Shown: positions 1 to 64,000 of the stretch, piece after piece | How the letters are laid out: each line of letters opens with the position of its first letter | Position numbering within the stretch: the first letter of the stretch is position 1 | DNA from: Candidatus Aminicenantes bacterium UBA1061 | GTDB taxonomy: Bacteria; Acidobacteriota; Aminicenantia; Aminicenantales; Saccharicenantaceae | Length of the DNA stretch: 64,000 nt | Reading direction: 5' to 3' | Assembly: GCA_002316315.1 (NCBI GenBank) | Contig: DCDG01000018.1 | Span: 56,074 to 120,073 of the forward strand | Notes under the pieces: generated by a model | What the model saw: the letters and a program-made list of their open reading frames with translations, nothing else | Database searches by the model: none | Told to the model about the DNA's origin: nothing | Made by a program: the position numbers and the translations under genes

Positions 1-58
1 TGATATTGAAAGCTCCTGAACTTTTCACTTCAAGGCCAGGGAAACCGGTCCCCTGCTT

Positions 59-2134
59 TTAAGAGTTTTCTGACGAAAAAACAATTTGAGAATAATCAGC
101 CAGCTTGTCAATTAATGACTGAACCTGAGCCAGCAGAGCCAGGCGGTTATTTCTGATTTTTTTATCCTCGGCCATAACCAGAACCCGGTCAAAAAAGTTA
201 TTCAGTGGCGACTGAAGGCGGAATATTATTTTCTGGGCACCCGCAAAATCGCCCCTGGCCATCATTTCTTCAGCGTTCTTCTTGACAATATTTAAAGCTG
301 AATATAATTCCTTTTCTTCTTTTTCAGTCAGCCTGGTCGGGTCCAGCTTGGCTTTAGGCACATCCTTTAAAATATTTTTGACCCTCTTGACCATTAAAAT
401 AAACTGTTCAAAATTCCTGCTGGCTTTAAGGCTGCTCAGGGCTTTTATCCTGGCTTCAGTAAAATCAAGATAATCAAGGCCAGGAGCCAGAGCGGCATTG
501 ATCAGATCATAGCTATAACCTTTTTTTTCAAAAATAAACCGCACCCTGCCTTCAATTAGCCCAAGGCAGGCAGCTTTCACCTGTTCTTCAGTCAGAGTCA
601 ATTTTTTTTTGAAAAGAGAAACAGACTTGTCAATAAGCCGGCGGAGTGACAGATGAAATTTTTTATCCAGAATTATCCTGACTACACCCAGGGCGCTCCT
701 TCTTAATCCATATGGGTCTGATGAGCCACTGATATTATAACCGGTGCCACTTATACCAACCATGGTATCTATCCTGTCAGCCATGGATAAAATAGCTCCA
801 CCGGTTGAATCCGGTACGGGATCTTCCCAGCTTTCTGGCTGATAGTGTTCATAAATTGCCCGGCTAACTGTCTCTGGCCAGCCCTGCCGCTCGGCATATA
901 TTCCACCAATCTTACCCTGAAGTTCCGGGAATTCGCGGACCATCTCGGTCAGGAGGTCAGCTTTAGATAATCTTGCCGCCTCTATCAGGTCTTTTTTAAG
1001 ATTTCTCCAGCCGAGCCGCTCAGAAATATAGCTGACCAGTTCTTGTAATCTTGTCACTTTGTCGCCATAGCTGCCAAGTTTTTCCTGAAAAACGACCTCC
1101 GATAGCTGGTTTACCCGCTCTGACAGACTTATTTTCAGATCATTCTCCCAGAAAAATCTGGCGTCTTCCAGCCTGGCTTTCAGGACCCTCTCATTCCCCG
1201 AAACGATGTAATTTTTAGGATCAGAAGGAGCATCAGCAATACCGAGAAAATAAGGCAGTTGTTTTTTGCCTTTGACGACAGAAAAAAGCTGTTGCCCTTC
1301 CCTCATGGCTGTCGACAGGACTTCCAGCGGTAAACTTAAATAAGAGTCAGGAAAACTGCCCATGACAACCAGCGGATATTCAACATTCCATAGTAATCTT
1401 TCAAGGAGGCGATCATCGGGATAAACATGTGCTTTCAAACCGGTTAATTTTTCATAAAACTGGTCTAATATTCTCTGTTTTCTCTCCGCCGGGTCAACCA
1501 GCACAAAATTATCTTTTAATGCTTGGTAATACTCCTGGTAATTGCTAACAGCCAGTTTCAGGGGCGAATGTATAAAATGACCGGAAGTTTTATTTGAGGA
1601 CATCAACCCCTCTAAAGAAATCCTGACCACCTGCTGGTCAAAAAGGCAAAGCAGTCCCTTAATCGGCCGGGAAAACCGGAACGATTTATCTGCCCAGCGC
1701 ATCGTTTTCGGAAAGCTGAGCGAAGCTACCAGAGCAGGCAATTTATTCATTAAAATCTCCGGCGTAGACTTCCCTTTTTTTAATCTTTTAAGCCCGAGAT
1801 ATTCCCCCCGGGCAGTTTTAACAACCTGCAGTTCTTCTACAGAAACACCATGGGATCTGGCAAAACCGAAGGCTGCCTGGGTGAAGCTTCCATCAGAAGC
1901 TATGCCGGCTGACCGGGGCGGGCCAGTTACTATTTCTTCTTGATCTGGCTGGCCGGCACCAAGGTCAGCTACCAGAACCAGACGCCGACAGGTGCCAAGT
2001 ACTCTCAGTCCGGAGGCCTCAAGCCCTGAAGTCTTCATCTCCTGAGAGAACCTCTCTCCAAGTTGAGCCAGAGCCGCCATCACATGGGCAGAAGGTAATT
2101 CTTCCGTCATTATTTCCAGCAGGAATTCCATCAA
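59..2134 (-). CDS. glyS: Glycyl-tRNA synthetase beta subunit
   Basis: 691 aa ORF whose N-terminus ([14 protein letters not shown]...) and length match GlyS beta subunits. It overlaps the glyQ stop by 4 bp (ATGA), which indicates translational coupling. Confidence 0.85.
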
Positions 2135-2979
2135 TTTTCTCCTTCCTGATCAGCATAGAGACGGGCTATCTGGTTGACCAGAGTCCTGATCTGCCCAATC
2201 ATTTTAACTCTTTCGGTCACACTGATGGCTTTCCTGGCATCGAGCAGATTGAACAGGTGCGAACATTTCAGGCAATAATCATAGGCAGGTAGTAACAGCT
2301 GCTGGCCGATCAGTCGTCGGGCTTCTTTTTCAGCTGCATAAAAAGAAGCTTGTAGCATGTTGACGTCGGCTTGCTCAAAATTATAGATGGAAAATTCTCT
2401 TTCTTCTCGGAAGCGGAGCGCATGATAATTAACATCATCCGACCATTTCAGGTCATAAATGTTGTCCTTTTGTTCCAAAAACATTTCCAGCCTTTCCAGC
2501 CCATAGGTAATCTCCACCGAAACCGGGAAAAGCTCCAGTCCGCCAGCCTGCTGAAAATAAGTAAACTGGGTAATTTCCAGCCCATCCAGCATAACCTGCC
2601 AGCCAACTCCCCAGGCTCCAATAGTCGGGGATTCCCAGTCATCCTCATCAAATCTCAGGTCATGCTCAGATAAATTAATCCCCAGCGAGACCAGGCTATC
2701 CAGATAAATTCTCTGAATATTAAGGGGCGACGGTTTCATAATCACCTGGAATTGAAAATGCTTCTGAACGCGGTGGGGATTTTCACCGTAACGTCCATCA
2801 GTCGGACGCCGCGAGGGCTGAACATAAGCTACACGCCAGGGCTTCTGGCCAAGGACACGGAAAAAAGTATCAGGAGTCATCGTCCCGGCACCAACTTCCA
2901 GATCATAGCTGGATGCCAGATAACAACCCTGCCCTGCCCAAAAATCATACAATCTTAGGAATAGTCTTTGCATACTCAC
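2131..2979 (-). CDS. glyQ: Glycyl-tRNA synthetase alpha subunit
   Basis: 282 aa ORF. Its N-terminal region ([15 protein letters not shown]..., [11 protein letters not shown]) is typical of GlyQ. Confidence 0.85.
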
Positions 2980-3057
2980 CGTTTTATTTCCTTCAACTGT
3001 CAGTAATATGTCTAGTCTGTATTTTTAATCAGTCATCAAAGCAAATAAACTTGTATT

Positions 3058-4512
3058 TTATTTCTCCCATCTTAAAATCGGATTACGGGCAGCCTGAACT
3101 TCATCCAGCCGGCGGACATAGGTGACATGAGGCGCCGTCTTCAGCAGTTCGGGATTTTCCTTAGCCTCCCGAGCAATGGCTTTCATAGCTTCGATAAAGA
3201 GGTCAAGGTCTCGCCTGCTTTCTGTTTCCGTCGGCTCAATCATCAGGGCTCCATGGACAATCAGTGGAAAGGACATGGTCGGCGGATGCAGACCATAATC
3301 AAGAAGGCGCTTGGAGATATCGAGGTTGGTCACCCCATACTCTCTTTGATGCTTATCAGAAAAAACACATTCGTGGAGAGTGGGCGCATCATATTTTAAA
3401 TCATACAGCCCTTCCAGATTTTTTCTGATGTAATTGGAGTTAAGCACGGCTATCTCGGCCATCTCCTTTATTCCCTCCGGGCCGAGGGTCAAAATATAAG
3501 CCAGAGCTTTGAGAGCTACCAGGAACTGACCATAAAAGCTTCTAACCCGGCCAATGCTCCGGGGCCGCTGGTAATTTAAATGATAGAAACTATCCTTTTC
3601 TTCTATGACCGGAACCGGTAAAAATGGCTCCAGAATTTTTGTTACAGCAACCGGTCCCGAGCCCGGGCCACCTCCACCATGAGGAGTGGAGAAGGTCTTG
3701 TGAAGATTAAGATGCATTACATCAACTTTCATATCGCCAGGCCTGGTGATACCCGCCAGGGCATTCATATTAGCCCCATCCATATAAAGGAAACCACCCT
3801 TAGAATGAACAATATCCGCAATCTGGCAGATATCTGACTCAAAAACTCCCAGAGTATTCGGATTGGTCAGCATCAGAGCAGCCACTTCTTCATCCATTAA
3901 CCTGGCCAGATCCTCCAACGAAATCGTGCCATGGTCGTTGGATTTAATTTCTTTGACTGTATAGCCACAGATATGAGCTGAGGAAGGATTTGTTCCGTGT
4001 GCCGAGTCTGGAATGAGGACATATTTTCTCGGGTGGCCCTGAGCTTCGTGACAGGCTCTAATCATCATCATACCGGTCAGCTCTCCATGGGCCCCGGCAG
4101 CTGGCTGAAGAGTGATGGCCTCCATACCGGTGATTTCCAGCAGAAGGTTTTCAAGCAATTTCATCAGTTCGAGATTTCCCTGGACAAGTCCCTCTGGAGC
4201 TAAAGGATGGGTTTGAGTAAAGCCCGGAAGTGAAGCTATTTTTTCATTGATCTTAGGATTGTATTTCATCGTGCAAGACCCTAAAGGATAAATGCCAAAA
4301 TCCACGCAGTAATTCGTCTGGGAAAGCCGGGTAAAATGGCGGCTGATTTCAGTTTCTGAAACCTCAGGGAAACCATCAATATCTTCTCTGAGCGCAACTC
4401 CGGCCAGAACATCCTTTTGACCGGGGACATCCGGCTCTGGAACCTTAAAGGCGGTCTTGCCGGGTGAACTTATTTCAAAAATGAGCGGTTCGCGAATGAC
4501 ATTAATCATCAT
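3058..4512 (-). CDS. gcvPB: Glycine dehydrogenase (decarboxylating) subunit 2
   Basis: 484 aa. Carries the PLP-site region NLHKTFSTPHGGGGPGSGP characteristic of GcvPB. Overlaps gcvPA by 4 bp. Confidence 0.85.
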   Translation of the reverse strand: MMINVIREPLIFEISSPGKTAFKVPEPDVPGQKDVLAGVALREDIDGFPEVSETEISRHFTRLSQTNYCVDFGIYPLGSCTMKYNPKINEKIASLPGFTQTHPLAPEGLVQGNLELMKLLENLLLEITGMEAITLQPAAGAHGELTGMMMIRACHEAQGHPRKYVLIPDSAHGTNPSSAHICGYTVKEIKSNDHGTISLEDLARLMDEEVAALMLTNPNTLGVFESDICQIADIVHSKGGFLYMDGANMNALAGITRPGDMKVDVMHLNLHKTFSTPHGGGGPGSGPVAVTKILEPFLPVPVIEEKDSFYHLNYQRPRSIGRVRSFYGQFLVALKALAYILTLGPEGIKEMAEIAVLNSNYIRKNLEGLYDLKYDAPTLHECVFSDKHQREYGVTNLDISKRLLDYGLHPPTMSFPLIVHGALMIEPTETESRRDLDLFIEAMKAIAREAKENPELLKTAPHVTYVRRLDEVQAARNPILRWEK

Positions 4513-5849
4513 AATACCTCCTTGAGGGCCTGGACGTAGAGATCAATTTTTTCCCGGCTGTGTTTTTCGGTGACAGTAATCAAGGCGCAATTCTCAAGGC
4601 CAGGAAACTCCTTCAGGCTCAGCCCGCCCAGAATCCCTCTGGCTTCAAGCTTCTGACCGACGATCTCAAAGCTATCAGGGAATTCCAGAACAAATTCATT
4701 AAAAACTTCCCCGCTAAATTTTGATTTAATGCCGGGGATCAAGGTTAGCTGCTCGCGGGCATAGGCAGCTTTCTGCACATTGAGCCAGGCCAGGTCCCTG
4801 AGGCCTGTCCGGCCAAGGGTTTCGAGATAGATGGTTGCCCGGAGAGCACAGTGTCCTTCATTAGTACATATATTAGAGGTAGCCTTTTCCCTTCTGATAT
4901 GCTGTTCACGAGTGGAGAGAGTGAGAACAAATCCGCGGCGGCCTTCGGCGTCAACTGTCTGGCCGACAATCCTGCCCGGCAGCTGCCGGACAAATTCCTT
5001 TTTACAGGCCATAAAACCTAAATAGGGGCCTCCATAACTTAGAGGCAGGCCAAAAGACTGGCCCTCCCCGGTAACAATATCTGCTCCTAATTTTCCCGGT
5101 GCTTCCAGCAAACCCAATGATAAGGGCTCAGAAATAGCCACCGCCAGCATGGCCCCCTGATGGTGGACAGCCTTAGATAGAGATTCAATATCCTCTATCA
5201 CCCCAAAATAATTCGGCGACTGGCAGAGCAGGACAGCTGTCCCATCATTTAGAGCTGCCTCCAGCCCCCTGGCTTCAATCCGGCCCCGCTGGTCATAAGG
5301 CAGCTCAACGATTTCCAGCCCCAGGTTCTTACCATAAGTATAAATTACCTGCCGGTACTGAGGATTAACCGTTGAGGCCACTAGTAATCTTTTTCTGTCT
5401 TTTACCCGGTGAGCCATCAAAACGGCCTCGGCCGCACCAGTCGCCCCGTCATAGAGCGAGGCATTGGCAATTTCCAGGCCGGTCAACTGGCAAATAAGCG
5501 TCTGATATTCAAATATAACCTGAAGAGTTCCCTGACTGACTTCAGGCTGGTAAGGCGTATAAGGTGAAATAAATTCGCTCCTCGAACTTAAATAATCAAC
5601 AACGGCCGGTATAAAATGATCGTAGGCACCTCCTCCCAGGAAAGAGATATATTGATCATATAAATTTTTTCGACTTCTCTCTTCGAAATAGTCAAGAAGT
5701 TCTGGCTCTGATTTAGCTGCCGGTAAATTCAGGAGGTTCTTTAGCCGGTTTTCTTCCGGGATCGAGTTAAAGAGTTTTTCAGCCGAATCGAGGCCCAGGC
5801 GGGCCAGCATTTCCTGCCGGTCGTCGTTACTAATAGGAATATAACTCAT
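4509..5849 (-). CDS. gcvPA: Glycine dehydrogenase (decarboxylating) subunit 1
   Basis: 446 aa. The N-terminal P-protein half resembles GcvPA, and the gene sits directly upstream of gcvPB. Confidence 0.8.
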   Translation of the reverse strand: MSYIPISNDDRQEMLARLGLDSAEKLFNSIPEENRLKNLLNLPAAKSEPELLDYFEERSRKNLYDQYISFLGGGAYDHFIPAVVDYLSSRSEFISPYTPYQPEVSQGTLQVIFEYQTLICQLTGLEIANASLYDGATGAAEAVLMAHRVKDRKRLLVASTVNPQYRQVIYTYGKNLGLEIVELPYDQRGRIEARGLEAALNDGTAVLLCQSPNYFGVIEDIESLSKAVHHQGAMLAVAISEPLSLGLLEAPGKLGADIVTGEGQSFGLPLSYGGPYLGFMACKKEFVRQLPGRIVGQTVDAEGRRGFVLTLSTREQHIRREKATSNICTNEGHCALRATIYLETLGRTGLRDLAWLNVQKAAYAREQLTLIPGIKSKFSGEVFNEFVLEFPDSFEIVGQKLEARGILGGLSLKEFPGLENCALITVTEKHSREKIDLYVQALKEVL

Positions 5850-5893
5850 TGTTACCCCCGTAAAAAAATAATCCAGCCCGCAGACTGGTAATT

Positions 5894-6304
5894 TTATTTC
5901 TCCAGACCCTCCAGATACTTTTCGTAATCGGCGGCCTTCATCAGATTATTAAGTTCTGATTTATCCTTTAGTTTTAATCTTAAAATCCAGCCCTGGCCAT
6001 GCGGGTCGCTATTAATCAGCTCAGGCGTTTGAGCCAGATCCTGGTTAACCTGAACAACTTCTCCTGTTACCGGTGAATAAATATCAGAAACAGATTTAAC
6101 CGACTCAACCGTAGCCAACGTCTGATGAGCCTCAACGGCTTTACCACTATCAGGCAGATCAACATAAATTATATCGCCCAGCTGCTTTTGAGCAAAATCG
6201 GTGATACCAAGGATGGCTTCCTCGCCCTCAACTTTTAACCATTCATGGTCTTGACTGTAATAAAGATTCTCAGGGTACATCATATCCTCCTTTTTTATTT
6301 TCAC
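5894..6304 (-). CDS. gcvH: Glycine cleavage system H protein
   Basis: 136 aa. Lipoyl-lysine motif VESVKSVSD. Located between gcvT and gcvPA. Confidence 0.85.
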   Translation of the reverse strand: MKIKKEDMMYPENLYYSQDHEWLKVEGEEAILGITDFAQKQLGDIIYVDLPDSGKAVEAHQTLATVESVKSVSDIYSPVTGEVVQVNQDLAQTPELINSDPHGQGWILRLKLKDKSELNNLMKAADYEKYLEGLEK

Positions 6305-6318
6305 TGTTTTTATTAAAT

Positions 6319-7428
6319 TTATTTCTTTTCCCTTTTATAAAACGGGGTGGGCACAATTCTGGCTTTAGCCATTTTATCCCGGATGCCAATTTCAAATTCT
6401 GTTCCAATTGCCGTAAACTCTATAGGCAGATAAACCAGCCCGATAGCTTTCTTAACAAAGGGGCCATAACTGCCAGAGCAGACTTCAGATACTTTTTGCC
6501 CGCCAATATAGACCGGATAATGGGGACGAGCAATGCCCTTATCGACCACTTCAAAGCCAACCAGCTTTCTCTTTAAACCCTCTGCCTGCTGTTTTTCAAG
6601 AGCTGCTTTGCCCAGAAAATCACCTTTTTGAAATTTAACAATCCATTTCAGATCAGCTTCCAGGACAGTCGTTTTATCACTGATATCATTCCCATAAAGC
6701 ATCAGTTTAGCCTCAAGTCTTAATGTGTCTCTGGCTCCCAACCCCACCGGCTGCAAGCCCAGAGATTCACCTCTGGCCACAATCGCTTTCCAGATAACAT
6801 CCGGGGTTTCTGATAAGGTATAGATTTCAAAGCCATCTTCGCCCGTATAACCCGTCCGTGACACCAGGGAATCATTTCCAGCCACCTGGCCATAGGCATA
6901 GTGGAAGGTTTTTATCTGACTCAAGTCGAGCTCAGTCAAAGGCTGCAGAATGTCCTGAGCCAGCGGTCCCTGGAGAGCCAGCTGAGAATAGCGATTGCTC
7001 TCATTGATTACCTGGGCCTTAAAGCCGGCGCCCTTTTCTTTGACCCAAGCAAAATCCTTATCGGTGTTAGCGGCATTGACTACCAGTAGATATTTATCAG
7101 GGACTGACAGGCAATAAACCAGCAAATCATCAACAAAGGTTCCCTCCGGCGTGGTCAGAGCAGAATACTGAATCTGACCGGGAAGAAGCTTGCTGGCATC
7201 ATTCGGGGTAAGATATTGAACCAGAGCTAAAGCCTCCGGGCCATCAACAATTATTTCACCCATATGGCTAACATCAAATAAGCCAGCTTTCGTTCTGACC
7301 GCTAAATGCTCATCAATTAAGCCGCGATATTCCACCGGCATTTCCCAGCCAGCGAATTCAATTAGCCGGGCCCCAGCTTCTCTATGAACCTGATTTAACC
7401 TGGTTTTTTTCATGCTGATTCCTTTCAA
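6319..7428 (-). CDS. gcvT: Aminomethyltransferase (glycine cleavage T protein)
   Basis: 369 aa. GcvT-like sequence. It is the first gene of the gcv-glyQS operon and is preceded by a leader of roughly 370 nt. Confidence 0.8.
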   Translation of the reverse strand: MKGISMKKTRLNQVHREAGARLIEFAGWEMPVEYRGLIDEHLAVRTKAGLFDVSHMGEIIVDGPEALALVQYLTPNDASKLLPGQIQYSALTTPEGTFVDDLLVYCLSVPDKYLLVVNAANTDKDFAWVKEKGAGFKAQVINESNRYSQLALQGPLAQDILQPLTELDLSQIKTFHYAYGQVAGNDSLVSRTGYTGEDGFEIYTLSETPDVIWKAIVARGESLGLQPVGLGARDTLRLEAKLMLYGNDISDKTTVLEADLKWIVKFQKGDFLGKAALEKQQAEGLKRKLVGFEVVDKGIARPHYPVYIGGQKVSEVCSGSYGPFVKKAIGLVYLPIEFTAIGTEFEIGIRDKMAKARIVPTPFYKREKK

Positions 7429-7796
7429 AATTAAAACATTTGATGAGCTTATTTAGTATCATAAATTGATACTCTGTTTCAAGTATTACTCTTGTCTACC
7501 GTTTCATTAGATCGCTGCTTGCCCTAAGCACCCTATTCTATCGGCTCTGCTAGTACCTCGAGCCTGCCTTGACTCTAATCGAGGATTGGACCTACCTAAG
7601 CTAATGCATTCATACTCACCTGCTCATTGCCCTCAGCATCCAAGGAGGAATAAGAGCGAACAGTCCCGGGTTTTTTTAAACATTACAGATGAATAACCAG
7701 GCTTTTATAAATCAGAAAGTATAACTTTTTCCTCTTTTTCCCCTTTATATCAAGCTAATGGAGTTATCAAAAATGCCTAAGATCATCGCTGATTAA

Positions 7797-8640
7797 AGAA
7801 ACTTAACCTTCCAGATGGTCTTATACCTCTCGACAATTTGAAACCCCTCTTTGTTCTCTTCTATCATATACGTTCTGCCGCTCTTACATACCTGCAGAGA
7901 CCAGCTGAGCGGGATTTTCGCCATGTACCTGCCTTCGGGATCGAAGACATCATAGTAAAAAGCGTTGGCAGCTTTTGCTCTGTTCCATGTTTTAACATAT
8001 ATCAGGCCTTGATCATCAACTACAAATCCAGAAAAGGCAGGATGGAACCTGGAAAGCTCAACGTTCTTAGAGTAAGGAAACTTTTTCAGAGCTTCCTTTT
8101 TCTCCCCGCCACTTATTTCTATGGGAACATAATCTTTGAGTATCCTTTTTGTCAGTTGCCACTCTGAATTAAATATTGCTATTTCGTAATTCTTGTTATA
8201 ACCAAGATACAGATTGCCATTTTCAGCCAGCCGCCAGTCAGCGTAAGGAAGAAAAGTATTAAAAATATTAGCTGGCTCTGAAGTATCAAGTACCTAGAGA
8301 AAATTCTGATTATGGCCAAAAATTTTGATTTCAGTAATTGCTTCCAGGTTTTCAAGGCGGTAAGTGCTGGCGATAATATTTCCCTTGGCGTCAAGTAGTA
8401 ACCCGGTGGCAGGAATTTTGTCAGTTAATAAGACTCGTAAGAACTTTCCTTCCGAACCTGGCCAGAAAAATGCAGGAATAACCTTGCCAAAAAACTCAGT
8501 ATATAATTGGCAATCTTATTTAGGAGGTTCCTCTTGGGCAAAGTCCATTTTGCTCTTAAGATCCGCTATTTCCCAAGCCAAAAGACAAACAATAATCAAG
8601 AACACGCCCTGGATGATTGAATCAAAACGCTTCATAGATC
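7797..8640 (-). pseudogene. Disrupted paralog of the NHL-repeat/6-bladed propeller secreted protein family
   Basis: Minus-strand translation gives a signal-peptide start (MKRFDSIIQGVFLIIVCLLAWE...) followed by a stop. Downstream frames encode a C-terminal segment (...FYYDVFDPEGRYMAKIPLSW...GRTYMIEENKEGFQ) resembling the C-termini of the intact paralogs at 37-61 kb. No long intact ORF exists in the track here, only fragments. Confidence 0.55.
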
Positions 8641-8867
8641 TAACTTGCCGGATATATGACACCAGCAATCTCAGTAGTTTGATTTGATCTGAAATTGGCC
8701 TTTAGACTAAGGCCGGTTATTTTTGCCGATCCATATTCCGATTCCGGTGCATTGTCAATCTAGTAGAATTTATCTGAAAGACAGGTTATTTCTCCTGGGA
8801 TTTTTATGCCATAAAATAAAAGACTGCCTTTTAGATCAAAAATATCCAAGCAAAACCCTGGCGACTT

Positions 8868-10862
8868 TTGCGGGTCAAAGTGCAACTTGTTAGCCAAATA
8901 AATTTTGTTATAATTAGAATCACTATGTACCAGACCAAAAAGATACTGCGTGAAAAAATTGAAGACAGACTTAAGCTCGAATGGCCAGTTACAGCTGAGG
9001 ATATAGAGCTAACCAGCACGCCTGATGAAAAGCTGGGAGACCTGGCGCTATCTTTAGCTTTTCCCTTAGCCAGGAAACTCAGAACCAATCCCCGGACGAT
9101 AGCCGCCCGGGCAGTAGAATTATTGTCCGGGCTGGAAGGAGTTGAACGGATCGAAGTGGCCGGAGGCGGCTATATTAATCTTTTTCTTGACCGTCAATCA
9201 TTTTTCGATCAAAAATTCAAAAATTTAGATAGAAGCGGGCTGGAACCAGAAGAGAAAAAAATCATTGTTGAGCATACTAATATTAATCCTAACAAGGCAG
9301 CTCATGTCGGTCATTTGCGCAATGCCTGCCTGGGCGATACCTTAGCCAGATGCCTCCGTTATAAAGGTGAACAGGTTGAGGTTCAGAATTATATTGATGA
9401 CACCGGTGTGCAGGTGGTCGATGTCGTTTTCGGCTTGATTGAACTCGAGAAAAAAACCTTAGCTGAACTGGAAAAAATGACGGATAAATTTGATTATTAC
9501 TGCTGGGATCTTTATACCCGGGTTTCCCGCTATTTAGCCGACCATGAGTCAGCCAGAAACCGAAAGGCAGAAATACTTAAAAAAATTGAGCACGGCCAGT
9601 CACCAGAAGCTGATTATGCCTACTTTGTTTCGAGGCGAATTTTACGGGCACATCTAGCCACGATGAGCCGGTTAGATATTACCTATGATGTCCTCCCCTG
9701 TGAAAGCAGTATCCTAAGGCTGAAATTCTGGGAAAAAGCTTTTGCCAGGCTGAAAGAAGCTGGAGCCATCTATTATTCGACCGAAGGCGAAACAGCTGGC
9801 TGTTGGGTGATGAAACTTGAAGATAATGAAGAGCGGGAAAAGATTATCGTTCGGTCGGACGGCACACTGACCTATGTCGGCAAGGATATAGCCTATCAGC
9901 TCTGGAAATTTGGCCTGCTGGGCCAGGATTTTTATTATGAACCGTTCGCAACCACTGGAGACCGGACTATCTGGATTTCATCAGGTGAGCCGACTGACTA
10001 CGATGTTCATTTTGGCGGCGGAAGTCAGGTTTACAACGTGATTGACGTCCGTCAGTCTTATCTTCAGAAAGTCGTTGTCCAGGGACTAAGAGCGCTCGGT
10101 TATAAGCAGGAAGCTGCCAAGAGCATCCATTTTTCCTATGAGATGGTCGCCCTCTCCCCCCGCAGCCTGTCAGAAATAAAAGTAGAGCTGTCTGACGAAG
10201 ACAAAGAACGCACTTTTGTCGAGGTTTCGGGAAGAAAAGGTCTCGGGGTGAAAGCTGACGATTTAATAGACAGGCTGGAGGAAAAGGCACTGGCTGAGGT
10301 AGATAAAAGGAACCCTGACCTCAAGGAAGCCGCCAAAAAATTAATAGCCAGTCAAATTGCCGGGTCAGCAGTCAGGTATTTTATGCTGAAATATGCCAGA
10401 AATTCGCTGATCGTCTTTGATTTCGATGAAGCTCTGAATTTTGAGGGAGAAACCGGGCCTTATTTGCAGTATACCGCGGTCAGGCTAAAAAGCATTTTCC
10501 GAAAATTCGAAGAAAAAAAAGGAATGACGGGCCAGGAATTATTCACCAAAGTAGCTGACAGCCAATTCGATCTGAGTCAATTGAAGCCTGAAGAAGCCCG
10601 CGACTTCTGGGAACTGGTTGTCTACGGGTCTTTACTTGATGAAGAAGTTTTGAGAGCCATCGCTACACTGGAATTTGCCGGCCTGGCCAAGTTCACTTTT
10701 AACCTCTGCCAGAAAATAAATGGCTATTATCACCGTTACTCGGTCCTGGCTGAGCAAAATGAAAAGCTAAAAACCTTTAGATTGAAAACCATCTATTTCG
10801 CTCATCAAAGGCTCAACCAGGCTCTTGACCTACTTGGAATTCAGGTGCCGGATAAAATGTAA
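8868..10862 (+). CDS. argS: Arginyl-tRNA synthetase (class I; true start probably the internal Met at about 8925)
   Basis: HVGHLRNACLGDT matches the HIGH motif and YIDDTGVQ is typical of ArgS. The ORF is 664 aa. Confidence 0.7.
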   Translation: MRVKVQLVSQINFVIIRITMYQTKKILREKIEDRLKLEWPVTAEDIELTSTPDEKLGDLALSLAFPLARKLRTNPRTIAARAVELLSGLEGVERIEVAGGGYINLFLDRQSFFDQKFKNLDRSGLEPEEKKIIVEHTNINPNKAAHVGHLRNACLGDTLARCLRYKGEQVEVQNYIDDTGVQVVDVVFGLIELEKKTLAELEKMTDKFDYYCWDLYTRVSRYLADHESARNRKAEILKKIEHGQSPEADYAYFVSRRILRAHLATMSRLDITYDVLPCESSILRLKFWEKAFARLKEAGAIYYSTEGETAGCWVMKLEDNEEREKIIVRSDGTLTYVGKDIAYQLWKFGLLGQDFYYEPFATTGDRTIWISSGEPTDYDVHFGGGSQVYNVIDVRQSYLQKVVVQGLRALGYKQEAAKSIHFSYEMVALSPRSLSEIKVELSDEDKERTFVEVSGRKGLGVKADDLIDRLEEKALAEVDKRNPDLKEAAKKLIASQIAGSAVRYFMLKYARNSLIVFDFDEALNFEGETGPYLQYTAVRLKSIFRKFEEKKGMTGQELFTKVADSQFDLSQLKPEEARDFWELVVYGSLLDEEVLRAIATLEFAGLAKFTFNLCQKINGYYHRYSVLAEQNEKLKTFRLKTIYFAHQRLNQALDLLGIQVPDKM

Positions 10863-10921
10863 CTTTTTACCTCTATTAAAATTTTTTGATATGATTATCG
10901 AGATTATGGAGGAGGTGGCAG

Positions 10922-11848
10922 ATGATAGAAACTGAACACCTGCAAAAGAAATATGGAGATCTGGTAGCTGTTGAGGATCTCAGCTTTAAGGTTGATTCCG
11001 GCCAGATCTGGGGCTTGCTCGGACCCAATGCGGCTGGCAAAACCACCACCATGAGAATTCTGACTGGCTTCCTGCCAGCCACCAGCGGGCGGGCAATCGT
11101 GGCTGGCTATGACGTTTTTGAACAGGCTGAGAAGGTGAAAAAAGAAATTGGCTATCTACCAGAAACAGTTCCTCTTTATCCGGAAATGACAGTAGAAGCT
11201 TATCTTGGCTTTGTAGCCGAAATTAAGCAGGTACCAAAAACCAGTAAAAAGGCAGCTATCGACCGAGCCGTAGAAATTACTGGCCTACCAGCTGTCAGGA
11301 AAAGGCTTGTCAAGAATATTTCCCGAGGTTACCGGCAGAGACTGGGCCTGGCTCAGGCCTTAATTCACAATCCCAAAGTCATCATCATGGATGAACCAAC
11401 CATCGGCCTTGACCCGGCTCAAATTGTCGAAATCCGGCAGTTAATCAAATCTCTCAGAGGCGAACACACCATCATGCTCTCGACTCATATTCTGGCCGAG
11501 GTTACTCAGATTTGTGATGGCGTGGTCATAATCAATGAAGGTAAATTGATGGCTTCTGGCCGCCTGGATGAATTAACCTCAGCTTATCGGGAGAAAGACG
11601 GCGTTTATCTCAGGCTTAAAAAAGCTGATGACGAAGTTTTAAATTTTTTAGGCGGGCTGCCAGGGATAGAAAATGTCACCAGAGAAGGAGAAGAAATCCG
11701 ACTGGAATGGGACAGGAATAACGATCGGCGGGAAGAAGTGGTTAAATTTTGTCTTGATAAACAGCTTGGCCTTCTCGAGATGCGTTCCTTGGCCCTAACT
11801 ATTGAAGAGCTGTATTTGAGAATTGTGTCAGGAGGGATAGAACAATGA
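10922..11848 (+). CDS. ABC transporter ATP-binding protein (GldA-like)
   Basis: Walker A GPNAAGKTT, the ABC signature and Walker B are present. It is the first gene of an ATPase-permease-GldG-like-DUF4340 cluster. Confidence 0.8.
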   Translation: MIETEHLQKKYGDLVAVEDLSFKVDSGQIWGLLGPNAAGKTTTMRILTGFLPATSGRAIVAGYDVFEQAEKVKKEIGYLPETVPLYPEMTVEAYLGFVAEIKQVPKTSKKAAIDRAVEITGLPAVRKRLVKNISRGYRQRLGLAQALIHNPKVIIMDEPTIGLDPAQIVEIRQLIKSLRGEHTIMLSTHILAEVTQICDGVVIINEGKLMASGRLDELTSAYREKDGVYLRLKKADDEVLNFLGGLPGIENVTREGEEIRLEWDRNNDRREEVVKFCLDKQLGLLEMRSLALTIEELYLRIVSGGIEQ

Positions 11849-12612
11849 AAGCTATCTGGTCAATTATTAAGAAAGAGCTTCTCTCCTATTTCACTTCGCC
11901 TATTGCTTATATAATTATCTTTACCTTTCTCCTTCTTTCTGGTTTCTTCTTCTACAGCCTGGTTTCCTGGTTTAATTCAGTAGCCATGCAGCTTGCCCAG
12001 AATCCATACTATTACCAGCAGATAAATATCAACCAGATGGTGTTTTCGCCTTTTTTCCACAATCTAAGTATTGTCCTGTTGCTGATGTTGCCTCTTCTTT
12101 CCATGAGGCTTTTTTCTGAAGAGAAAAAGATGGGCACCGAGGAATTGCTGTTTACCTCCCCTATTTCTGTTACTCAGATTATTACCGGCAAATACCTGGC
12201 TTCGCTTCTGATTCTCCTCATTATGCTAGTCTTAAGCGCCATTCCAGCTGTTTTTACTTTTATTTACGGCAACCCTGAGGTCATGCCTTTTCTTCTCGGC
12301 TACCTGGGTTTATTTCTGATGGGTGCGGCTTTCTTAGGATTGGGTATTTTCTGGTCAGCAATTACCGAGAATCAGATTGTCTCAGCTGTTTTGACGTTTG
12401 GTACTCTGCTTCTTTTCTGGGTTCTCAGCTGGGTTGGTTATTCAGCCCACGGGCTGTGGCAGAGTGTTCTTAATTATCTATCGTTCTTCGAACATTTTGA
12501 CAGTATGACTAAAGGCATTTTTGATACAACTGACCTTGTTTATTACCTTAGCTTTGCCTTTTTTGGCCTTTTCCTAACCCATTCCGTCATTCAATCAAGA
12601 AGATGGAGGTGA
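11845..12612 (+). CDS. ABC-2 type transporter permease (GldF-like)
   Basis: 255 aa polytopic membrane protein. Overlaps the upstream ATPase gene by 4 bp. Confidence 0.7.
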   Translation: MKAIWSIIKKELLSYFTSPIAYIIIFTFLLLSGFFFYSLVSWFNSVAMQLAQNPYYYQQININQMVFSPFFHNLSIVLLLMLPLLSMRLFSEEKKMGTEELLFTSPISVTQIITGKYLASLLILLIMLVLSAIPAVFTFIYGNPEVMPFLLGYLGLFLMGAAFLGLGIFWSAITENQIVSAVLTFGTLLLFWVLSWVGYSAHGLWQSVLNYLSFFEHFDSMTKGIFDTTDLVYYLSFAFFGLFLTHSVIQSRRWR

Positions 12613-12616
12613 GCCC

Positions 12617-14188
12617 ATGTCCTGGTTAAAAAAATATATAAATTATGCTGGCCTGACCCTCATAGTTCTGTCCTTTATTCTACTCATTATCTGGCCCCAA
12701 TATCAGAAGATTGCCCTGATTCTCGTTCTGGCTGGCCTGGCACTTCTTATTCTTTACCTTTTCCTTAATTTGTCGAGCTTTAAAGAAAGTCTCCAGCGCC
12801 GTTCTTTCCTTTATTCCAGCAATATGTTGTTAATAATTATCCTGGTGCTCGGCCTGCTGGTCGTGGTTAACTTTTTTTTCGCCCGGCATCATTACCGGGT
12901 TGATTTTACGGCGGCCAAAATTCATAGCCTGTCTGATCAGTCAATCAAGGTGGTCAAAAACCTCAACCAGGATATTTCCATCAAGGCTTTCTTTCGAGAA
13001 GGTAATGTCGGGCGGACCACCATGGAAAACCTGCTGAAAATCTACGCCTATCATTCACCCAAAATTAAATATGAATTTATCGACCCGGATAAAAACCCGG
13101 GCCTTGTCAAAAAATATGGCATCACCGAGGATGGCACCACCGTCTTTGAATTAGGAGATAAGGACATCCGGATTGCCACCACTTCGGAAGAAGATATCAC
13201 CAATGCCATTATTAAACTCACCAGAGAAAAAAAGAAGACTATTTATTTTCTGGAAGGACATGGTGAGAGTTCCATAGAAGATACCGGTGACAGCGGTTTC
13301 AGCACAGCCAGGAGTGAACTAGAAAAGATCGGCTACGAAGTAAAGAAACTCCCCCTGGCCTTATCTTCGAATTTTCCAGCTGATTGCAGCCTGCTGATCA
13401 TTCCCGGGCCGAAAGCAGCCTTGCTGCCCAACGAGCTTGACACAATGAAGCAATATCTTGATCAGGGCGGCCGCCTATTATTTATGATTGATCCTGAAAC
13501 AACTACCGGACTGGAAGCCTGGTTGGCTAACTATGGAATAAGAATCGAAAATGACATTGTCGTCGACCGCGTTTCTCGCCTCCTCGGCGGCGATTATTTT
13601 ATGCCAGCCGTGACTGAATATGAAATGCATGAGATTACTAAAAATTTCCGTTATGCCACTTTTTATCCTTTGTCCAGATCAATTGAGCTGACCGACAGCA
13701 AGCCGGAGGGCTTGACCCTGACTCCCATAGCCAAAACGAGTGCCAATTCCTGGTCAGAAAGGCAGCTCGACCAGTCAGAAGTTTCTTTTGATCCGGATAA
13801 AGATAAAGCCGGGCCTGTTTCCTTAGTGGTGGTTGGCAGTAAAAAGGTTACGATTAATAATCCGAACGAACCTGATAAAACGGCTGAAGACCAGGAAATA
13901 AATTCCTTCTCCGACCGGGAATTAAGGCTGGCTGTTTTTGGCGATTCCGATTTTATTACCAACAAGTACTACAATTTCTCTGGCAACGGCAATTTCTTTC
14001 TTAATACAATCAACTGGCTGACTGAAGAGGAAGACTTAATTTCTATTCAGCCCAGGACTCAAGTTCCACGGATGATTCAACTGAGCCCCAGCCAGGGCCG
14101 ACTCCTGATGTTTGTCTCAATTATTCTGCTGCCAGCTCTGATCCTGTTTATCGGGCTTGGTGTCTGGCTCAGAAGGAGATCGCTATGA
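12617..14188 (+). CDS. GldG-like ABC transporter auxiliary component
   Basis: 523 aa with N- and C-terminal transmembrane segments around a large periplasmic domain. Its position after the ABC ATPase and permease matches the gldA-gldF-gldG order. Confidence 0.65.
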   Translation: MSWLKKYINYAGLTLIVLSFILLIIWPQYQKIALILVLAGLALLILYLFLNLSSFKESLQRRSFLYSSNMLLIIILVLGLLVVVNFFFARHHYRVDFTAAKIHSLSDQSIKVVKNLNQDISIKAFFREGNVGRTTMENLLKIYAYHSPKIKYEFIDPDKNPGLVKKYGITEDGTTVFELGDKDIRIATTSEEDITNAIIKLTREKKKTIYFLEGHGESSIEDTGDSGFSTARSELEKIGYEVKKLPLALSSNFPADCSLLIIPGPKAALLPNELDTMKQYLDQGGRLLFMIDPETTTGLEAWLANYGIRIENDIVVDRVSRLLGGDYFMPAVTEYEMHEITKNFRYATFYPLSRSIELTDSKPEGLTLTPIAKTSANSWSERQLDQSEVSFDPDKDKAGPVSLVVVGSKKVTINNPNEPDKTAEDQEINSFSDRELRLAVFGDSDFITNKYYNFSGNGNFFLNTINWLTEEEDLISIQPRTQVPRMIQLSPSQGRLLMFVSIILLPALILFIGLGVWLRRRSL

Positions 14189-15576
14189 AATTCAAAACCA
14201 CCATTATTCTGTTGATCGTGTTTATTCTGGTTTTGGGTGGGGTCCTTCTGGTTGAACATAAATCCAAACAAGCAAAGGGAAAAAAAGAAAAGGAAGAGAT
14301 GCTGACCGATTTTCAGGTCAGCGACGTGGAGAAACTTCAGCTGACTGGACCCGGTCAGACGTCCATTACTATTAAGAAAGATGAACAGGACAACTGGCAG
14401 ATTATTGAGCCACTGGTAGCTCAAGCTGACAGTTATGAAGTTAACAGCCTGCTAGAAACTCTGGCCAGCTTGAGAATTGAACATGTGGTTGATAGTCAGC
14501 CGGCCGATCTGAAAGAGTATGGTTTCACTCAAAAGGAAATTAAAATCTGGTTAAAAGAGCAAAACGAACCGGTAGTGATTTTAACCGGCATGGACAGTCC
14601 TCTGGATGGCACACTTTATGCCAGAAGAGGGGATGAAAGCAAGGTAGTGCTTCTTCCCGGCTACGTGAAAAGCAGCCTTGATAAAAATCTTTTTGATTTG
14701 AGAAACAAACAGATTATCGAATTTGATCCGAACGAAGTACAATCAATTGAATTCAGATCAAAAGAGATTGCCTGGAAATTGGCCAAAAAGGAAGACGGCT
14801 GGTATTTAGTCAGTCCGGTAGAAGCCCTGGCCTCGAGTTCAAGGGTTGATTCTATGCTGTATAGCATATCAACCATCAAAGCTAAAGACTATCTGGCAGA
14901 AGAGAAAAGTCCGGAAGACTTAAAGAGCTATGGACTGGATCAACCAGAATATAGCCTTAGACTGGTACTGGCTGACGGCCGGGAAATAATCCTGAGTCTC
15001 AATAAAAAAGATGAAAAAGTCATGGCTACGAGTACTCATCTGGCCAAAATTGTAGAAGTTGACAGTCAGATAATAAGCGATATCTCCCTGAAGGCCAACG
15101 AGTTGAGAGAAAAAAAGATAGCTCTGTTTAACAGCTGGGAGGCATTCGAGCTAACCGTCAAAAAGAGTGACCGATCCTTTTCAGTCATAAAAGAAAAATC
15201 CGCGGAAAAAGGTCCGGAAGAAGAAAACTGGTATTTAATCGGGGAGAATGGACAAAAAGAGCTGGCCGATAGCTCAAAGGTGGAATCATTTTTGAGGAAA
15301 TTAGAATACCTGGAAGCGATAGATTTCGTTGACCAGCCAGAAGCTTCAAAAAATTACGGGCTGGATAAGCCCGAATACGAAATTACAATTAAAGTTCAGA
15401 ACGAGGATAATAAGGGAAAATCAATCCACCTGCTCTTTGGCCAGAAACTTGAAGGTAAAAACCAGATAGTAATCAGAAACAGCAATTTTAACTACCTCTT
15501 TTTGATTGAGGCCAATTCTATTGCCGATTGGCCAGCCGGAACTGAGGGTTTCAAACCATTTGAAATCACGAACTAA
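14185..15576 (+). CDS. DUF4340-like protein (accessory to the GldG-like component)
   Basis: 463 aa with an N-terminal transmembrane anchor. Overlaps the gldG-like gene by 4 bp, and DUF4340 genes typically follow gldG homologs. Confidence 0.55.
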   Translation: MKFKTTIILLIVFILVLGGVLLVEHKSKQAKGKKEKEEMLTDFQVSDVEKLQLTGPGQTSITIKKDEQDNWQIIEPLVAQADSYEVNSLLETLASLRIEHVVDSQPADLKEYGFTQKEIKIWLKEQNEPVVILTGMDSPLDGTLYARRGDESKVVLLPGYVKSSLDKNLFDLRNKQIIEFDPNEVQSIEFRSKEIAWKLAKKEDGWYLVSPVEALASSSRVDSMLYSISTIKAKDYLAEEKSPEDLKSYGLDQPEYSLRLVLADGREIILSLNKKDEKVMATSTHLAKIVEVDSQIISDISLKANELREKKIALFNSWEAFELTVKKSDRSFSVIKEKSAEKGPEEENWYLIGENGQKELADSSKVESFLRKLEYLEAIDFVDQPEASKNYGLDKPEYEITIKVQNEDNKGKSIHLLFGQKLEGKNQIVIRNSNFNYLFLIEANSIADWPAGTEGFKPFEITN

Positions 15577-15592
15577 TTCTGATAATAATTAA

Positions 15593-16696
15593 TTGATGGA
15601 CGAGACAAAAGGCGGGCCGCTGGGTAATCAGCAGGAAAGCCTTAATATGACGAAAGTCTGCGAGTCTATCAGAGAGCTTGTCCTGGTCAGAAATACAGAT
15701 GAGTTACTCCTCCGGCTGCTGCAGAAAGCATCTTCTCTTGGCCAGGCTGAGCTGGCTAGCTTTTTGATTAAAGATCAGGCCACAGGGGATCTCAGATATG
15801 CTCTAAGCCTGGGGGAAAAAGCGGATACTCTAAAGGACAGGCTGGTTAGAAAGGGTGAAGGTGTTTGCGGTCTGGCAGCTGAAACCAGCCAAAACATTAT
15901 TATCACTGATACCAGGGAGGATCCAAGATTTAACTCTGAAATTGATAAGTTACCCGAGACCGAAATAAAGAGCCTGATGGTTGTCCCCTTCCGGGTGGAA
16001 AGGTCAGTTTTTGGAGTTATCTACCTGATTAACGGACCCGGCAAAAAAGCTTTCTCTCTCGAAGAATTCAAACTTGTCCAGACGCTGGTGAACTTTGCTG
16101 AACTGTCCCTCGAACGGCTTATTCTGGTTAAAGAGCTGAATCAGCTGGAAGATTATGATAGCCTGACCCAGACTTATAATCCTAAAACTTTTTTTACCTA
16201 CTTCCAGAGAGAAATTGACCGCTGCCAGAGGTACGGCTACGATCTGTCGCTATTACAAATTGATGTTGATTATTTCGAGAAAATAATTCAGACTTTTGGC
16301 CAGGAAGCTGGTGACCGGGTCTTAACCAATCTCAGTTTTATTTTGAAAAAAACCACTCGGCGTGTAGATCTGGTAGCAAGAATTGAACTTAATAAATTTC
16401 TAGTACTTCTCCCCGACACCGGCCGGGCCGGAGCGCTCAAATTAAGAGAAAGGCTTCTCAAGATTCTGGACACCCAGAACCTGAGATCAACAGGTATTCC
16501 TTATACTGTAACCATCGATGTTTATTCGGAATCAGGAACAGAAGCAGCTAAATTTTACCGGCTGCCTCAGATCAATGCCTGGATTAATCAGATTAAAAAC
16601 AGGAATCATAAAAGGAAATATCCTACTCCAGGTGAGGAACTGGCTGAACTCGTTCTGAGCACGCTGCTTGCCACCAAAAAACAAATTGTTTCCTGA
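15593..16696 (+). CDS. GAF domain protein with a degenerate GGDEF-like domain
   Basis: A GAF-like N-terminal half is followed by a diguanylate-cyclase-like fold. The GG(D/E)EF position reads RIELNKF, so the protein is probably catalytically inactive. Confidence 0.55.
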   Translation: MMDETKGGPLGNQQESLNMTKVCESIRELVLVRNTDELLLRLLQKASSLGQAELASFLIKDQATGDLRYALSLGEKADTLKDRLVRKGEGVCGLAAETSQNIIITDTREDPRFNSEIDKLPETEIKSLMVVPFRVERSVFGVIYLINGPGKKAFSLEEFKLVQTLVNFAELSLERLILVKELNQLEDYDSLTQTYNPKTFFTYFQREIDRCQRYGYDLSLLQIDVDYFEKIIQTFGQEAGDRVLTNLSFILKKTTRRVDLVARIELNKFLVLLPDTGRAGALKLRERLLKILDTQNLRSTGIPYTVTIDVYSESGTEAAKFYRLPQINAWINQIKNRNHKRKYPTPGEELAELVLSTLLATKKQIVS

Positions 16697-16722
16697 AATC
16701 AACTGCATCCGGACAGTCTGAT

Positions 16723-17901
16723 TCAAAAAAGACCAGCAGTCTGATGCTTTTGATATATCTCATCAACCAGTTTAGAAAGAAGTGTCAGGTCTTCCGGCCG
16801 CGGATCACCCTTAATTTGAACCGGGTTTAAAAGCTCGAACCTGACACTATCAAGCATTGACTTAAGCTGGTCAAGCGCTCTTGATTTCCAGCCATAAGAG
16901 CCGATAAAACCGGCAAACAGAGCTTTCGGTCTTAAAGCATTAACCAGAAAAACAGCTTCTGCCACCAGCGGATGGAGGCCGGTCAAAATGGTAGGCGAAG
17001 CTACAATAATAGTGGCTGCCTCGACCAGTGACATAGCCAGATGACCGAGATCAGTCACCGCCAGGTTAAAGGGCATAACCTTAATACCTCTGCCTGCCAG
17101 TTCACAGATAAGGTGGTCAACCATCCTGGCCGTCGAGCCATGCATACTGGCCCAGGCAATAAGAACTGAGTTTTCAGGCTGGTCGTCCACCCATTTTTTA
17201 TAGGCATCGATAATAAAGGCTGACCTGGCATAAATTGGACCATGACTGGGGGCAACAACCTTCACTTCCAGCCCTTCTACCACCGGTAGATTCTTCTGGA
17301 TGATCTTTCTAAAAGGCATCATGATCTCGGCAAAATAACGTTTGGCTGGTTCATAAATCCGTTCTTCGTCTTTAACCATCAGATCAGAAGAAGCCAGATG
17401 AGAGCCGAACAGATCGCAGCTAAAAAGGATTTTATCTTCCTCAAGATAGCTGAGCATCGTCTCCGGCCAGTGAACCCAGGGAAAATGAACAAAGCGAATG
17501 GTGCGGCCGCCAAGATCAAGCCGCTCTCCATCAGTCACAGTTTTTATTCTGTCTTCAGCTATATGAAGATGAGTAATAATTAAATCTCTGGCGGCGGGTG
17601 TAGCCAGCAACCTGGCCTGTGGATAACGGTTGAGCACATAGGGAATCAAGCCAGAGTGATCCTGCTCAAGATGATTGGCAATGACCAGATCTATTTTAGG
17701 GAATTCGTTTAAATGGCTCTCCAGAACATCTTTTTTGGTCGGATCAACGGCATCAATCAGGACGGTCAGATTCTTCCCCTGAACAATATAAGCATTGTAA
17801 CTGGTCCCCTCAGGAAGAGGAATAAGCGAGTCAAACAACCGCCGGTCCCAGTCTTCCGCTCCTACCCAGAATATTCCGTCGAAAAGTTTTTTAGCCACCA
17901 T
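16723..17901 (-). CDS. Flavodiiron protein (FprA family; metallo-beta-lactamase plus flavodoxin domains)
   Basis: The di-iron ligand motif HLEQDHSG (H-x-E-x-D-H) is present. The length of about 390 aa fits a class A flavodiiron protein. Confidence 0.75.
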   Translation of the reverse strand: MVAKKLFDGIFWVGAEDWDRRLFDSLIPLPEGTSYNAYIVQGKNLTVLIDAVDPTKKDVLESHLNEFPKIDLVIANHLEQDHSGLIPYVLNRYPQARLLATPAARDLIITHLHIAEDRIKTVTDGERLDLGGRTIRFVHFPWVHWPETMLSYLEEDKILFSCDLFGSHLASSDLMVKDEERIYEPAKRYFAEIMMPFRKIIQKNLPVVEGLEVKVVAPSHGPIYARSAFIIDAYKKWVDDQPENSVLIAWASMHGSTARMVDHLICELAGRGIKVMPFNLAVTDLGHLAMSLVEAATIIVASPTILTGLHPLVAEAVFLVNALRPKALFAGFIGSYGWKSRALDQLKSMLDSVRFELLNPVQIKGDPRPEDLTLLSKLVDEIYQKHQTAGLF

Positions 17902-18034
17902 TCATTCCTCCACCATTAGTTTTTATCTGAATTATTTTTTTATCTTAATTATTTCTTTTATTCTATACTAATTTACTAAGATTTCAAAAAGATTTATAAT
18001 AATCGTCAGGGGTAATCGGCTGCTGAAAATTATT

Positions 18035-18469
18035 TCAAGCCTCTGGAAAATTTTTTTTGGTAAAATATTTAATTTCAGGATGTGGTTCGTAACCTAGCTG
18101 GATAAAAAGATTAATAGAAGCTGAATTATGTTCCTCAATCAAGGCAGCAACTAGCAGCAGACCTTTTTTCCGCAGTTCTTCTTCTGCTCTTTTTATCAAT
18201 AGAGTACCCAGACCCTGCCGCCGTAAATCAGGATGTACAGCTAAACGGTTAATCCAGCCTTTACGTCCATCATGAGTTGCCAGAACCGTACCAATTATTC
18301 TGTTGCCTTTTTCAGCTACTAAAAAAATGACCTGGTCAAGCTTTATCTGCTGCTCAAGCTGTGCCCGGTTATCCCGTCCCTTAAGCTTGAGCGGCAAATT
18401 GTCCAGTTGCCAGAGGTTTATGACTTCTTCATAATCGCTTATTTCAAAATTTCTGATCAAAACCTCCAC
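18035..18469 (-). CDS. GNAT family N-acetyltransferase
   Basis: 144 aa. Contains the acetyl-CoA binding motif RRQGLGTLL. Confidence 0.7.
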   Translation of the reverse strand: MEVLIRNFEISDYEEVINLWQLDNLPLKLKGRDNRAQLEQQIKLDQVIFLVAEKGNRIIGTVLATHDGRKGWINRLAVHPDLRRQGLGTLLIKRAEEELRKKGLLLVAALIEEHNSASINLFIQLGYEPHPEIKYFTKKNFPEA

Positions 18470-18484
18470 CCAAGCCTCCTCGTC

Positions 18485-19120
18485 TCAGCGAAGCAGAATA
18501 AAAATAATCAAAACCCAGGCCAGATAGCTCAAACTGCCGGTTATCAAACTGTATCCTCTTTTTGTCCAGCGACGGGCAGTTACGGTCAGACAGCTAGCCA
18601 GCCAGCCAGAAAGAAGGGCTATAACTATCAAACTGATATAAACCGATTGAAACCAGCCGGGATTAGAAAGCAAGTCAACCCATTCTTTTTGAGACATACC
18701 CAGAAGATATAAAACAGAGGTAAAAAAATGCGGCAGCCATAGCCAGAATAAAAAAGGGTAAAAACTCAGGGCCAGGCCAGCCGACAGCTGTCTCCAGCTT
18801 AACTTTTTCGCTCCGGCTATCTTGAAATTCATTCTGGCCAGCCAGCTCACCAGGAGCCAGCTCACCATTAACCAGGGTATAAATAAAACCGCCTGCCAGA
18901 CAAAATAGTTTTCAAGCCCCAAAGGCAAAATCAAGGGTACGGCCGGAACGTTGCCACTAAAGGCCTGAATAATTGAAGTCAAGGAAAACATCAAGCCAAA
19001 AAGAATCAGGCCTGAACAGGTTCTCGTCCACAGCCCTGAGGACAACTGACGCTCTAATAACTCGCCATTTTTATCTGGCCTTAATATTGCTCTTAAAACA
19101 GTCTTGATTACCCTCTCCAT
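18485..19120 (-). CDS. Polytopic membrane protein (Yip1-like?)
   Basis: 211 aa with about 5 predicted transmembrane helices. No diagnostic motif was found. Confidence 0.35.
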   Translation of the reverse strand: MERVIKTVLRAILRPDKNGELLERQLSSGLWTRTCSGLILFGLMFSLTSIIQAFSGNVPAVPLILPLGLENYFVWQAVLFIPWLMVSWLLVSWLARMNFKIAGAKKLSWRQLSAGLALSFYPFLFWLWLPHFFTSVLYLLGMSQKEWVDLLSNPGWFQSVYISLIVIALLSGWLASCLTVTARRWTKRGYSLITGSLSYLAWVLIIFILLR

Positions 19121-19143
19121 GACTGGAAACCCTTAAAACAATC

Positions 19144-20661
19144 TCAATATATAAATAGATTCTTGGAGGCAAAAAACGGGTCGCTGGTCAAATTAAGATT
19201 AAGCCGCCTTAATCCTGTTTCATCACCAGGAGTCGGCACATGGGTCAGGTGCATTTCGCAGCCCTTTAACTCTTTAAGCTGGTCGAGGGCTAACTGGGTG
19301 GCCGGACTGGCCGAGGAAGTAATCGCCAGGCAGGTCAGCACCTCGGTTAAATCAAGACTCAAGGCTTTGCCTCCAAAAATATCCTGTTTGAGATAAGAGG
19401 CCCTCTCCAGTGCTGCCGGGGGTAAAAGATGGATATGATCAGGAATGCCGGCCAGGATTTTCAAGGCATTCAAAGTGGCACTGGAAGCGGCATGCATTAA
19501 AGGGGAATTACTCCCCTTAACGATCCGCCCGTCCTTTAGCTCAATAGCTGCTCCGACATAAATTCCATTATGACCTTTGTTCTTAAGCCTGGCTTCGGCA
19601 GCCGCCTCCCGGGCTGGAACAACGACTTGCCGGTCCTCAGGCTTAAGATTCATTTCCTTCATCAGGAGTTCCGCTCTTTCCACTGCCGACTGCTCACAAA
19701 AGCCCAGAAGAAATTCACATTGATAGCGAAAATAACGCCTGATAATTTCCTGACGGGCGGCTTCCTGCACCACTTCATCATCAATTATTCCACGGCTAAC
19801 TACGTTGAGACCCATATCGGTTGGCGACTTGTAAATAAACCCGTCTCCAGAGATTCTACTTAGTATCCGCCTTAAAAGGGGGAAAGCCTCGACATCCCGG
19901 TTATAATTGATGGCTCGCTGGTTGTAGGCTTCAAGATGAAAAGGATCAACCAGGTTAAAATCCCCCAGATCGGCTGTAGCGGCTTCATATGCAACATTAA
20001 CCGGATGCTTCAGCGGTAGGTCCCAGATGGGGAAAGTTTCAAACTTAGCATAGCCAGCCCGTCGGCCCCGGCGGTATTCATGATAGAGTTGAGAAAGGCA
20101 GGTGGCCAGTTTTCCGCTGCCCGGCCCTGGACCGGTAACGACGACCAGTGGTCTGGTGACTTCGATGAACTGATTGGCTCCATAGCCCTGATCGCTTACC
20201 ACGGTATCAATATCAGTCGGATAACCACGGGTGAAACGGTGGGTATAAACCTTTATTCCCTGCCGTTGCAGCCGGTTAGCAAAGACTCTGACTGAAGCCT
20301 GTTCCTCATAACGGGTGATGACCACAGCCAAAATTTCAAGCCCCCACTCAGCCAGATCATCAATTAGCTTTAAAGCATCGGCATCATAAGTAATGCCAAA
20401 ATCTGCCCTGAGCTTTCTTCTTTCAATGTCACCGGCATAAATGCAGAGAATGATATCAAGCTGGTCTTTCAGAGCTTCGAACAATTTTACCTTGACGTTG
20501 GGATCATAACCCGGTAAAACCCTGGCTGCATGAAAATCATTTAAAATCTTTCCGCCAAATTCAAGATAAAGGCGATCAGGGAAAAGGGCCAGCCGGCGTG
20601 AAATGGCCGCAGCCTGTTCCTTTAAATAGACTTCACTGTCAAAACCTTTTTTACGGATCAT
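19144..20661 (-). CDS. UPF0371/DUF1846 family protein
   Basis: 505 aa. The N-terminus (...YLEFGGKILNDFHAARVLPGYDPNVKVKL) matches the conserved start of DUF1846 proteins. Confidence 0.65.
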   Translation of the reverse strand: MIRKKGFDSEVYLKEQAAAISRRLALFPDRLYLEFGGKILNDFHAARVLPGYDPNVKVKLFEALKDQLDIILCIYAGDIERRKLRADFGITYDADALKLIDDLAEWGLEILAVVITRYEEQASVRVFANRLQRQGIKVYTHRFTRGYPTDIDTVVSDQGYGANQFIEVTRPLVVVTGPGPGSGKLATCLSQLYHEYRRGRRAGYAKFETFPIWDLPLKHPVNVAYEAATADLGDFNLVDPFHLEAYNQRAINYNRDVEAFPLLRRILSRISGDGFIYKSPTDMGLNVVSRGIIDDEVVQEAARQEIIRRYFRYQCEFLLGFCEQSAVERAELLMKEMNLKPEDRQVVVPAREAAAEARLKNKGHNGIYVGAAIELKDGRIVKGSNSPLMHAASSATLNALKILAGIPDHIHLLPPAALERASYLKQDIFGGKALSLDLTEVLTCLAITSSASPATQLALDQLKELKGCEMHLTHVPTPGDETGLRRLNLNLTSDPFFASKNLFIY

Positions 20662-20692
20662 TTATATCTACTACCCATTTAGTTATAACTCT

Positions 20693-23600
20693 TTATTTTT
20701 TATTTTTTCTTGAGCTGAGAATAATCTCGCCAGAAAGTCCATAATCCCGAACATTATACTCTGATCCGGTTGGTTGTCCACCCTCAGGTGCCCGTTGAAA
20801 AGATCCAGGCCAGGCCTGGCCGGCAGGCGGATTCAGGTGATGTGGACCCAGAGTATTCTTTAGTGTTCCATAGATGATAACTGAAATCTGATTAAGACCA
20901 GTTTTAAGTTTAGAGCCTAGTAGTAAACAATCATATTGACCAATAATAAAGCCTGCACTCTCACCATTGATCAGAACTTCAGCCAGAGCTCCCTGCCAGT
21001 CTGGCAAACTGAGCGAAAAACCAGAAGCTGCCAGCTCTGTATCTGATAGTTTAAAATTGGTCTGGTATTCGACCCGGTGGCCGTAAAGTGGCAATCCCTG
21101 CTTTTTCCAGGAACCCGGCTCAAGTTTTTTAGCCGGAGAAAGAATAAAGCCTCGGGTGGCTTCCTCTAATGAAAAATCGCCCAGAATATAGATCGGCTCA
21201 AGTTCAGCCAGCAAATCAAATGGTTTGACTATCAGCGTCACTGTATTCAAACCAATTCTGGCCAGCTGGCTTAAGGGGAAAACGGCCATTGATTTATCAA
21301 GCCACCAGCTTCCTTCCTCTGATTTTAGAAGCTGGCCATTAACCTGAACTTTAAAGATCAAAGGACGCTCTACCACCAGTTTTAAAGAGCTTAAATCAAC
21401 TCCAGGCAAAACAGAAAAATGGAATTCAGCCCTGAAGCCAGAGTCGGGCGGAAAATGATTTCGGACAATCAGGCTATCCTGAAACTGAACAGCTGAATCC
21501 CAGGGATTACGGTCAAATCCATGGAAATTAAAGACCCTCTTCTGAGCTTCATAAAAATAAAGACTTTTCTCCATTCGGCCAGGCAGAATTAAATCACAAT
21601 AATCAATGGTTAAAACATTGGGATCAAGCCTCCTGATTAATTCGGGCTTGAGCTTTATATTATTTTGAGTTTTTTCTTCGTCCTTATTGTTAGCCTGAAT
21701 TGCCGCTACACCCGGTACTTTTCTATTATAAACAGCTAAAAGCAGACTTTCCCCGGGCTTAAGGTTAAACTTAAATCTCATCTGACTCCCCTTTCTTTCT
21801 CCCGGGAAATAACCGGTTTGTCCGCTCATTAAGTCCCACTTTTCGAGGCTCCGGCCTTTAAGCTTGATTTCACCCGAAGCAGATTTTTCAGGGCTTATAT
21901 TGGCCAGAAACAAAATCTGTCCGTCTTTATATTGACGTCGCTGGTGAAAAAGCATATCTTCGTCTCTCAATTGACTGAATTCAATCCCGGGATTAACCCT
22001 GCTTGAAAAGATGGCCGCCAGATTGTCGCTGGAAAGTGAGTGCGACTCAAGTTGTTCAAAATCACCCAGATCTCTAAATTCATCTCCAAGAGAAGAGGGT
22101 TTTCCTCCCTCCAACAGCTCATTTTTTCCCCAGGAGATAACTCTCCCGCCGCCTTTGAGGAAGTCTTGAAGCAATTTAGCGGTGGCAGGTTCGAGATTCT
22201 CTATCCCGGGTGGAAGCACCACCAGGTCATAAGCTCTTTGACCAACCCTGAGTTTCTTTCCTTCAAACTGTCCGTAGCCTTTTAAAACAAATTCGCTCCC
22301 GAGGTCATACTCAATCTGTTTTCTTTCCAGGCAGTGGACGAAGTTCTGAAAATCAGCGGCAATTTTTTCAAATGTTTCATTTTTTTCAGCCGGCGAATAA
22401 TACATCCAGGCCGAGGTGGTTGGCTCTATGACCAGAATCCGGTTCACCTGTTGACCACGGCTCAGGACCAGTGATAGACGGCCGAAATAATCATTCATCA
22501 GCCGATAGGCTGGCCACCACGGCTCGTGATACGAAAAAGATAGCGGATGATCTCTTTTCCTGGCCCCGGCGATAGTCACGTAAGATAGATGCTGGTTAAG
22601 AAAATTAACGCCAAGAGCATATTCCCAGTCGCCTATTCTTTTCTGGTCAAAAAAAGTCAGGTCCCAGCCGCTGGCGCCATAAGTCTCGGACAGTGTCCGC
22701 TGCCGCCCGAGCTGATTGGCTAAGCTTCCAAGTTCTTTAACTGCTCGCGAGTTGCCGAATTGAGCCTGCGGAGAGGTTGACCAATTATTCATCAGGATAT
22801 CTATACCTGGCTGATGAGCATAAGCATTGAGAGCCAGGCTATCAGGATTATTTCTTGGCACGGGCCAGTCATGTTCCCAGTAATGGCCGGTCAGTTGAAG
22901 ATTATGCTGGGAACAATACTCATAATATGGCCTGGCCCAGTTTTCTATAAAAAGCTCAAGACAGGTGAGATAAAAATCACGCCTTACCCGGCGAAAATCG
23001 CCTTTTTCTACCAGGAGCAGGGGCAATTCTGTTTTTAGATCATAGCCACGACGCTCAAGAAATGCGGTCATGATGGCTGGAGTATAATTAACTGCCCAGG
23101 AGCCACCAGCCGGACCAATTTCGGCTTCATCCTCAAATGAGCCGGGAATTGTCTGGCCAAACTCCTCCCCGCACACTCTCTTATAGGCGTCATGAGTTAA
23201 ATGAAGAAAAGCCTCAGTTACCCCGGGTTGCATTAAATCAACATAAGTAAAACCCCCATACCAGGGTGAGGGCTTATCTTTGACCACCTCAAATAGCCAG
23301 TAATGCCCTTCTGGCCAGCCCGTCTCGCCTGCCCTGACTCTATCTGTTATATCAAGAAAACCCTGACCATCTTCCTGGAGCAGGCAGATCGGTTCAGCCG
23401 CCTGTTTTAAATCAGGCAGGCTCTGTCTGGTGGCTCTAAGTCCAGAACGAACAACCTCTGGCAATGCCGCCGGGACCAGGCCTCCGGCAAAGCCAGAAGG
23501 ATAAGAATTTTCATCATAAATCCAGATCTTAAGTCCAAGTTCGCGACCAGTTTTGACCGCCTCTTTAAAAAGCAATAACCATTCTTCCGAAAGATAAGGA

Positions 23601-23911
23601 GTAATCAAACCCGGACGGGGGTGAACAAAGGCCCCGCCAAAACCCCTGTCTTTAAAATCAATCAGCTGTTCCTTGATAACTTCCACTGTCATCATGTCGT
23701 TCCAGACCCAGAGAGGAGCTGGCCTGTAATCGACCGGGGGACTGATCAGTTCATCTCTGGTTGAAAATATAGTATCATTGATGGATTTTTGCCATTCACA
23801 GGAAGCAAAGATAAGTGGGAAGGCCAGCACGAATAAAAAGGCAAACCATTTTATTGAACTATGCTTAGGATGACTCCTCAGGTAATTTTTTGTCATTGGT
23901 CTTCTCCTCAA
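20693..23911 (-). CDS. Large secreted lipoprotein, glycoside-hydrolase-like (possibly the GH106-type rhamnosidase family)
   Basis: 1072 aa. Has a lipobox (FASC). The N-terminal region (PLWVWNDMM...GFGGAFVHPRPGL) resembles a TIM-barrel glycoside hydrolase. The family assignment is tentative. Confidence 0.4.
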   Translation of the reverse strand: MRRRPMTKNYLRSHPKHSSIKWFAFLFVLAFPLIFASCEWQKSINDTIFSTRDELISPPVDYRPAPLWVWNDMMTVEVIKEQLIDFKDRGFGGAFVHPRPGLITPYLSEEWLLLFKEAVKTGRELGLKIWIYDENSYPSGFAGGLVPAALPEVVRSGLRATRQSLPDLKQAAEPICLLQEDGQGFLDITDRVRAGETGWPEGHYWLFEVVKDKPSPWYGGFTYVDLMQPGVTEAFLHLTHDAYKRVCGEEFGQTIPGSFEDEAEIGPAGGSWAVNYTPAIMTAFLERRGYDLKTELPLLLVEKGDFRRVRRDFYLTCLELFIENWARPYYEYCSQHNLQLTGHYWEHDWPVPRNNPDSLALNAYAHQPGIDILMNNWSTSPQAQFGNSRAVKELGSLANQLGRQRTLSETYGASGWDLTFFDQKRIGDWEYALGVNFLNQHLSYVTIAGARKRDHPLSFSYHEPWWPAYRLMNDYFGRLSLVLSRGQQVNRILVIEPTTSAWMYYSPAEKNETFEKIAADFQNFVHCLERKQIEYDLGSEFVLKGYGQFEGKKLRVGQRAYDLVVLPPGIENLEPATAKLLQDFLKGGGRVISWGKNELLEGGKPSSLGDEFRDLGDFEQLESHSLSSDNLAAIFSSRVNPGIEFSQLRDEDMLFHQRRQYKDGQILFLANISPEKSASGEIKLKGRSLEKWDLMSGQTGYFPGERKGSQMRFKFNLKPGESLLLAVYNRKVPGVAAIQANNKDEEKTQNNIKLKPELIRRLDPNVLTIDYCDLILPGRMEKSLYFYEAQKRVFNFHGFDRNPWDSAVQFQDSLIVRNHFPPDSGFRAEFHFSVLPGVDLSSLKLVVERPLIFKVQVNGQLLKSEEGSWWLDKSMAVFPLSQLARIGLNTVTLIVKPFDLLAELEPIYILGDFSLEEATRGFILSPAKKLEPGSWKKQGLPLYGHRVEYQTNFKLSDTELAASGFSLSLPDWQGALAEVLINGESAGFIIGQYDCLLLGSKLKTGLNQISVIIYGTLKNTLGPHHLNPPAGQAWPGSFQRAPEGGQPTGSEYNVRDYGLSGEIILSSRKNKK

Positions 23912-24105
23912 AGACTCATTAAGCTCAATTTATAAAACCGCCTTCGACCTTGTCAATCGGGTTTTATCTGGTGAGTATCAGGTTAGCTCTGCCTGGCCAT
24001 CACAGTAAACAGGCTTTAATCATTAGAAAAAGGCAGTTCGTCCTTGACTTTTTTGTTCGGTTAGAATTTATAATTTTTATAATGATATAAAAAAGGAGAT
24101 AAACC

Positions 24106-26241
24106 ATGCCGGTAAAAAAAACTATTACAAAAACAAGCGCCTGGTCAGTCAGTCTGGCCTGGTTGTGGCTTGCTCTTATTTTAATCCTGCCTGGCTTCTT
24201 AGCTGCACAGGAAGAATCCAATCCGCTTCTTTCTGAATTCAAGACACCATTTGGCACACCTCCTTTTGACCTGATTAAGAACGAGCATTTCCTTCCAGCG
24301 ATAAAGAAAGGCATAGAAGCCCAGCAGACTGAAATCGAAGCTATTGTTAATAATCCTCAGCCACCAACCTTTGAAAATACTATTCTGGCCTTCGACCGGA
24401 CAGGCAAACTGCTCAGCCAGGTGATGTCCATCTTTGGGACTCTTCAGGGAGCCAATACTTCACCTGAGCTTCAGAAAATAGCCCTCGAGGCTACTCCATT
24501 GACCACCCAGCATCGTTCAAGTATTTATCTCAACGATCGCCTTTTTGCACGCATTAAAAGCGTTTATGACCGCCGAAACCAATTAAAACTCGGACAAGAA
24601 GAGAAATTTCTATTGGAAAAAATCTATCAGGATTTTGTCCGGGCTGGAGCACTTCTCCAGCCAGAAGCCAAGAATAGGCTGCGTGATATTGATCGCGAGC
24701 TTTCTCTCCTGTCCTTAAGATTTGGCAATAACCTTCTTCAGGAAACCAATAGCTTTAAGCTGGTTATTGAGAATCCAAAGCATTTAGCCGGGCTGCCGCC
24801 GGAGGTTATAGCCAGTGCAGCCGAAACAGCTAAAAAAGCTGGTTTAGATGGCAAATGGGTATTTACCACACATGTTCCCAGTATGACGCCATTTCTTCAG
24901 TATGCCCAGAACCGAGAGTTGCGGAAGAGATTGTATGAAGCTTATCTCAGCCGTGGAGACAGATACAATGAATATGACAATAAAGAAATTATCAAGAAAA
25001 TAATTGACTTCAGGACGGAAAGAGCCAATTTACTCAGCTTCCCAACCTACTCTCACTATGGAATTGATGTCAACATGGCTAAAACGCCGGAAAGAGTGGA
25101 ATCCTATCTTATGGATCTCTGGAAGTATGCCATCGAGCGAGCTAAAGCCGAGCAGGCCGAAATGCAGCAGATAGCCGATGAAGAAGGTGCCGGCATAAAA
25201 ATTGCGGGCTGGGACTGGTGGTATTATGCCGAGAAACTGCGCAAGAAAAAATATAATCTGGAAGACAATGAAATCCGGCCTTATTTCTCAATCGATAACG
25301 TCGTGAATGGAATTTTCACCCTGGCCGGCAAACTCTATGGTCTGAAATTTGAGAGAAGAAGCGATATCTCTGCCTATCATCCAGAAGCGATGGTCTTTGA
25401 AGTCAAAGAAAAAAATGGCCAGCATCTGGGAATTCTTTATTTTGATTTCTTCCCGCGGACATCTAAGAGAAGCGGTGCCTGGACAGGCGGGCTGCGCCGT
25501 CAAAGCTATGAAAATGGCAAGCGGGTGGCGCCTCTGGTCACCATTACCTGCAATTTCACCAGGCCGACAGGAGATGTGCCTGCACTTCTCTCACTGGATG
25601 AGGTCGAGACCTGCTTTCATGAATTTGGACACGCCCTGGCTTCGCTTCTTTCCATGGGTAAATACAATAATCGCTTTGTCCCCAGAGATGGAGTTGAGCT
25701 TCCCTCTCAGATAATGGAAAATTGGGCTTTTGAATCCGAGTTGCTTAAGCTTTATGCTAAACATTATGCTACCGGCGAAATTATCCCTGATGAGTTAATC
25801 AGGAAAATCAACAACAGCTCACTCTTTAACCAGGGTTTTGCTTCAACTGAGCTATTAGCCGCTTCTCTCCTCGATCTCTACTGGCATAAAACAATTTTTA
25901 AAGAAGATTATGAAGTCAATGATTTTGAACGCCAGGTGCTGAATAAAATCGGGCTAATTGAGGCCATTGCTCCCCGTTATCGGAGCACCTATTTTCAGCA
26001 TATTTTTTCTGGTGGCTATGCTGCCGGCTATTATGTCTATATCTGGGCAGAAATGCTGGACAGCGATGCTTTTGAAGCCTTCAAAGAACGCGGCCTGGTC
26101 GACCAGAAAACAGCTCTTAAATTCAGGCAGGAAATTCTGGAAAAGTACGGGACGGCTGATTTTCTGCAGCAGTATATCAAATTCCGCGGTCGGGAAGCCA
26201 GAATTGAGCCATTACTGAGAAAACGCGGTTTTATTCAATAA
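24106..26241 (+). CDS. M3 family metallopeptidase (peptidyl-dipeptidase Dcp / oligopeptidase A-like), secreted
   Basis: 711 aa with a signal peptide. Contains the HEFGHALASLLS HExxH zinc motif. Confidence 0.8.
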   Translation: MPVKKTITKTSAWSVSLAWLWLALILILPGFLAAQEESNPLLSEFKTPFGTPPFDLIKNEHFLPAIKKGIEAQQTEIEAIVNNPQPPTFENTILAFDRTGKLLSQVMSIFGTLQGANTSPELQKIALEATPLTTQHRSSIYLNDRLFARIKSVYDRRNQLKLGQEEKFLLEKIYQDFVRAGALLQPEAKNRLRDIDRELSLLSLRFGNNLLQETNSFKLVIENPKHLAGLPPEVIASAAETAKKAGLDGKWVFTTHVPSMTPFLQYAQNRELRKRLYEAYLSRGDRYNEYDNKEIIKKIIDFRTERANLLSFPTYSHYGIDVNMAKTPERVESYLMDLWKYAIERAKAEQAEMQQIADEEGAGIKIAGWDWWYYAEKLRKKKYNLEDNEIRPYFSIDNVVNGIFTLAGKLYGLKFERRSDISAYHPEAMVFEVKEKNGQHLGILYFDFFPRTSKRSGAWTGGLRRQSYENGKRVAPLVTITCNFTRPTGDVPALLSLDEVETCFHEFGHALASLLSMGKYNNRFVPRDGVELPSQIMENWAFESELLKLYAKHYATGEIIPDELIRKINNSSLFNQGFASTELLAASLLDLYWHKTIFKEDYEVNDFERQVLNKIGLIEAIAPRYRSTYFQHIFSGGYAAGYYVYIWAEMLDSDAFEAFKERGLVDQKTALKFRQEILEKYGTADFLQQYIKFRGREARIEPLLRKRGFIQ

Positions 26242-26266
26242 GCGTAGCATAAGGACTTAATAATGA

Positions 26267-26362
<96 letters not shown>

Positions 26363-26684
26363 AAAATGAGGCAGCGATATTTTAGCATTTTTTCGCTTTA
26401 AAAAAAACTGAATAAATATGGTTTCAGCTAAAGATGCTGGTTAATTCAGGCGGTCCTGTCTATTTCATAATAACCTAATTTACCATTATTCGTTGCTGCT
26501 GCCGATGGTCACGACAAAATGGTTATAATCACGGCGATTATCTCCCCTGTGGAGTTGGATATGTTAAGATTCCAATCACTTAAACAAGTTGACCATTGAA
26601 CTGACTGTTAAGTAAAATATTAATCTTGCTATCTAAGGTTTTGCTCTTAATAGATTTCCATATTTTAATTTGTGGGAGAAATAA

Positions 26685-27146
26685 ATGTCAGAAAAAAAAG
26701 ACCGAGCCAGAGAGCTTTTTGATGAAGGATTCAGTTGCTCACAAGCCGTCTTTACACCCTATGCTGTTGAGCAGGGAATCCTGGAAGAAAAAGCACTCAA
26801 GATGTCTCAAGTTCTGGGCGGAGGAATGTCGCATCAGGGCCTGACCTGCGGTGCGGTGACGGGCGCCTTGCTGGTCATTAGCCTACATTTTGGCCGTAGC
26901 CAGGCTGAAGATACCGCCGCCAAGAATCTGACCTATTCCCTCGCTCAGGAATTCTGCCAGCGGTTCTTCGAACTTTATGAGTCAATTAATTGTTCTGATC
27001 TTATTGGCTGTAGCCTGAAAACACCTCAAGGCCGGGAGCTGGCTTCTGAACATGACCTGTTTGATAAATACTGCACCGGTTTTATAGAAGATGCTTGCCG
27101 CCTGCTCGAAGAAATAATAGAAGAAGGATATAAAAAGAGATCATAG
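26685..27146 (+). CDS. C_GCAxxG_C_C family protein
   Basis: 153 aa. Contains the diagnostic motif LTCGAVTGA plus conserved flanking Cys residues. Confidence 0.75.
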   Translation: MSEKKDRARELFDEGFSCSQAVFTPYAVEQGILEEKALKMSQVLGGGMSHQGLTCGAVTGALLVISLHFGRSQAEDTAAKNLTYSLAQEFCQRFFELYESINCSDLIGCSLKTPQGRELASEHDLFDKYCTGFIEDACRLLEEIIEEGYKKRS

Positions 27147-27272
27147 GCCAATCTTTCCGGTTGAAATCAGATAACGTTTGACTTCTGCTGAGGTATGATC
27201 TTCTTTTAAAATATTTTTATAATATTCCATGATTGAATCTTTTGAAAAATATGAATCAAAGAGGAGGAAAGA

Positions 27273-28211
27273 ATGATTAAAAAGCTGAGACTAATTACGA
27301 GGATTGGTTTTTTAAGCTTTCTCTTAGTTCTATGTCTGGTAACTTCAGTTCAGGCTCAAGGGAAAACTACCTCTTCAGCCAAAAAACCGCTAAAAGTCTT
27401 TATCTCAGTCGACATGGAAGGTATCTGGGGTGTGGTCCATGGTAATCAGTGTTCGGCTGACTCTCCCGAATACCAGCTGGCCAGAAAATGGATGGTAGAA
27501 GATACCAATGCCATCATTTCTGGACTATTTGAAGGCGGAGCTACTGAGGTTGTGGTCAATGATTCCCATGGGAGCATGAGGAATATTATCGCCAGCGAGC
27601 TTGATCGCAGGGCCGAGCTTATTTCCGGCTCGCCCAAGCCCCTCTCTATGATGGAAGGAATTGATTCCAGTTTCCAGGCCTGTATCTTTGCCGGCTATCA
27701 TGCCCGGGCAGGCTCGGCTCCGGCTATTCTGGATCACACTATCTCCGGAGCAGTTATTTATTCGATTAAAATCAATGGAATAGAAATGCCCGAGCTTGGG
27801 ATCAATGGGGCCATCGCTGGTCACTATGGTGTGCCGGTGGTCATGCTGACTGGAGATATCGAAACTTGCCGCCAGGCGAGGGAAATTCTTGGTAATGATC
27901 TGGTGACCGTGTCAGTCAAAGAAGCCACCGGACGTTTCGCCGCCAGAAACTTTCCCAGGGAAAAAGTACTATCCGACCTCAAAGAAGGCGCCAGAAAAAC
28001 CATCTCTTCTACCGACAAATTCAAGCTTTATGAGCTCAAGCCTCCTTACCAGTTTGAAGTCAATTTTCACAACAGCAACCAGGCCGAGGCTGGCCTATTA
28101 GTTCCCGGAGTAAAAAGAATAGCACCCAGAACGTTATCTTTCACAACACAGGATTACCTGGAAGGCTTCAAGCTCCTGCGGGCTTTGATTTCTTTAGCTT
28201 CAGGCAGTTAA
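27273..28211 (+). CDS. M55 family D-aminopeptidase (DppA-like), secreted
   Basis: 312 aa with a signal peptide. The motif KVFISVDMEGIWGV is typical of DppA/M55 peptidases. Confidence 0.7.
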   Translation: MIKKLRLITRIGFLSFLLVLCLVTSVQAQGKTTSSAKKPLKVFISVDMEGIWGVVHGNQCSADSPEYQLARKWMVEDTNAIISGLFEGGATEVVVNDSHGSMRNIIASELDRRAELISGSPKPLSMMEGIDSSFQACIFAGYHARAGSAPAILDHTISGAVIYSIKINGIEMPELGINGAIAGHYGVPVVMLTGDIETCRQAREILGNDLVTVSVKEATGRFAARNFPREKVLSDLKEGARKTISSTDKFKLYELKPPYQFEVNFHNSNQAEAGLLVPGVKRIAPRTLSFTTQDYLEGFKLLRALISLASGS

Positions 28212-28296
28212 GACTGCTTTGAAATTAAAAGAGTTTTTCTAAAGGAAAACAGCCGGCTCTTTTATTTAATCTGGATTATGGCCGGAATCATAATCT

Positions 28297-28384
28297 GGCG
28301 GAGGGAGAGGGATTCGAACCCCCGTTCCGGAAACCGGAAAGCGGTTTTCAAGACCGCCGCCTTAAACCACTCGGCCATCCCTCC
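28297..28384 (-). tRNA. tRNA-Ser (anticodon UGA)
   Basis: The reverse complement gives GGAGGGATGGCCGAGTGG..., an anticodon loop CT-TGA-AA, a long variable arm and the T-loop GGTTCGAATCC. Confidence 0.85.
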
Positions 28385-28682
28385 GGGAAGAAACATTTTA
28401 ACCCGAGTTATCAGCCATGACAAGTGCCAGGGCGGGTTCTTCTCCTTCGCTGCATCCAGTTACAGTGATAAAAAAGTCTTGGCTGATCAAGACATTGAGG
28501 CTCACTTCAGGCTATATTAATTTACCAGAGCTGGCTTTAATCTCAAAAAAATCACAACCCTCGGGAGAAAATCAGAGTAACCCTTATCAGGGGTGAACAG
28601 AGAACTTGGCCAGATTCATTTACTTTAGAGACATCAGGACTGCCCTGATCTTCAATAAGAATTCAGGTTTGCCCCCAGCCTT

Positions 28683-29966
28683 TCAGCCAGTAATAGCCTC
28701 AAGTCCATCAAGATAGGGACGCAGAGCTTCCGGTATCACCACCGAGCCATCTTTTTGCTGATAATTTTCAAGGATGGCGCTGACTGTCCGGCCGACCGCC
28801 AGCCCGGAGCCATTTAGAGTATGAACAAATTCAGGCCGGACTTTTTGGTCTCTTTTAAACTTAATCTGCGCCCGGCGCGCCTGGAAATCAAAGCAATCGG
28901 AACAGGAGGAAATTTCCATATAACCGTTTCTGGTTGGCATCCAGACTTCCAGGTCATAGGTTTTTCCACTGGCAAAACCCATATCCCCGGTGCAAAGAGC
29001 TACTACCCGATAGGCCAGACCAAGACGTTCTAAAACTTCTCCGGCACAGGAGGTCATGTACTCCAGCTCTTCAAGTGATTTTTCTGGCAAGGAGAAAATC
29101 ATCATTTCCACTTTATTGAACTGATGCTGTCTGACCAGGCCTCTGATATCTTTCCCATAGGACCCGGCTTCACTCCGGAAACATGGCGTATAAGCCACCA
29201 GGCGTTCTGGAAGCTTTCCACCTTCAAGAATTTCTCCCCGGTAAATGTTGGTCAGCGGCACCTCGGCCGTCGGAATGAGGTACCAGTCAAAGCCCTCGAG
29301 CTTGAAAAGGTCTTCAGCAAATTTTGGCAGATTACCTGTGCCCATTAAACTGGCCTCGTTGGCGATAAAAGGAGGTAAAACCTCTTTAAAGCCCTTCTCT
29401 TTGGTATGAAGGTCAAGCATAAAATTGATCAGGGCTCTTTCCAGCCTAGCTCCCGGTCCAAAATAAAGAGCAAAGCGGGAACCGGTGATTTTAGCCGCCC
29501 GCTCAAAGTCGAGTATCCCGAGATTCGTACCGATATCCCAATGAGGCAGAGGCTCAAAGTCAAAAACCGGTGGCTGGCCAACCACTCTAACCACCACGTT
29601 ATCTTCGGTGGTTTTCCCCACTGGAACAGAGTCATGAGGAATATTAGGCAGGCGGAGCAGTATATATTTGAGTCTTTCCTCAAGTTCTTTTGACTTTTTT
29701 TCGATGGCTGCAATTGTTTCGCCGACCTGCCGCGATTCTTCAATCAGAGCCGACACATCTCCTCCGGCCATCTTCAGTTTTTTGACCTCTTCTGAGATTC
29801 TGTTTCTTTTTTCACGGCCGGCCTGAGCCTCTCTGATCAGGCCTTTAATCTCAGCTGATAGATAATAGGCTTCCTCAACATCAGCTACCGCCTGAGGTTG
29901 CCCCCGGCTGGCCAGTTTCTTTTTAACTTCCTCAAAATTTTCCTGAATCAATTTTAAATCGAGCAT
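28683..29966 (-). CDS. serS: Seryl-tRNA synthetase
   Basis: 427 aa. Has the N-terminal coiled coil ([18 protein letters not shown]) and a class II catalytic core. Confidence 0.85.
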
Positions 29967-30070
29967 GTTTCGATTATAACATAATCACCATGGAGATATT
30001 TAATGGGTAAAATGGACTTCTCAATTCGTCCAGTTGAAGCGGTTAAGAAAACGGATTAAAATTTAACAAC

Positions 30071-31030
30071 ATGAAAAAGTATTTTGTTGGCACAGCTGGC
30101 TGGAGTTATCAAGACTGGGAAGGAATTGTCTATCCAGCAGTTAAGGGACGTGGTTTCCACCCGCTGAGCTATCTGGCCAGCTTGATTGATCTGGTTGAAA
30201 TAAACTCAACTTTTTACCGTCCAGCCTCGGTCTCCTTGGTCTATTCCTGGCTGAGACGAGTTCAGACTTATCCTGATTTTTTATTTACAGTGAAACTCCT
30301 TCAGGTTTTTACCCATCAAAGAGAAAACATCTCAACGAAAGAGGCTGATGACTTTAAGAGAGGCCTTGCTCCGCTGGCCGCCAGTCAGAGACTGGCTGCT
30401 ATTTTGATTCAGTTTCCCTGGTCTTTTATTAATTCTCCGGAAAATCGGGAATATCTGGAGAAGCTGTTTAGGCTTTTTTCAGAATTTCCCTTAGCCCTGG
30501 AAGTGAGGCATTCTTCCTGGGATCGGCCTGAGTTTTATAATTTTCTTAAAGAAAAAAGAGTTGCTTTTTGCAATATTGATCAACCTATCTTCCATCATTC
30601 TATCAAGCCTTCAGCTATCGTGACTGACCCGGATTTCTCGTATGTACGACTTCATGGCCGAAACTATAAAGATTGGTTCAGGGAAGATGCCGGGCGCGAT
30701 GACCGCTATAATTATCTCTATTCAAAAGATGAACTGGAAGACTGGGTCGGTCGGATAAAAAAACTGGCCGAAGGCAGTAATCGCGTCTTTATCATTACCA
30801 ATAATCACTACCGGGGCCAGGCCCTGGCCAACGCTCTCCAGCTAAAAAATATGCTGACCGGCGAAAAATTCAATATACCAGCCGCTATGCTGGAGAAATA
30901 TCCTGTGCTAAGAGAGCTAGCCGAAAACCTGGGAAAAGGCCAGAAGAGTATCTTTGATGACTGGCCGGAAAACCAGACTGAAGGAGGTGATAGACACCAA
31001 GGCAAAATTGGTCCCGGAAATAAAAATTAA
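30071..31030 (+). CDS. DUF72 (UPF0759) family protein
   Basis: The N-terminus YFVGTAGWSYQDWEGIVYP is characteristic of DUF72 proteins. Confidence 0.7.
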   Translation: MKKYFVGTAGWSYQDWEGIVYPAVKGRGFHPLSYLASLIDLVEINSTFYRPASVSLVYSWLRRVQTYPDFLFTVKLLQVFTHQRENISTKEADDFKRGLAPLAASQRLAAILIQFPWSFINSPENREYLEKLFRLFSEFPLALEVRHSSWDRPEFYNFLKEKRVAFCNIDQPIFHHSIKPSAIVTDPDFSYVRLHGRNYKDWFREDAGRDDRYNYLYSKDELEDWVGRIKKLAEGSNRVFIITNNHYRGQALANALQLKNMLTGEKFNIPAAMLEKYPVLRELAENLGKGQKSIFDDWPENQTEGGDRHQGKIGPGNKN

Positions 31031-31119
31031 TATCAAAAATGATAAAAACCGGGATAAAATAAGAGCTTAATTTTAATTCTAATTTTTTAAATTTAATTTT
31101 TTAAAAAAGGAATAATAAA

Positions 31120-32376
31120 ATGAGCTGGTGGGAAGATGAATTCTTACAGGTCAAACAAAACAAACTTTATCTAGGAAATCTTCTGGCTGAACAACTGGCA
31201 AAAAGATACGGCACTCCTCTTTATGTTTACAGCCTGAAAAAGGTTTCCGCCAATTTTAAAAAACTGAGACAGGTTTTTGAGCCGCCTCCACCGGGAATCG
31301 AAGTCAAAATCGCTTACGCCCTGAAAGCTAATTCACATCCAGCCTTTCTAAAGACTCTTTTTAAAGAAGGCGCTTCGATTGATGCCGTTTCTCCAGCGGA
31401 AGTAGAAAAGGCTATCAAGGCCGGTTTCCCTCAAGACAGGATCATATTTACCGGCACTTCTCTCAGTCAGGAAGATTTCGAGCTTATCCTGGCCTATCCA
31501 GCAGTGACGGTAAATATTGATGCTTTTGAGCAGATAGATCTCCTGGAGGCGGCCAGAAAACGTCGGCGGATTAAAAGCCCGGTTAGAGTCTCGGTACGTT
31601 GGAATCCAGGGCTCGGTCGGGGCTTCTCCAGCAAGACCATCACTGCTGGAGAAAGGAGTTCCGATGGAACTCCGATTAAATTCGGGGTTGAAGATTCAAG
31701 GATCCTTGAAACCTTTGAAAAACTCCGTGCTCTAAACCTTCTGCCAGTCGGTCTTCACCAGCACCTTGGCTCTGGCTGGGCTGAAGAAGACTTTCCAATA
31801 GCGGTTAAAGCCGTTGACCGGATGATAAAAAAAGCCAGGGAACTAAAGAGGGCCGATTTTAATTTAGAATTTCTGGATTTTGGTGGTGGCTTCGGGCCTA
31901 AATACCATCCAGACCAAAGGCTTTTTCCGCTGGCAGAATATGCCGCTTATATTATTGATAAGGTGGAAAATTCCAGGCTGGGCTTAAAAGCCATCATCGT
32001 TGAGCCGGGGAAATATCTGGTGGCAGAAGCCGGGGTCTTACTGGTCAGGGTTGAATACCTGAAAAAAAACTATGGCCATCTTTTTGCCTGCGTCAATGCC
32101 GGCACCTATAACACCGTGCCGCGGGCAGTGATCTATGAAGAAGCCTATCATGAAATCGTTAATGCCAGTCAGGTTGATAGCCCCAGGAAAAACAAAATAA
32201 CTGTGGCCGGTCATCTGTGCGAAACAGGCGACGTTTTTGGCGTGGAACGGCTCCTGCCCTGTCCGGAAAGGGGACAAATTCTGGCCGTCTTAATGGCCGG
32301 TGCCTATTGCCGTAGTATGGCTTCCAATTTTAACCTGCGTGATATTCCACAAGAAATTCTGCTGGGCAGCTTGTAA
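31120..32376 (+). CDS. PLP-dependent decarboxylase, fold-type III (diaminopimelate decarboxylase LysA-like)
   Basis: AYALKANS contains the PLP lysine. GGGFG, EPGKYLVAEAG and CETGD motifs are present. 418 aa. Confidence 0.65.
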   Translation: MSWWEDEFLQVKQNKLYLGNLLAEQLAKRYGTPLYVYSLKKVSANFKKLRQVFEPPPPGIEVKIAYALKANSHPAFLKTLFKEGASIDAVSPAEVEKAIKAGFPQDRIIFTGTSLSQEDFELILAYPAVTVNIDAFEQIDLLEAARKRRRIKSPVRVSVRWNPGLGRGFSSKTITAGERSSDGTPIKFGVEDSRILETFEKLRALNLLPVGLHQHLGSGWAEEDFPIAVKAVDRMIKKARELKRADFNLEFLDFGGGFGPKYHPDQRLFPLAEYAAYIIDKVENSRLGLKAIIVEPGKYLVAEAGVLLVRVEYLKKNYGHLFACVNAGTYNTVPRAVIYEEAYHEIVNASQVDSPRKNKITVAGHLCETGDVFGVERLLPCPERGQILAVLMAGAYCRSMASNFNLRDIPQEILLGSL

Positions 32377-33111
32377 ATAAAAAGTTTCCAGAAAAACACT
32401 ATTTATAAGGCTGGAAGGGCTTCTATTCTGAGATCGGGCTCCCGGGGAAAGTAAACCAGAGTTAGGTCAGAAGCCGGATTTTTTCTCTGGCTATTGCTTC
32501 AATTTACCGGTTTTCATCCTCAGAAAAAGAAGGCAACCCTCAAACAGTTCTGATTTCACCAGTATCTATTACCTGAACTCCCAGGTCGGCCATCCTGGCA
32601 GATAAACCGGGCAGTTTTGACCCGGTGGTCTTTGCTATCTCAACTTATTATCCTTTACCTCTCTACTCTTACCAATTTTCAATTCTCCAAAAGGGCCAGA
32701 ACAAAACTCAGGCAGGGTGGCAGGACTGAAATCCAGAAGTTGAAAGGGCTACTCCATGTAGCAGATACTAAAACAAGGTGTCTAACAAAGATAAAATAAG
32801 ATAGAGTTCACCTTTGATAGCCAATCGTTATGAACTTAATCTGACTCAAGAATGACAGGTTGATTATAAATATACTATTTTGTCCAGATCCTGTGTTTAG
32901 CCTGGGAAATCAATCAAAGCCCGAAAATATCCGATAATTCAGCATCACCTTATCTGTGCTATAAAAGACACAAACCGTCCTGAAAAGTAGACAAATTTTC
33001 GGTCATTTAAGAGCTTTTATCCTTAAAATTCCTGGCACGTTTTTCGCATTATATAATGGATGTAGGGTTGTGAGATTAGATTGATGGTTTTTTTTCTTCT
33101 GTTAAGAAAGC

Positions 33112-33672
33112 TTGGGGAGGAGAGAAATGAGACCAATCATCGCCGTGCTGACGATCATTTCTTTAATCCTGTTCTTTCAAACAGGCTGCCTGCTGAGCAT
33201 TAACTCGAAGATAGATCTACAGCCAGCTGCCTCTTCCCAGACATCTCACTCTAACCTTTCAGCGAGCTTCAGTAATTCTGGAGACGGATCCTCTTTTAAT
33301 ACCGCACCCCTAATAATAGGATTCTCTGTTATTCTGGCTGCTGCATTGACCTATCTTTATTACTCAAACAAGCACTATAAAGCCCAATATGCTTTGACTT
33401 CAGCCGGTGAGAAGGTGAGCCTTATCTTTCATGCTGAAGCCCCTCCAGATGCGATTTTGATTGGCGAAATACATACACGTTCTCACACTGATTTAAATTT
33501 CTTGAAAAATGACCTGCGCAATCAAGCGGCCCGGATGGGAGGAGATATGGTAATAGTTGATGATATTCAACCACAAATCCCAAATATTTATAACAAACAA
33601 GTTTCAAGTCATTATGTTGGGATGGGCCGGGTATATAAGACCAGAGTTTCTCAACAAAATGAAAAAAATTAA
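33112..33672 (+). CDS. Hypothetical small lipoprotein
   Basis: 186 aa. Signal sequence plus lipobox (FFQTGC). Function unknown. Confidence 0.4.
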   Translation: MGRREMRPIIAVLTIISLILFFQTGCLLSINSKIDLQPAASSQTSHSNLSASFSNSGDGSSFNTAPLIIGFSVILAAALTYLYYSNKHYKAQYALTSAGEKVSLIFHAEAPPDAILIGEIHTRSHTDLNFLKNDLRNQAARMGGDMVIVDDIQPQIPNIYNKQVSSHYVGMGRVYKTRVSQQNEKN

Positions 33673-34127
33673 AAAAGCCGAATTTTAGATACTACCGGAT
33701 GACACTTCTGGCTACAGTACGCATCATGAAAAGAACTGGCCGCCAGCAGTAATCGCTGGATGCAACCGGCAGCAGAGGAAGGTGTAGCTGTATCAAAGGT
33801 TCGGACAGCACTGAATGTGACACAGGCTAAACCTGCAGGTCAGATTCGATAAGGTATTTAACCGGATATATACCGCGGTCGCCTCATCTCATGATCTTCC
33901 GGCAACAGTCATTGACGCTCGCTGGCTGCAGGAGGCAAACCAGAATGAGGCCAGGCTATTCAATGCCATCCACCAGGCAAACAAGTGAGGGAGATAGCAA
34001 TACTTTGAAGGCCCGGTAGTCGCAGTTATTAACAAATTCACCTCAGACACTGCAGCTGAGACCGGGATGATTTGCGGCGTCAGGCTCTAAGTCTGAGCGG
34101 CAAAAGCTACTATAACAGATTTGAAAA

Positions 34128-36641
34128 CTATAGCCCGGTAGCCTGACCTTTCCTGGCTCCATTTACGCTATTAGGCGCCCCAAAGTCGGTCACACCCGGA
34201 ATATTGTCGAGGCACACCAGGTCACCCGTAATTACATTACCAACCAGAGCAACGCCATATTGATGCAACTTGCCGCTCAAAAATTTCACCACCTGACATC
34301 TGTTGCCAGAGACAGTCAGTGTCCGCTTGAATTTTGAGCCGGCGATGATTACGTCGTCATTAGTTCCGGAGATCGTAGCCTTCCCATCGACAGTAGCGCC
34401 AAAGAGGTGAATAACTGCGGCTCTGTCAGCCTGCAAATCACCCTTGATGGTTGAACCATCAGACACAACCAGAGAGGCGCCCGGTTTAACCACCACGTCC
34501 CCATTGATAGTTGCCCCATCAATGAGAGTTACACCTTTTTCAACTACCAGCTTTCCTTTATGCTGGCCAGTCACAATGTTTGTGGGTTCAGGCGATTTTC
34601 CAGGCAAAACTGTGGCTTTGAACATGTCAGGTAGACCGATATTGCCTGCCGGGTCAATAGCCCGATGTTCGACGGTATGAGTACCAAAGCCGGGCCAGAA
34701 GGTACCAAAAATCTCATGGTCAAGATAGAGCTGCTCCCAGGGAACCTTGGCGTGTCCGCCAGTACCAAGATTGCCATAGGTCAATCCCCTGACGTCCAGG
34801 CCGGAGTGGGTAAACTTAAACGGTGTGCCCATGGGTTTATCAGGAAAGCCAAAATAATTATACCAGCCACCTCTATTCAGCTGGAATTCTGCGGCGACAT
34901 AAAGAGGCTGGTCATAACCGCTCTGATCATCTTGAGGCTCAAGAAGCATTTCAAATTCATTGAAGTAAACATTATGTTCCACCTGGTCGGCAATGGTGGT
35001 CAGGGGTTTGGAAAGCTTTCGTGGAGCTGTCGGAAGAACGTTGTCAACTGACCAGGTAAGGCTGTCTGTCTGGCCGTTGGGCTCAGCAGGATCAGCCAGA
35101 GTGGCAGTCAGTTGGAAAGTGCCTTCGGGCAGATGGAGCTGGCTGAGGTTAAGGCAGCGACTGTTATTGGTATTTGGGATGACCTGGCCATCAAGACTCC
35201 AGGTTACCGTCAGCACCCGGTCTGAGGGATGAGTCGTCTCCACGAAGACGACCTCCTGGCCGCTTACCGGTCTGATGATCGGTGTTGATCTGGTAAACTT
35301 GGCTGATACTTCCTTCGCAGGCAGAGATTTACCCACTGTAAACCGGCGGGTCTGAGTCAACCTGGGTCCATTGATCCATTTCGGATCACGGACAAAATCA
35401 GTCGGATCTGAAACGGTAACTTCAATGATGTCGCCATTTTTAAGACTGAGTTTAGAAAGCTCCAGATTAGAGCTGTTGTGATTTTCTATTACCTGTCCAT
35501 TTACCCGCCAGGTAATATTCAGTTCATGATACCTGGGGTGCATGGTCTCGACCCAGATAATGTCTTTCGGGCCAACCTCACCTTCTGGAGTATGGTCGAG
35601 CGGCATACGGTTAGCATCGCGCCTACCAGTTATCCTGATGGTCATCTGCTCACGTTGAACAACATCAAAGTGGTAGCCCGTCCAGCGCATCATGCTGTAT
35701 TCACTGGCTCGCCGTATACCGCAGGGCCAGGTGTTACCACCCTCATAAAGGCCAATGGAACTGCCGGACGAAGCGCTATCCTCACCAATCCAGCGCCACC
35801 ATTTATGCTGGTCAGCAATCATCTTTTCTGTGCTGGTGTATATAGTGTGGGTGAAGGAGTCAGGTTCACCGCCAGTCCAGCATCCCCTCCAGACGTTTCT
35901 TTCGATATAAGGATAGTCATCAGCGATAAGACCAAGCGAGTGGCCCAGCTCATGGATAGAAACTAGCGGGCCTTGCGGTGAGCCGCCGGTAGTAGTCGCA
36001 TGAAAACCGCCAATACCACCATAGGTGAAGGTGTTGGCAATAGCCAGAGTCTGAATATTCTGGGATTCAACCGGTATGCCCAGTTCTGGCTCAACATAAT
36101 TTTTGAGGTACCAGGTACGCTGTTGGGCACCAGTCCGAGTTCCGGGAGGAGAGTTAAGGGGAGCAGGGCCATAGGTTACACCTCGGGCCAGAGGATTGGT
36201 AAGTCCATCCTGGTACCAGAGTCGAAGGGCGGTATTTTTGGCATCCCTGACTTCTGGTGGGGCATCTTCTCCCGGATCACGACGAATGCCTGAATCCTTA
36301 GAGACGATCTCCAGAAGATAGACGTTGATGTAATAACGATAAGTGCGGAAAGGCTCCATAGTCCACATGACTGCCAGATTCCTGTCCACATCCCGCAGAA
36401 ATTTATCTACTTCGTTAGCCTGATATCCATCGGCCATGAGGATAAAGTTGAGCCGTTCGCTGGCCGGCCCGGTGACCTGGTAGGCTATGAGCCGGGCACT
36501 TTCTACTTCTGGCCATTTAGGAAGTTCCTGAGCTGGAGCAGATAATGGCCATAAAATTAAAAGGCCCAAAAACACCGTACAAATTAGAGCTACCTTTTTA
36601 AATTCAGACAAAAGTCTTACACCTGCTGAATAAGTTCTCAA
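34128..36641 (-). CDS. Secreted M64-like (IgA-peptidase family) zinc metalloprotease with Ig-like/PKD repeats and a C-terminal beta-helix
   Basis: 837 aa with a signal peptide. HELGHSLGLIADDY matches the M64 pattern HExxH...L.DEY. Ig-like segments are repeated, and the C-terminus is a Gly/Asp/Val-rich beta-helical repeat. Confidence 0.55.
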   Translation of the reverse strand: MRTYSAGVRLLSEFKKVALICTVFLGLLILWPLSAPAQELPKWPEVESARLIAYQVTGPASERLNFILMADGYQANEVDKFLRDVDRNLAVMWTMEPFRTYRYYINVYLLEIVSKDSGIRRDPGEDAPPEVRDAKNTALRLWYQDGLTNPLARGVTYGPAPLNSPPGTRTGAQQRTWYLKNYVEPELGIPVESQNIQTLAIANTFTYGGIGGFHATTTGGSPQGPLVSIHELGHSLGLIADDYPYIERNVWRGCWTGGEPDSFTHTIYTSTEKMIADQHKWWRWIGEDSASSGSSIGLYEGGNTWPCGIRRASEYSMMRWTGYHFDVVQREQMTIRITGRRDANRMPLDHTPEGEVGPKDIIWVETMHPRYHELNITWRVNGQVIENHNSSNLELSKLSLKNGDIIEVTVSDPTDFVRDPKWINGPRLTQTRRFTVGKSLPAKEVSAKFTRSTPIIRPVSGQEVVFVETTHPSDRVLTVTWSLDGQVIPNTNNSRCLNLSQLHLPEGTFQLTATLADPAEPNGQTDSLTWSVDNVLPTAPRKLSKPLTTIADQVEHNVYFNEFEMLLEPQDDQSGYDQPLYVAAEFQLNRGGWYNYFGFPDKPMGTPFKFTHSGLDVRGLTYGNLGTGGHAKVPWEQLYLDHEIFGTFWPGFGTHTVEHRAIDPAGNIGLPDMFKATVLPGKSPEPTNIVTGQHKGKLVVEKGVTLIDGATINGDVVVKPGASLVVSDGSTIKGDLQADRAAVIHLFGATVDGKATISGTNDDVIIAGSKFKRTLTVSGNRCQVVKFLSGKLHQYGVALVGNVITGDLVCLDNIPGVTDFGAPNSVNGARKGQATGL

Positions 36642-36791
36642 TAACTTTCTCCTTTCTGATGGTTATTTTCTTGACGAGGTCTGAATATGGTTCGTCTTTT
36701 ATTATTACTATAATAATAATGAAACGACTTATTTTCATCGCTGTCAAATATTTTGTGCCACAAGATTAATACACTATATTTTCTCTTTCGG

Positions 36792-37045
36792 TTTAAAAAA
36801 TCCAGAAAAGGCGCAGTTTATAAGACGGGGACAGCCATCAGACTGAAGCCGCACTTCAGCCCGAAGAAAGCACACCGGCGGCGAACCAAAAGCAAGAGCC
36901 TTCCTCTGGCCAACACCTTTGAGCTACCTGATCTCGCCTTCAAAAAGATAAAAATAAGTCAGCCCTTTGGCTGTCCTGATTTCCCGGGCATCTACTACCC
37001 GCACAGCCAGCTCGACCACTTGTCCGGCAATTCCCTGAGGTGAGC
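36792..37045 (-). repeat. Copy B of the dnaE2 3' terminus (about 250 bp; reading frame kept except for one stop)
   Basis: About 88-90% nucleotide identity to 52653-52920. Minus-strand translation gives ...GQVVELAVRVVDAREIRTAKGLTYFY..., matching the DnaE2 C-terminus. Confidence 0.8.
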
Positions 37046-37124
37046 GATTGGGAGAAGCGGCCTTCAGCTTAGAGCTAATGGTAAGCTATCTCCTGGGCCG
37101 TTCAGCATCTTTTTAGCCTCTAAC

Positions 37125-38339
37125 TTATTGATTATGAATGATATCCGCTGGCCCGACCCCATTTATCGAATAAACATTCAACTTGTCAGCTGTATTGGAA
37201 AGACAGATCCGGCTAAGCTGCTTCATGACCTCAAGATCATAATTTTCAATATAAGCTATATATAGCCTGCCATCCATTATCTGAGCCAGATTGTATCTGA
37301 TAAAATTGAAATAACAGGCCTGGCCGAGCTGGCTAAAATTCAGATCGTAGACATCTACAATGTATCTCTTTTTATCATCACGCTGGCCAGTCCAGACATA
37401 TATTTTCCCATCATCAATGTTCAGGCCAAAAATTGCCGGAAAATAGCGTGAGGGCCCTTTTAGTTCCTGTAAGATACGTTCAGAATTTGGGAAACGGATG
37501 ATCTTCATGTCATTGTCAAAGACATTAAAATCCTGCTCCGTAATGAGTTCCTTCTTTATTTTCTTCCCTTTAAAGGTTTTAACCAGCTTTCCATCTTTAG
37601 AATACTTATAAACCAGATAGTCAAAACTATCAGTTATATAAATATTCCCGGCTTCATCCAGAGCAAAATCTGGGATAAAGGTGGCAATGGAGCTCCCATG
37701 GCCTTCTTTTTGTTCGTAAATTAATTGGCTATGATTTCTCTGGCTATCGTATTTATAGATTAATATCTTCTTCTCCTCATTCCCGCCTAAAAGATAAAGA
37801 TTCCCTTCGCGGTCAAAACTAATTTTGTCAATGAATAAACCAGATAGGTTTGCTGGAAGACGTAGTTCATTTTTAAAATGGCCATCCGCTGTAAATATTT
37901 CCAGAGGCCGCCCAAAACTTGAGCTTACCCAGATATCGCCCTGGGGATCAACTGCCAGACAGCCGATGGCTTGAAATTCACCCGGGCCCTGACCCTTTCT
38001 ACCAAAGGAGAATAAGAAATTCCCATTTTTATCATAGGCATCTATTTGCTCACCTCTCACTTTATCCCAGGCGAAAATAAGACCGTTTTCAACGGCGAAA
38101 TAACCAATCCAGGTATAATAATGACCGGATCCCTCATCGCCGATGGTAAAAAGGGGCTGGCTCGAGGCAGCTAATGACCTTATCTCTGCTTTCTGACTGG
38201 AACAACCAGCAGCCAAAAGTAAAGCCATAAAGAAAATGATTATCTCAGGTATAATGGCTAAACTTTTTTCCCGACACCAGGCGCACAAATCAAGCAGTCT
38301 ATGACCAGGTCTGAAAGTATCGGAAATTAGTTCAATCAT
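37125..38339 (-). CDS. NHL-repeat / 6-bladed beta-propeller lipoprotein, paralog 1 (start probably the internal Met at about 38228, giving MALLLAAGCSS)
   Basis: Carries the GRKGQGPGEF signature followed by ...D..G.IWV..., which is NHL-like. Has a lipobox. It is one of 7 paralogs in this window. Confidence 0.7.
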   Translation of the reverse strand: MIELISDTFRPGHRLLDLCAWCREKSLAIIPEIIIFFMALLLAAGCSSQKAEIRSLAASSQPLFTIGDEGSGHYYTWIGYFAVENGLIFAWDKVRGEQIDAYDKNGNFLFSFGRKGQGPGEFQAIGCLAVDPQGDIWVSSSFGRPLEIFTADGHFKNELRLPANLSGLFIDKISFDREGNLYLLGGNEEKKILIYKYDSQRNHSQLIYEQKEGHGSSIATFIPDFALDEAGNIYITDSFDYLVYKYSKDGKLVKTFKGKKIKKELITEQDFNVFDNDMKIIRFPNSERILQELKGPSRYFPAIFGLNIDDGKIYVWTGQRDDKKRYIVDVYDLNFSQLGQACYFNFIRYNLAQIMDGRLYIAYIENYDLEVMKQLSRICLSNTADKLNVYSINGVGPADIIHNQ

Positions 38340-38517
38340 CAGCTGCTCTCCTATTTAGCTTCAGTTTAAAGAAATGAAACCTTTCCTTTTTAGCCTTGAA
38401 AAGATTATAACAATTTCTCTAGCAATAATTAAAGAGTTTCTGACGGTTTCATTGAAAATTGAAAAGTGAATTGATTATAAACGACATGTGCTGGTCTGAC
38501 CCCATTTAGAGGGACTT

Positions 38518-39645
38518 TTAATCAGGGATCTTCCAGCGGGCAGCCAGGCATTTAGCGCTCTGCGGGGCATTTTTCGGGTCATCAACCTGGTAATAAAGGG
38601 TGACAATCTGCCCCCTATCCACTTCAACCGAGCTTGGATACCCGCAGTCAGTATTTGGTGCTGAGGCGGAAATTATAATCTTTTTATCCCACTCCCAGGT
38701 TTTCCCGCCGTCCCGGCTGAAGATAGCCCGAACTCCCATCGGCGCATTACGCTCCCCATAGCTCAAGAGAGTCTGTCCATTTTTGAGCTGTATAAGATCT
38801 GCCGGATGCTCCATGTCCTGGGTTATCTGGAAGGGCGGCGACCAGTGCTTACCCCCATCTTCAGAACGGCTCACAGCTAAATGCCCGCCTTTCTCCGAGC
38901 GCATAGCCGCCAGTAAACTGCCATCGGGGAGGGCCAGCACAGCTGTTTCATTAAAATGCTCACCAACAAGAGAAGGCTCTCCCCAGGTTTTCCCGCCGTC
39001 TTTTGAACGAAAGACGTAGCTTTGATTTCCGCGGTCGTCAAAAAAATCAAAATAGACTGCCATGATAACTGTGCCATCCTCGAGCTGGATAATCTTTCCA
39101 TAAGGCGAGACGGCCCCGCGGCCAGCATAAAATGAATGAATCTCCAGGCTCAGTTCAGGTTTCGTCCAGGTTTTTCCCTTGTCTTTTGAACGGATGACAT
39201 AAACGCCATCGAAAACCCATTTCGAGACGTCTTCAGGAAGTCTTTGCCCGTCAGCCTCATATCCGCTGAGGACAGCATAGGCCAGAAGAATTGTGCCATC
39301 AGCCAGTTGACCAAGTGCCGGGTTACGGTCGTCTTCTGGACCGTCAACAACCGTCCAGGGTTTGGACCAGGTTCGGCCGCCATCATCAGATATGACCAGA
39401 TCAAGGCGCCCGGCCCGGCTAAGGTGAGCGCCGCCACCCCTGATAACAGCCAGAATTTCGCCAGTTGATAGCTTGACCGCCACTGGAAAATAGCCTCCTC
39501 CTTCGACTGCCGTCACCTGATCCATTGAAGTGAAGGCCGCCATGCTGATACAACACATCAGTCCGGTGAGACTCAGAACCGCCAGCCACCGCCGGCCCCA
39601 CCTGTTATTCTTCTTGCTCTTCATTTCCTTTATTTCTTTTATCAT
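38518..39645 (-). CDS. BNR/Asp-box repeat protein (sialidase-superfamily beta-propeller), secreted
   Basis: Five S-x-D-x-G-x-T-W Asp-box motifs (SDDGGRTW, SKDKGKTW, SKDGGKTW, SEDGGKHW, SRDGGKTW). The N-terminus has RR followed by a hydrophobic stretch, which may be a Tat signal. Confidence 0.7.
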   Translation of the reverse strand: MIKEIKEMKSKKNNRWGRRWLAVLSLTGLMCCISMAAFTSMDQVTAVEGGGYFPVAVKLSTGEILAVIRGGGAHLSRAGRLDLVISDDGGRTWSKPWTVVDGPEDDRNPALGQLADGTILLAYAVLSGYEADGQRLPEDVSKWVFDGVYVIRSKDKGKTWTKPELSLEIHSFYAGRGAVSPYGKIIQLEDGTVIMAVYFDFFDDRGNQSYVFRSKDGGKTWGEPSLVGEHFNETAVLALPDGSLLAAMRSEKGGHLAVSRSEDGGKHWSPPFQITQDMEHPADLIQLKNGQTLLSYGERNAPMGVRAIFSRDGGKTWEWDKKIIISASAPNTDCGYPSSVEVDRGQIVTLYYQVDDPKNAPQSAKCLAARWKIPD

Positions 39646-39901
39646 ATGTCTTTTATCATATGGCCACCTTGTCTAAGGATTTCCCTTTATGCTTCGGGAC
39701 CTTGCAGCTCGCTTTTCTTTTTCATGCTCAAAAAAATCTGGCTATTTTTTACTGGCTAGACAGCATTGGCCCGATTCGGATCTACCAGCCTCATGGTTAG
39801 AAAAATGATACAAGTCAAGCTTGTCATCAGTTAACCATTTAATCCCAAATATATTGGGATTTTCAAGATTTTCATGTTTATGCTTCATCATGGTTTTAAA
39901 C

Positions 39902-40200
39902 TTCAAAAATGAACTTATTAGGGTGATAAAAAAGTGTGAAGGAAGGCGCAGTTTATAAGGCGGGGGCAGCTGTCAGACTGAAGCCGCACTTCAGCCCGAA
40001 GAAAGCACACCGGAGGTGAGCTAAAAGCCAGGGCCTTCTTCTGACCTACGCCCTCAACCTGCCCGCTCTCATCTTCGAAAAGACAAAAATAAGTCAAGCC
40101 GCGCGATGTTCTGATTTCCCGGGTATCCATTACCGGGATAGCTAGCTCGGTCATCTGACGGCACAATTCCTTGAGATGTTCGATCCGCAGCGGCGGACAC
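39902..40200 (-). repeat. Copy C of the dnaE2 3' terminus (about 300 bp; ORF 39918-40217 intact)
   Basis: Encodes ...REIRTSRGLTYFCLFEDESGQVEGVGQKKALAFSSPPVCFLRAEVRLQSDSCPRLINCAFL, which is 85-90% identical to the DnaE2 C-terminus. Confidence 0.8.
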
Positions 40201-40353
40201 CAGCGAGCCCTAAGCAAACTGCTAGCTATCCTACGCCGACTTATTTTTCTTTAAGCCATTATCTTATTGATTATTAACAAATTGTGTTAGCCCAACCCGC
40301 ATTTAAATATATAAGCTCCTCCCCTACAGCACAGGGGCCGGCACCAGCAATTG

Positions 40354-41526
40354 TTATTTCTTCCAGGTAGCCTGATAACAGCAAATATACTGATAACCTT
40401 CTTCGTCCTTCTCAATAGTGTATATTTTGCCGTTTTTTGCAAGAAAGGCTTGGCCTGTCATCTCACAGCGCGCGATAAGCTTCCCTTCAGCACTGAAGAT
40501 ATCCACCAAATAAGAATCCTTAGCCTTACCTTTCTCATAAGTCCTGACATAGAGCCGGTTCTCCTCATCAACAAAGAAACCAGAGAAAGCAGGATAGTTA
40601 GCCGGAAAAACTACCATCTCTTTCAAATTCATTCCCGGTGTCTCCGGTATCTGCTTGAGCATTTCTTCTTTATCTTTCTGACTTATAGACTGCGGTCGAT
40701 ATTCTTTTCGCACTATTTTGACCAGCTGGCCTTCCGGATTGAAATATTTAATTTCATAAGAGGAACTACGGCCATAAATAATATTTCCACTTCCATCCAG
40801 GCAATAATCATAAGTGATCGTAAAGGGATTAATCTTGCCGCCACCCAGGGGCGAAGCCATTAGCAGCGTATCAATTTTAAAAAGCTGGTTAAAATCAGCA
40901 TCATATTTAGCAATAGTATAGGCTATCGAATTCCCTTCCATCCCCATTTCGCAACCTACATATTGACCGCCGCTGTCAATTACTTCCAACATAGCCAGTT
41001 TCTTAGCGTAAGAAACTTCTCTCGTCATCTTACCTTCAAGGTCGGAATAAATCAGTTTTCGGTTACCACTATCATTTATCATCAGTTCGCGGTCAGATAA
41101 GAGCTGGAGTCCAGACGGAGCGTTCCACTCGCCCGGGCCCTGGCCTTCTTGGCCAAATTCTTTTAGCTTTTTGCCATTTGGATCGAAGACATTGACCTTT
41201 TTTGCCTTAAAATCCAGAACAAAAATCCGGCCGTCAGCCGCAACATCGGCTCCAGCTACAACCCCGAAGGCGCTTCCTCCTTGTTCCAGCTTTCCGATGG
41301 TAATTTCTTTGGTTAAAATCAATCTCTGAGAGCCAGAAGGTTTAGCTTTATTCTCGATTATCTGGACATCAGCTTTATCAGCCAGCCTGATAACGGCCTT
41401 ATCTGCTACGGAAAAAGCCGATACAGAAAAAACTGAAATCATGGCTACAAGGAAAACTGGCACATACATAAACGATCTGTGTGTAAATTCTTTTTTTCTC
41501 ATCTTCCTCCCCTTGCTTATCAACAT
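40354..41526 (-). CDS. NHL-repeat / 6-bladed beta-propeller secreted protein, paralog 2
   Basis: Signature GQEGQGPGEW, signal peptide, 390 aa. Confidence 0.7.
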   Translation of the reverse strand: MLISKGRKMRKKEFTHRSFMYVPVFLVAMISVFSVSAFSVADKAVIRLADKADVQIIENKAKPSGSQRLILTKEITIGKLEQGGSAFGVVAGADVAADGRIFVLDFKAKKVNVFDPNGKKLKEFGQEGQGPGEWNAPSGLQLLSDRELMINDSGNRKLIYSDLEGKMTREVSYAKKLAMLEVIDSGGQYVGCEMGMEGNSIAYTIAKYDADFNQLFKIDTLLMASPLGGGKINPFTITYDYCLDGSGNIIYGRSSSYEIKYFNPEGQLVKIVRKEYRPQSISQKDKEEMLKQIPETPGMNLKEMVVFPANYPAFSGFFVDEENRLYVRTYEKGKAKDSYLVDIFSAEGKLIARCEMTGQAFLAKNGKIYTIEKDEEGYQYICCYQATWKK

Positions 41527-41541
41527 TTTAAAATGGCTGCC

Positions 41542-42531
41542 TTATTTAGAGCGACCTGCGATAAAAGGCATCATAAATAAGCCCGGGTCCATTCCTTCTT
41601 CTTCCTTTTTCTTCTTTATAGCTCTTATGTCACTTTTAGTGAGTGCTCCTCCGCTGGATTCAGTATCTTCAACTGGATTAAGTTCTGTAACCTTTTTGTT
41701 TTCTATCTTGCCCATAACATAAAGACAATAGGGGTTGTTTGGTGCTTTTTCCAAAGCTAACTTAGCATAGTTCTCAGCCTCATCAATTTTCCCGGCTTTA
41801 AGAAGGGTAAAAGCTAAGGAATAAAGATATCTGGTGTTTTCTGATTTTGAAAGAGCTTCTTTCCAATAATACTCTGACTCCTGATATTTTCCCCTCCTGA
41901 AGAAGGCAGTCGCCAGGTCGCGGAAATACACTTCATTATCCTTATACTTGCTTTCCAGACCAGAGTCATCTTTTAAGGCAATCATTGACCAATTCTCTTC
42001 CTCCCCTGAGGTCCATAACTCTAAAAAATCTTTCTCTTTGACAAAAATATTTTTCCCTAAAAGAGGATCAGCTAAGACAATCGAGTCCTTTTGGTATCCA
42101 ACCACCAGTCGGTAATGTCCTTTATCGATTTCTTTTGAAGCTTTCTGAAAAACCACCACCGGAACTCCCTTTGAGATTAGCTCCTTTAAATCATTCAAAT
42201 TACCCTTAAAAGAATATGACTTCAGCCCTTTTGATTGAGGATAAAAAACCATCTCAGAGAGCTTCATCACTTTTTCCTTTTCGTCAAAAACTCTGGCAGC
42301 AACCATTTCCTGTTTTTCATCTAAGCCATAAAAATGAAGCATCATCTGCAAAACCGCTGGCCCGCACCACCCGTTTTTCTCCTGCTTATAAAATTTCATG
42401 TTTTTTATAACATTGGCTTTTTTAGGAATGGATTCAGCCTGATAGAAATAGGTATGAGAGGCACATGAAGAAAAAACGCTTATCACAAAGATTAGTAGCA
42501 AATTTTTTAGCCTTTTGTTTTTACCTTTCAT
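41542..42531 (-). CDS. Lipoprotein with a C39-like papain-fold peptidase domain (Peptidase_C39_2 type) and C-terminal TPR repeats
   Basis: Lipobox VFSSC. Candidate catalytic Cys in NGWCGPA and candidate His in KGHYRLVVGY. TPR-like repeats follow (YWKEALSKSEN..., AENYAKLALEKAPNNPY). It lies directly upstream of NHL paralog 2 on the same strand, separated by 15 bp. Confidence 0.55.
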   Translation of the reverse strand: MKGKNKRLKNLLLIFVISVFSSCASHTYFYQAESIPKKANVIKNMKFYKQEKNGWCGPAVLQMMLHFYGLDEKQEMVAARVFDEKEKVMKLSEMVFYPQSKGLKSYSFKGNLNDLKELISKGVPVVVFQKASKEIDKGHYRLVVGYQKDSIVLADPLLGKNIFVKEKDFLELWTSGEEENWSMIALKDDSGLESKYKDNEVYFRDLATAFFRRGKYQESEYYWKEALSKSENTRYLYSLAFTLLKAGKIDEAENYAKLALEKAPNNPYCLYVMGKIENKKVTELNPVEDTESSGGALTKSDIRAIKKKKEEEGMDPGLFMMPFIAGRSK

Positions 42532-42905
42532 TTATGTCCCTCAAAAATTTATTTTCCTCTCTATTTATCCAGAGGCAATTCTCCATCCCGATTGATAAGG
42601 CTTTTTTTAATTGCTCTTCGGGAGCACTCAGAGATACCCTGGTTCCAGTTTCAGAAGGGCTATACCAGATTCTCGCCCTTAGTTGCTGGAATGCTCGTTC
42701 GAATGCCAATTTTTCCCCTCGCCGTCTTTAAATATCAGTCAAAAAAAGATGCATGTCAAATACAGACCTTATTCAGGCTAGCACATAATATCCAGGGCAG
42801 ACCGAGAAGTAGAGAGGGTTGTCCACAAGGTGTTTGGCGGCTTGCAACCCTGGACGGCGGAGCAGAGGCGCAGAGATCAAAAGTTCTATAGTTTAAAAGC
42901 AAGAC

Positions 42906-42968
42906 TTCCCCTCTTAAAAGTGTTATTGAAGCTTTTAAAGGAAGGGAAGTGAGCCCCTGGGTGTCATA
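42906..42968 (+). mobile_element. Solo fragment matching the 5' end/RBS region of the IS481-like element at 50406-50468 (inverted orientation)
   Basis: About 60 bp (CCCTCTTAAAAGTGTTATTGAAGCTTTTAAAGGAAGGGAAGTGAGCCCC) are about 85% identical to the reverse complement of 50406-50468. Confidence 0.45.
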
Positions 42969-43064
42969 GTATAAGTTTACAAATAACTCAGTATATACAT
43001 ATATACCATAATTACGATGAGCTTTTAAATGAGTCGGCAGGGTTAGCTAGAAGAGCAGTAAGGT

Positions 43065-43318
43065 TTAAAAGCTATGGAGAAAGGCACAGTTTATAAGGCG
43101 GGGGTAGCCGTCAGACTGAAGCCGCACTTCCCCTCTAAGAAAGCACACCGGAGGCGAGCCAAAAGCCAGAGCCTTCCTCTGCCCCACGCCCTCAACCTGC
43201 CCGCTTTCATCTTCAAAAAGATAAAAATAAGTCAGGCCGCGCGACGTTCTGATTTCCCGGGCATCTACTACCCGGACAGCCAGCTCAACCACCTGTCCGG
43301 CAATTCCCTGAGGTGAGC
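43065..43318 (-). repeat. Copy D of the dnaE2 3' terminus (ORF 43065-43292 intact)
   Basis: Encodes MVELAVRVVDAREIRTSRGLTYFYLFEDESGQVEGVGQRKALAFGSPPVCFLRGEVRLQSDGYPRLINCAFL. About 90% nucleotide identity to the dnaE2 3' end. Confidence 0.8.
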
Positions 43319-43438
43319 GATTGGGAGAAGCGGCCTTCAGCTTAGAGCTAATGGTAAGCTATCTCCTGGGCCGTTCAGCATCTTTTTAGCCTCTAACTTA
43401 TTGATTATGAATGATATCCGCTGGCCCGACCCCATTTA

Positions 43439-43716
43439 GATGGCAGGTTGAAAGATAACCCGGCAGCCAGATCTTTTGACCTTCACCTTGATTTCATGAT
43501 ACTTGCCGTCCCAGCTTTCCGGAACAGGATAACCAAGAACGTAATAGGCACCGGTCAGAGTCTCAATTTTCTCAATATGGTCGGGAGCAGCATAGATTGT
43601 CCCGGTGTACTGACCTCCAGTCTTCCAGGCTATCTCTCGAAGAGAAACGGTTCCCCTTGGATGAATAGATTCCTGAATTATTAGATATGTATTATCTTCC
43701 GTATCAACCGGAAAGC
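43439..43716 (-). pseudogene. Fragment (about 280 bp) of a VWA-like gene paralog, homologous to 47237-47516
   Basis: About 88% nucleotide identity to the C-terminal coding part of the 46807-48468 gene. No start codon, and it is fused directly to other repeat fragments. Confidence 0.65.
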
Positions 43717-44039
43717 CCTTTCAGGTTAAGAGATGGCATCCGAAACTAAGGAGAAGTGACGAGCTTCTGTATCAATGATCTATCAAGAATTAGTATCGAT
43801 GGCTTGACGAGAGTTAAGGCTAATAGAAATAATGAATGGCGAGTTGCAACAAAATTTTTGTGGTGAGCAACACTAAAATAACAGCCGGCGTCTAAACATT
43901 TAAACCTTGAAGCCTAAATCAAAAAAAGACCTCCTCTCCAATCACTATTTTCCCCCTCCTTATCTACCACACCCTTGGCTGAAGAGCCTACAAAGACTTG
44001 ACTTTCTTTTTTTTTGCGTTAACATATTAAAAAGAAAGC

Positions 44040-45023
44040 ATGATGAAAGCTACTAGCCTTACCCACAAGGACAAATTGTGTTTTCTTCAGGGTTCTGTTA
44101 AGAAGCGCAAAACATGTGCGATTGGACTGATAGCCGTGCTGTATATTCTTACTCTTATGTCATGTGTATCACCAAAACCGTCCGACAAGACAAATATTCT
44201 GCCTGAATTTGTGGCAGCCGCTTATGGAGATAAAAATCTAGTTTCTAAGGAGTTGCGCGGCTGCACGTTCGTAATTTTTATCAATTCTACAGAGACCTAT
44301 CACATCGATCTCCTCGAGAAAGTATACAGAGATTATTCAGACGACGTCAATATTATCGCTTTTGTTGGCCAAATTTCCCTTCTCCCACTCTTGCACGACA
44401 GATTCCCGAGAGCCTGGATCATAGATGATAGCCAACAACTTTTCGTTGAAAAGTTTGATGCTAGATCTTGTTGCGGCCGATTTTTCATCTATGATTCGAG
44501 CAAACAATTAATCGCAGCTGGGAACAATACAGTATTCTATGAAGAAGGAACTAGATCAATTTTACAAAGAACCGTGGACCATATCAGTTTCGATATTTCA
44601 GTTCTGATACCCGAACAGAGCGTATCAGATAGTCCCGTGTTTCGAGAATTATGGGATCGATTACGTGTCCAAGAAAAGAGTACATATGTAATATTTATGC
44701 TGTCTGATATTTGTGGCTCCTGCCCCGTTGCCAAGACAATTTCGGAATTGTCAGCAGCATTAATCAGGCAACTAGATACCATTGGAGTAGCATTTCTCTT
44801 CTCGTCAGATTTTTCAGATATCGATATCCGGAACTTCAAAGTAAAATGGTCAGTTCCCTGGCCGTGTATACGTGCCGATGGCGATCTGGCTCTTAAATGG
44901 AATGATTTAATTCATGATTTTAGTCGAGAAGAACTGAATCAGATCCTTCTGCTTGTGGATTCGAGAGGAAAGTTGCTGGCCATAAACCAGGCCGCTTTTA
45001 AGAAACTGGTAGAGGTGAAATAA
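44040..45023 (+). CDS. Tandem thioredoxin-fold (TlpA/redoxin-like) lipoprotein
   Basis: Lipobox LTLMSC. The second domain carries CxxC (DICGSCP). The first domain is redoxin-like with a single Cys (RGCTF). It is separated by 1 bp from the downstream NHL paralog 3. Confidence 0.55.
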   Translation: MMKATSLTHKDKLCFLQGSVKKRKTCAIGLIAVLYILTLMSCVSPKPSDKTNILPEFVAAAYGDKNLVSKELRGCTFVIFINSTETYHIDLLEKVYRDYSDDVNIIAFVGQISLLPLLHDRFPRAWIIDDSQQLFVEKFDARSCCGRFFIYDSSKQLIAAGNNTVFYEEGTRSILQRTVDHISFDISVLIPEQSVSDSPVFRELWDRLRVQEKSTYVIFMLSDICGSCPVAKTISELSAALIRQLDTIGVAFLFSSDFSDIDIRNFKVKWSVPWPCIRADGDLALKWNDLIHDFSREELNQILLLVDSRGKLLAINQAAFKKLVEVK

Positions 45024-45024
45024 G

Positions 45025-46110
45025 ATGCCAGACCTAAAAACCAGAGTAGCATGGGCAATACTTGTGTTGATGATGCTTGCTTCTGGGCAGGCTCCGGCCT
45101 TGTTGTCCCAGAGCAAATACAGAACCGATTCAGATATTAAGAAGACGCTTCTTGAGAAATATCGAATCCAACCAGAGTGGCAAGAGATGGAAATTGTTCG
45201 CATCTTTCCCGGCGAGGAGGACCTAAAATCATCTCACTATTTAAACTATCCATCAGATCTAGTTCGAATCGGGGATAACTTGTTCGTTGGGGACTATGGC
45301 CTGGGGCAAGTCTTAATCTTCGACAAGGATGGGACATATCGTGGTACCTTCGGACGTCGCGGACAAGGTCCTGGTGAGTTTTCCCGTCTGGGAGAGATAG
45401 CCGGCAACGAAGCCAGCGGAATCTATGTCACCGACTCCGGAAGAATCCAGCATTTTTCCTTGGATGGTAGTTTTTTGGAGTCATTTAAATTTTTTGATAT
45501 TGTTAATGATATGGTCATTAATGGCCCTCATTTGTTGATTAATGCGATCTATGGACAGTCCAAAAATAAACAGAATCCTCTGATCATCCGCTGTGATCTC
45601 GCCGGAAATATCATATCGACCTTCGGCAACCGAATTGATCAAGACAACCATTATTCTACTGATAGCCGTGCTTATTTGGCTGCACGGGGCAGCGAAACTG
45701 TAGCCGTCTTCAGGCATTACCCCCAAATTCAAATCTATGATCATCTGGGAGTTCTGAAGAAACAATCGCAAATCAGTATTCCAATTCTTACCCATCTTGA
45801 AAAATTCAACTATGATAGCTCATTCACCAACCCGATGCCTGGCGTTATTAATTTGACCAGGCTGGTTGCCGGCGTTCAGATAGCAAGGGATAAAATCTTT
45901 ATTCTTTTGCATCTGCCCAGGATTGAGATTCATGAAATTGATGAATCCGGAAAGGTTCAAAAAGTGTATTATAGTCAGCGTTTAAACAATATCGTTGATT
46001 ATAGGGGATTTGCCTTAAGGCCTGACGGACCGGATTATTTCGCCTATATCGTCACCGTTTCTGAGGAAGAGATTTCATTATATACTTTTAAAATCAAACA
46101 AACCAGATGA
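45025..46110 (+). CDS. NHL-repeat / 6-bladed beta-propeller secreted protein, paralog 3
   Basis: Signature GRRGQGPGEF, signal peptide, 361 aa. Confidence 0.7.
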   Translation: MPDLKTRVAWAILVLMMLASGQAPALLSQSKYRTDSDIKKTLLEKYRIQPEWQEMEIVRIFPGEEDLKSSHYLNYPSDLVRIGDNLFVGDYGLGQVLIFDKDGTYRGTFGRRGQGPGEFSRLGEIAGNEASGIYVTDSGRIQHFSLDGSFLESFKFFDIVNDMVINGPHLLINAIYGQSKNKQNPLIIRCDLAGNIISTFGNRIDQDNHYSTDSRAYLAARGSETVAVFRHYPQIQIYDHLGVLKKQSQISIPILTHLEKFNYDSSFTNPMPGVINLTRLVAGVQIARDKIFILLHLPRIEIHEIDESGKVQKVYYSQRLNNIVDYRGFALRPDGPDYFAYIVTVSEEEISLYTFKIKQTR

Positions 46111-46237
46111 TAATAAAGCCTATATAGCTAAGATAAAAGTTAGGATAAAGGAATATGGCAACACTTGGAGGAAAAGAAGAGAAACTATTTGGCGCTATGT
46201 TAGAATGCGACCCCAAAATTATTGATAGGAAGATAAA

Positions 46238-46450
46238 ATGAAAAGAGTCATCTGGGTGATCGGAGTAATAGGCTTTTTATCTGTGAGTCTGATCATCCCA
46301 ACGCATGCCGTGGTGAATACTCCGCTGAAATGCTCATCTTTGGTAGAATGCGGCGATTGGTTAGAGTGCCCGGAGCGAGGACGCGAAATTCAGCGCTGCG
46401 TACTCGATTGCGAAAATGGCCCAATCGTTTTTTGCCCTGGTCCAATGTGA
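46238..46450 (+). CDS. Small secreted cysteine-rich peptide (70 aa, 8 Cys in the mature part)
   Basis: Signal peptide, then a Cys-rich region of about 45 aa (KCSSLVECGDWLECPERGREIQRCVLDCENGPIVFCPGPM). Lies immediately downstream of NHL paralog 3. Confidence 0.4.
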   Translation: MKRVIWVIGVIGFLSVSLIIPTHAVVNTPLKCSSLVECGDWLECPERGREIQRCVLDCENGPIVFCPGPM

Positions 46451-46806
46451 TAATGAAGAACCTCAACGAGGCCCTGGTAATTCCTTCAGGATGTACTTAT
46501 AACTGTAAGCGCGCGGGCTGAAAAGATAATCGCTGATCTTTTCGGCCAAGCATTGAGGCCACAGCTTGATTGAGTGAAAACATAGGCATAGCCAAAGAAG
46601 GTCTTCTTATAAAAACAGGGTGTTAATATTTTCATTTGACCCGAGCATGGATGTGTATACATAAACCAGTCAAATACCCACAGGTTTTTGAGCTCCTCTA
46701 AATACAGGATTAAGATCGGTGCAGCGATCAACAATCCGATGATCTTTTTAATACTTCTTGTGAAGGCTAGACAAGAGCCATCGCCTTTGTGGCAATTACA
46801 TCTTTT

Positions 46807-48468
46807 TCAATTTTTATCAGGCCCGGGGATGATGACAGAAGCTGCCGCCACAGCTGACTTGCCTGTCTCCATATTCCTTATGACCAGCCGGCACTTGTAA
46901 GTTCCTGGTTTAGCTGAAAGTTCACTCTGAATGGAGAGAGGTTTCTGGCGATACTCAGGTTTCGTTAGATCAAGCTCAATACGCCGGCTGTCAACTATCT
47001 GATCAAGCTGGTCAAAGAGAAGACTGACTGCTTCCACTCTCGGACCGACAACTTCCCCCAGCTCCTCCAACCGAAGCCTCGCTATGATCTGAATATTATT
47101 GGGTGGCGCAGGCGATTTAACCTGAGCCTCCATATCAAACCGTAACGGTTCGCCAGAGAGTGGCCTGGGTGAAAGAGCCACATCGACCAGGTGAATTTTT
47201 TTCTCCAGCTCTGAAAAGGAAGAAAATGGCTTCTGATTGAAATAGCCAGGTTGAAAGATAACCCGACAGCCAGGTCTTTTAACCTTCACCTTGATTTCAT
47301 GATACTTGCCGTCCCAGCTTTCCGGAACAGGATAACCAAGAACGTAATAGGCAGCGGTTAGAGTCTCAATTTTCTCAATGTGGTCGGGAGCAGCATAGAT
47401 TGTCCCGGTGTACTGACCTCCAGTCTTCGAAGCCATCTCTCTCAAGGAAGGTATTCCCTTTGCGGTCTCAGGGTACTCCAAATAGAAATTATCTTCAGTA
47501 TCAACGGGAAAGACTGAGGCATTAGCATCAGCTAACTGACGGCAGAGCTGTTCATATTCCCGGCCGAGATGAGCATTGCCATTATCAACATAGGCACCGC
47601 GACCTATATAGGCCGGGTGGATGCCGTTAGAATAAAGAAGAATGATTTTCTTCCCCTGAATATAACGCAGGGCCTGGGCGAGAGACTGCATTGACCAGAT
47701 AAAGTTAGAAGATACGATCTTGCCCGCCATTACATCATTGGACATCCGCCCAGGGCCCGAGCGTGAATATGAATCATAAGCAGCTCCGGAAGTTGCGATC
47801 TGGAATTGCGAATCAAAGAAGCGGCTCGGAGCCAGTGGCATAATATCTTTAGCCTGAATAGACTCAATCGCCCGTCGTGCTCCTTCCCGGTCACGGTCAG
47901 GCTGATGCAGAACATTGAGAACGCGGCCACCAGAAAAAGTTAAAACCCCAACCAGCATGTCCGGCTCAAGCTCTTTCTCAAGAGAGCGAAGCGCTGCCTC
48001 CCGGGCTAATTTAAATCCTCCCTGATCAGTAAACACTAAATCAAATAAATAGAGGAAGATGCGGTTTAGAAGAGGTTGCGGGGCCGGTACCTTCTCTTCT
48101 GGCTTATTTTCGACGACAGGCTCGGGTCCTTTCTTTTCAGCCGGGAGAGACATGGTGTGATTCTCAAACTCGGTCAGCAGCTTCTCCTTACCATTATCAT
48201 AAAGAATAAAGTCTTCTTTGCTCAGGTCAGTCACCGGCTGGCCTTTATCATCAGTCACCATGACATAGATGAGCTTTCTGATGACACTGACCTGGTATTG
48301 CTGGTTATCCCTGACCTTTTCCTGCCCTTGCCCCATGTTTGGCAGCAAGGAAACGAAAACGCCAACAACCAGGAAGGCCACAAGAATAATTACGATCAGC
48401 GAGCTTGAACGCCTATTCCCGGCCGAAGCTTTCCCTCTTGATAAAGCCCTGAAGACCTCAAGCTTCAT
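46807..48468 (-). CDS. Membrane-anchored VWA-like protein (resembles the VWFA-related Acidobacterial-type domain family)
   Basis: N-terminal transmembrane segment. A beta-sandwich N-domain (VMVTDDKGQPVTDLSKEDFILYDNGKEK) is followed by a VWA-like region (LVGVLTFSGG...). 553 aa. Confidence 0.45.
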   Translation of the reverse strand: MKLEVFRALSRGKASAGNRRSSSLIVIILVAFLVVGVFVSLLPNMGQGQEKVRDNQQYQVSVIRKLIYVMVTDDKGQPVTDLSKEDFILYDNGKEKLLTEFENHTMSLPAEKKGPEPVVENKPEEKVPAPQPLLNRIFLYLFDLVFTDQGGFKLAREAALRSLEKELEPDMLVGVLTFSGGRVLNVLHQPDRDREGARRAIESIQAKDIMPLAPSRFFDSQFQIATSGAAYDSYSRSGPGRMSNDVMAGKIVSSNFIWSMQSLAQALRYIQGKKIILLYSNGIHPAYIGRGAYVDNGNAHLGREYEQLCRQLADANASVFPVDTEDNFYLEYPETAKGIPSLREMASKTGGQYTGTIYAAPDHIEKIETLTAAYYVLGYPVPESWDGKYHEIKVKVKRPGCRVIFQPGYFNQKPFSSFSELEKKIHLVDVALSPRPLSGEPLRFDMEAQVKSPAPPNNIQIIARLRLEELGEVVGPRVEAVSLLFDQLDQIVDSRRIELDLTKPEYRQKPLSIQSELSAKPGTYKCRLVIRNMETGKSAVAAASVIIPGPDKN

Positions 48469-48666
48469 TTTTACCCCTCCAGGAATCTATAAATTTATCT
48501 TAAGCTTTCCGCCCTGAAATTAGCAACTTTTGTGCCAGAGCCATTTCCCCAACCTTTCCTGATATATACCGCTTTATACTGTCTGTCCTGTTCGACTTCA
48601 TGAACACCTGTCCACTAAAAATGACATCATGCTTCAGGGCGCAGGCCGTGCCCTACCTAAATTTCG

Positions 48667-49797
48667 TCACTTCAGCCCTGGCTTAATCAAATCCCAGTTT
48701 TTAATAGCATAGCGCTTGATCATGACCAGCCCCTTTTCTTCATCTACATGTCTGGCCCAGAGATGTCCTTTCCGGATGACAAGGCAGCGGCTGTAAGGCA
48801 GGGTTGTGCGGTAAAGGTAATAGCCGTCACGGCTGTAAATATCATATTCATGCCCGGCTGAAGCTTCAGCTTTTGGGTTAGTCCGAAGAACCCAGATCCT
48901 GCCGACATCATCCGTATAAAACCTATAAAAGAAGGGCTGCTCTTTAATCGGTAGATATTTAGCTACATCTTCAGCCTCTTCGGGAGGAATCGGCCTGGCC
49001 GGCTGCTGATTTTTGATAATGCAAAGCTTCCGTCCTTCTGTATTCATCAGGGTCAATTCATACTGCCTGGAAAAACCATAGACAAAAATCTCAGGGTTAA
49101 CAGCTGCTGCCTGTAAATCATATTCATATCCGGTGACGACAGAGAGAGTCCTTCCTCCCTCAACTTTCGTATAATTTTCGTACGGTACCTTAATTACCTG
49201 AAGGAGACTCCTTCCATCTGGCCCAATTTTTTCGAGAGATTTAGCTCTGCCTTTCTCATCAGCCAGTGACATAATACCCCAGATGTATCCTTGCCCATCG
49301 ACAAAGAAATCAGTGCAATAACTGCCCAGAGTAATGGATTTGAGATAGGTTCCATCCAGCTGGTAAAGAATCAGGCTGAATATGCTATCTCTTACATACA
49401 AAGTCTTTTTATCAGGTCCGATGAAGAGATTACGTGGCGATTGATACTCACCTGGCCCCTGACCGAAACCACCAATGGTCTTAAGATAATTTCCATTAGA
49501 GTCAAAAACCTTTAGAGCTGGCGGCTTCATTTCTGTAAAATAAATCCTTCCTTCCTCATCAACCACCAGGTCAAAAATATTGCCCAGCATGGTTTCTGGT
49601 TTATCCTCGCTGCCAATGCTCAGCTCCTCTTCCAGTTGAAGAGAAAGAGTGCCAAAAGCAGGCTCAGCTGGATTATTAACCACCGTCAGGCCGCCTTCCT
49701 TTTCTATTTTCCCCTTCCAGGCCTGATTTTCCTGCTTCCCTCCACAGCAGATAAGAAGCAAGGGCAAGAACCAGAGAATCAATTTAAGTCTTTTCAT
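48667..49797 (-). CDS. NHL-repeat / 6-bladed beta-propeller lipoprotein, paralog 4
   Basis: Lipobox LLLICC. Signature GGFGQGPGEY. Confidence 0.7.
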   Translation of the reverse strand: MKRLKLILWFLPLLLICCGGKQENQAWKGKIEKEGGLTVVNNPAEPAFGTLSLQLEEELSIGSEDKPETMLGNIFDLVVDEEGRIYFTEMKPPALKVFDSNGNYLKTIGGFGQGPGEYQSPRNLFIGPDKKTLYVRDSIFSLILYQLDGTYLKSITLGSYCTDFFVDGQGYIWGIMSLADEKGRAKSLEKIGPDGRSLLQVIKVPYENYTKVEGGRTLSVVTGYEYDLQAAAVNPEIFVYGFSRQYELTLMNTEGRKLCIIKNQQPARPIPPEEAEDVAKYLPIKEQPFFYRFYTDDVGRIWVLRTNPKAEASAGHEYDIYSRDGYYLYRTTLPYSRCLVIRKGHLWARHVDEEKGLVMIKRYAIKNWDLIKPGLK

Positions 49798-49911
49798 CTT
49801 TCCTTCCTACTCACTGTTTTTGTTGTTTTCATAAGTGATATATCAGTCTGATTAATAAGCACTACTCTCAGACCAGTTCGATTTGTTTAAAACAGCGAGT
49901 TTGATTATCTT

Positions 49912-50030
49912 ACCATCTTCTCTTCTGAACTCCATTGTCTAAGCTTCATCCTGACACCTCCTTACTCAGTATAATCTCTATCTCTTTGAGGTGTCCACCT
50001 CCTCAGGGGGTCAGTATAACCTCTTATACT
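49912..50030 (-). mobile_element. Solo left-end remnant of the IS3-family element (inverted repeat, 5' UTR and first ~12 codons of orfA)
   Basis: About 90% identical to 59950-60070. The reverse complement begins ATGAAGCTTAGACAATGGAGTTCAGAAG, encoding MKLRQWSSE as in orfA at 59993. Confidence 0.7.
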
Positions 50031-50409
50031 TAGCACTGAGCTTGTAACGTTTAAGCACATAGCGGACAGTAGAAGGCTTAACCTCAACTCCCCGTTCGCG
50101 AAGTATCCTGGCCACCCGGTCTCGGCCAAAGCCAGTCTTCTTCCTCTCGGCTATGATCAGAGCTTCCACCGCCGCTGACGTTCTCCGAGGCGAGCGTTTT
50201 GGCCTTCGAGACAGCGGCTTCAGCCCAGCCTCTCCTCTCTCCTCCCACCGCCTTACTACCTTCCTCACTGTCTTGCGAGTCGTTCTAAACACCCTGGCTA
50301 CTTCTGAGATATTCCCACTCTCCTCATAGGCCTTAATCACTGCCTTCCTGGCGAATTCCACTGACCCCTTGAAAAGCTCACAGTAACTGAGGTATAAAGA
50401 TTCTGTCAC
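50011..50409 (-). CDS. IS481-family transposase N-terminal (HTH) fragment; the DDE integrase domain is missing
   Basis: The pattern ...GLKPLSRRPKRSPRRTS...STVRYVLKRYKL is typical of IS481-type transposase N-termini. The ORF stops after 132 aa, and its last codons run into the IS3 end remnant. Confidence 0.5.
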   Translation of the reverse strand: MTESLYLSYCELFKGSVEFARKAVIKAYEESGNISEVARVFRTTRKTVRKVVRRWEERGEAGLKPLSRRPKRSPRRTSAAVEALIIAERKKTGFGRDRVARILRERGVEVKPSTVRYVLKRYKLSAKYKRLY

Positions 50410-50575
50410 TCGGGGCTCACCTCCTTTCTTTTAAGAGTTTCAATAACACTTTTAATGGAGGGAGCCCTGCTTTTTCAAGTACCAAGCTCATAAATCTCCG
50501 GCCTTCTTCTATCCCTGTCCCTACTGCCGGCTCTCCAGCACGTCGCGACCAAAGCTCCTTACTCCTCCATCCTCC

Positions 50576-50617
50576 CTGGATACTATGTCTTAACCTGAAT
50601 GAGAAAAAGACTTGACA
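50576..50617 (+). promoter_or_regulatory. Second copy of the conserved promoter-like motif, upstream of the small peptide/NHL paralog 5
   Basis: TGGATACTATGTCTTAACCTGAATGAGAAAAAGACTTGACAG versus TGGATATGATTTACTGATCTGAATGAGAAAAACCATTGACAA. Confidence 0.4.
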
Positions 50618-50690
50618 GACCGTTTTTTTTATTCATTTTTAAAGCAGAAGGAGATGATGGAAATAAAAATCTGAAAAAGGGGAATATACC

Positions 50691-50918
50691 ATGAAAAAAG
50701 TTGTGTCTGTTCTTCTCTTGATTCTCATTTTTATGCGGATCACCATGAGTATTTTAAATTTCACAACAAAAGTCTACGCTTCAGCACCGTCTATTTTCGG
50801 CACGACAACCAGGGGCGGGAGCTATTATGATCAGCTTAGATGGTACCTTCAGGGCCGGTGGATGTACGGAGATTACTATTGCATTGGTGAAGCATCTAAT
50901 TGTTCCATAGTCAACTAA
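50691..50918 (+). CDS. Small secreted peptide (75 aa; Tyr/Gly/Cys-rich C-terminal part)
   Basis: Signal peptide, then ...GGSYYDQLRWYLQGRWMYGDYYCIGEASNCSIVN. Lies 40 bp upstream of NHL paralog 5. A TTGACA-containing conserved motif sits upstream. Confidence 0.35.
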   Translation: MKKVVSVLLLILIFMRITMSILNFTTKVYASAPSIFGTTTRGGSYYDQLRWYLQGRWMYGDYYCIGEASNCSIVN

Positions 50919-50960
50919 ATTCCTATATCATCTCCTCCTATCCATGAAAAAGGACATAAG

Positions 50961-52055
50961 ATGAGGAAAATAGGATTAAAAGGTTTACTAACATTTGTCA
51001 TTTATCTTCAGATGGTGAGTATCTGCTTCTCGCAACTAGTAAAATTAGATAAAAAAATACCGATAGAAGAAAACGCACTTATTGTCTCTGGCTCTTTTGC
51101 CCTGTTACCGAATGGAACTTTCATTTTTACCGATATTAGAGATGAGAATAACCAGATTAAAATTATCAATGACAAGGGGAAGATAATAAAAGCCTGGGGT
51201 AAAATGGGACCAGGACCAGATGAGTTCAGTGGTCTGGCAGAAATCGATTATCAGAATCCTTACTTAGCCATTATGGATGCAGGCAAAAGATGCATTCATA
51301 TTTTTGAGACAGACCTCGATAAATTCAGAAAAATAGGAGACATCCTCGCCTGGGAGGCAACAGATTTTATTAAATTATATGATAAAAGCGTTTTAATGGG
51401 CGGGTATATCACTTCGCCGAAAGGAAAGGGCTACATAGTATTCGCGAGAGATTTTAATGGAGGTAATACGCAATATATTCTTCCCTTTGAATATAAATAT
51501 GGAGAGCGTTCCTTAAGTGAACATCAAAAGACCAGAGAAGAAGTTTCAGGTATATCATCTAGAGATTATGCTGACATTTATGAAGATGACCTCTTTTATA
51601 TAAGCGATGTGAGAGTCAGGGTGATTAAGACCAATCTCAAGACCAAAAAGATAGAAATCCTCGGGAAAGATCCAAAGAATTTCAGAGCGCTGGTGATGGA
51701 TAAGAAAACCAGGAACGAATTACTGCAACCGCAAACTGGCAAGGGGAAAATGCAAGAGATTTTAAATAAATTTTCTTTTGTAACTCGTATTTTTGTTGAC
51801 AAAGACTATTTTGGCCTGATCTTTTTGAACCGGGAAAAAAAGGTCGGCAATGAACTCTATTTTGTGGCCTATGTTCAAATTTATGATCACTCTGGAAAGG
51901 TGTTGTATGAAGGTCAGCTGGAAGACTTTTATACTGAAGAGAAGATTTCTCCACTTGTTTATCAAAAAGGGACAGGCTGCTTGTATTTGCTTGGTATGAC
52001 CAGCAGTGAACTCGGCGTAAAATATGTGATTTATAAATATCAGATTAAATTATGA
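50961..52055 (+). CDS. NHL-repeat / 6-bladed beta-propeller secreted protein, paralog 5
   Basis: Signature GKMGPGPDEF, signal peptide, 364 aa. Confidence 0.65.
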   Translation: MRKIGLKGLLTFVIYLQMVSICFSQLVKLDKKIPIEENALIVSGSFALLPNGTFIFTDIRDENNQIKIINDKGKIIKAWGKMGPGPDEFSGLAEIDYQNPYLAIMDAGKRCIHIFETDLDKFRKIGDILAWEATDFIKLYDKSVLMGGYITSPKGKGYIVFARDFNGGNTQYILPFEYKYGERSLSEHQKTREEVSGISSRDYADIYEDDLFYISDVRVRVIKTNLKTKKIEILGKDPKNFRALVMDKKTRNELLQPQTGKGKMQEILNKFSFVTRIFVDKDYFGLIFLNREKKVGNELYFVAYVQIYDHSGKVLYEGQLEDFYTEEKISPLVYQKGTGCLYLLGMTSSELGVKYVIYKYQIKL

Positions 52056-52550
52056 AGAGGCTTATTTATTTTTTAGCGGCAGTAATCGTCCTTTATCTGA
52101 TCAGCGTAATTTATAAATATCAGGTAACACCAATATTGATTAATTTCCCGGTCGATGAACTGGGAATAATCCCTAAAAAGAAGTCAGGTTGAATCTTGTG
52201 CTGTTCTTTTCAAAAAAAATTGCACACCGTGTGTTCAACATATAGTAAATTATTTAAACGAGGCACCAGAAAGTATTCAGGTTGTGGGAATAGTCAAGGA
52301 GGAAGAACTAAAGTTTTTAGATGAGATTAGAGAAACAACTGGGGCGAAATTTCCAATTAAAAGCATAAAAAAATGGAAGAAATACAGACCAAATTATGCT
52401 CCCACTTTATATGGGGTTGGCTCTGATGGTAAAATATATTTTGTCATCGCTTGTACTGCCCTCGAAGAGAATTATTGGCGGGCATATGTTGATGAATTTA
52501 TGAGAAAAGCTGAATATTTGCTACTAAAACCAAGTTTAAAATCAAATTGA
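52052..52550 (+). pseudogene. Frameshifted membrane-anchored thioredoxin-like (CxxC) gene
   Basis: An ATG overlapping the NHL5 stop opens a 46-aa transmembrane-anchor ORF ending at about 52190. A different frame then continues as ...SCAVLFKKNCTPCVQH... through ORF 52284-52550, resembling the second domain of the 44040 redoxin. The frame change lies in or near A5-A8 homopolymers. Confidence 0.45.
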
Positions 52551-52652
52551 GATGTTAGATAATAAAGATGGTCTTATGATAAGAATCATGATTGTGTGGT
52601 ACTGATTCAATTTCCATTGGATATATAAGATACTTATATTTATTTGACTGAT

Positions 52653-55508
52653 TCAAAAAGTTGATAAGAAGGCACAGTTTATAAGGCGGGGGTAGCTGTC
52701 AGACTGAAGCCGCACTTCAGCCCGAAGAAAGCACACCGGAGGTGAGCCAAAAGCCAGAGCCTTCCTCTGGCCCACACCCTCAACCTGCCCGCTCTCGTCT
52801 TCAAAGAGATAAAAATAAGTCAAGCCCTTGGCTGTTCTGATTTCCCGGGCATCTACTACCCGCACAGCCAGTTCGACCACCTGACCGGATAATTCCCTGA
52901 GGTGAGCAACTCGCAGCGGCGGCCGCCGGCCATTCAGTAGCTCCAGCGGGTCGCCAGCCGGCAGGAAGCCCAGTTTTTCCAGCTGAAGTTTTTTCTTCTC
53001 CTCATCATTGATGTCTGCTACCTCGACTTCGGAGACACCATGAAAATAGTGCAGAACCTGCTGGCTGCGGTTTGGTTCAAGCGAATCAAGAGCTCCAGCC
53101 TGGATTAGAGCCAGCAGGTCGCTCTGGCCTGGTTTTACCCGTCCGAGGAAGTCTTCCACCGACAAATAGACGCCATCTCTCTCCCGCTCGTTGATGATTT
53201 TTTCTAGGCTCCTGGCGGTTAGATTTTTAATGGAACCAAGGCCAACTCTAATCGCCTTCCCTTCGACCTCAAAGCGATAACCGCTGCGGTTGACATCCGG
53301 GCCAAGGATCGTTAAGCCCAGCCTCTTAGCTTCCTCAATGTATTCCGGAAGCTGGTAGTAACCACCGGCCGCATTAAGCACAGCCACCATATAGACCAGA
53401 GGATAATGAGCTTTAAGATAAACGGCTTCATAAGCCATGAGGGCATAAGAGGCGCTATGAGCCCGGTTAAAAGAATAGGCCGAAAATTTTTCCATCTTCT
53501 GCCACAGCTCCTGAATCTCAGCCTGAGCATAGCCGCGGCTTTCGGCCCGGTCAAAGAATTTCCGGCGCAAAGCCTCATCCACCCGGCGCTTTTTTAGCTG
53601 ACGGCGCAAAAGTTCTCCTTCTTCCGGCGGGAAACCAGCCACCCTTTCTGCCACCTGCATCACCTGCTCTTCATAAAACATCAGGCCGCCGGTTTCGGGG
53701 AGAATCTTAGCCAGCAGCGGGTCTGAAGGAGAAGCCCTCCCCTCGCGTCGCCTCAGAAAGGCTTCTTTCATCCCGCTTTCAGTCGGACCAGGTCTGATTA
53801 AAGCCAGAGCATGGATTAAATCGTCCAGGTTTTCCGGCTTCATCCGGCGGAGGAGATTCATCATGGCCGGGCTTTCCACCTGAAAGCAGCCAATTGTTTT
53901 CGCTTCGCGGAGAAGAGTAAAAGTCTGGCGGTCAGCAGGCGGAAGATACTCAAGATGAAGAGTTTTTCTGGTCTCGGCTATAGCTGTCAGCCCGCGGGTA
54001 GAAAGGAGGTCAAGCTTAATAAGCTGGAGTTCTTCCACCGTGTCCCGGTCATAATGGCACATGAGGAGTCCTTTGGCTGATTTTTCAAGCGGCAGGTAGC
54101 GGTCAACTGGCGCCGGGGTCAAAATTACACCCCCAACATGGAGGGAAATCTCGGCGAAAACACCGTCCAGCTCAGAAGCCAGTTTCCAGATGTCCAGGCA
54201 GCCGGCCTGAGGCGGCATCTGCCGCAAATAATCAGGCTCGGCGAACATCGGCACCCGCTTGCTCATCGTCCTGGCTTCTTCCGGCGAGATGCCAAAAGCC
54301 CGGGCAGTTTCATAAAGGGCCGAGCGCGCCCGGTAATTCTTCAGGCTGCAGACATAAGCTGCACCGGTTTCTCCTGTCCCGTAACGTTTGAGTACATACT
54401 CCAGGACTTCATCCCGGCGGCTCGAGTCAAAGTCAAGGTCAAAGTCAGGTGGATCAGGCCGGCCGCGGTTTAAAAAGCGTTCAAAATAAAGGCCATACTC
54501 CACCGGATTAAGACGGGAAATGCCCAGAAGATAGGCCAGATAGGAAGAAGCTCCCGAGCCACGGAGATTGTGGTAGATGCCCTGGCGGCGGGCAAATTCC
54601 ACCACGTCACAAACAACAAGAAAATAAGGGGCAAAACCGCTCTCTTCAACCACCTGAAGCTCACGCACCGCCCGGGCCCTTTCTTCCCAGCTGAGATTTT
54701 TCAGCCTGGATAACCGGTCATTAATCACCTGACGCAGGGAAACAGGGAAAAGATCAGGCGGAAGAGGCGGAACAATATTTTTAAAAGAGAAATCTATTTT
54801 TTCGATAAGCTCCTGGTGGCGGCGAAAAATTGGTTTGACCCGGTCGCCATATTTTTTTAAAGCAATTTTTTCCTGCTCCGGGCCAAAATTTCTGAGGACC
54901 GGCGAAAGCCTTTTAAGTTCGGGCGGATAAGGAATTTTTTTCTCTATCGTCCGAAGGAGGACCAGGCGCGGCGCACTGGTCAGAAATTTCAGCGGCTCAG
55001 TCCAGAGAAGAGGAAACCCTGTTTTCGCTGAGAGCCACTCGCCGCCAGGCAGGTTGTTAAGACCGCAGCCAAGATAAAGATCATCCGGTGCCCGCTCCCC
55101 AATCTGGCGAATAAAACTCACCCACTCTTCGAGTTCCACTTCGGACACAGGCAGCTTTTCCGGCAGGATAAAAATGGTAGCGAGTCCATCCGGTTCCAGA
55201 AACTCCCGGCGATTAAAAATCTCAAGCAACCGGTGATAGCCCTTTTTCTCTTTGATGAGAAAAACATAGCGGCTGCCCCTTATGGGAAAATCCAGTTCAA
55301 GCTCGCAGCCAAAGACTGGCTTAAAGCCGCGCCCCTCGCTCAGGGCCTGCCACTTACCCCAGCCATAAAAAGCAGCCACATCGGTCAGGGCAGCTGCCGG
55401 GAGGCGATTTCTCTCTGCAAATTGCACGAGTTCTTCCAGGGTCAGGCTGCCTTCTCCCCGGCTAAAGGTTGAATGAACTCTTAAAGGGATAAACATTTTT
55501 GGACTCAC
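52653..55508 (-). CDS. dnaE2: Error-prone DNA polymerase III alpha-like (DnaE2/ImuC-type)
   Basis: 951 aa with a PHP N-terminal domain, a Pol III alpha core and a C-terminal OB region. It is the last gene of a lexA-dinB-dnaE operon and overlaps dinB by 4 bp. Confidence 0.65.
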   Translation of the reverse strand: MSPKMFIPLRVHSTFSRGEGSLTLEELVQFAERNRLPAAALTDVAAFYGWGKWQALSEGRGFKPVFGCELELDFPIRGSRYVFLIKEKKGYHRLLEIFNRREFLEPDGLATIFILPEKLPVSEVELEEWVSFIRQIGERAPDDLYLGCGLNNLPGGEWLSAKTGFPLLWTEPLKFLTSAPRLVLLRTIEKKIPYPPELKRLSPVLRNFGPEQEKIALKKYGDRVKPIFRRHQELIEKIDFSFKNIVPPLPPDLFPVSLRQVINDRLSRLKNLSWEERARAVRELQVVEESGFAPYFLVVCDVVEFARRQGIYHNLRGSGASSYLAYLLGISRLNPVEYGLYFERFLNRGRPDPPDFDLDFDSSRRDEVLEYVLKRYGTGETGAAYVCSLKNYRARSALYETARAFGISPEEARTMSKRVPMFAEPDYLRQMPPQAGCLDIWKLASELDGVFAEISLHVGGVILTPAPVDRYLPLEKSAKGLLMCHYDRDTVEELQLIKLDLLSTRGLTAIAETRKTLHLEYLPPADRQTFTLLREAKTIGCFQVESPAMMNLLRRMKPENLDDLIHALALIRPGPTESGMKEAFLRRREGRASPSDPLLAKILPETGGLMFYEEQVMQVAERVAGFPPEEGELLRRQLKKRRVDEALRRKFFDRAESRGYAQAEIQELWQKMEKFSAYSFNRAHSASYALMAYEAVYLKAHYPLVYMVAVLNAAGGYYQLPEYIEEAKRLGLTILGPDVNRSGYRFEVEGKAIRVGLGSIKNLTARSLEKIINERERDGVYLSVEDFLGRVKPGQSDLLALIQAGALDSLEPNRSQQVLHYFHGVSEVEVADINDEEKKKLQLEKLGFLPAGDPLELLNGRRPPLRVAHLRELSGQVVELAVRVVDAREIRTAKGLTYFYLFEDESGQVEGVGQRKALAFGSPPVCFLRAEVRLQSDSYPRLINCAFLSTF

Positions 55509-56764
55509 CTGGTAAGAGAAGCAGTTTTCAGGATAAAGCCGCGGCCTTTATCTTCCTGATAAACCTCACCCAGCATTTTTTCCCGGCCGGTTAGAACCGC
55601 AGTAAAGCCGTATCTCTCACGCACCCGGTCAAGAGCCTGAGAGAGGCGTTCATCTTTTTCCTGGTAAAACTCAAAAAGAGAAAGATGGCGCTCCTCGACC
55701 AGCCGGCTGCCTTTAACCCCGACTAGACGAAGAGCCAGGCGCGATTTATCCCACAGGTCCAAAAACAATTCCTCCGCCGCGCGGTAAATCCGGTTCATCT
55801 CCTGGACCGGCATGGACAGAAACCGGCGTTTGCTGACTGTCTTAAAATCCGAGTAGCGGGCTTTAACCTCAATCACCTGGGCATAAAATTTTTCCTGCCG
55901 TAAGGCGAGGGCCAGCCGGTCAGAAAGATAAGCTAAATGAGCCAGCAGGAGATCCCGGTCCCAGACATCCTGAAGAAAGGTAGTCTCCCGGGAGAAAGAT
56001 TCGGACTTCCCCCGGGTTTGAAGCGGACGGTAATCTATGCCCCGGGAGAGAAGATAAAGTTCATCGCCCATCACGCCGAACAAAGAACGCAGGGTGGCCA
56101 GCGGCAGCCGCCAGAGATCAGCTATTTTATGGACATTGAGCAGCCGGAGCATCACCTGGGCTTTAGGGCCAATACCTGGAATGGCGGAAATATCCAGCTC
56201 GCGCAAAAATTCTTCTTCCTCACCCGGCTGAAGCTCAAAGAAACCGCCCGGCTTGGCTCGCCTGGTGGCCAATTTGGCTAAGATTTTGTTGGAAGCCGCC
56301 CCAACCGAAACGCTCAGACCAACTTCCCTCTCTACCCGGCGTTTTATGTCCTTGGCCACCTCTGTAAAAGAAGAATATAGCTGACCGCAGCGGGTAAACT
56401 CTAAGTAGGCCTCATCCAGCGAAGCTTCTTCCACATCAGGTGTATAGTCATGGAGAATCTGGAAGAATTTCTCAGAAAAAGACTGATAGAGATGATAATT
56501 ACCCCGGACAAAAATCGCCTGAGGGCATAGTTTATAACACTCGCGAAGAGGCATACCGGAATGAACGCCATATTTGCGGGCCTCATAGGAGCAAGTAGCG
56601 GCTACCCCTCTTTCGTGCGGCAGGCCACCGACCACCAGCGGTTTACCCTTGAGGGAAGGATTGAGCAGCGCCTCCACCGAGGCAAAAAAAGCGTCGAGGT
56701 CAATATGGACGATATAACGCCTTTTTTGACAGTTGGAAAACTGAGCACCTGGTAACCGCATCAT
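55505..56764 (-). CDS. dinB: Y-family DNA polymerase (DinB/Pol IV-like; sits in the ImuB position of the cassette)
   Basis: HIDLDAFFASVE and SLDEAYLE retain the catalytic Asp/Glu residues of Pol IV. SVGAASNKILAKLA is also present. Confidence 0.7.
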   Translation of the reverse strand: MMRLPGAQFSNCQKRRYIVHIDLDAFFASVEALLNPSLKGKPLVVGGLPHERGVAATCSYEARKYGVHSGMPLRECYKLCPQAIFVRGNYHLYQSFSEKFFQILHDYTPDVEEASLDEAYLEFTRCGQLYSSFTEVAKDIKRRVEREVGLSVSVGAASNKILAKLATRRAKPGGFFELQPGEEEEFLRELDISAIPGIGPKAQVMLRLLNVHKIADLWRLPLATLRSLFGVMGDELYLLSRGIDYRPLQTRGKSESFSRETTFLQDVWDRDLLLAHLAYLSDRLALALRQEKFYAQVIEVKARYSDFKTVSKRRFLSMPVQEMNRIYRAAEELFLDLWDKSRLALRLVGVKGSRLVEERHLSLFEFYQEKDERLSQALDRVRERYGFTAVLTGREKMLGEVYQEDKGRGFILKTASLTR

Positions 56765-56784
56765 TTTCCCCTGATTTTAAAGAC

Positions 56785-57411
56785 TTAATATTTTCGAATC
56801 ACACCGGCTACCCGGCCGATGATCCGGACTTCCTTAACTTCGATCGGCTTAAAGGCCGGATTTTCTGGAACCAGCAGCACCCGGTCTTTTTCCCGGCGAA
56901 GGCGTTTTAGAGTTACTGTGCCATCTTCAAGAAGAGCTACGACCATCTCGCCCGAATTAGCTGTTTCTGCCCTTTCTATGACCACTAAATCACCGTCATC
57001 AATGTAGGCATCAATCATGCTTTTACCGGTCACTTTCAGGCAGAAAAGATTGCCACTTTTCCGCCCGGCGAACCAGGCCGGAACCTCAACGCTCTCGCCC
57101 AGGGTATCAAACATCTCACGCGGGCTACCGGCTGGAACAAGGCCAACTAAGGGAAGGCGCAACTGCTGGACAGCATCCGGCAGATAAGTGAGCCGCAACT
57201 CGCCGCCTTCTCTCCTTAAGTAACCTTTCTTTTCCAGGCTGAGGAGGTGTTTAAAAACAGCCGAGGGGTTGGCGAGGCCGGTCATCTGCCCTATTTCCCT
57301 CACCGTTGGGGCATAGCCATGGTCAAGGATAAAATCCTGGATTTTATCCAGAATTTCCTTCTGCCTTCGAGTCAGTGTCCTTTTAATTCTGTTAACCAAT
57401 TTGTTCACCAT
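56785..57411 (-). CDS. lexA: LexA repressor (S24 peptidase)
   Basis: Winged-helix N-terminus. The C-terminal S24 domain has the Ser-Lys dyad (GKSM ... K). 208 aa, placed directly upstream of dinB and dnaE2. Confidence 0.8.
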   Translation of the reverse strand: MVNKLVNRIKRTLTRRQKEILDKIQDFILDHGYAPTVREIGQMTGLANPSAVFKHLLSLEKKGYLRREGGELRLTYLPDAVQQLRLPLVGLVPAGSPREMFDTLGESVEVPAWFAGRKSGNLFCLKVTGKSMIDAYIDDGDLVVIERAETANSGEMVVALLEDGTVTLKRLRREKDRVLLVPENPAFKPIEVKEVRIIGRVAGVIRKY

Positions 57412-57507
57412 TTATAAAATAATCCCAGCCAGTGCCTTTGTCAAGAGAAAATTTTGCCGTGAGAAAATCTGGAACATCTATCTATTAAGGAGCCAGCGCC
57501 CGAGTTA

Positions 57508-57551
57508 CATGGATATGATTTACTGATCTGAATGAGAAAAACCATTGACAA
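57508..57551 (+). promoter_or_regulatory. Conserved promoter-like motif (TGGATA..CTGAATGAGAAAAA..TTGACA) in the divergent lexA/NHL6 intergenic region
   Basis: About 45 bp that are also present at 50576-50617, upstream of the peptide/NHL5 locus. The motif contains a -35-like TTGACA. Confidence 0.4.
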
Positions 57552-57607
57552 AGTGCAGGTCGGGATTTATATCAATCTGAGGTACAATAAATAAAAGGGG
57601 TTCAGGA

Positions 57608-58681
57608 ATGAAGAAGAAGAGAGTCTTTAAATTTCTGGTCATATTATTTCTCGTGGTATTTATTTACAGTGCCATATCAATACAGAAAGGAGAAGGCCAA
57701 CCTGTAGAAGTACAACAGGTAAGTGTAATCAAAAACATAGGTGAAGGAATTTATGGTCAGAAAATCAAAGACAAGATTAAATTTATAAAAGTTCTTAGCT
57801 TAGGCGCTGAAGCTGATAACGCTCCTGATTATCTTATGTTCGGGAGAAACATCAACGTTGAAATTGATCAGGGGCAAAACCTGTTTGTTCTTGATGAGCA
57901 AAATAGCAGGCTGATGAAATTTGATCAGAATGGTCGATTCCTCTGGAAAGCAAGTAGAAAAGGACAGGGACCTGGAGAAATAGAAGCTCCATTTGGGATG
58001 AAGTTAACAGAGGATGGTGGGATAGCCATAATAGATCAAGGAGGCAAGATCAACTATTTTGATGGAAATGGGAATTTTTTAAAACTGGTTAGAATGGCCA
58101 AAGAAATAAAATCTATAATCTCATTTTCGAAAGGAAAAATATTTGCCAACTTGTTTATACACGGTCAACCAGGTATAACGGCAGCCTGGTTTTCTGAAAA
58201 TGGAGAGCTTATTGATTATTTTCCTGTTGAATATTATTACGGTCCGAAACTATCCGGACGGCTAGCATATGACCTGGGTGCTAAATTCATACTCGGAGGA
58301 GATCAACTTTATTTGAGCCTTCCAGATAAGTATGAAATACAAATCTATTCCTTGAAAGGGCAGTTATTGAGGAGAGTTATCAGAGATGTAAAAATAAGGC
58401 CTCCATTTCTGGAAGAGGGCTACCGATTCGTAGTGAAAGATATATCGGGTCCGGCCCAATTAATTTCCAATGGATTCCTGATTAACGAACTGTCTCTGGA
58501 TGCGTGGACAGAGGCTGGAAAAAAATATATTGATTTTTTTAATAAGGATTTCCAGTTTCTCGGTTCTTATCCTGTTCCCAAAAATGCTTATTTAGCCAGA
58601 GTTGATAAAGACGATAATTTTTATTTTGTCGAGATTGATTCCTGGGTTAAAATAATCAAGTACAAATTAAAAATCGACTGA
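57608..58681 (+). CDS. NHL-repeat / 6-bladed beta-propeller secreted protein, paralog 6
   Basis: Signature SRKGQGPGEI, N-terminal signal or anchor, 357 aa. Confidence 0.7.
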   Translation: MKKKRVFKFLVILFLVVFIYSAISIQKGEGQPVEVQQVSVIKNIGEGIYGQKIKDKIKFIKVLSLGAEADNAPDYLMFGRNINVEIDQGQNLFVLDEQNSRLMKFDQNGRFLWKASRKGQGPGEIEAPFGMKLTEDGGIAIIDQGGKINYFDGNGNFLKLVRMAKEIKSIISFSKGKIFANLFIHGQPGITAAWFSENGELIDYFPVEYYYGPKLSGRLAYDLGAKFILGGDQLYLSLPDKYEIQIYSLKGQLLRRVIRDVKIRPPFLEEGYRFVVKDISGPAQLISNGFLINELSLDAWTEAGKKYIDFFNKDFQFLGSYPVPKNAYLARVDKDDNFYFVEIDSWVKIIKYKLKID

Positions 58682-58843
58682 TTCAAATCCCTCCTAAACT
58701 TTTCAGCTGGGTTATCCACTGTCGAGAGGAATTATGTAGTGAACCCCGAAAGGCAAGACACTTTTTCTCGCATTGAGAGATAGAGTTCTTTTCACAAAAA
58801 TAATCAATATCATTTGGATTACAGGCTGTGGCTTTAACCCGGT

Positions 58844-59692
58844 TCATATTTGAGCTCCTGCCGATGTAGCTTCCTGTGTTTGAGCCCATTGCTGAGTAAA
58901 CTCTTCCGGGCTTAAATACCCCAGAACTGAGTGGACATAGAGCCGATTATAGTCTTCCTCTATCCAGGCACCGATTCTGGCCTCAGCTTCCTCAAAGGAG
59001 CCAAACTCATTTAACCACAGCAGTTCTTCTTTGATGGTCCGTATAACCCTTTCGGTCTCAGCATTACCCCGTGGATTGTCATATGAACAGAAAATCTGAT
59101 TAATATCCAGCCCGGCTGTCTCGGTCATAAAGGCCACCGAGGTTGGCTGCGACCCATTGTCTGAGATAAGATTTAGCCCCTGACCTCTTACTCCACAGGG
59201 AAACTTCCGACACAGTGCCCGGTCCAGTGCTTCTTTCCATTCAGAGGTCTTAGCTCGCAGTGATAGCTCCCAGCCTACTATCTCCTTGGTATACCAGTCC
59301 AGCACCACAACGAGATAACACCAGCCTGAAGAGCCTAAGATAAACTTCGTCATGTCTATTCCCCAGTACTGGTTAGGCCTGGTTGCCTTCGGTTTCCCCC
59401 TCTGGAAACTACGCACTGCTTTATGCCTCACTTGTTCTACCACCAGGCCATTTTCCCTCATCAACCTGTAAACACGCTTCTGATTAACTACAAGACCCTC
59501 CCGATGATTCAGCCAGGCTGTCATCCGTCTGTATCCCCAGAAGGGATGCAATAGCCGAAGCTCCTTGAGCTTCTTCACCACACCCCCATCCTTATCCAAG
59601 CTCCGTCTTTGCCTCTCCTTCCGATACTGCCCGCTCCGGCTTATCCCGAGAGCCTCACAGGCCGATTTCAAGCTCATCCCTCGCTCCCTCAT
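58844..59692 (-). CDS. IS3-family transposase OrfB (DDE integrase core)
   Basis: 282 aa rve-like catalytic domain (..WGIDMTKF..., ..ISDNGSQ..). It lies in the -1 frame relative to orfA. Confidence 0.75.
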   Translation of the reverse strand: MRERGMSLKSACEALGISRSGQYRKERQRRSLDKDGGVVKKLKELRLLHPFWGYRRMTAWLNHREGLVVNQKRVYRLMRENGLVVEQVRHKAVRSFQRGKPKATRPNQYWGIDMTKFILGSSGWCYLVVVLDWYTKEIVGWELSLRAKTSEWKEALDRALCRKFPCGVRGQGLNLISDNGSQPTSVAFMTETAGLDINQIFCSYDNPRGNAETERVIRTIKEELLWLNEFGSFEEAEARIGAWIEEDYNRLYVHSVLGYLSPEEFTQQWAQTQEATSAGAQI

Positions 59693-59714
59693 CAGCTCGA
59701 CTACTTCCCCGAGA

Positions 59715-59993
59715 TTAACTCTTGAGTTTTTTTAAAGCCTCAATCGCCATCGTCTGCCGCCCTATGATCTTCTCCAGTTTCTCTATCTGAGCTTGAAGCA
59801 CCTTCGTTTCATCCTCACTGCCCCCGTTGCTTAATCCCTTCTGACCAGCCTCCAAAAACCTGTCCCGCCACCGATAATACAATGCCTGGCTTATCTGATG
59901 TTCCCGACATATCTCAGCTACCGATTTTTCCCCCTTTAACCCCTCCAGCACTATGGCCATCTTCTCCTCCGAACTCCATTGCCTTAGCTTCAT
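59715..59993 (-). CDS. IS3-family transposase OrfA (HTH)
   Basis: 92 aa. The IS3 OrfA-like sequence ends ...ALKKLKS at the A7 slippery site. Confidence 0.75.
   Translation of the reverse strand: MKLRQWSSEEKMAIVLEGLKGEKSVAEICREHQISQALYYRWRDRFLEAGQKGLSNGGSEDETKVLQAQIEKLEKIIGRQTMAIEALKKLKS
59727..59733 (-). promoter_or_regulatory. A7 slippery heptamer for programmed -1 ribosomal frameshifting (OrfAB fusion)
   Basis: Seven consecutive A on the coding strand at the end of orfA, overlapping the upstream extension of the orfB frame. Confidence 0.6.
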
Positions 59994-60413
59994 CCTGACA
60001 CCTCCTTATTCAGTATAAACTCTATCTCTCAGAGGTGTCCACCTCCTCAGGGGGTCAGTATAAACTCTTGACGGCCCCCCTAAGTTGTCGGCCGAATATT
60101 TTTCATGATTTTCTTCTTGCCCGGAAGGAGATGTCCGGCTGAATTCTGGCGCTTTTGACCTTATCCGGGTATTCTGTGCCCATCTCCGGCCTTTTTTTGC
60201 TCAATTTGACGCCCACGCTTAGTATTTTCTATCATTCCTGCACTGGGGATGGGGCAAAATTGGCGCAGGAGCAACTGTCCGGCCAGCACAGCAGAAAACC
60301 AAATTCTTATCTGTTAATCCATGGCCTTTGGCACTCCTGGAAGTTTCAGCCCGCCAACCTGTCTTAATGATGTTATTCTATCTGTTAGCCCAAGATGCCA
60401 AAAAATTGCCAGC

Positions 60414-61520
60414 TCAAAGATTTAATTTATAGGAGATAATGACAGGATTGGGAAAAGGCTCACCGGACTGAGGCTCTTCCCATTTTTCGACATAAAAAGA
60501 ATTTCCATCAGAGTAGATAATGTTCAAAGATAAGGGAATTCCGCCAGCAAGAAAATTGCCCTCAGTATCAAATATATCAAGATGGTTCTGGAGCTGGACA
60601 AGCAACAGGCTCTTTTCTAAGTAATAGGGGCCATTCAGAACACCTTGCCTCCCTTCCCTTGGTTCGAGCTGCTGAAAATGGGGATTGACGAATGATTTAA
60701 CCAGCTGCCCACCTGAGGTATATTTCCGAATCCGGTAAAATAATGGATTCATTTCATAAATGAAATCGTCCTTATCTATAGCTATTCCATCAGTACCGCA
60801 GGAAAAGAAAAACTTAAAAACTTCTTCAGGAATCGGCGCAAAACTTAAGATTGTCTCCCCATTATTATTGAGCTTTTTAATGGTGTCAAAAATCCAGGGT
60901 TTCTGGAGTCCCATGACAACCGAAGCAGGGACCATTCCTTCATACATAAATATTTCATTTTTATGGTTGACATGTACAAAGTGATACCACTTGCCTTTAG
61001 ATATTATTTGCTTTTTATACTGGTAATTGTGGTCATAAAAGATAAGCCGACTTCCTAGATAGTCGTCTACAAGAATATCCCCTTCCGGGCTTACTTCCAA
61101 ACTCACTGGCGTGGAATATTCCCCTGGTCCCTGACCTTGCCGGCCTAAGTTTTGTATAAAATGCCCGTCTGAACTGAATATCCAGACATTGTTCATACGA
61201 AGCCCGTCGGCTACGATGAAATTTCCCTTTGAGTCCCGGACGAAATCACTGATGGTGCTAATGGCGCTGTTTTCAGTCAGTTCCAGCTGGGTTTCAGCAG
61301 TCTTCGAAAATATGTCTTCGATTTTCCTGGCTGAGGACAAAGCCTTGAGTTCTGATGAGGATAGAGGCGAGTTAGGAGCTTTAGGCTGGCGAGAGCAGCC
61401 CCAGGAGAATAATAAGACTAATGCTATCGATACCAGACAACCTCGATGCCTCATGACCTCCCTCCCTGATGCTCTATTACGATATTCTAATACCATAGTC
61501 AAGCCCCTGTATTGCTTCAC
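60414..61520 (-). CDS. NHL-repeat / 6-bladed beta-propeller lipoprotein, paralog 7 (start probably an internal Met before the lipobox FSWGC)
   Basis: Signature GRQGQGPGEY, lipobox, 368 aa. Confidence 0.7.
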   Translation of the reverse strand: MKQYRGLTMVLEYRNRASGREVMRHRGCLVSIALVLLFSWGCSRQPKAPNSPLSSSELKALSSARKIEDIFSKTAETQLELTENSAISTISDFVRDSKGNFIVADGLRMNNVWIFSSDGHFIQNLGRQGQGPGEYSTPVSLEVSPEGDILVDDYLGSRLIFYDHNYQYKKQIISKGKWYHFVHVNHKNEIFMYEGMVPASVVMGLQKPWIFDTIKKLNNNGETILSFAPIPEEVFKFFFSCGTDGIAIDKDDFIYEMNPLFYRIRKYTSGGQLVKSFVNPHFQQLEPREGRQGVLNGPYYLEKSLLLVQLQNHLDIFDTEGNFLAGGIPLSLNIIYSDGNSFYVEKWEEPQSGEPFPNPVIISYKLNL

Positions 61521-61924
61521 TTGAAATCTACAAGAAACTGATCCGTTGCGTCACGAGAAAATCTACACGAAAACGTTTTGCCTTCTGGCTAAGGATGAAG
61601 CTAAATTCGGTGGTGAGATTAGCCAGGAGGCGAAGCGATGGGTTTAGAGATGAAAGTTAAAAGAGCGGTCTTAAAGGAGATAGCCTGTAAGTATCAGCGG
61701 AGCTCTAAGAAGGGTAAGGGGCAGGTGCTGGAGGGGCTTCTAGGGCTTATAGCTATAACCGCTGTCATGGTAGCTGGTTATTGCGCAACTGTAGTCGGAA
61801 AGTGGTGATGAGGAGGCTCGACGGGGAGCAGGTAATAGTAATTGGGGAGATAAGGAAGATAAAGCGGAGGCGGAAGAAGGTATTGAGGTGGCTTGTAAAC
61901 ATCAAGTACTTTTTCTACTATTTG

Positions 61925-61996
61925 GGTAAGGACATTTCCCATGGTCACGGTAAGGATATTTCCCACCCTGATGGTAAGCAGATTTCCAATAGTCAG
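61925..61996. repeat. Tandem 24-bp repeat, 3 copies
   Basis: The three units are GGTAAGGACATTTCCCATGGTCAC, GGTAAGGATATTTCCCACCCTGAT and GGTAAGCAGATTTCCAATAGTCAG. Confidence 0.7.
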
Positions 61997-62263
61997 CTGG
62001 AATGATTTAGACCTCCTTTCTTGAGATTAACTTCTTTAAAAGGAGATTTGACGAGACTCACTCCTCTACTGCAATTTGAAAATTATCTTATACACCCGCA
62101 CTGGCGCTATCACCGGCTATAAGTTCAGAAACGCAAAATAAATAGTTGCTGGCATTCCGACCTGCCCTGAGTAATTCTGGACTGACGCAGGCGTCATAAG
62201 CCTGGCTTATTCCGACTCCAGCCGACCGCGACAAGACTCCTATTTGCAGACTGAAGAAGATTA

Positions 62264-63556
62264 TTATTTACTGGCTGAGGGGTCAACTACCCTGCCCATG
62301 AAAAGAATATTGCCGGTAGCTCTGTCCTGAATAATAAAGATAAACGGATGGTCAGCTCTGAAAACCAATTTTTTCACAACCATAGTTACCCCGACGACCA
62401 GGCCCGTAGCGGCTGCCGCTTCTGTTCCCTCCTCATTGACCTCAACAAAGGCCTGGTGGACGACCTCGCTCAGATAAAAATCCCGCCGCCCATTGATTCC
62501 GGAAAAATCTGCTTCGGCCGGGGAAAAGGCGGTGGGCATGCCCATTCTGCCCAGTATGCCCTTTTTACCGCCCATCATGTATTTGGTTTCAAATTTGAAT
62601 TTCGGCAGATAAATATCAATCTTTTCAGATCTCAACTGTTTTTTGTACTCGTTTAGCTTCTCGGCCGTTAGGCCCGGCTCAAGGCTTTTCAAATCTTTTT
62701 TAGGCAGGAGAACCAGCATGGATATTTCCTGGCCAGCGTAAGGAAGTTCTACCAGTTGCAGCTCATCATTTTCCAGATAGTTAAATCGCTTCTCCCTGAT
62801 AGACATCATCGGCACTTTAACTTTCTTCTCCGGGGTGACCATGAATTCTTCCTCTCTGGTGTTGCCCGGAGGGAACTGATTTTCCCAATTGCCCTTAAAA
62901 TAAATGGCGTTGGTCAGAACCAGGCGGGTTAGCTGGTTAAGAACGCCAGGCGGAATTAAATCCTTAATTCTGTTATTGGTCTGTTCTTCAACCCAGTGGT
63001 TTATTATTAGCCGCGAGTTCTCAGTTTCCCTGGCAAAATCCAGATCCGACACTTTCCCGCCGTAATATTTTTCGACCGGGCTGACATATTCAGTTAGAAG
63101 CGGATAGGCTTTCTGAGCCCAGAGGGCATTGGCCGTGCGGAGCTCATATTTTTTGTCCTTCTTATTGATCAGATTAATAATCTCCGCAAATTCCTCTCTC
63201 ATCACCTCGAGACTCTCAGGATAATGAAAAACCTGCTTGATTTCCTGGGCGGTTTGGCCTCTGGCTCCTTCATAGGTCATGGCCATGGCTGTCGACAGAC
63301 TAAAAGGTGAAAAGAAAATATTGCCTGCGTTGTCTTTAAGGTTCAAATAAAGCTCAAAGGCGAATTGATTGGTAGCCGAAGCTATAATGTTCTCTTCATT
63401 CCGGAAAAGCTCCTCTTCACCCTTCTGACTCTCCTCATTGACTAATTCGCTTTTAATTTTATGATTCACCGAACCTCCAGCTGAACAAAATATTGTCCCG
63501 GCAATCAGCAAAGGGGTAAGAGCCAGCACCCAGATCAGTTTAGACCAATTTTTCAC
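62264..63556 (-). CDS. Serpin (serine protease inhibitor), secreted
   Basis: 430 aa with a signal peptide. The serpin core (FSPFSLSTAMAMTYEGARG) and a reactive-centre-loop hinge (GTEAAAATG) are present. Confidence 0.75.
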   Translation of the reverse strand: MKNWSKLIWVLALTPLLIAGTIFCSAGGSVNHKIKSELVNEESQKGEEELFRNEENIIASATNQFAFELYLNLKDNAGNIFFSPFSLSTAMAMTYEGARGQTAQEIKQVFHYPESLEVMREEFAEIINLINKKDKKYELRTANALWAQKAYPLLTEYVSPVEKYYGGKVSDLDFARETENSRLIINHWVEEQTNNRIKDLIPPGVLNQLTRLVLTNAIYFKGNWENQFPPGNTREEEFMVTPEKKVKVPMMSIREKRFNYLENDELQLVELPYAGQEISMLVLLPKKDLKSLEPGLTAEKLNEYKKQLRSEKIDIYLPKFKFETKYMMGGKKGILGRMGMPTAFSPAEADFSGINGRRDFYLSEVVHQAFVEVNEEGTEAAAATGLVVGVTMVVKKLVFRADHPFIFIIQDRATGNILFMGRVVDPSASK

Positions 63557-63748
63557 CTCTTGCCTCCTCTTATCTCGCTTGTTAGTATATCAGGTTTCGT
63601 CGTTTTCCTGAAAATTTAGTTTTCTCCATCGTCTGTCCTGTCCTTTAATTGTTTCCTTTAGTTGTTATATAATTTTTGCAGTTGATAAATTTTTATTTTT
63701 TAAATCAAAAAATTTTTATTTAACTTTAAGACGGAGGTAAAAAGAGAA

Positions 63749-64000
63749 TTGCGATTAAGAAGTAGAAGCTGTGTTTTTTTGTTTGGTCTGCTTTTAGTCG
63801 GATATGCTTATTCTCAGTCCATAAGCCTTTCCTCCCATGTTTCCCAGGAAAAGACAAAAGCAGAAGAGCCAATTGTCACCGTCAGAGTCCTCCCGCCTGA
63901 GCGGCCGGTTCGCCCTGGCCAGGTTTTTGAACTCTCACTTGAGCTTCATATTCTACCTGGTTTTCATATAAATTCAGAAAAGCCAGGCGACGAGCTGCTC
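63749..64000 (+). CDS. Partial CDS (5' part) encoding a secreted protein whose N-terminus resembles the DsbD N-terminal domain
   Basis: A GGAGGT ribosome-binding site is followed by a TTG start and a signal peptide. The sequence ...VTVRVLPPERPVRPGQVFELSLELHILPGFHINSEKPGD resembles DsbD-alpha. The ORF runs off the end of the window. Confidence 0.35.
   Translation, partial: MRLRSRSCVFLFGLLLVGYAYSQSISLSSHVSQEKTKAEEPIVTVRVLPPERPVRPGQVFELSLELHILPGFHINSEKPGDELL

Follow-up and report, generated by a model that had tools for sequence, protein, structure and literature searches.

Integrative elements that insert at the 3′ end of a protein gene bring in a substitute 3′ end for that gene and accrete in tandem, as is the case for phage 21/e14 in icd and for ICESt1/CIME at fda. 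The locus analysed here lies downstream of dnaE2 in a 64-kb stretch of Candidatus Aminicenantes DNA (hereafter the window, meaning that whole stretch), and resembles them in that an intact target gene is followed by cargo and then by a displaced piece of its own 3′ end, in the stacking of the displaced fragments in series, and in the existence of empty sites among relatives. Unlike in those elements, no integrase was found among the dnaE2-island genes scanned and the limits of the repeats differ by lineage; moreover, the dnaE2 repeats are of considerable length and close similarity, reaching 716 bp at 99% identity, and conversion between copies is frequent. A second parallel is the gene conversion seen in pilE/pilS, where a functional gene exchanges sequence with silent partial copies, and here too promoter-less partial 3′ copies are found near an expressed gene, with patches of sequence that occur in all combinations across functional and silent copies. 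Unlike in pilE/pilS, the dnaE2 copies are few and decaying, with no sign of selected or programmed variation of the DnaE2 C-terminus.

The locus also contains copies of a dispersed repeat that invites comparison with REP/REPIN-RAYT systems (Nunvar 2010; Bertels & Rainey 2011; PMC3116915, PMC3337134), in whose biology solo copies are seen as immobile remnants (PMC3337134). As in those systems, the repeat is short, dispersed and mostly intergenic, one gene resembling HUH Y1 transposases lies between inverted copies, inverted doublets (147-260 nt) form long hairpins, and many solo copies lie just 3′ of genes, without target duplication. It differs from them in its host, Ca. Saccharicenans (Aminicenantes), in the lack of a palindromic core within the single copy (folding z around 0), in its longer unit of 38-46 nt with a variable 11-nt centre, in that it often provides the TAA stop of the upstream gene, and in that the associated 254-aa protein falls below the NCBIfam cut-off. 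In all, the repeat behaves like a member of the REP/REPIN-RAYT family without the textbook palindromic core.

Displaced dnaE2 ends in a variable island

The window contains four dnaE2 3′ ends, because about 300 nt of the functional end, tail E, recur as copies D, C and B in the interval between dnaE2 and a lysA-like gene (Table 1). The window copies are 78-89% identical at the DNA level, and the start-to-start spacings of B, C and D are nearly equal (3135 and 3138 bp). When translated in the dnaE2 frame, copy C is still open, copy B shows an in-frame stop and a 24-nt hyper-divergent patch, and B and D each have a frameshift at their upstream edge. Read in the direction of dnaE2, each module is laid out as a 38-nt motif, a linker of 57-100 nt and a tail, and the linker is common to B, C and D. 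Local alignment of the linker to dnaE2 was not significant and revealed no detectable dnaE2 homology, and we therefore rejected the idea that the linker is decayed dnaE2 sequence. This unit of repeat, linker and tail follows eight different upstream sequences and was seen only in the dnaE2-lysA interval; the preliminary description of the DNA, which read copy D as dnaE2 fused to an NHL 3′ flank, misread this conserved three-part unit.

Table 1. Coordinates of the features of the dnaE2-lysA region, counted from the first nucleotide of the window
Feature	Position	Strand	Remarks
lexA	56785-57411		Operon with the Y-family polymerase gene and dnaE2
Y-family polymerase gene	55505-56764		Same operon
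dnaE2	52653-55508	-	DnaE2-type polymerase ORF, downstream of the LexA and Y-family polymerase genes
Tail E	52640-52960	-	Functional dnaE2 3′ end
Variable island	32377-52652		About 20 kb, between the lysA-like gene and dnaE2
VWFA-domain gene	46807-48468	-	Full length; paralog of the 43439-43716 fragment
VWFA remnant	43439-43716	-	Left over from a VWFA gene paralog; corresponds to codons 320-407 of the 553-aa protein
Repeat at D	43393-43441	-	Solo copy; core 43401-43434, minus strand, TGGGGTCGGGCCAGCGGATATCATTCATAATCAA
145-bp tract	43294-43438		Gene-conversion tract by which B took on D sequence; spans the initial ~42 nt of tail D, the linker and the repeat
Linker at D	43336-43392	-	Between tail D and the repeat; conserved with the B and C linkers and relatives
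Copy D	43062-43335	-	Pseudogenised displaced dnaE2 3′ end; approximately the last 90 codons and the stop
Propeller gene	40354-41526
Repeat beside C	40260-40306	-	Degenerate, fourth copy; downstream of the propeller gene
Copy C	39915-40204	-	Displaced dnaE2 tail; most divergent of B, C and D (78-84% to the others)
BNR gene	38518-39645
Repeat after BNR	38469-38510 (motif match, 38470-38513)	-	Solo copy, inner end truncated; directly after the BNR gene, upstream of NHL1
NHL1	37125-38339		Last 13 codons and stop read into the repeat beside B
Repeat beside B	37120-37166	-
Copy B	36790-37062	-	Displaced dnaE2 tail closest to the M64-peptidase flank
lysA-like gene	31120-32376

A DnaE2 protein search retrieved 21 loci from Candidatus Saccharicenans and Aminicenantes metagenome-assembled genomes, which share a conserved backbone with the order dnaE2, lysA-like decarboxylase, DUF72 and SerRS. 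In four of them (L006, L009, L012 and L014) the site is empty, with dnaE2 directly next to the lysA-like gene; in L001, L004, L010, L015, L033 and L041 it is filled, with varied cargo and a displaced tail. L002 is doubtful as a clean empty site, since its spacer has a 156-nt stretch 74% similar to window positions 43746-43900, and this spacer may be a deletion derivative. The cargo in the window comprises genes for an M64 peptidase, DUF5128/NHL beta-propellers, a BNR protein, a C39 peptidase with TPR repeats and a VWFA protein, together with IS debris, and most of the genes between tails begin with signal-peptide-like N-termini. In both modules 1 and 2 a propeller gene lies immediately upstream of the repeat. 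The cargo of L001 is made up of VWA, BNR and NHL1 genes and then the M64 peptidase gene, L004 and L015 carry an outer-membrane beta-barrel gene, and L010 carries a subtilase and a beta-barrel gene. For its part, L033 contains the same modules in another order and with other deletions. L022 shares the island with the window at 100% identity down to approximately position 37350, inside NHL1, whereas its M64/lysA backbone is 79-86% identical to that of the window. In the window, the whole of 32377-52652 is therefore a variable island, and the interval is a recurrent hotspot, with the dnaE2 3′ end as its anchor, at which genes are gained and lost throughout the genus.

The limits of the tails differ among lineages. 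Upstream, they lie at -302 in L004, at about -311 to -316 in L010, at -608 in L015 and at about -275 to -297 in the window clade; downstream, they vary from +3 to +413. Immediately next to the upstream limit of the window clade lies CGGCGGCCGCCG (52917-52928), a perfect palindrome of 12 nt that is unique within the 64 kb. The tail duplications of L004 (716 bp, 99% identity), L010 (314 bp, 97%) and L015 (645 bp, 94%) carry no repeat element, and the identity of the L004 pair includes 413 bp beyond the stop codon.

In a distance tree, displaced and functional tails are interspersed, and two dimorphic patches are shared among them in every combination; the dnaE2 tails are thus a recombining, mosaic pool. 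Comparison with the sister strain L001, whose DnaE2 is 97% identical to that of the window, uncovered a reciprocal pattern. The functional tails of both strains are 99.5% identical from -255 to -105 and 80% identical over the last 75 nt, while copy D of the window is 89% identical to the functional tail of L001 over the upstream part and then 94.7% over the last 75 nt. This is the pattern that a single crossover near -105, a position deduced from the comparison with this one sister strain, would give if dnaE2 thereby gained a new end and its old end was displaced downstream, and later gene conversion could give it as well.

A dispersed repeat and its RAYT-like gene

The repeat of Ca. Saccharicenans has the form AAATGGGGTCGGGCCAGC-N11-ATAATCAATAAG, with the consensus (T)AAATGGGGTCGGGCCAGC-N11-ATAATCAATAAGNTAG; it is about 38-46 nt long and sharp at both edges. 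In the window, its pattern has three matches against 0.00 expected from shuffled sequences. An exact-pattern scan of metagenome contigs located the repeat at 44 loci, and the sequences collected comprise 84 instances that fall into 21 left-flank clusters, 17 right-flank clusters and 30 distinct contexts. The suggestion that the motif might recur genome-wide as a recombination site was hence right about its recurrence, but there is no indication that the array uses it as a dedicated recombination site.

The four copies in the island have the same orientation, and flanking sequences diverge exactly at the outer edge of the repeat, past a conserved (T)AAA. The TAA of TAAATGGGG is the stop codon of the co-directional ORF upstream in approximately 17 of 48 contexts. 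In L001 the repeat comes after the stop codons of VWA and BNR and after NHL1, and each of VWA, BNR, NHL1, NHL2, M64 and dnaE2 is directly followed by it in some strain; elsewhere its neighbours include many housekeeping genes, such as those for pyruvate formate-lyase, aldose epimerase and a phosphate transporter. The preliminary description reported a third copy of the motif between the BNR gene and NHL1, which is indeed present, and took the motif for the C-terminus of NHL proteins, which it is not: NHL1 just reads 13 codons into the repeat, and a conserved C-terminus of the propeller family was rejected, since none of the other six DUF5128 proteins has this ending. It is instead the terminal repeat of a family that is associated with a RAYT-like transposase. 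Neither is the motif the coding end or start of a gene, inasmuch as no long ORF runs through the repeat in the frame tested per strand, with the proviso that period-3 variation in the repeat cannot separate the two antisense frames.

We also compared the repeat with other classes of elements. It has no match in Rfam, which retrieved just two tRNAs elsewhere in the window; promoter and terminator scans found sites no more often than in shuffled sequences, and none at the repeats; and viral contigs showed no match to it, leading us to reject a phage origin. The repeat is reminiscent of the 38-bp terminal inverted repeats of the Tn3 family (GGGG...TAAG) in its length of about 38 nt, its outer GGGG, its inner TAAG and its occurrence as inverted termini, but differs from them because the enclosed gene is a homologue of Y1 HUH transposases and there is no 5-bp target duplication. 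We rejected its identification as a Tn3 inverted repeat, given that no Tn3 transposase (PF01526) occurs between inverted copies and the flanks are not duplicated. An integron attC site was likewise rejected, since there is no pairing within the element and no intI, the neighbours being lexA, the Y-family polymerase gene and dnaE2.

Single copies of the repeat fold no better than shuffled sequences (z = +0.77, -1.08 and -0.18). Six loci (L063, L057, L032, L040, L045 and L062) contain inverted doublets of 147-260 nt without target duplication, and the doublet of L063 folds at -23.6 kcal/mol (z = -4.0). At a larger scale, inverted repeats some 1.28 kb apart surround a 254-aa gene in L056, L035, L047, L051 and L071; for instance, repeats at 5079-5112(+) and 6320-6362(-) of L056 flank a gene at 5308-6072(-). 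The 254-aa protein matches the full profile of the NCBIfam family NF047646, 'REP-associated tyrosine transposase', with an E value of 4.6e-18 and 65.5 bits (cut-off 80), and Pfam Y1_Tnp with 29-30 bits (cut-off 23). Its sequence, which includes an HVH motif, matched no solved structure. The 64-kb window contains no RAYT gene.

The 145-bp tract and the VWA remnant

The segment at 43294-43438 is identical to 37021-37165 at all 145 positions, as the preliminary description had it, and the bases immediately flanking the tract on either side already differ. Outside the tract, copies B and D (36790-37020 and 43062-43293) share 191 of 232 positions (82%), so that their divergence is around 18% and not the 10% proposed earlier, and at that divergence a mismatch-free run of 145 nt would arise by chance anywhere in the alignment with a probability of about 1e-10. 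The orthologous copy B of L001 and of L022/L028 has the other type of linker, with about 13 substitutions, and in L022/L028 also a variant repeat. L022 and the window have the same copy D, and L033 has a linker that resembles that of D. Because an unconverted B is kept in sister strains and D is unchanged in L022, we interpret the tract as a gene conversion from D to B: as judged from these comparisons, in the lineage of the window the repeat, the linker and the first 42 nt of the tail of B were overwritten with D sequence. The tract thus combines an identity block within paralogs that are otherwise 82% identical with an unconverted allele in a sister lineage, and the very recent exchange that had been surmised here takes the form of a gene conversion.

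Next to the tract, the VWA remnant is 87% identical to 47237-47516 (244 of 280 positions), with a 195-nt core at 95%. The resemblance first reported was 88%. The fragment does not derive from the C-terminal part of the gene: in tblastn, it matches residues 320-407 of the 553-aa VWFA protein at 83% amino acid identity, and the VWFA domain (TIGR03436) spans residues 67-410, so the fragment covers the end of the domain and is internal. Eight nucleotides, CATCTAAA, separate the remnant from the repeat, and the junction of CATCTAAA with the repeat is also present after the intact VWA stop in L001. Likewise, L041 and L064 keep the module intact, in the order dnaE2, VWA, repeat, linker, tail and M64. 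Module D would thus originally have consisted of a VWA gene, repeat, linker and tail, and VWA codons 1-319 and 408-553 would since have been lost. The best reading of the whole segment is that a gene island, variable between strains, has accreted downstream of dnaE2, and that one of its modules has decayed to leave this end.

All the sequence data come from metagenome assemblies, and we considered whether the junctions or the 145-bp identity could result from a chimeric or collapsed assembly. The exact C39-TPR protein was found on contigs from many assemblies, the longest 23 of which were examined. Contigs L026 and L028-L031 have an end within the 145-bp repeat, and a run of Ns is present in L025 at the linker of B, as would be expected from such an artefact; assemblers evidently have real trouble with the repeat. 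However, separate metagenome assemblies yielded L022-L027, whose sequences run colinear with the window between about 47.8 kb and 36.8 kb at 99-100% identity, so that junction D is spanned by at least six independent assemblies, and L023 and L024 reproduce both junctions. Additionally, B differs from D in L022, leaving no exact repeat there that could have led the assembler to a mis-join at D. Assembly error, which the preliminary description had named as the outcome that would overturn its reading, is unlikely at junction D, and as an explanation of the junctions and the identity together an artefact is hardly credible. The locus is, as had been proposed, a genuine mosaic of recombination junctions.

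Probable recombination on dnaE2 tails and alternative origins

On balance, we consider it probable that the island was accreted, deleted and converted by homologous recombination acting on repeated dnaE2 tails. Copies B, C and D would be former or partner 3′ ends of dnaE2. A crossover within the tails of about 300 bp, between the functional tail and a tail on incoming or misaligned DNA, would provide dnaE2 with a new end, and the old end would stay downstream of the inserted genes, in either a Campbell-type or an unequal homologous crossover. The repeated tails would also exchange sequence by gene conversion, the 145-bp tract being a probable case of D copied into B in the window strain. We infer ordinary homologous recombination because no integrase was found in the island genes scanned, and RecA-type recombination would then be the catalyst. 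The anatomy of the locus, the empty and filled sites, the mosaic and reciprocal patterns, the unconverted B allele and the genome-wide spread of the repeat are direct observations. This account starts from existing repeated tails, and the first duplication of a tail lies outside its scope.

The same anatomy could have been produced by site-specific integration, with an attB in the 3′ ~300 bp of dnaE2 and elements that bring a replacement tail; B, C and D would be attR-side remnants of tandem accretion, the repeat and linker an attP arm, and the integrase would act in trans or have been lost. This fits with each insert being flanked by direct repeats of the target 3′ end, with the existence of empty sites and with the recurrent use of the same gene across the genus. 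The position of the tail limits points in the same direction, because in three lineages the upstream limits lie within about 40 nt, with downstream limits as far apart as +3 and +413, and in the window clade the upstream limit abuts the unique palindrome; this clustering argues against random homologous events, a fixed limit being what is expected of a site-specific crossover core. Nevertheless, the limit of L015 lies at -608, the crossover deduced for the newest event, at about -105, is away from the boundary, and the L004 pair, 99% identical over 716 bp and for 413 bp past the stop, better fits a homology-based duplication than an attP. Moreover, no recombinase or integrase domain was found in the island genes scanned of the window, L001, L004, L010, L015, L033, L037, L039 and L064, nor a tyrosine or serine recombinase gene in those of about ten strains, and 70 ORFs from repeat-bearing loci included no integrase among the families listed (the best 25 of 118). 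We thus regard site-specific integration as unlikely.

Shuffling driven by the repeat is more doubtful still. A RAYT-like HUH enzyme would cut single-stranded DNA at the outer edge of the repeat and move or delete segments between direct copies, each gene and its repeat acting as an integron-style cassette. Such an enzyme would account for the exact divergence of flanks after the (T)AAA, for the stop codons supplied by TAAATGGGG, for the shared orientation of the four island copies, for the six genes that directly precede the repeat in one strain or another, and for the lack of target-site duplication, which is expected of HUH enzymes. Against it stand the tail duplications without a repeat in L004, L010 and L015, the status of solo copies as immobile remnants in REPIN biology (PMC3337134), the lack of a RAYT gene in the window, the recombination endpoint of L022, which falls inside NHL1 and not at a repeat, and the absence of direct evidence of excision. 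A separate reading is even less probable: the dnaE2-lysA interval would be a cassette system without an integrase, in which the RAYT-associated repeat would mark off genes of secreted or envelope proteins at their stop codons, recombination would stack these genes on portable dnaE2 tails, and the silent tails would feed sequence into the functional, SOS-regulated error-prone polymerase gene. Finally, in a purely local history, a segment of gene, repeat, linker and tail would have been tandemly duplicated in place and its cargo would have diverged or been replaced, with no import of DNA. The near-equal spacing of B, C and D and the propeller genes that precede the repeat in modules 1 and 2 favour this possibility, but NHL1 and NHL2 are only 25.6% identical in amino acid sequence, hence the modules are not recent tandem copies, and there is no relationship between the BNR protein and the C39 peptidase, although DNA identity among the tails is 78-89%. 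Furthermore, module order varies between strains, and the island is shared at 100% across backbones 14% diverged. The local history is already disfavoured, and we hold it to be very improbable.

Homologous recombination on the tails thus remains our preferred explanation, and the junction itself is real but fairly ordinary, consisting of a dead dnaE2 end, a genome-wide mobile repeat and a broken VWA gene in a repeatedly reshuffled island. For annotation, this means that the three dnaE2-like ORFs are a pseudogene array and that the odd C-terminus of NHL1 is a read-through into the repeat. As it stands, the case is a well-documented example of known processes. If a dedicated mechanism, either a trans-acting integrase or RAYT activity, were true, the locus would be a useful natural system for the study of island accretion, and if the genes were indeed cassettes, the array would be an organised, possibly stress-coupled, gene-capture locus instead of passive debris. 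Our results add, from the uncultured Ca. Saccharicenans (Aminicenantes), a repeat family that is associated with a RAYT-like transposase and made up of units without the usual palindrome, and identify the dnaE2 3′ end as a hotspot where the live gene and its displaced ends keep exchanging sequence.

Edges and stops of the dnaE2 copies

The displaced 3' ends of dnaE2 that lie in the island (tails B, C and D) all derive from a stretch whose upstream edge coincides exactly with a perfect 12-nt GC palindrome within dnaE2, CGGCGGCCGCCG (window 52917-52928), which is found nowhere else in the 64 kb. Copy B also contains about nine substitutions clustered in 24 nt (36935-36960), which generate an in-frame stop; the relatives L001 and L022 lack the cluster in their orthologous B copies, and it has the appearance of a micro-conversion or of local damage.

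At the other end of the gene, the TAA stop of full-length dnaE2 is supplied in some strains by the dispersed repeat element of Ca. Saccharicenans, or by a degenerate copy of it, starting directly there (see table). The repeat profile also gave a weak match (E 0.1) inside an ORF, at window 12635-12659 (minus strand), which is probably due to chance.

Features of the window and of related loci
Feature	Location	Details
IS3-family element	window 58844-59993	orfA 59715-59993; orfB 58844-59692, with rve domain
Serpin gene	window 62264-63556	in the 34-64 kb region that holds the propeller paralogs
Repeat element or degenerate copy at full-length dnaE2 stop	L074/L073	
Repeat element or degenerate copy at full-length dnaE2 stop	L005 4911-4929	
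Repeat element or degenerate copy at full-length dnaE2 stop	L019 1781-1798	

Propeller paralogs and insertion sequence remnants

Seven divergent paralogs of DUF5128/NHL six-bladed propellers, with pairwise identities of 21-45%, are found between 34 and 64 kb of the window, placed to either side of the lexA-dinB-dnaE2 operon. Two propeller genes on the plus strand (50961-52055 and 57608-58681) have in common a conserved upstream motif of 41 nt that ends in TTGACA (50577-50617 and 57510-57550) and is probably a promoter region common to both.

The left-end region of the IS3-family element (59957-60069) has a solo copy of 113 nt within the island (49913-50025; 92% identity), adjoining an HTH-only ORF (50011-50409). 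The same ORF is abutted by one member of a pair of 63-nt inverted repeats (42895-42957 and 50412-50474; 83% complementary), separated by 7.4 kb, the other member being located some 100 nt past the stop of tail D. These repeats may be decayed IS ends, or else the borders of an inversion or of a composite element around module 3.

Comparison of the island with related loci

Two contigs from independent assemblies, L029 (6382 nt) and L030 (6297 nt), start in the copy of the 145-bp repeat at D and end in the copy at B, their ends delimiting a unit of 6.27 kb. This could reflect a graph break or be a sign of tandem or circular forms.

In L002 the seemingly empty spacer between dnaE2 and M64 holds a stretch of 156 nt (6098-6252) with 74% similarity to window 43900-43746, just upstream of the VWA remnant; judging from this match, L002 may have arisen by deletion and not represent a pristine empty site.

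L022 is 100% identical to the window along the island segment (compared at 38510-37350), despite the M64/lysA backbone alongside (compared at 36656-34425) being only 79-86% identical. This disparity indicates a recent transfer between lineages, with an endpoint inside the propeller gene NHL1.

What the first reader, a model, noticed from the sequence alone, without database searches (positions are those of the whole stretch)
44040..46110. Recurring thioredoxin-NHL gene pairing, once intact and once frameshifted
A tandem redoxin lipoprotein (CxxC: DICGSCP) is separated by 1 bp from NHL3. After NHL5, an ATG overlapping the stop opens a transmembrane-anchored CxxC (NCTPC) redoxin. Its reading frame is broken at about 52160-52190 near A-homopolymers. 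This could be a pseudogene, a sequencing error or phase variation. The repeated pairing argues for a functional link between the propeller and a thiol-disulfide oxidoreductase.
Basis: seen in the sequence. Interest (0 to 1): 0.55.

Follow-up and report, generated by a model that had tools for sequence, protein, structure and literature searches.

The report
Thioredoxin–propeller–cysteine-peptide gene cassettes
Two small gene cassettes in an Aminicenantes genome each combine a secreted cysteine-containing peptide, a six-bladed propeller protein and a membrane-tethered thioredoxin-like protein; the grouping recurs in distant relatives, and one cassette's thioredoxin gene is a real, fixed pseudogene.

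Summary
ORF 44040-45023 encodes a two-domain thioredoxin-fold protein (Trx2) with an invariant CxxC. It ends 1 bp before a DUF5128/NHL-like propeller gene (45025-46110). A second propeller gene (50961-52055) overlaps by ATGA a membrane-anchored CxxC thioredoxin-fold gene (52052-52550).

That second gene is broken by two 1-nt deletions, at 52175-52179 and 52212-52219, relative to intact orthologs. Both lesions are also present in a second strain that differs by 78 SNPs and no indels. This points to a fixed pseudogene rather than a random read error. Relatives carry other, independent lesions.

The pairing is conserved:
- Every Trx2 relative whose downstream gene could be read (7 distinct) is followed by a propeller of one clade.
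- Every small-Trx relative (7) is preceded by a propeller of another clade.

A signal-peptide mini-protein with invariant cysteines sits in each cassette: 6 Cys at 46238-46450 and 2 Cys at 50691-50918. Two distant relatives also carry a MauE (DsbB-like) gene with its CGC motif.

Best reading: these are dedicated extracytoplasmic cassettes for oxidative folding of the peptide, assisted by the propeller. None of these families is in Pfam or NCBIfam, and no paper describing the cassette was found. All function is inferred.

The parts
44040..45023 (+). Trx2: membrane-tethered (lipobox-like LTLMSC) protein with two thioredoxin-fold domains. Domain 1 (about residues 55-180) is ResA-like and has no CxxC. 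Domain 2 (about residues 200-327) carries the invariant C225-x-x-C228.
   Evidence: The family has 212 representative clusters. The CxxC is invariant in a 32-sequence alignment. No Pfam or NCBIfam model matches.
45025..46110 (+). NHL3: secreted six-bladed propeller (DUF5128, NHL-like), 1 bp downstream of Trx2. The mature protein has a single Cys.
   Evidence: Orthologs directly follow Trx2 in L012, L013, L014 (twice), L015, L024, L025/L026 and L028-L030.
46238..46450 (+). Peptide A: 70-aa precursor made of a signal peptide and a roughly 45-aa mature part with six invariant cysteines (PLKC..L..CG....CP.RG.E...CVLDCE.G.IV.CP).
   Evidence: Homologs lie next to the Trx2-propeller pair in L012, L013, L014, L024 and L027. 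L025 has a different Cys-rich peptide.
50691..50918 (+). Peptide B: 75-aa precursor with a signal peptide and two invariant cysteines at the C-terminus (YYC..E...C.IV).
   Evidence: It is intact upstream of the NHL5-like gene in L031, L033, L034 and L035, and disrupted in L016-L018.
50961..52055 (+). NHL5: a divergent DUF5128-type propeller with a signal peptide. Its stop overlaps the start of the small Trx gene (ATGA).
   Evidence: (hhalign 97.9%).
52052..52550 (+). Small Trx pseudogene: an N-terminal transmembrane helix followed by a thioredoxin-fold domain with CxxC (NCTPC here, NCPPC in intact orthologs of 159-166 aa). As assembled it reads as 46 aa (52052-52192) plus an 88-aa remnant (52284-52550).
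52175..52179 (+). Lesion 1: A5 where intact orthologs have A6 (a 1-nt deletion, shifting the frame by -1).
52212..52219 (+). Lesion 2: A8 where the intact ortholog L007 has AAGAAAAAA (a 1-nt deletion).

Best explanation
The window carries two related kinds of extracytoplasmic three-gene cassette.

- Cassette A (44040-46450): Trx2 (CxxC), then a DUF5128 propeller, then a 6-Cys secreted peptide. It is intact.
- Cassette B (50691-52550): a 2-Cys secreted peptide, then a DUF5128 propeller, then a transmembrane-anchored CxxC thioredoxin-fold protein.

Proposed mechanism (inferred). All three products are exported or tethered outside the cytoplasmic membrane. The thioredoxin-fold protein introduces or shuffles the disulfides of the co-encoded peptide. 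The propeller is the peptide's binding partner. It either presents the peptide to the CxxC site, as in a split version of the Trx-NHL cleft of NHLRC2/SOQ1, or forms the final complex with it. Where a MauE gene is present (relatives L013/L014 and L025/L026), MauE re-oxidises the thioredoxin as DsbB does for DsbA.

In this genome the cassette B oxidoreductase is a recent, fixed pseudogene with two 1-nt deletions ahead of the CxxC.

What is shown: gene order, fold assignments, invariant cysteines, conserved synteny, clade-specific co-inheritance, the lesions and their presence in a second strain. What is inferred: the substrate, the redox direction, the role of the propeller and the biological role of the peptides.
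For: Synteny.
- Trx2 relatives at 46% to about 22% identity are each followed, at 1 bp or with an overlap, by a 356-375-aa DUF5128/NHL protein.
- Small-Trx relatives are each preceded, with a 4-bp overlap, by a 358-364-aa NHL5-like gene, in at least three different genomic neighbourhoods.
- In a neighbour-joining tree of 21 propellers, the Trx2-linked and small-Trx-linked propellers each form their own clade, apart from nine unlinked DUF5128 paralogs.

Peptides.
- In the window, signal-peptide mini-ORFs were found only next to the two Trx-linked propellers.
- Six Cys are invariant across six peptide A relatives at 27-62% identity. Two Cys are invariant in peptide B.

Other points.
- Propellers have 0-5 Cys beyond residue 30, a count that varies between homologs, so they are poor disulfide substrates.
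- Thioredoxin fold: Trx2; small Trx. hhalign places the small Trx on Trx2 domain 2 with CxxC aligned on CxxC (E 1.6e-3).
- MauE/DoxX genes lie directly upstream of Trx2 in L025/L026, and upstream with an IS30-like gene in between in L013/L014. They carry the CGC motif, which a preprint shows is needed for MauE to replace DsbB (bioRxiv 10.64898/2026.03.05.709764).

Pseudogene.
- Intact orthologs exist (P0005 is 96% identical and 166 aa) and fix the correct frame.
- The two deletions are shown.
- The 499 bp are identical in L002, a strain with 78 SNPs and 0 gaps over 11.7 kb.
- Other lineages carry other lesions: +1 C in L033 against the 99.75%-identical intact L031, a truncated Trx and split propeller in L035, and a remnant without CxxC in L022.
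Against: - There are no experimental data for any component.
- The window has no MauE, so the oxidant of Trx2 here is unknown.
- The CxxC dipeptides (GS, DS, MN and others) are not DsbA-like, so the redox direction is open.
- Trx2 domain 2 shows no obvious cis-proline loop.
- Its sequence link to known thioredoxins is weak (E 0.35).
- The structure models have only about 70 pLDDT.
- Foldseek was inconclusive for the small Trx.
- Peptide B is disrupted in L016-L018 while the propeller and Trx are intact there, and no peptide B homolog was detected upstream in L019-L021.
- The synteny sample is small: about 7 distinct contexts per family, out of 212 Trx2 clusters.
- L001 and L003 may derive from the same sample as the window, so only L002 is clearly an independent confirmation of the lesions.
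Confidence: 0.6

Rival explanations
1. The thioredoxin-fold protein serves the propeller, not the peptide. The propeller would be a redox-dependent enzyme, for example one that repairs or modifies envelope proteins, as proposed for the Trx-NHL protein SOQ1. The CxxC protein would recycle it, and the small peptides would be unrelated or regulatory.
Against: It does not explain why secreted peptides with invariant cysteines accompany both cassettes across distant relatives. It also does not explain why a DsbB-like MauE, an oxidant, sits upstream of Trx2. The NHLRC2 CC(I/V)NC motif is absent.
Confidence: 0.2
2. The thioredoxin-fold protein is a private folding catalyst for the propeller itself. 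The model would be DsbL/DsbI for the periplasmic propeller enzyme arylsulfate sulfotransferase in E. coli (recalled from knowledge, not tested here).
For: The genes are tightly spaced or overlapping.
Against: Mature NHL3 has one Cys. Paired propellers have 1-4 Cys beyond residue 30, a number that varies between orthologs.
Confidence: 0.04
3. The broken small Trx gene is a contingency (phase-variable) gene, or is rescued by slippage. Length changes in the A tracts would switch it on and off, or transcriptional slippage on A8 would restore some full-length product.
For: Both lesions lie in A runs. From the present sequence, one further 1-nt loss in A5 would reopen a full-length ORF that keeps the CxxC ('one-del' reading). 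Related assemblies differ in homopolymer lengths in this gene.
Against: - Two lesions must be corrected to recover the ancestral protein.
- The tracts are short (5 and 8 nt).
- The second 'tract' arose by loss of a G from AAGAAAAAA.
- The state is identical in two strains.
- The most variable assemblies (L008/L009) have homopolymer indels everywhere, including in NHL5 and dnaE, so they look error-prone.
- L010 has only 1.7x coverage.
- Other lineages show truncation rather than tract changes.
Confidence: 0.1
4. The frameshifts are assembly or sequencing artefacts and the gene is intact in the organism.
For: The lesions are in homopolymers, which is the classic error site.
Against: The same two lesions occur in an independent assembly of a different strain (L002: 78 SNPs and no gaps in 11.7 kb) and in JGI contig L003. 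The rest of the window has long intact ORFs.
Confidence: 0.06

Closest known systems
NHLRC2 / SOQ1 (Trx-like domain fused to a six-bladed NHL propeller; PMC6107167)
   Different: Here the two are separate polypeptides encoded by tightly spaced or overlapping genes. The active site is a plain CxxC, not CC(I/V)NC. The propeller is DUF5128-type. Trx2 has an extra CxxC-less domain. A cysteine-peptide gene accompanies the pair. That paper found no conserved operon partners for bacterial NHLRC2 homologs.
MauE/MauD with methylamine dehydrogenase (mau cluster), and the MauE oxidative-folding pathway (bioRxiv 10.64898/2026.03.05.709764)
   Same: A membrane MauE with a CGC motif is paired with a CxxC thioredoxin-fold partner that serves a small, disulfide-rich secreted subunit. 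From my own knowledge, that subunit associates with a propeller heavy subunit. MauE genes lie upstream of Trx2 in L013/L014 and L025/L026.
   Different: Trx2 matches no NCBIfam model at E <= 0.01, so it does not match a MauD model either. The peptides are about 45 aa, not about 130 aa. They have no conserved Trp pair for a TTQ cofactor. The propeller is six-bladed DUF5128, not the seven-bladed MauB. No other mau genes were seen. The window itself has no MauE.
Dedicated thiol-disulfide oxidoreductases in bacteriocin operons (PedC for pediocin PA-1, PMC4919988; BdbB for sublancin, from knowledge)
   Same: A CxxC accessory protein is encoded next to a small secreted cysteine peptide and is needed for correct disulfides.
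   Different: Those systems have no propeller partner. Their peptides use double-glycine leaders and ABC exporters, whereas the peptides here have Sec-type signal peptides. There is no sequence relationship.
ResA / TlpA / CcmG / DsbE extracytoplasmic thioredoxins
   Same: They share the fold, including the N-terminal beta-hairpin, membrane tethering and a CxxC at the start of helix 1.
   Different: No Pfam or NCBIfam family threshold is reached. Trx2 is a tandem in which the ResA-like domain has lost its CxxC. No cytochrome c maturation genes lie alongside.

Membership tests
Thioredoxin-fold thiol-disulfide oxidoreductases (TlpA/ResA/DsbE-like) | Thioredoxin fold (beta-alpha-beta-alpha-beta-alpha-beta-beta-alpha core) | tested here: met
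Thioredoxin-fold thiol-disulfide oxidoreductases (TlpA/ResA/DsbE-like) | CxxC at the N-terminus of helix 1, conserved across the family | tested here: met
   C225 and C228 are invariant in 32 Trx2 sequences. C58 and C61 are invariant in 8 small-Trx sequences. In the models the motif lies between strand 1 and helix 1.
Thioredoxin-fold thiol-disulfide oxidoreductases (TlpA/ResA/DsbE-like) | cis-Proline loop opposite the CxxC | tested here: inconclusive
   The small Trx has an invariant 'YAPT' before the strand pair. In Trx2 domain 2 the equivalent stretch reads L-N-N/Q-I with no Pro. In domain 1 a conserved 'CC' aligns to the ResA 'PLPT' loop. Model coordinates were not inspected.
Thioredoxin-fold thiol-disulfide oxidoreductases (TlpA/ResA/DsbE-like) | Score above a curated Pfam or NCBIfam family cut-off | tested here: not met
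   Trx2 has no hit even at E <= 10 in Pfam. The restored small Trx hits Thioredoxin_8 at E 0.091 (13.5 bits against 27). NCBIfam gives nothing.
DUF5128 (PF17170) six-bladed beta-propeller | Score above the Pfam gathering threshold (22.9 bits) | tested here: met
   NHL3 scores 48.4 bits. NHL5 scores only 20.4 bits, but hhalign against the paralogs gives 97.9% probability, E 6.5e-13, so it is a divergent relative.
NHL repeat (PF01436) | Recognisable NHL repeat units | tested here: inconclusive
   No PF01436 hit for the window proteins at E <= 0.01. The NHL3 orthologs in L013 and L015 score 22.8-26.2 bits against a cut-off of 20. All show partial similarity to the NHL protein ScyF. 'NHL-like' is a fair description.
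NHLRC2/SOQ1 orthologs | Single polypeptide with Trx-like and NHL domains, and a CC(I/V)NC motif | tested here: not met
   The genes are separate. The motifs are CGSC and CTPC/CPPC. The family definition is taken from PMC6107167.
MauE-MauD oxidative folding pair | MauE membrane protein with a CXC motif encoded beside the thioredoxin-fold partner | tested here: not met
   Not met in the window: tblastn finds no MauE in 64 kb. Met in relatives L013/L014 and L025/L026: PF07291 hits and the CGC motif.
Phase-variable (contingency) gene | A single slippage-prone tract whose length varies within a population and toggles the frame | not testable with these tools
   Reads are not available. Indirectly: two lesions, short tracts, and the same state in two strains argue against it.
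Bacterial lipoprotein | Lipobox with an invariant Cys after the signal-peptide hydrophobic region | not tested
   'LTLMSC' (window), 'FTFMSC' and 'LAFVSC' (two closest homologs) resemble a lipobox. P0004, P0016 and P0017 lack the Cys. No predictor was run.

The most novel reading that the evidence does not exclude
These cassettes define an undescribed, widespread maturation system (212 Trx2 clusters at 50% identity). In it, a DUF5128 propeller and a dedicated thioredoxin-fold partner, a split prokaryotic counterpart of NHLRC2/SOQ1 fed by MauE where present, fold and hold a new class of Sec-exported, disulfide-knotted mini-proteins such as toxins, bacteriocins or signals. That would give the first functional handle on the DUF5128 family, and a concrete substrate type for the Trx-NHL partnership, whose substrates are still unknown in humans and plants.
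Probability: 0.25. Interest if true: 0.75.

Novelty: new variant of a known kind. Interest (0 to 1): 0.5.

Why it matters
DUF5128 propellers are a sizeable uncharacterised family; this window alone holds seven in 25 kb. The Trx-NHL partnership is conserved up to human NHLRC2, which is essential and disease-linked, yet it has no known substrate. A bacterial operon that places a thioredoxin-fold CxxC protein, an NHL-like propeller, a cysteine-invariant secreted peptide and sometimes the DsbB-like MauE side by side gives a directly testable hypothesis: the propeller presents a small peptide for disulfide formation. It also adds a likely client system to the newly proposed MauE oxidative-folding pathway, in anaerobic Aminicenantes. 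The pseudogene part is ordinary. It shows that cassette B is dispensable and decays repeatedly.

Tried and rejected
- Pfam and NCBIfam scans of Trx2, the restored small Trx and both peptides gave no usable family.
- A single-deletion restoration of the small Trx ('KRSQVESCAVLFKKNCTPC') was rejected, because intact orthologs match the two-insertion reading ('KKEVRLNLVLFFS.KNC').
- Homopolymer polymorphism between metagenome contigs first looked like phase variation. L008/L009 carry homopolymer indels throughout, also in NHL5 and dnaE, and L010 has 1.7x coverage. I therefore discounted them as error-prone.
- A genome-contig scan with the Trx2 alignment found nothing. Broader Trx2 alignments were too divergent for the pattern search.
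- The word-indexed homolog search with the family profile returned only 6 proteins. The synteny sample therefore rests on metagenome contigs.
- The profile of the small Trx against PDB sequences gave nothing.
- The promoter and terminator scan of 43400-52700 found no more sites than in shuffles, so it was uninformative.
- No MauE was found in the window.
- No paper mentions DUF5128, or Aminicenantes together with NHL repeats.
- pN/pS of the restored gene against L007 is 0.32, but from only 11 differences, too few to date the inactivation.
Full report
**Source and setting**

The window is 100% identical to GCA_035441505.1 contig DAOROR010000007.1 over the 21-kb locus L001 (window 34040-55023). 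The only named genomes that hold relatives of the small thioredoxin gene are Candidatus Aminicenantes and Ca. Saccharicenans MAGs. The 553-aa neighbour matches the Acidobacteria-type VWA model TIGR03436. The window 37-62 kb holds seven DUF5128-type propeller paralogs.

**Observation, pair 1**

- ORF 44040-45023 (327 aa) contains C225-G-S-C228. It ends 1 bp before ORF 45025-46110 (361 aa), which hits PF17170 DUF5128 at E 1e-12.
- Pfam and NCBIfam give nothing for the 327-aa protein. Only four close homologs exist in the 5.8-billion-sequence index.
- An exhaustive profile search finds 212 representative clusters. Almost all are 300-350 aa and cover both domains.
- In a 32-sequence alignment only P55, C225 and C228 are invariant.
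- The AlphaFold2 model (pLDDT 70.8) shows two thioredoxin-like beta-alpha-beta-alpha-beta-alpha-beta-beta-alpha units.
- Foldseek returns ResA, TlpA, CcmG and StoA thiol-disulfide oxidoreductases (prob 1.0, E about 5e-6).
- The family profile hits ResA chains at E 5.8e-7 through domain 1, which has lost the CxxC. Domain 2 carries it.

'Tandem redoxin' is therefore right. 'Lipoprotein' is plausible for the window and its two closest relatives only.

**Observation, pair 2**

- ORF 50961-52055 ends in ATGA, which opens an ORF for a transmembrane helix that stops after 46 aa. 'NCTPC' and the rest of the protein lie in other frames.
- Intact orthologs exist: P0005 (96% identity, 166 aa) and P0006-P0011 (63-68% identity, 159-164 aa).
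- These show that the ancestral reading is '...IPKKEVRLNLVLFFS(R/K)KNC(P/T)PC...'. The window therefore lacks one base in A6 (now A5, 52175-52179) and one base in AAGAAAAAA (now A8, 52212-52219).
- The model of the intact family (pLDDT 70.5) has a transmembrane helix followed by a thioredoxin-type strand and helix order. The CPPC sits just before helix 1, and 'YAPT' is invariant.
- hhalign aligns this family to domain 2 of Trx2 with CxxC on CxxC (E 1.6e-3, low probability).
- NHL5 is a divergent DUF5128 relative (hhalign 97.9%).

**Is the frameshift real?**

The 499 bp 52052-52550 are identical in L001, L003 and L002. L002 (GCA_049654545.1) differs from the window by 78 substitutions and no gaps over 11.7 kb. 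It is therefore another strain, assembled independently, with the same two lesions. A random read error is unlikely.

Apparent homopolymer polymorphism in L008/L009 is not trustworthy. Those contigs carry homopolymer indels throughout, including in NHL5 and dnaE. L010 has 1.7x coverage.

Other lineages show different damage:
- L033 has +1 C in a C4 run, relative to the 99.75%-identical intact L031.
- L035 has a split propeller and a Trx truncated at 79 aa.
- L022 keeps a 118-aa remnant without the CxxC.
- L016-L018 have a stop or a 2-nt insertion in peptide B.

Together these indicate repeated decay of a dispensable cassette. A regulated switch is less likely. Phase variation cannot be excluded without reads.

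**Is the pairing more than chance?**

- Every Trx2 relative with readable flanks is followed, at 1 bp or with an overlap, by a 356-375-aa DUF5128/NHL protein. These are L012, L013, L014 (two copies), L015, L024, L025/L026 and L028-L030. In L027 the next gene overlaps Trx2 but is cut by the contig end.
- Every small-Trx relative is preceded, with a 4-bp overlap, by an NHL5-like gene, in different neighbourhoods. These include peptidase M14/glycine cleavage, ThyX/his operon, an ABC transporter, and dnaE2 here.
- In a neighbour-joining tree (no bootstrap), the seven Trx2-linked propellers form one clade and the five small-Trx-linked propellers form another. The nine unlinked paralogs fall elsewhere.

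**The third partner**

A screen of the window for signal-peptide mini-ORFs in intergenic DNA finds convincing candidates only next to the two Trx-linked propellers.

- Peptide A (46238-46450, 70 aa) has homologs adjacent to the Trx2-propeller pair in L012, L013, L014, L024 and L027. Six cysteines are invariant at 27-62% identity. L025 has another Cys-rich peptide with 11 Cys.
- Peptide B (50691-50918, 75 aa) is conserved upstream of NHL5-like genes in L031, L033, L034 and L035, with two invariant C-terminal cysteines.
- The propellers have few cysteines, and their number varies between homologs.

**MauE**

In L025/L026 a 163-aa MauE/DoxX protein is encoded directly upstream of Trx2. In L013/L014 one is encoded upstream with an IS30-like gene in between. 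Both carry a CGC motif.

A 2026 preprint reports that MauE proteins replace DsbB in E. coli and need this CXC motif. It also recalls that MauD, a CxxC thioredoxin-fold protein, serves the six-disulfide small subunit of methylamine dehydrogenase. The window has no MauE.

**Mechanism proposed (inference)**

The peptide, propeller and thioredoxin all act outside the cytoplasmic membrane. The CxxC protein forms or shuffles the peptide's disulfides. The propeller binds the peptide, either as a presentation platform or as its final partner. MauE, where present, re-oxidises the CxxC protein.

The main rival is that the CxxC protein recycles a redox-active propeller enzyme (SOQ1-like). Private folding of the propeller is unlikely, given its cysteine content.

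**Comparison with known systems**

- Trx-like plus NHL fusions (NHLRC2, SOQ1) are the nearest architectural precedent. The defining fusion and the CC(I/V)NC motif are absent here.
- MauE/MauD with methylamine dehydrogenase, and bacteriocin accessory oxidoreductases such as PedC, are the nearest functional precedents.
- No paper mentions DUF5128. No curated model covers Trx2, the small Trx or the peptides.

**Verdict**

The functional-link interpretation is supported and extended to a three- or four-gene cassette. The broken gene is most likely a young, fixed pseudogene. The cassette is a new variant of dedicated extracytoplasmic oxidative-folding modules. All functional claims remain untested.

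Noticed in passing
window 36807-37165, 39929-40196, 43080-43438 and 52669-52907: Three extra copies (84-90% identical, same orientation) of the last roughly 270 bp of the DnaE-type polymerase gene (52653-55508, minus strand). That gene sits in a lexA / Y-family polymerase / dnaE cassette. The copies mark off blocks of propeller genes. This looks like successive islands inserted at the 3' end of dnaE, but no integrase was seen.
   Followed up: partly
window 43444-43638 and 47247-47441: A 195-bp repeat at 95% identity. The copy just upstream of Trx2 is a fragment of the VWA gene (46807-48468). The DNA upstream of cassette A is therefore a patchwork junction, where a MauE gene could have been lost.
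   Followed up: no
window 37125-61520: Seven DUF5128-type propeller paralogs lie within 25 kb. NHL2 (40354-41526) is followed by a peptidase C39 plus TPR protein (41542-42531), and NHL1 lies next to a BNR/sialidase-like protein (38518-39645). IS fragments lie nearby (50011-50409 HTH; 58844-59692 rve), as does a serpin gene (62264-63556).
   Followed up: partly
window 51672-52550 compared with L007: Synonymous divergence changes abruptly between adjacent genes. pS is 0.31 in the NHL5 3' part but 0.048 in the small Trx gene. This suggests a recombination mosaic or a recent transfer of the Trx segment.
   Followed up: no
L016/L017 about 6650-6870; L018 6486-6712: The peptide B homolog carries an in-frame TGA in two assemblies and a 2-nt insertion in a third. 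The C-terminal 'YGDWYC..E..NC.IV' is still conserved downstream. This could be decay, recoding or assembly problems; it is unresolved.
   Followed up: partly
L014 123-2399 and 4828-7083; L013 760-1665: The Trx2-propeller-peptide A cassette is duplicated in tandem on one contig, and an IS30-like transposase sits between MauE and Trx2. The cassettes appear to be mobile or duplicating.
   Followed up: no
window 44466-44474 (Trx2 residues S143-C144-C145): Domain 1 of Trx2 lacks a CxxC. It has a 'CC' that is invariant among close relatives and aligns to the cis-proline loop of ResA. Many distant members have 'YG' at this position instead.
   Followed up: no
L015 1732-1827: Here the peptide A homolog is only a 28-aa ORF that ends right after the first Cys. 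It may be another decayed cassette member.
   Followed up: no

Follow-up and report, generated by a model that had tools for sequence, protein, structure and literature searches.

A small exported six-cysteine protein of Aminicenantes encoded downstream of a thioredoxin-fold/NHL-propeller gene pair: a candidate cargo of a conserved three-gene module

Analysis of a 64-kb window (the whole stretch of DNA that was examined) revealed that the small open reading frame (ORF) at positions 46238-46450 is a real, conserved gene, and that its product is the first noticed member of an unnamed protein family, for which there is neither a Pfam or NCBIfam model nor any literature. We propose, with a probability of approximately 0.5, that this product is a periplasmic disulfide mini-protein which is matured by a split Trx-NHL pair and constitutes the cargo of a three-gene module. 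The features discussed below are listed in Table 1.

Table 1. Coordinates of the features within the window
Feature	Position	Strand	Details and basis
Membrane-anchored protein with two tandem thioredoxin folds (Trx-like)	44040..45023	+	327 aa; AF2 model and Foldseek
NHL3, exported six-bladed NHL/DUF5128 beta-propeller	45025..46110	+	361 aa; PF17170 and profile matches to PDB
Shine-Dalgarno sequence AGGAAG	46227..46232	+	5 nt before the ATG of the peptide gene; from sequence
Signal peptide of the small protein	46238..46309	+	residues 1-24, MKRVIWVIGVIGFLSVSLIIPTHA; n/h/c-region anatomy from sequence
Mature mini-protein	46310..46450	+	46 residues and stop codon, VVNTPLKCSSLVECGDWLECPERGREIQRCVLDCENGPIVFCPGPM
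Hairpin between the convergent peptide and VWA genes	46516..46547		12 bp, 8-nt loop; RNA fold of 46445-46570
pep2, second small ORF	50691..50918	+	75 aa; signal-like N-terminus; 2 Cys (C-x7-C) near the C-terminus
NHL5, divergent DUF5128-like propeller outside the NHL3 subfamily	50961..52055	+	364 aa; PF17170
Disrupted membrane-anchored gene	52052..52550	+	CxxC (CTPC) and thioredoxin-like motif "...PTLYGVGSDGKIYF"; three-frame translation

The small ORF is a conserved gene

The ORF at 46238-46450 (plus strand) starts with ATG and comprises 70 codons. Its N-terminus, read from the sequence, is built like a Sec signal (MKR, a hydrophobic stretch of 17 residues, and PTHA followed by VV), and signal peptidase I is predicted to cut after Ala24. 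The original prediction, which described a 70-aa ORF with a Sec-type signal placed directly after a Trx-NHL3 pair, was therefore accurate in these respects (the ATG lies 127 nt past the end of the NHL3 gene), whereas the eight cysteines that it counted in about 45 mature residues are in fact six in 46, arranged in the framework C-x5-C-x5-C-x9-C-x3-C-x7-C.

The signal part diverges rapidly between orthologues (33% identity) and retains its hydrophobicity. In the mature region, comparison of orthologues gave pN values of 0.06-0.12 vs pS values of 0.54-0.85, by which measure this part of the ORF is under strong purifying selection. Of the otherwise divergent NHL-peptide intergenic region, only a GGAG/AGGA site has been kept, and it is present at all five of the orthologous loci compared. 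Moreover, this is the only signal-like ORF with at least six cysteines within the 64-kb window, and no ORF of this kind appeared in any of 100 shuffles of the window. Purifying selection, the kept Shine-Dalgarno site and the lack of a comparable ORF in the shuffled sequences together identify the small ORF as a real gene. Its conservation in relatives is borne out by this selection on the mature part and by an alignment of 33 family members. The ORF had been expected to escape default annotation pipelines; the gene calls from NCBI, JGI, ENA and Logan, however, all contain it as a "hypothetical protein".

Downstream of the gene, the RNA fold of region 46445-46570 contains a hairpin that lacks a U-tract (z-score of the whole fold only −1.6), and a scan for the terminator consensus called none downstream of the peptide gene; the hairpin might conceivably serve as a terminator.

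A family of six-cysteine mini-proteins

Profile searches of 5.8 billion proteins identified approximately 25 protein clusters related to the small protein. The family is small, and its members derive mostly from short metagenomic contigs. The 33 aligned sequences are 69-92 aa long, each composed of a signal peptide and about 45 further residues, with the invariant framework C-x5-C-x5-C-x8/9-C-x3-C-x7-C. All six cysteines and Gly48 are present in 33 of the 33 members, and conservation beyond the cysteines is limited to Gly, Pro and Leu positions; consequently, there is no candidate site for a further modification, and the peptide looks like a disulfide-only product. Tryptophan occurs only in the clade of the window, and an invariant aromatic residue is absent from the aligned members. 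The C-terminus varies across the family (...GPM, ...YQG, ...GGK, ...PRE). With pI values of 4.1-7.8 the mature peptides range from acidic to neutral; Gly, Ser and Asn are abundant in them, and they are neither cationic nor amphipathic.

No significant match to the window peptide was found in Pfam, NCBIfam, PADLOC or PHROGs, and the searches of Pfam and NCBIfam with all 33 members were equally negative. The anti-phage and phage models of PADLOC and PHROGs recognized no family in the peptide, the second small ORF (pep2), the Trx-like protein, NHL3, NHL5 or a protein of about 600 aa encoded at some of the related loci, and tblastn of both small peptides against plasmid records gave no match. The AF2 model of the peptide (moderate pLDDT of 67 overall, 72-83 in the mature region) contains three short strands. 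A Foldseek search of PDB with this moderate-confidence model, made for similarity to solved disulfide-rich folds such as knottin, Kazal, defensin and EGF, returned nothing below E=4.8, on a chain so short that the method is weak, and a profile search of PDB sequences returned nothing below E=4.4. A type IV pilin-like N-terminus was considered and rejected, as MKKY-TLIA... has Tyr in place of Gly at −1 and Ala in place of Glu at +5; PF07963 produced only weak matches (E of at least 0.05) in four of the 33 members. We found no literature on DUF5128, NVEALA or NHL repeats in Aminicenantes, or on the combination of NHL, an oxidoreductase and a precursor peptide.

The partner genes encode a thioredoxin-fold protein and an NHL propeller

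The labels "Trx" and "NHL" that had been assigned to the two upstream genes were both upheld. In the case of the first gene, the window protein matched none of the Pfam and NCBIfam families at E≤0.1, its orthologue from locus L017 reached only E=0.016-0.028 with family sequence models, and a profile search of PDB found ResA at only E=0.16. The AF2 model (pLDDT 70.8, built on an alignment of only four sequences and with lower values, 57-85, in the C-terminal domain) nevertheless consists of an N-terminal helix (residues 9-41) followed by two beta-alpha-beta domains of the thioredoxin type. Its top Foldseek matches in PDB were 3hdc, ResA, TlpA-like proteins, StoA, SdbA and CcmG (probability 1.00, E approx. 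5e-6), among 305 matches at E≤1e-3, and the model thus supports the assignment of a thioredoxin fold to this protein.

The N-terminal fold has no CxxC, and keeps the invariant residues E85, Y87, H88 and C145-G-R. In the C-terminal fold there is a CGSC motif at residues 225-228 (approx. positions 44712-44723), placed in the model between a strand (215-221) and a helix (229-242), i.e. at the N-terminus of helix 1. All of six orthologues keep C225-x-x-C228, with the variants CGSC, CGAC, CMAC, CIAC and CTLC. The C-terminal half of the protein is homologous to the product (171-194 aa) of the first gene of operons from a distant clade. As in TlpA, ResA, StoA and SdbA, its best structural matches, an N-terminal membrane anchor is combined with a CxxC where helix 1 begins. 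It differs from them in being unrecognised by sequence models and in having a duplicated fold, the first copy of which is devoid of CxxC; furthermore, the proposed client here is a dedicated mini-protein, whereas cytochromes, Sco and spore proteins fulfil this role there.

The start codon of NHL3 lies 1 nt after the stop codon of the Trx-like gene, a junction found in six of seven lineages, and we propose that the two genes are translationally coupled. NHL3 matched PF17170 (DUF5128) with 48.4 bits (cutoff 22.9; E=1e-12), and its profile matched the NHL domains of TRIM71, Thin, TRIM2 and Brat in PDB (E=1e-24 to 1e-10). The matches to PAL (3fvz; E=1.3e-5), SOQ1 (1.2e-4) and NHLRC2 (1.6e-3) were far weaker than those of the TRIM type (approx. 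3e-24), and the similarity of NHL3 to NHLRC2 and SOQ1 is only of the generic NHL kind, no closer than to other NHL domains. The whole length of NHL3 can be aligned to the propellers encoded ahead of the peptide genes at loci L021, L024 and L025 (E approx. 1e-17). The other four NHL paralogs of the window do not align with these, so that NHL3 alone belongs to the peptide-associated subfamily; the general tie between small peptides and NHL paralogs that had been suggested does not hold, NHL3 and NHL5 being the only paralogs of the window with a small secreted Cys-containing ORF beside them.

The three genes form a conserved module

Gene order was compared at the window locus and at loci L001-L006, L015, L017, L019, L020, L021, L023, L024, L025 and L028, which span Candidatus Saccharicenans and a Pyrinomonadaceae-like lineage. 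Upstream sequence was available for 13 distinct contexts, and in every one of them the peptide gene or genes lie directly downstream (0-127 nt) of a propeller of the one NHL subfamily, and a gene for a membrane-anchored thioredoxin-fold protein precedes the propeller wherever the contig reaches far enough. All three products are extracytoplasmic, as indicated by a signal peptide, a lipobox or a membrane anchor. The neighbourhoods are otherwise unrelated, with IS91-like, DDE, IS3 and Mu/IstB elements adjacent, which implies that the three genes travel together. The convergent VWA gene (46807-48468) that adjoins the window peptide gene is not conserved beside the module elsewhere, and the C39-TPR gene (41542-42531) belongs to a different, repeat-bounded cassette, which is absent from strain L008 and from every other peptide locus.

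The two clades differ in the number of peptide genes. Each module of the Saccharicenans clade contains a single one, whereas in the Pyrinomonadaceae-like clade there are 2-5 paralogs in tandem, the signals of which are conserved (68% identity) and the cores variable (38-40%), together with the protein of about 600 aa. At L024 and L025, where the thioredoxin domain encoded by the first gene of the distant clade has lost its second cysteine, there is a separate CGFC redoxin (PF08534, E=8e-6), and genes for an ECF sigma factor and an anti-sigma factor adjoin the operon in divergent orientation. At L021 and L028, as far as the contigs show, the first gene encodes a single-Cys thioredoxin-like protein and a CxxC redoxin is absent, and therefore a dedicated CxxC may not be essential.

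At L019 the Trx and NHL parts form a single fused ORF and the peptide gene is frameshifted; the fusion looks like a deletion that truncated the second thioredoxin fold. In the GTDB representative genomes, scanned with patterns specific to the window clade, a single locus was detected, namely a degenerate copy carried by a 4.4-kb contig that had been binned as "Aenigmatarchaeota"; because of these patterns, the scan is a poor guide to the true distribution. The module loci encode neither an exporter nor an outer-membrane component or route, nor an obvious small membrane immunity gene, and the called neighbours contain no maturase Pfam domains (radical SAM, LanB/C/M, YcaO, etc.).

A second small ORF in the window

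The second small ORF noted in the original prediction (pep2), located 42 nt upstream of NHL5, is present with the C-terminus quoted there. Its codon-usage score is the highest of its three frames, weakly so. The metagenome scan found identical copies only, with no diverged homologue, and no family match was obtained in Pfam, NCBIfam, PADLOC or PHROGs. It is plausible that pep2 is a gene. NHL5 itself matched PF17170 with E=3e-4, below the family cutoff, and NHL3 in BLASTP with only E=0.007.

Directly after NHL5 there is a disrupted gene, in which the window has A8 at 52205-52212 and the strain variant L008 has A7. The A7 version forms one frame of 166 codons, interrupted once by an in-frame TGA (codon 47). 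Pfam thioredoxin models did not match this gene, and its thioredoxin assignment consequently depends on the motifs listed in Table 1. Thus pep2 sits in a similar module, composed of a peptide gene, NHL5 and a disrupted CxxC gene, in this order.

Proposed maturation of the peptide and alternative explanations

The following mechanism would account for these observations. The product of 46238-46450 would be exported by Sec as a precursor, the 24-residue signal of which is removed to leave an acidic mini-protein of 46 residues, and its six invariant cysteines would most likely form three disulfides. The first gene product, membrane-anchored and with the CxxC in the second of its two thioredoxin folds, and the second, a specific exported NHL propeller, would act in the periplasm as a split form of the fused Trx-NHL architecture known from NHLRC2 and SOQ1; the role of NHL3 would be to bind the peptide while it is unfolded, and that of the CxxC domain to make its disulfides or rearrange them. 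The 2-5 tandem, diversified paralogs of related Acidobacteriota would be clients of this same machinery.

The original suggestion that the peptide is a substrate or partner of the redoxin gains strong support from the adjacency in 13 of 13 contexts and from the six invariant cysteines, and synteny supports the view of the peptide as a disulfide-rich partner or substrate of the adjoining redoxin/NHL pair. A physical Trx-NHL-peptide interaction is likewise suggested by synteny. That tandem paralogs keep their signal and vary their core is more to be expected of cargo handled by a common machine than of a fixed subunit. Proteins of the TlpA/ResA type commonly act as reductants and not as oxidants, so that the redox step could run in either direction. 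As regards the folded peptides, a binding or inhibitory role towards a variable target is a guess, prompted by their hypervariable loops.

A stable association of Trx-like and NHL domains is known, in which the redox motif lies where the two meet (PMC6107167; bioRxiv 10.1101/2021.03.16.435614). NHLRC2 and SOQ1 resemble the module in pairing a CxxC-type thioredoxin fold with a six-bladed NHL propeller outside the cytoplasm (in the case of SOQ1, in the thylakoid lumen). They differ in that the two parts are fused in one polypeptide there and encoded by separate genes 1 nt apart here, while the Trx protein described here has two folds, its propeller is of the DUF5128 type and a DsbD-like C-terminal domain is lacking; finally, a candidate client is encoded adjacent here, and none is known for NHLRC2 or SOQ1. 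A more tentative proposal is that Trx-NHL pairs could be dedicated peptide-binding devices for oxidative folding or disulfide editing with their natural clients encoded adjacent, these clients being an unrecognised family of Sec-exported six-Cys proteins.

Of the alternatives, the one to be weighed most seriously, unlikely as we consider it, is that the NHL propeller has in the peptide a small subunit of fixed stoichiometry or a tight ligand (e.g. an inhibitor or regulator), for which the Trx-like protein acts only as an assembly factor. The strict adjacency of propeller and peptide genes (0-127 nt) and the periplasmic location of all the products fit this explanation, and methylamine dehydrogenase (MADH), the small disulfide-rich subunit of which has a beta-propeller heavy chain as its partner, offers a precedent. 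Like the module, the MADH system combines a thioredoxin-fold CXXC protein with a small Cys-rich periplasmic polypeptide, and this protein, MauD, is dedicated to, and needed for, the disulfides of the small subunit (bioRxiv 10.64898/2026.03.05.709764). However, a single propeller gene followed by 2-5 paralogs with cores only 38-40% identical would be odd for a fixed subunit. In addition, the MADH subunit has approximately 12 cysteines and a Trp pair (TTQ), whereas the peptides have six cysteines, exist as tandem diversified paralogs and contain no conserved Trp, Tyr or Lys for cofactor formation; the propeller is of the six-bladed NHL type, not seven-bladed; and MauE/MauG-like genes are absent from the loci. 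A TTQ/CTQ-type quinoprotein small subunit was rejected, as no aromatic residue is conserved.

Somewhat less likely still are Sec-dependent, disulfide-stabilised antimicrobial or signalling peptides, with Trx as a dedicated oxidase and the propeller as an immunity, receptor or export accessory protein. Several features are consistent with such a role: the tandem arrays of peptides that share a conserved signal and differ in hypervariable cores mounted on a fixed Cys scaffold, the island-borne, mobile character of the module, and the divergent ECF sigma/anti-sigma genes at L024 and L025. In their conserved signal, fixed Cys framework, hypervariable loops and tandem arrays the peptides also recall the eukaryotic conotoxins, defensins, Kazal proteins and knottins; they differ in their bacterial origin, and the sequence and fold searches described above, the latter weak on so short a chain, gave no match. 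To our knowledge, their Cys spacing fits no conotoxin, defensin, Kazal or knottin framework.

A dedicated oxidoreductase is known from the sublancin cluster sunA-sunT-bdbA-sunS-bdbB, in which, similarly to the module, a small exported Cys-containing peptide is encoded together with its own thiol-disulfide oxidoreductases (PMC4336743). That cluster nevertheless encodes a double-glycine-type leader together with the ABC transporter/peptidase that removes it, as well as an S-glycosyltransferase and an immunity gene, all absent here, where a Sec-type signal and a propeller partner are found instead. No family member matches bacteriocin or RiPP precursor families, the mature peptides are neither cationic nor amphipathic, and all loci lack an exporter, an outer-membrane component and an obvious small membrane immunity gene; with no maturase or double-glycine leader either, the RiPP/bacteriocin framing of the original prediction was not sustained. 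The producers are presumably diderm, and Sec export alone would therefore end in the periplasm, which also argues against an antimicrobial or signalling role. The C39-TPR gene of the window lies in its separate cassette, which L008 and all other loci lack; its candidacy as a leader peptidase was rejected on this ground and because the window-clade peptide has no GG site. A double-glycine-leader bacteriocin or RiPP precursor was likewise discarded, the N-terminus being of the Sec form with no GG before the core in the window clade.

We give little credence to adjacency without function, i.e. an unrelated secreted protein hitch-hiking with the Trx-NHL pair. The evidence for a partner interaction is indirect, and the family is small with phylogenetically related members, as such hitch-hiking would allow; against this, the gene order is retained even where the peptides share only 23-35% identity with that of the window, in two distant lineages and in differing neighbourhoods and mobile contexts. 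Very improbable, finally, is a RiPP precursor with a core modified by the propeller as an enzyme: NHL propellers include the peptidyl-alpha-hydroxyglycine alpha-amidating lyase (PAL), which the NHL3 profile matches, and some orthologues end in Gly (...CPGYQG), but this match is many orders of magnitude weaker than those to non-catalytic NHL domains, the non-conserved C-terminus makes PAL-type amidation unlikely, conservation is confined to Cys, Gly, Pro and Leu positions, and a monooxygenase or other maturase is absent from all loci.

Implications

Small secreted bacterial proteins are poorly catalogued, and this family has an unusually clear signature, composed of an invariant six-Cys framework and fixed gene partners. 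Even if maturation by the Trx-NHL pair proves to be the wrong reading, a new and well-defined family of small proteins would stand, as would the corrections to how the locus had been described.

Human NHLRC2 is essential and disease-linked, and plant SOQ1 also has the Trx-NHL architecture; we know of no account of what such architectures recognise and do. Should maturation of the peptides indeed be the task of the Trx-like protein and the NHL propeller, the operon would be a simple genetic system for studying Trx-NHL recognition and function, with tractable operons in which to define what the propeller recognises. The peptides would then represent a new bacterial, Sec-dependent class and scaffold of disulfide-rich peptides with hypervariable loops, originating from uncultured Aminicenantes and other Acidobacteriota, and would be potential inhibitors or binders.

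The six-Cys peptide gene

The original prediction described a small secreted peptide with eight cysteines, encoded directly behind a pair of genes for a thioredoxin-like (Trx-like) protein and an NHL propeller (NHL3). The ORF, its position behind the pair (see table) and its signal-like N-terminus (MKR, a 17-residue hydrophobic core and PTHA/VV) were confirmed, but the actual number of cysteines is six, all within the 46-residue part that follows the signal-like region. The ATG is preceded, at a distance of 5 nt, by a Shine-Dalgarno sequence, AGGAAG. When every 45-110-aa ORF of the window was crudely screened, this was the only one combining a signal-like start with at least four cysteines, and signal-like ORFs with at least six were obtained in 0 of 100 shuffles of the window. 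The codon-usage score is modest, yet highest in the annotated frame.

The gene had been expected to escape annotation pipelines. However, an identical protein, called 'hypothetical protein', is present in the NCBI, JGI, ENA and Logan calls, on at least 23 contigs. The first search (5.8 billion proteins) revealed two diverged orthologues (79% and 63% identity), and two more were found in the contexts of Trx-like homologues. Codon alignment of the orthologues gave pN of 0.06-0.12 versus pS of 0.54-0.85 for the mature part; the signal part changes much faster, and the upstream intergenic DNA is unconserved except for the Shine-Dalgarno site. Judged from its sequence, the small ORF is a real gene.

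Coordinates of the features discussed, in the window and on contigs from other (mostly metagenomic) sources
Feature	Contig	Position	Strand	Characteristics
Trx-like gene	window	44040-45023		327 aa
NHL3 propeller gene	window	45025-46110		361 aa; starts 1 nt after the Trx-like gene
Six-Cys peptide ORF	window	46238-46450	+	ATG start; begins 127 nt downstream of NHL3; encodes MKRVIWVIGVIGFLSVSLIIPTHAVVNTPLKCSSLVECGDWLECPERGREIQRCVLDCENGPIVFCPGPM
Second small secreted ORF (pep2)	window	50691-50918		plausible signal, C-x7-C pair; 42 nt before NHL5
CxxC gene after NHL5	window	52052-52550		membrane anchor, then '...FKKNCTPC...PTLYGVGSDGKIYF' in another frame
A8 run in CxxC gene	window	52205-52212		A7 in L008
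In-frame TGA in CxxC gene	window	about 52190-52192		also in L008
HTH ORF	window	50011-50409	-	132 aa; HTH_28/29/32; IS630-like transposase N-terminal domain; between NHL4 and pep2
dnaE	window	52653-55508	-	intact
dnaE 3'-end copies	window	36807-37106, 39942-40241, 43080-43379, 52668-52967		about 300 nt, direct
DUF5128 propeller	window	40354-41526	-	C39-TPR gene immediately upstream
C39-TPR gene	window	41542-42531	-	secreted C39-like cysteine peptidase-TPR fusion; PF13529, PF03412; weak PA2778-family match
VWA gene	window	46807-48468	-	TIGR03436 acidobact_VWFA
VWA fragment	window	47247-47462		216 nt
VWA fragment copy	window	43444-43659		92% identity; just 5' of the Trx-like gene
IS91-like C-terminal fragments	L001	6269-6514, 10335-10967		either side of the module
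DDE_Tnp_1	L015	981-2297		flanks the module
Mu-type transposase with IstB	L023	1401-3830		flanks the module
Tandem peptide operon	L024	7891-13477		4-5 peptide genes (L024, L025), extra TlpA-like CGFC redoxin, ~600-aa protein
Tandem peptide operon	L025	4398-9624		as L024

The peptide family

When 1.84 billion cluster representatives had been searched with an HMMER profile, and a second profile built on 13 members had been run, the family amounted to about 25 clusters. The 33 aligned sequences, which include tandem copies read off contigs, are 69-92 aa long, all have a signal-like N-terminus and all share the framework C-x5-C-x5-C-x8/9-C-x3-C-x7-C. The six cysteines and one Gly are invariant, and Leu after C1 and Pro after C6 nearly so; no conserved Ser, Thr, Lys, Trp or Tyr hinting at another modification was found in this alignment. 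The mature peptides are acidic to neutral (pI 4.1-7.8).

None of the 33 members has a significant match in Pfam or NCBIfam, and searches of PADLOC, PHROGs, PDB sequences and plasmid records with the window peptide likewise gave nothing significant. The AlphaFold2 model (23 sequences), with three short strands, is of moderate confidence (pLDDT 72-83 in the Cys-rich part, mean 67), and at that confidence Foldseek found no match to it in the PDB.

The Trx-like and NHL3 proteins

The Trx-like protein has no match in Pfam or NCBIfam, and its profile gave a marginal hit among PDB sequences (ResA, E=0.16). In its AlphaFold2 model (pLDDT 70.8) a membrane helix at the N-terminus is accompanied by two domains of the beta-alpha-beta thioredoxin type, for which Foldseek returned 305 matches at E<=1e-3, among them ResA, TlpA-like proteins, StoA, SdbA and CcmG (E about 5e-6). 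The first fold lacks CxxC and has invariant E85, Y87, H88 and C145-G-R; in the second, CxxC is invariant (CGSC in the window).

NHL3 matches PF17170. With its profile, NHL domains were detected in TRIM71, Thin and Brat (E=1e-24 to 1e-10), and further matches are peptidylglycine amidating lyase (1e-5), SOQ1 (1e-4) and NHLRC2 (1.6e-3). In NHLRC2 and SOQ1 the Trx-like and NHL parts are fused and stably packed; the cleft between the domains holds the redox motif, and these proteins have been proposed to exchange disulfides with a client (PMC6107167; 10.1101/2021.03.16.435614). These single proteins are a precedent for the pair, which in the window is encoded by two genes 1 nt apart.

Conservation of gene order

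The strongest evidence linking the peptide to its partners is genomic context. In the Saccharicenans-type clade (the window, L001-L006, L015, L017 and L023) the order is Trx-like (302-327 aa), propeller (340-385 aa) and a single peptide. In a distant, Pyrinomonadaceae-like clade (L020, L021, L022, L024, L025 and L028; the rpoC of L021 falls into a 90%-identity cluster together with entries from Pyrinomonadaceae and Chloracidobacterium), the first gene (171-194 aa) is homologous to the C-terminal half of the window Trx-like protein, and is followed by a lipoprotein propeller (349-358 aa) and 2-5 tandem peptides. A 166-aa CGFC redoxin (PF08534, E=8e-6) comes next in L024 and L025 only; the last gene, also present in L020, L021 and L028, encodes a secreted helical protein of ~600-620 aa with no family match. 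The L024 and L025 operons adjoin divergent genes for an ECF sigma factor, a zf-HC2 anti-sigma factor, DUF4097 and a 274-283-aa product; as these loci are close relatives, the linkage is not independent evidence.

The propellers of both clades are orthologous from end to end (E about 1e-17 to 1e-26). A single nucleotide separates the Trx-like stop from the propeller start in six of seven lineages, and the peptide gene lies 0-127 nt behind the propeller in the lineages compared. Comparison of these loci thus points to a conserved Trx-like/NHL/peptide operon, new here, in Aminicenantes and Acidobacteriota. The extension of the association to all NHL paralogs finds no support: the other four DUF5128 paralogs of the window fall outside the NHL3 subfamily, with local matches only to NHL3 and none at all to the distant-clade propellers.

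A second module

The second predicted ORF, pep2, is present as described and has two cysteines; its coding score is weak and only identical copies were recovered elsewhere. It precedes NHL5, itself outside the NHL3 subfamily, which is followed by a CxxC protein, so that this module contains the three types of component seen in the first, in another order. The putative redoxin, not recognised by Pfam, is disrupted in the assemblies of both the window and its strain variant L008, where, with the A7 run, 166 codons read as a single frame interrupted by one TGA at codon 47. Possible explanations are a pseudogene, an error of assembly or phase variation; a recoded stop is least likely.

Mobility and rearrangement

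The genes around the module vary by locus and transposases are frequent (IS91-like fragments, DDE_Tnp_1, IS3, Mu/IstB); the three genes therefore appear to move as a unit. The transposases of L001, L015 and L023 are consistent with a mobile module. A GTDB scan with patterns fitted to the window clade revealed one further copy only, on L019 (WJKS01000026.1, 4457 bp), a contig binned as 'Candidatus Aenigmatarchaeota' that is probably mis-binned and bacterial. This is a decaying copy, with an IS3-type transposase, Trx-like and propeller ORFs fused by deletion (555 aa) and a frameshifted peptide gene (P0010).

In the window, three cassettes are delimited by four copies of the dnaE 3' end, which share 65-88% identity with the reference copy; two of the cassettes are spaced nearly alike (3135 and 3138 nt). 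The first carries a DUF5128 propeller and a BNR protein, the second a DUF5128 propeller and the C39-TPR peptidase (another pairing of a propeller with a peptide-processing-type enzyme), and the third (9.3 kb) both peptide modules; the first two are absent from L008. No integrase is visible, and the arrangement suggests that insertion or recombination took place repeatedly at the 3' end of dnaE. The duplicated VWA fragment suggests rearrangement around the Trx-NHL3-peptide module. The HTH ORF, with no catalytic domain adjacent, is probably an IS remnant.

Proposed role of the peptide

The Trx-like protein, NHL3 and the peptide each have an export or anchor signal and would therefore meet outside the cytoplasm. 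The best-supported reading, drawn from gene order and by analogy with NHLRC2 and SOQ1, is that the peptide would be cargo of a periplasmic Trx-NHL pair. After cleavage of its signal it may form three disulfides and interact physically with the pair, which would carry out a redox step on it; the direction of this step and the end function are likewise putative. The partner or substrate part of the original prediction is thus well supported by synteny. Counting against the cargo reading, TlpA-type proteins are usually reductants, no CxxC redoxin occurs on the available sequence of L021 and L028, and genes for export through the outer membrane are absent.

It is possible that the peptide is instead a small subunit or ligand of the propeller, in a MADH-like arrangement. 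This fits poorly with the 2-5 divergent paralogs, and conserved cofactor residues are missing; one propeller gene serving several divergent cores argues for cargo and not an obligate subunit. The bacteriocin or RiPP framing is not supported. A bacteriocin or pheromone would agree with the array structure and mobility, but not with the acidic composition and the lack of an exporter, immunity gene or family match. With a variable C-terminus and conservation confined to structural residues, a RiPP altered by an enzymatic propeller is unlikely. Chance adjacency is unlikely, since the arrangement is conserved across lineages and neighbourhoods.

That a Cys-rich exported product can have an oxidoreductase of its own is a principle already known; the unnamed family of six-Cys secreted peptides is new here. 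Between tandem paralogs, signal identity is 68% and core identity (Cys excluded) 38-40%; between orthologues, the values are 33% and 68%. The scaffold is fixed and its loops are hypervariable, which suggests that the products may be binding or inhibitory.

Follow-up and report, generated by a model that had tools for sequence, protein, structure and literature searches.

A motif shared by promoters of an Aminicenantia genome is probably the end of an IS481-like insertion sequence beside a host −35 hexamer

Introduction

The Ty3 and Ty1 retrotransposons integrate at a fixed position relative to initiation at RNA polymerase III genes, a safe haven for the element. Among bacterial insertion sequences (ISs), IS481 inserts at NCTAGN and brings outward promoters of its own. 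The ISAba32 subgroup of the IS1202 family targets XerCD recombination sites, the intervening bases being a target duplication (Siguier et al., bioRxiv 10.1101/2022.12.17.520857). Hybrid and outward promoters supplied by IS1, IS2, IS257, ISAba1, ISEcp1 and others have been reviewed (PMC9330008).

We analysed a 64,000-nt stretch of the genome of Candidatus Aminicenantes bacterium UBA1061 (the window), in which an earlier note had described a promoter-like motif upstream of two NHL (propeller) loci, one of them next to lexA, and had proposed a shared regulator and possible SOS co-regulation. Our analysis indicates that the motif is probably a composite, in which the left-end remnant of an IS adjoins a host sigma-70-type promoter, and that it does not define a shared regulon.

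Results

Copies of the motif in the window

The composite motif TGGATA-N12-CTGAATGAG-N8-TTGACA occurs at 50577-50617 (copy A) and 57510-57550 (copy B), with 31 of 41 positions identical and the same spacing throughout. The recurrence at the two loci is real: the 23-nt core CTGAATGAGAAAAANNNTTGACA is matched twice in the window, where 0.02 matches are expected, and none of 100 shuffles gets to two. The positions first given for the sites were 1-2 nt off, and the gap before TTGACA is N3 rather than N4, the first gap being N12.

50577-50582: TGGATA of site A
50595-50608: CTGAATGAGAAAAA of site A
50612-50617: TTGACA of site A
57510-57515: TGGATA of site B
57528-57541: CTGAATGAGAAAAA of site B
57545-57550: TTGACA of site B

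A third good copy (C) lies on the minus strand at 42794-42754, upstream of a C39-peptidase/propeller operon, and a degenerate fourth (D) on the same strand at about 43743-43702 (nhmmer E = 4.5e-4). Sequence common to copies A and C runs ~200 nt beyond the motif. Copies C and D and this additional A/C homology had escaped the earlier note. The three GAGAAAA elements reported from the lexA intergenic region are present (57445-51, 57462-68 and 57534-40); conservation of the GAGAAAAA tract among the motif copies was not found. The 'weaker relative' of the motif at ~43990 does not belong with the copies: AAAGACTTGACT exists there but reads as an ordinary promoter, and nhmmer gave no element match on the plus strand at 43992-44003.

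43992-44003, plus strand: AAAGACTTGACT, ordinary A-tract and putative −35 promoter of the 44040-46110 operon, with no adjoining IS repeat

The left part of the motif and an IS481-like element

Sequence comparison identifies the left 27-32 nt of the motif, TGGATA-N12-CTGAATGAG, as the terminal repeat at the transposase-proximal end (IRL) of an IS481-like insertion sequence, undescribed so far, that occurs in Ca. Saccharicenans and other Aminicenantia. An element of ~100 nt with CTGAATGAG at its end recurs in at least 10 assemblies, at loci that are unrelated, and 22 distinct copies with unrelated flanks were collected from the window and many metagenome-assembled genomes. The genes that adjoin it in other genomes (pgsA and genes for a PilZ protein, an ArsM-like methyltransferase and peptidases) are functionally unrelated. 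Homology covers 100-280 nt and takes in transposase coding sequence, unlike the short site of a transcription-factor regulon.

50520-50603, plus strand: left end of the IS at copy A, outer ~84 nt (nhmmer profile E = 5e-25; alignment with five other copies)
50577-50603, plus strand: IRL core TGGATACTATGTCTTAACCTGAATGAG of copy A, the element end at 50603 being set from two element-free alleles and pairwise identities
50412-50474, minus strand: IS leader hairpin over the ribosome-binding site GGAGGTGA of the transposase gene; GTG follows at 50409
50011-50409, minus strand: truncated IS481-like transposase gene attached to copy A (NCBIfam NF033577, E = 3e-23)
57510-57536, plus strand: solo IRL remnant TGGATATGATTTACTGATCTGAATGAG of copy B
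42768-42957, minus strand: solo left-end remnant of copy C, with IRL core TGGATATTATGTGCTAGCCTGAATAAG at 42794-42768 and leader-hairpin block at 42957-42895
43702-43743, minus strand: degenerate IRL remnant …CTTAACCTGAAAGGG of copy D, then N8 and TTGATA (43707-43702), upstream of a gene fragment (43444-43659)

The transposase gene at copy A has 132 aa left, comprising only the N-terminal helix-turn-helix part, and is cut short by an IS3-end fragment (49913-50025, repeat D4). It is 94% identical to P0001; at the L010 locus the same 280 nt (IRL, hairpin and ribosome-binding site) stand ahead of a 94%-identical transposase pseudogene, and the same architecture is kept at L045-L051 although the transposases there are 55-80% identical. 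The leader hairpin (RNA fold −23.8 kcal/mol, z = −3.6) is predicted to sequester the transposase ribosome-binding site, and its block recurs at copy C (82% identity) and in the IS relatives L010 and L045-L051. No transposase gene is left at copy C. The stretch on the inner side of copy B, 57458-57509, may be a degenerate interior of the element, and homology to the relative L052 stops beside this copy, at 57457/57458. A search of Rfam yielded only two tRNAs at threshold in the window, the best hit near the motif having E = 0.19.

The window fragment (83 bits), P0001 (116 bits) and the split open reading frames of L051 (88 and 46 bits) have NF033577 as their best model; all scores lie under the 224-bit cut-off because every transposase copy is truncated or frameshifted. 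An rve_3 domain is present, and the catalytic D, D and E residues can be recognised (TAIDV…QTDNGEEF…ERSYQTDDNEF). At L010 the terminal inverted repeat is imperfect, with 32-nt arms (3746-3777 and 4942-4973) that are 72% complementary; the right-end boundary …CCAACGAC was set by comparing L010 with L050, in which the right end is homologous. No target duplication was seen around these two loci, the sole two-ended copies and both old pseudogenes. Since no intact, recently moved two-ended copy was found among the copies collected, we infer the exact right end and an 8-bp duplication.

The boundary between element and host

The right 14 nt of the motif, the A-rich N8 and TTGACA, were shown by allele comparison to lie outside the element, as what appears to be the host gene's own promoter, because two element-free alleles keep them and near-identical copies have unrelated N8. 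Over the 55 pairs of the close subfamily, identity averages 0.89 in the inverted repeat, 0.72 in the hexamer, 0.38 in N8 and 0.32 in the flank; copy A and L026 are identical at 53 of 55 positions as far as GAG and then at two of eight in N8. One element-free allele lies in the window itself:

36742-36754, minus strand: AAAATATTTGACA, putative element-free promoter of an M64-like peptidase gene (34128-36641)

In the M64 orthologues L025, L039 and L042 (~96% identical) an IS remnant stands directly upstream of the same bases, so that the window keeps AAAATATTTGACA where L042 and L039 read …CTGAATGAG|AAAAACATTTGACA. The other allele is the mutS-pgsA spacer, in which relatives keep AATTTCAATTGACA…TAGTAT where L009 carries an 84-nt element. 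Both fall short of a clean empty site, since 35 nt (M64) and ~18 nt (pgsA) take the element's place, and the change may thus have been either gain or loss of the element. Furthermore, the right end of the IS has no counterpart of TTGACA (L010, L050).

Promoter features beside the element

50604-50617, plus strand: putative host promoter part at copy A, A-rich N8 AAAAAGAC and −35 TTGACA (50612-50617)
57537-57573, plus strand: putative host promoter of the propeller gene 57608-58681 at copy B, with N8 AAAAACCA, −35 TTGACA (57545-57550), 17-nt spacer and −10 TATATC (57568-57573)
42731-42767, minus strand: putative host promoter of the C39-peptidase/TPR (41542-42531) and propeller (40354-41526) operon at copy C, with N8 GTCTGTAT, −35 TTGACA (42759-42754), 17-nt spacer and −10 GATATT (42736-42731)

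Among the 22 copies, two of which (B and L008) were found by patterns containing TTGACA and are thus biased while the other 20 are not, 19 carry a −35-like hexamer, matching at 5/6 or better, 7-8 bp past the element end; it is exact in A, B and C, and L022, L040 and L048 match at only 4/6 at the same position. A strict −10 (at least 4/6 with A2 and T6) follows at 16-18 nt in 9 of the 22 copies against a 6.7% background (P = 6e-6), the enrichment extending to the transposase-linked copies. The −10 hexamers of copies B and C are plausible; that of copy A, which serves the operon of a small peptide (50691-50918) and a propeller protein (50961-52055), is poor. In the copies checked, a gene starts on the same strand within about 35-225 nt. 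TTGACA thus behaves like a real −35, because −10 hexamers are enriched, gene starts are near and the hexamer is kept in alleles without the rest of the motif. The description of the motif as promoter-like therefore holds for its TTGACA part and fails for TGGATA…CTGAATGAG, the IS terminal repeat.

The lexA region

57391-57444, minus strand: putative promoter of lexA from a promoter scan, with −35 TTGACA (57444-57439) and −10 TATTTT (57421-57416)

Within this promoter an invariant GTGAACAAATTGGTTAAC (57408-57391, minus strand), conserved across four genomes, is a candidate LexA operator; the invariant sequence GTGAAC-N6-GTTAAC overlaps the lexA start and differs from the motif. The lexA promoter region is conserved in the relatives L052, L054 and L056, in none of which the motif is present upstream of lexA, and copy B borders a strain-specific segment of 4.65 kb; both observations speak against the suggested SOS co-regulation. 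LexA-binding motifs listed in PMC4951493 include GAAC-N4-GTTC, CTGT-N8-ACAG, GTTC-N7-GTTC and TGTTC-N4-GAACA, and the proposed comparison with LexA boxes gave no match, the motif resembling none of those listed there. A pattern search did not find the candidate operator near copies A, B or C. The lexA promoter thus appears separate from copy B, which would have no functional link to lexA.

Discussion

The motif is best explained as a composite, for which promoter-directed insertion would account. In the intact layout a leader of ~170 nt with the hairpin adjoins the IRL on its inner side, and then comes the transposase gene, pointing away from the host gene; copy A retains a truncated transposase gene, and B, C and D are solo left ends after internal deletions. 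The A-rich N8 and TTGACA would be the upstream edge and −35 of the neighbouring gene's sigma-70-type promoter. On balance we lean, by a modest degree, towards an IS481-like family in Aminicenantia that homes to sigma-70 promoters: its transposase might read the hexamer and A-tract directly, or recognise them via promoter-bound RNA polymerase, and would integrate the IRL exactly 8 bp upstream of the −35 in a single orientation, the 8 bp possibly being a target duplication. Such a landing position would be a safe site, sparing the core promoter and swapping all DNA upstream of about −44. In the window, the element's three or four copies would accordingly mark promoters in an IS-rich accessory region rather than a regulon.

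An improbable alternative is that TTGACA is the tip of the IS (5'-TGTCAA…), an outward −35 that makes hybrid promoters with chance −10s in the flank. IS481-family ends usually start with TGT, and in every transposase-linked copy, distant ones included, conservation ends with the block TGTCAA. Outward −35 hexamers and hybrid promoters are also well documented for ISs, IS481 among them (PMC9330008). A −35 inside the IS end is nevertheless not borne out by the two element-free alleles, which still hold N8 and TTGACA, or by N8 itself, which is not inherited with the element and is unrelated among copies 96% identical up to CTGAATGAG; the right end, too, lacks a counterpart of the hexamer, and −10s enriched even in transposase-linked copies are as expected with a whole promoter that was there beforehand. 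Strong selection acting on random insertions could, in principle, produce the same picture as targeting, survivors being found only 8 bp upstream of a −35, either because the IS end, with its TGGATA and CTGAATGAG blocks at −44 to −70, serves there as an upstream activating sequence or because other positions are harmful. All copies seen are old and degraded, so that survivorship bias is possible, and every copy checked faces a gene start; but other intergenic positions should be as harmless and none was seen (19 of 22 at N7-N8, the other three with 4/6 hexamers in the same place), the spacing is the same in transposase-linked copies of different lineages, and the chance of the exact position is ~1 per 10^3-10^4 insertion events. 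We regard this explanation as unlikely.

Co-regulation of the propeller cassettes by one common transcription factor, possibly as part of the SOS response, is very improbable, as is the variant in which helix-turn-helix-only transposase fragments bind IRL remnants and thereby control the tagged promoters. In copy B, which lies 99 nt from the lexA start codon and is otherwise decayed, the TGGATA and CTGAATGAG blocks are still intact, and such fragments are encoded beside copy A and at L010. However, transposase-binding constraints common to IS subfamilies explain the conservation of the blocks, the element also flanks unrelated housekeeping and accessory genes, and the lexA evidence given above points the same way; the regulator proposed for the cassettes thus gives way to an IS481-like terminal repeat as what they have in common. 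Duplication of a segment that includes the coding sequence is excluded because the propeller proteins downstream of A and B are only 21% identical (E = 0.2). As a speculative extension of promoter-directed insertion, surviving helix-turn-helix fragments might still bind leftover ends and co-regulate tagged promoters, which we consider a long shot.

For annotation, a tempting false lead is removed, since the shared motif, probably IS debris beside ordinary promoters, points neither to a regulon nor to a link with SOS. Through IS remnants, many genes can have their upstream regulatory DNA exchanged at once, and if homing is true the upstream control regions of many genes would have been tagged and rewired. 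A bacterial DDE IS that lands at a fixed distance from a −35 hexamer would then be a new target specificity and a bacterial counterpart of promoter-homing retroelements, parallel to XerCD-site targeting by ISAba32; it would explain how the IS persists without killing genes, and would provide natural promoter markers in an uncultured phylum and a potential tool for promoter-directed insertion.

Comparison with known systems

The likeness to Ty3 and Ty1 is a functional analogy only, as the enzyme, the host kingdom and the targeting partners (TFIIIB, Pol III) differ. As in IS hybrid promoters, an IS end lies directly upstream of a gene with TTGACA at the junction, but the −35 of hybrid promoters is inside the IS, whereas here it persists in alleles without the IS. 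With the IS481 family (for example IS481 of Bordetella pertussis) the element shares NF033577 as best model, the D/D/E residues, imperfect terminal repeats and a position upstream of genes that affects their transcription context; it differs in its score (116 against the 224-bit cut-off, all copies being broken), in ends that, as defined here, do not start with TGT, and in a promoter that appears to belong to the host, unlike the outward promoters of IS481 itself. Compared with ISAba32, the element shows no visible target duplication, its transposase scores best with the IS481 model and weakly with the ISNCY model, and its target would be a −35 hexamer (YTTGACA after an A-rich tract) at a spacing of 8 bp rather than an XerC/D site at a spacing of 5; like ISAba32, it is a DDE IS whose IRL lies, always in one orientation, a fixed short distance from a specific host site.

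Copies of the motif in the window

The TGGATA...TTGACA motif (~41 nt) was confirmed at the two sites described in the earlier note, which lie in the same register (31/41 identical) and share a 23-nt core with two matches in the window against 0.02 expected; left-half and profile searches extended the set by two further copies.

Copies of the motif in the window
Site A, plus strand: TGGATA 50577-82, N12, CTGAATGAGAAAAA 50595-608, N3, TTGACA 50612-17
Site B, plus strand: TGGATA 57510-15, N12, CTGAATGAGAAAAA 57528-41, N3, TTGACA 57545-50
Copy C, 42794-42754, minus strand: TGGATAttatgtgctagcCTGAATAAGgtctgtatTTGACA, found by left-half search
Copy D, ~43743-43702, minus strand: degenerate fourth copy, found by profile search

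The genes downstream of A and B both encode DUF5128-type six-bladed propellers, yet these proteins are only 21% identical, so the likeness between the two sites does not derive from a duplication carrying coding sequence. This possibility, raised in the earlier note, is ruled out, as a window-versus-window blastn comparison also gave no extended similarity beyond the element. A sigma-54 promoter was rejected because the GG/GC spacing from TGG is absent at both sites A and B, and a known RNA family because the motif has no Rfam match. Copy C precedes a C39-peptidase/TPR gene that is accompanied by a propeller gene, and shares with copy A a further 63-nt block (82% identity) ~100 nt further inward.

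In a scan of species-representative genomes, two metagenome-assembled genomes of Acidobacteriota yielded three additional copies, and a metagenome scan that did not require TTGACA added ~10 further distinct copies, together with several chance matches lacking upstream similarity. Alignment of the copies yields a ~100-nt element, gCCGGCTgCCCAGCACgTCGCGACCAAAcCT..TACtCCtCCatCc.CCCTGGATACtatgtCTTAACCTGAATGAG, which shows the motif to be one end of a longer repeat.

The repeat is the left end of an IS481-like insertion sequence

Adjoining site A is a 132-aa open reading frame with helix-turn-helix domains (50011-50409, minus strand), the N-terminal part of an IS481-like transposase that is cut off by an IS3-end fragment (49913-50025). 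Its closest homologue, P0001 (94% identical, 225 aa), holds the D…D part of the rve catalytic core and is encoded at an unrelated locus (L010), between a giant Flg_new_2 gene and tyrS, with the remainder of the transposase recognisable downstream in a different frame. IS481 is the best-matching protein family, although scores do not reach the cut-off, all copies being broken. Upstream of the P0001 gene lie the same ~280 nt, with …TATCCAGGG first, then …CTCATTCAGG, a long hairpin and finally GGAGG with the start codon, and this layout is kept in relatives with transposases 55-80% identical (L045, L046, L047, L048, L050 and L051). RNA folding pairs the hairpin with the ribosome-binding site (−23.8 kcal/mol, z = −3.6); sequestration of this kind commonly keeps insertion sequences silent when they are transcribed by read-through.

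The two ends of L010 form an imperfect inverted repeat of 32 nt, and comparison of L010 with L050 places the right end at …CCAACGAC. Judged from these sequences, the repeat corresponds to the left end of an insertion sequence (IS), its transposase-proximal terminal repeat being termed IRL. A close homologue of the P0001 transposase occurs only in the copy-A and L010 types; the remaining copies of the two scans are solo left-end remnants of variable length. A MITE with two inverted ends was rejected, since the solo copies have no inverted partner and the window contains zero right-end remnants. No target duplication was found in L010, L050 or a plasmid copy (L064), and none is demonstrable because the sole two-ended copies, L010 and L050, are both old pseudogenes. 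Plasmid records contained only one distant transposase relative (37% identity), the L064 copy on Thermovirga lienii pTLIE01 (CP003097.1, 15.8-17.5 kb), which is frameshifted and unannotated. In this copy, too, TGTCAA precedes the transposase start codon by ~150 nt and faces a small gene; neither its ends nor a target duplication could be delimited.

The window holds an IS3-family element at 58844-60069 (orfA 59715-59993, orfB 58844-59692), the 113-nt fragment that truncates the transposase gene beside copy A is 92% identical to an end of this element, and in an unrelated assembly (L046, 3001-4652) the homologous transposase gene is likewise broken by an IS3-type element, at a comparable point. 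The same L046 contig bears a second, solo IRL (666-713, minus strand) besides its transposase-linked copy, followed by N8 (the 8 nt between the IRL end and TTGACA), TTGACA, 17 nt, TATTAT and a gene start.

The TTGACA hexamer belongs to the host promoter

Mean identity among 11 close copies (55 pairs) was 0.89 over the last 32 nt of the element, 0.38 over the next 8 nt, 0.72 over the hexamer and 0.32 beyond, falling sharply at CTGAATGAG; copy A matches the L026 copy at 53/55 positions as far as GAG, but at 2/8 within N8. Two element-free alleles were compared. The M64-like peptidase gene of the window (34128-36641) is ~96% identical to its counterpart in L025, L039 and L042, loci that carry the element, whereas the window locus lacks it and reads cacAAAATATTTGACAgcg where L042 reads GAGAAAAACATTTGACAgcg. 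Likewise, the mutS-pgsA spacer of relatives (PgsA 88% identical) is free of the 84-nt element found in L009 but keeps AATTTCAATTGACATTTG…GAAGTTTTAGTAT, equivalent to N8 (7/8 identical), −35 and −10.

The identity drop and the two element-free alleles thus indicate that the element ends at CTGAATGAG, and that N8, TTGACA and the −10 constitute the host gene's own promoter. They contradict the reading that 5'-TGTCAA is the IS tip, and equally a classical IS-borne hybrid promoter with its −35 inside the IS, given that the −35 is retained in the M64 and pgsA alleles without the element. The promoter reading of TTGACA in the earlier note is therefore supported, but the hexamer belongs to each gene and the shared part is the IS end.

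The lexA region

Site B neighbours lexA (56785-57411, minus strand); next after lexA come the gene for a DinB-like Y-family polymerase and dnaE2. The names borne by near-identical LexA proteins point to an uncultured Ca. Saccharicenans (Aminicenantia, Acidobacteriota) as the organism. Homology with L052 (LexA 94% identical), where a serpin gene directly precedes lexA, runs from within dnaE2, at the end of the L052 locus, through lexA to 57457 and resumes at 62109, so the segment in between is strain-specific.

Strain-specific segment
57458-62108 (4.65 kb): copy B, propeller gene 57608-58681, IS3, another propeller gene and small ORFs

Relatives with LexA 94%, 89% and 85% identical have no element copy near lexA. 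The lexA promoter and first codons (57391-57444, minus strand) hardly vary among four genomes, even at third codon positions, and consist of CTTGACA, 17 nt and TATTTT, then ATGGTGAACAAA(A/T)TGGTTAACA. Just 5 nt separate the end of the −10 from the ATG, pointing to a lexA mRNA with a very short leader or none. From sequence, we infer GTGAAC-N6-GTTAAC as a candidate LexA operator; GTGAACAAA(A/T)TGGTTAAC may be the operator of the lineage. A pattern search found no GTGAAC-N6-GTTAAC-like sequence near A, B or C, and the motif matches none of the LexA motifs in PMC4951493. The shared regulator and SOS co-regulation proposed earlier are not supported, the shared part being an IS end and the lexA promoter being kept in relatives without the element. 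The three GAGAAAA repeats also fail as an operator: relatives share only the first, which adjoins the lexA −35, whereas the second is specific to this strain and the third, inside the motif, is the variable A-rich N8 of the promoter.

Accessory cassettes near dnaE2

The final ~300 nt of dnaE2 recur at three places (36807-37106, 39942-40241 and 43080-43379; 65-88% identity), with a further partial copy of the 3' end at 32524-32594, just after a lysA-like gene; the regions concerned are 32524-43443 and 52653-52967. A 44-nt repeat adjoins every full copy (37127, 40266 and 43400) and is present a fourth time at 38470. The stretch of ~20 kb from lysA to dnaE2 has the look of a series of cassettes added on at the 3' end of dnaE2, with genes for secreted propellers, a BNR protein, a C39 peptidase and an M64-like peptidase; the window yielded no integrase gene. 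A gene for a 75-aa peptide with a signal-like N-terminus (50691-50918) precedes the propeller gene 50961-52055, and the C39-peptidase/TPR gene (41542-42531) precedes another; these arrangements may hint at secreted-peptide processing. Just downstream of copy D, a 216-nt fragment (43444-43659), probably a pseudogene remnant, is 92-95% identical to 47247-47462, an internal part of a 553-aa gene of unknown function (46807-48468).

Most element ends lie 7-8 nt from a −35-like hexamer

Among 22 distinct copies, 20 of which were found without using the hexamer in the search, 19 show a hexamer that agrees with TTGACA at 5/6 positions or better and begins 7-8 nt past the end of the element, and the remaining three a 4/6 match at the same place. 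A strict −10 (at least 4/6, A2 and T6 present, spacer 16-18) follows in nine of the 22, compared with 6.7% of background positions (P = 6 × 10−6). Every copy checked faces the start of a gene on the same strand, ~35-225 nt away; the genes faced encode PgsA, a PilZ protein, an ArsM-like methyltransferase, M64/M24/S9-like peptidases, propellers and others. The first five positions of N8 are rich in A and its last is a pyrimidine, a pattern resembling a proximal UP-element subsite with YTTGACA after it. AAAA-N3-TTGAC[AT] is enriched about ten times in the window (6 sites versus 0.63 expected in shuffles), and promoters of this organism may commonly have an A-tract beside the −35.

AAAA-N3-TTGAC[AT] sites in the window
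596, 24997, 25914, 36742, 50605, 57538

These positions are most simply read as the outcome of insertion in one orientation, 8 bp upstream of −35 hexamers, selection acting on randomly placed insertions being a weaker alternative. A literature search on promoter-targeting insertion sequences and Saccharicenans transposons returned nothing specific, and the apparent promoter-homing of an IS481-like family, deduced by sequence comparison, is new. The closest precedent for an IRL at a fixed short distance from a host site is the ISAba32 subgroup of IS1202, in which the IRL always lies 5 bp from a XerCD site, those 5 bp being the target duplication (bioRxiv 10.1101/2022.12.17.520857); in the Aminicenantia IS the site is instead the −35 hexamer and the distance 8 bp.
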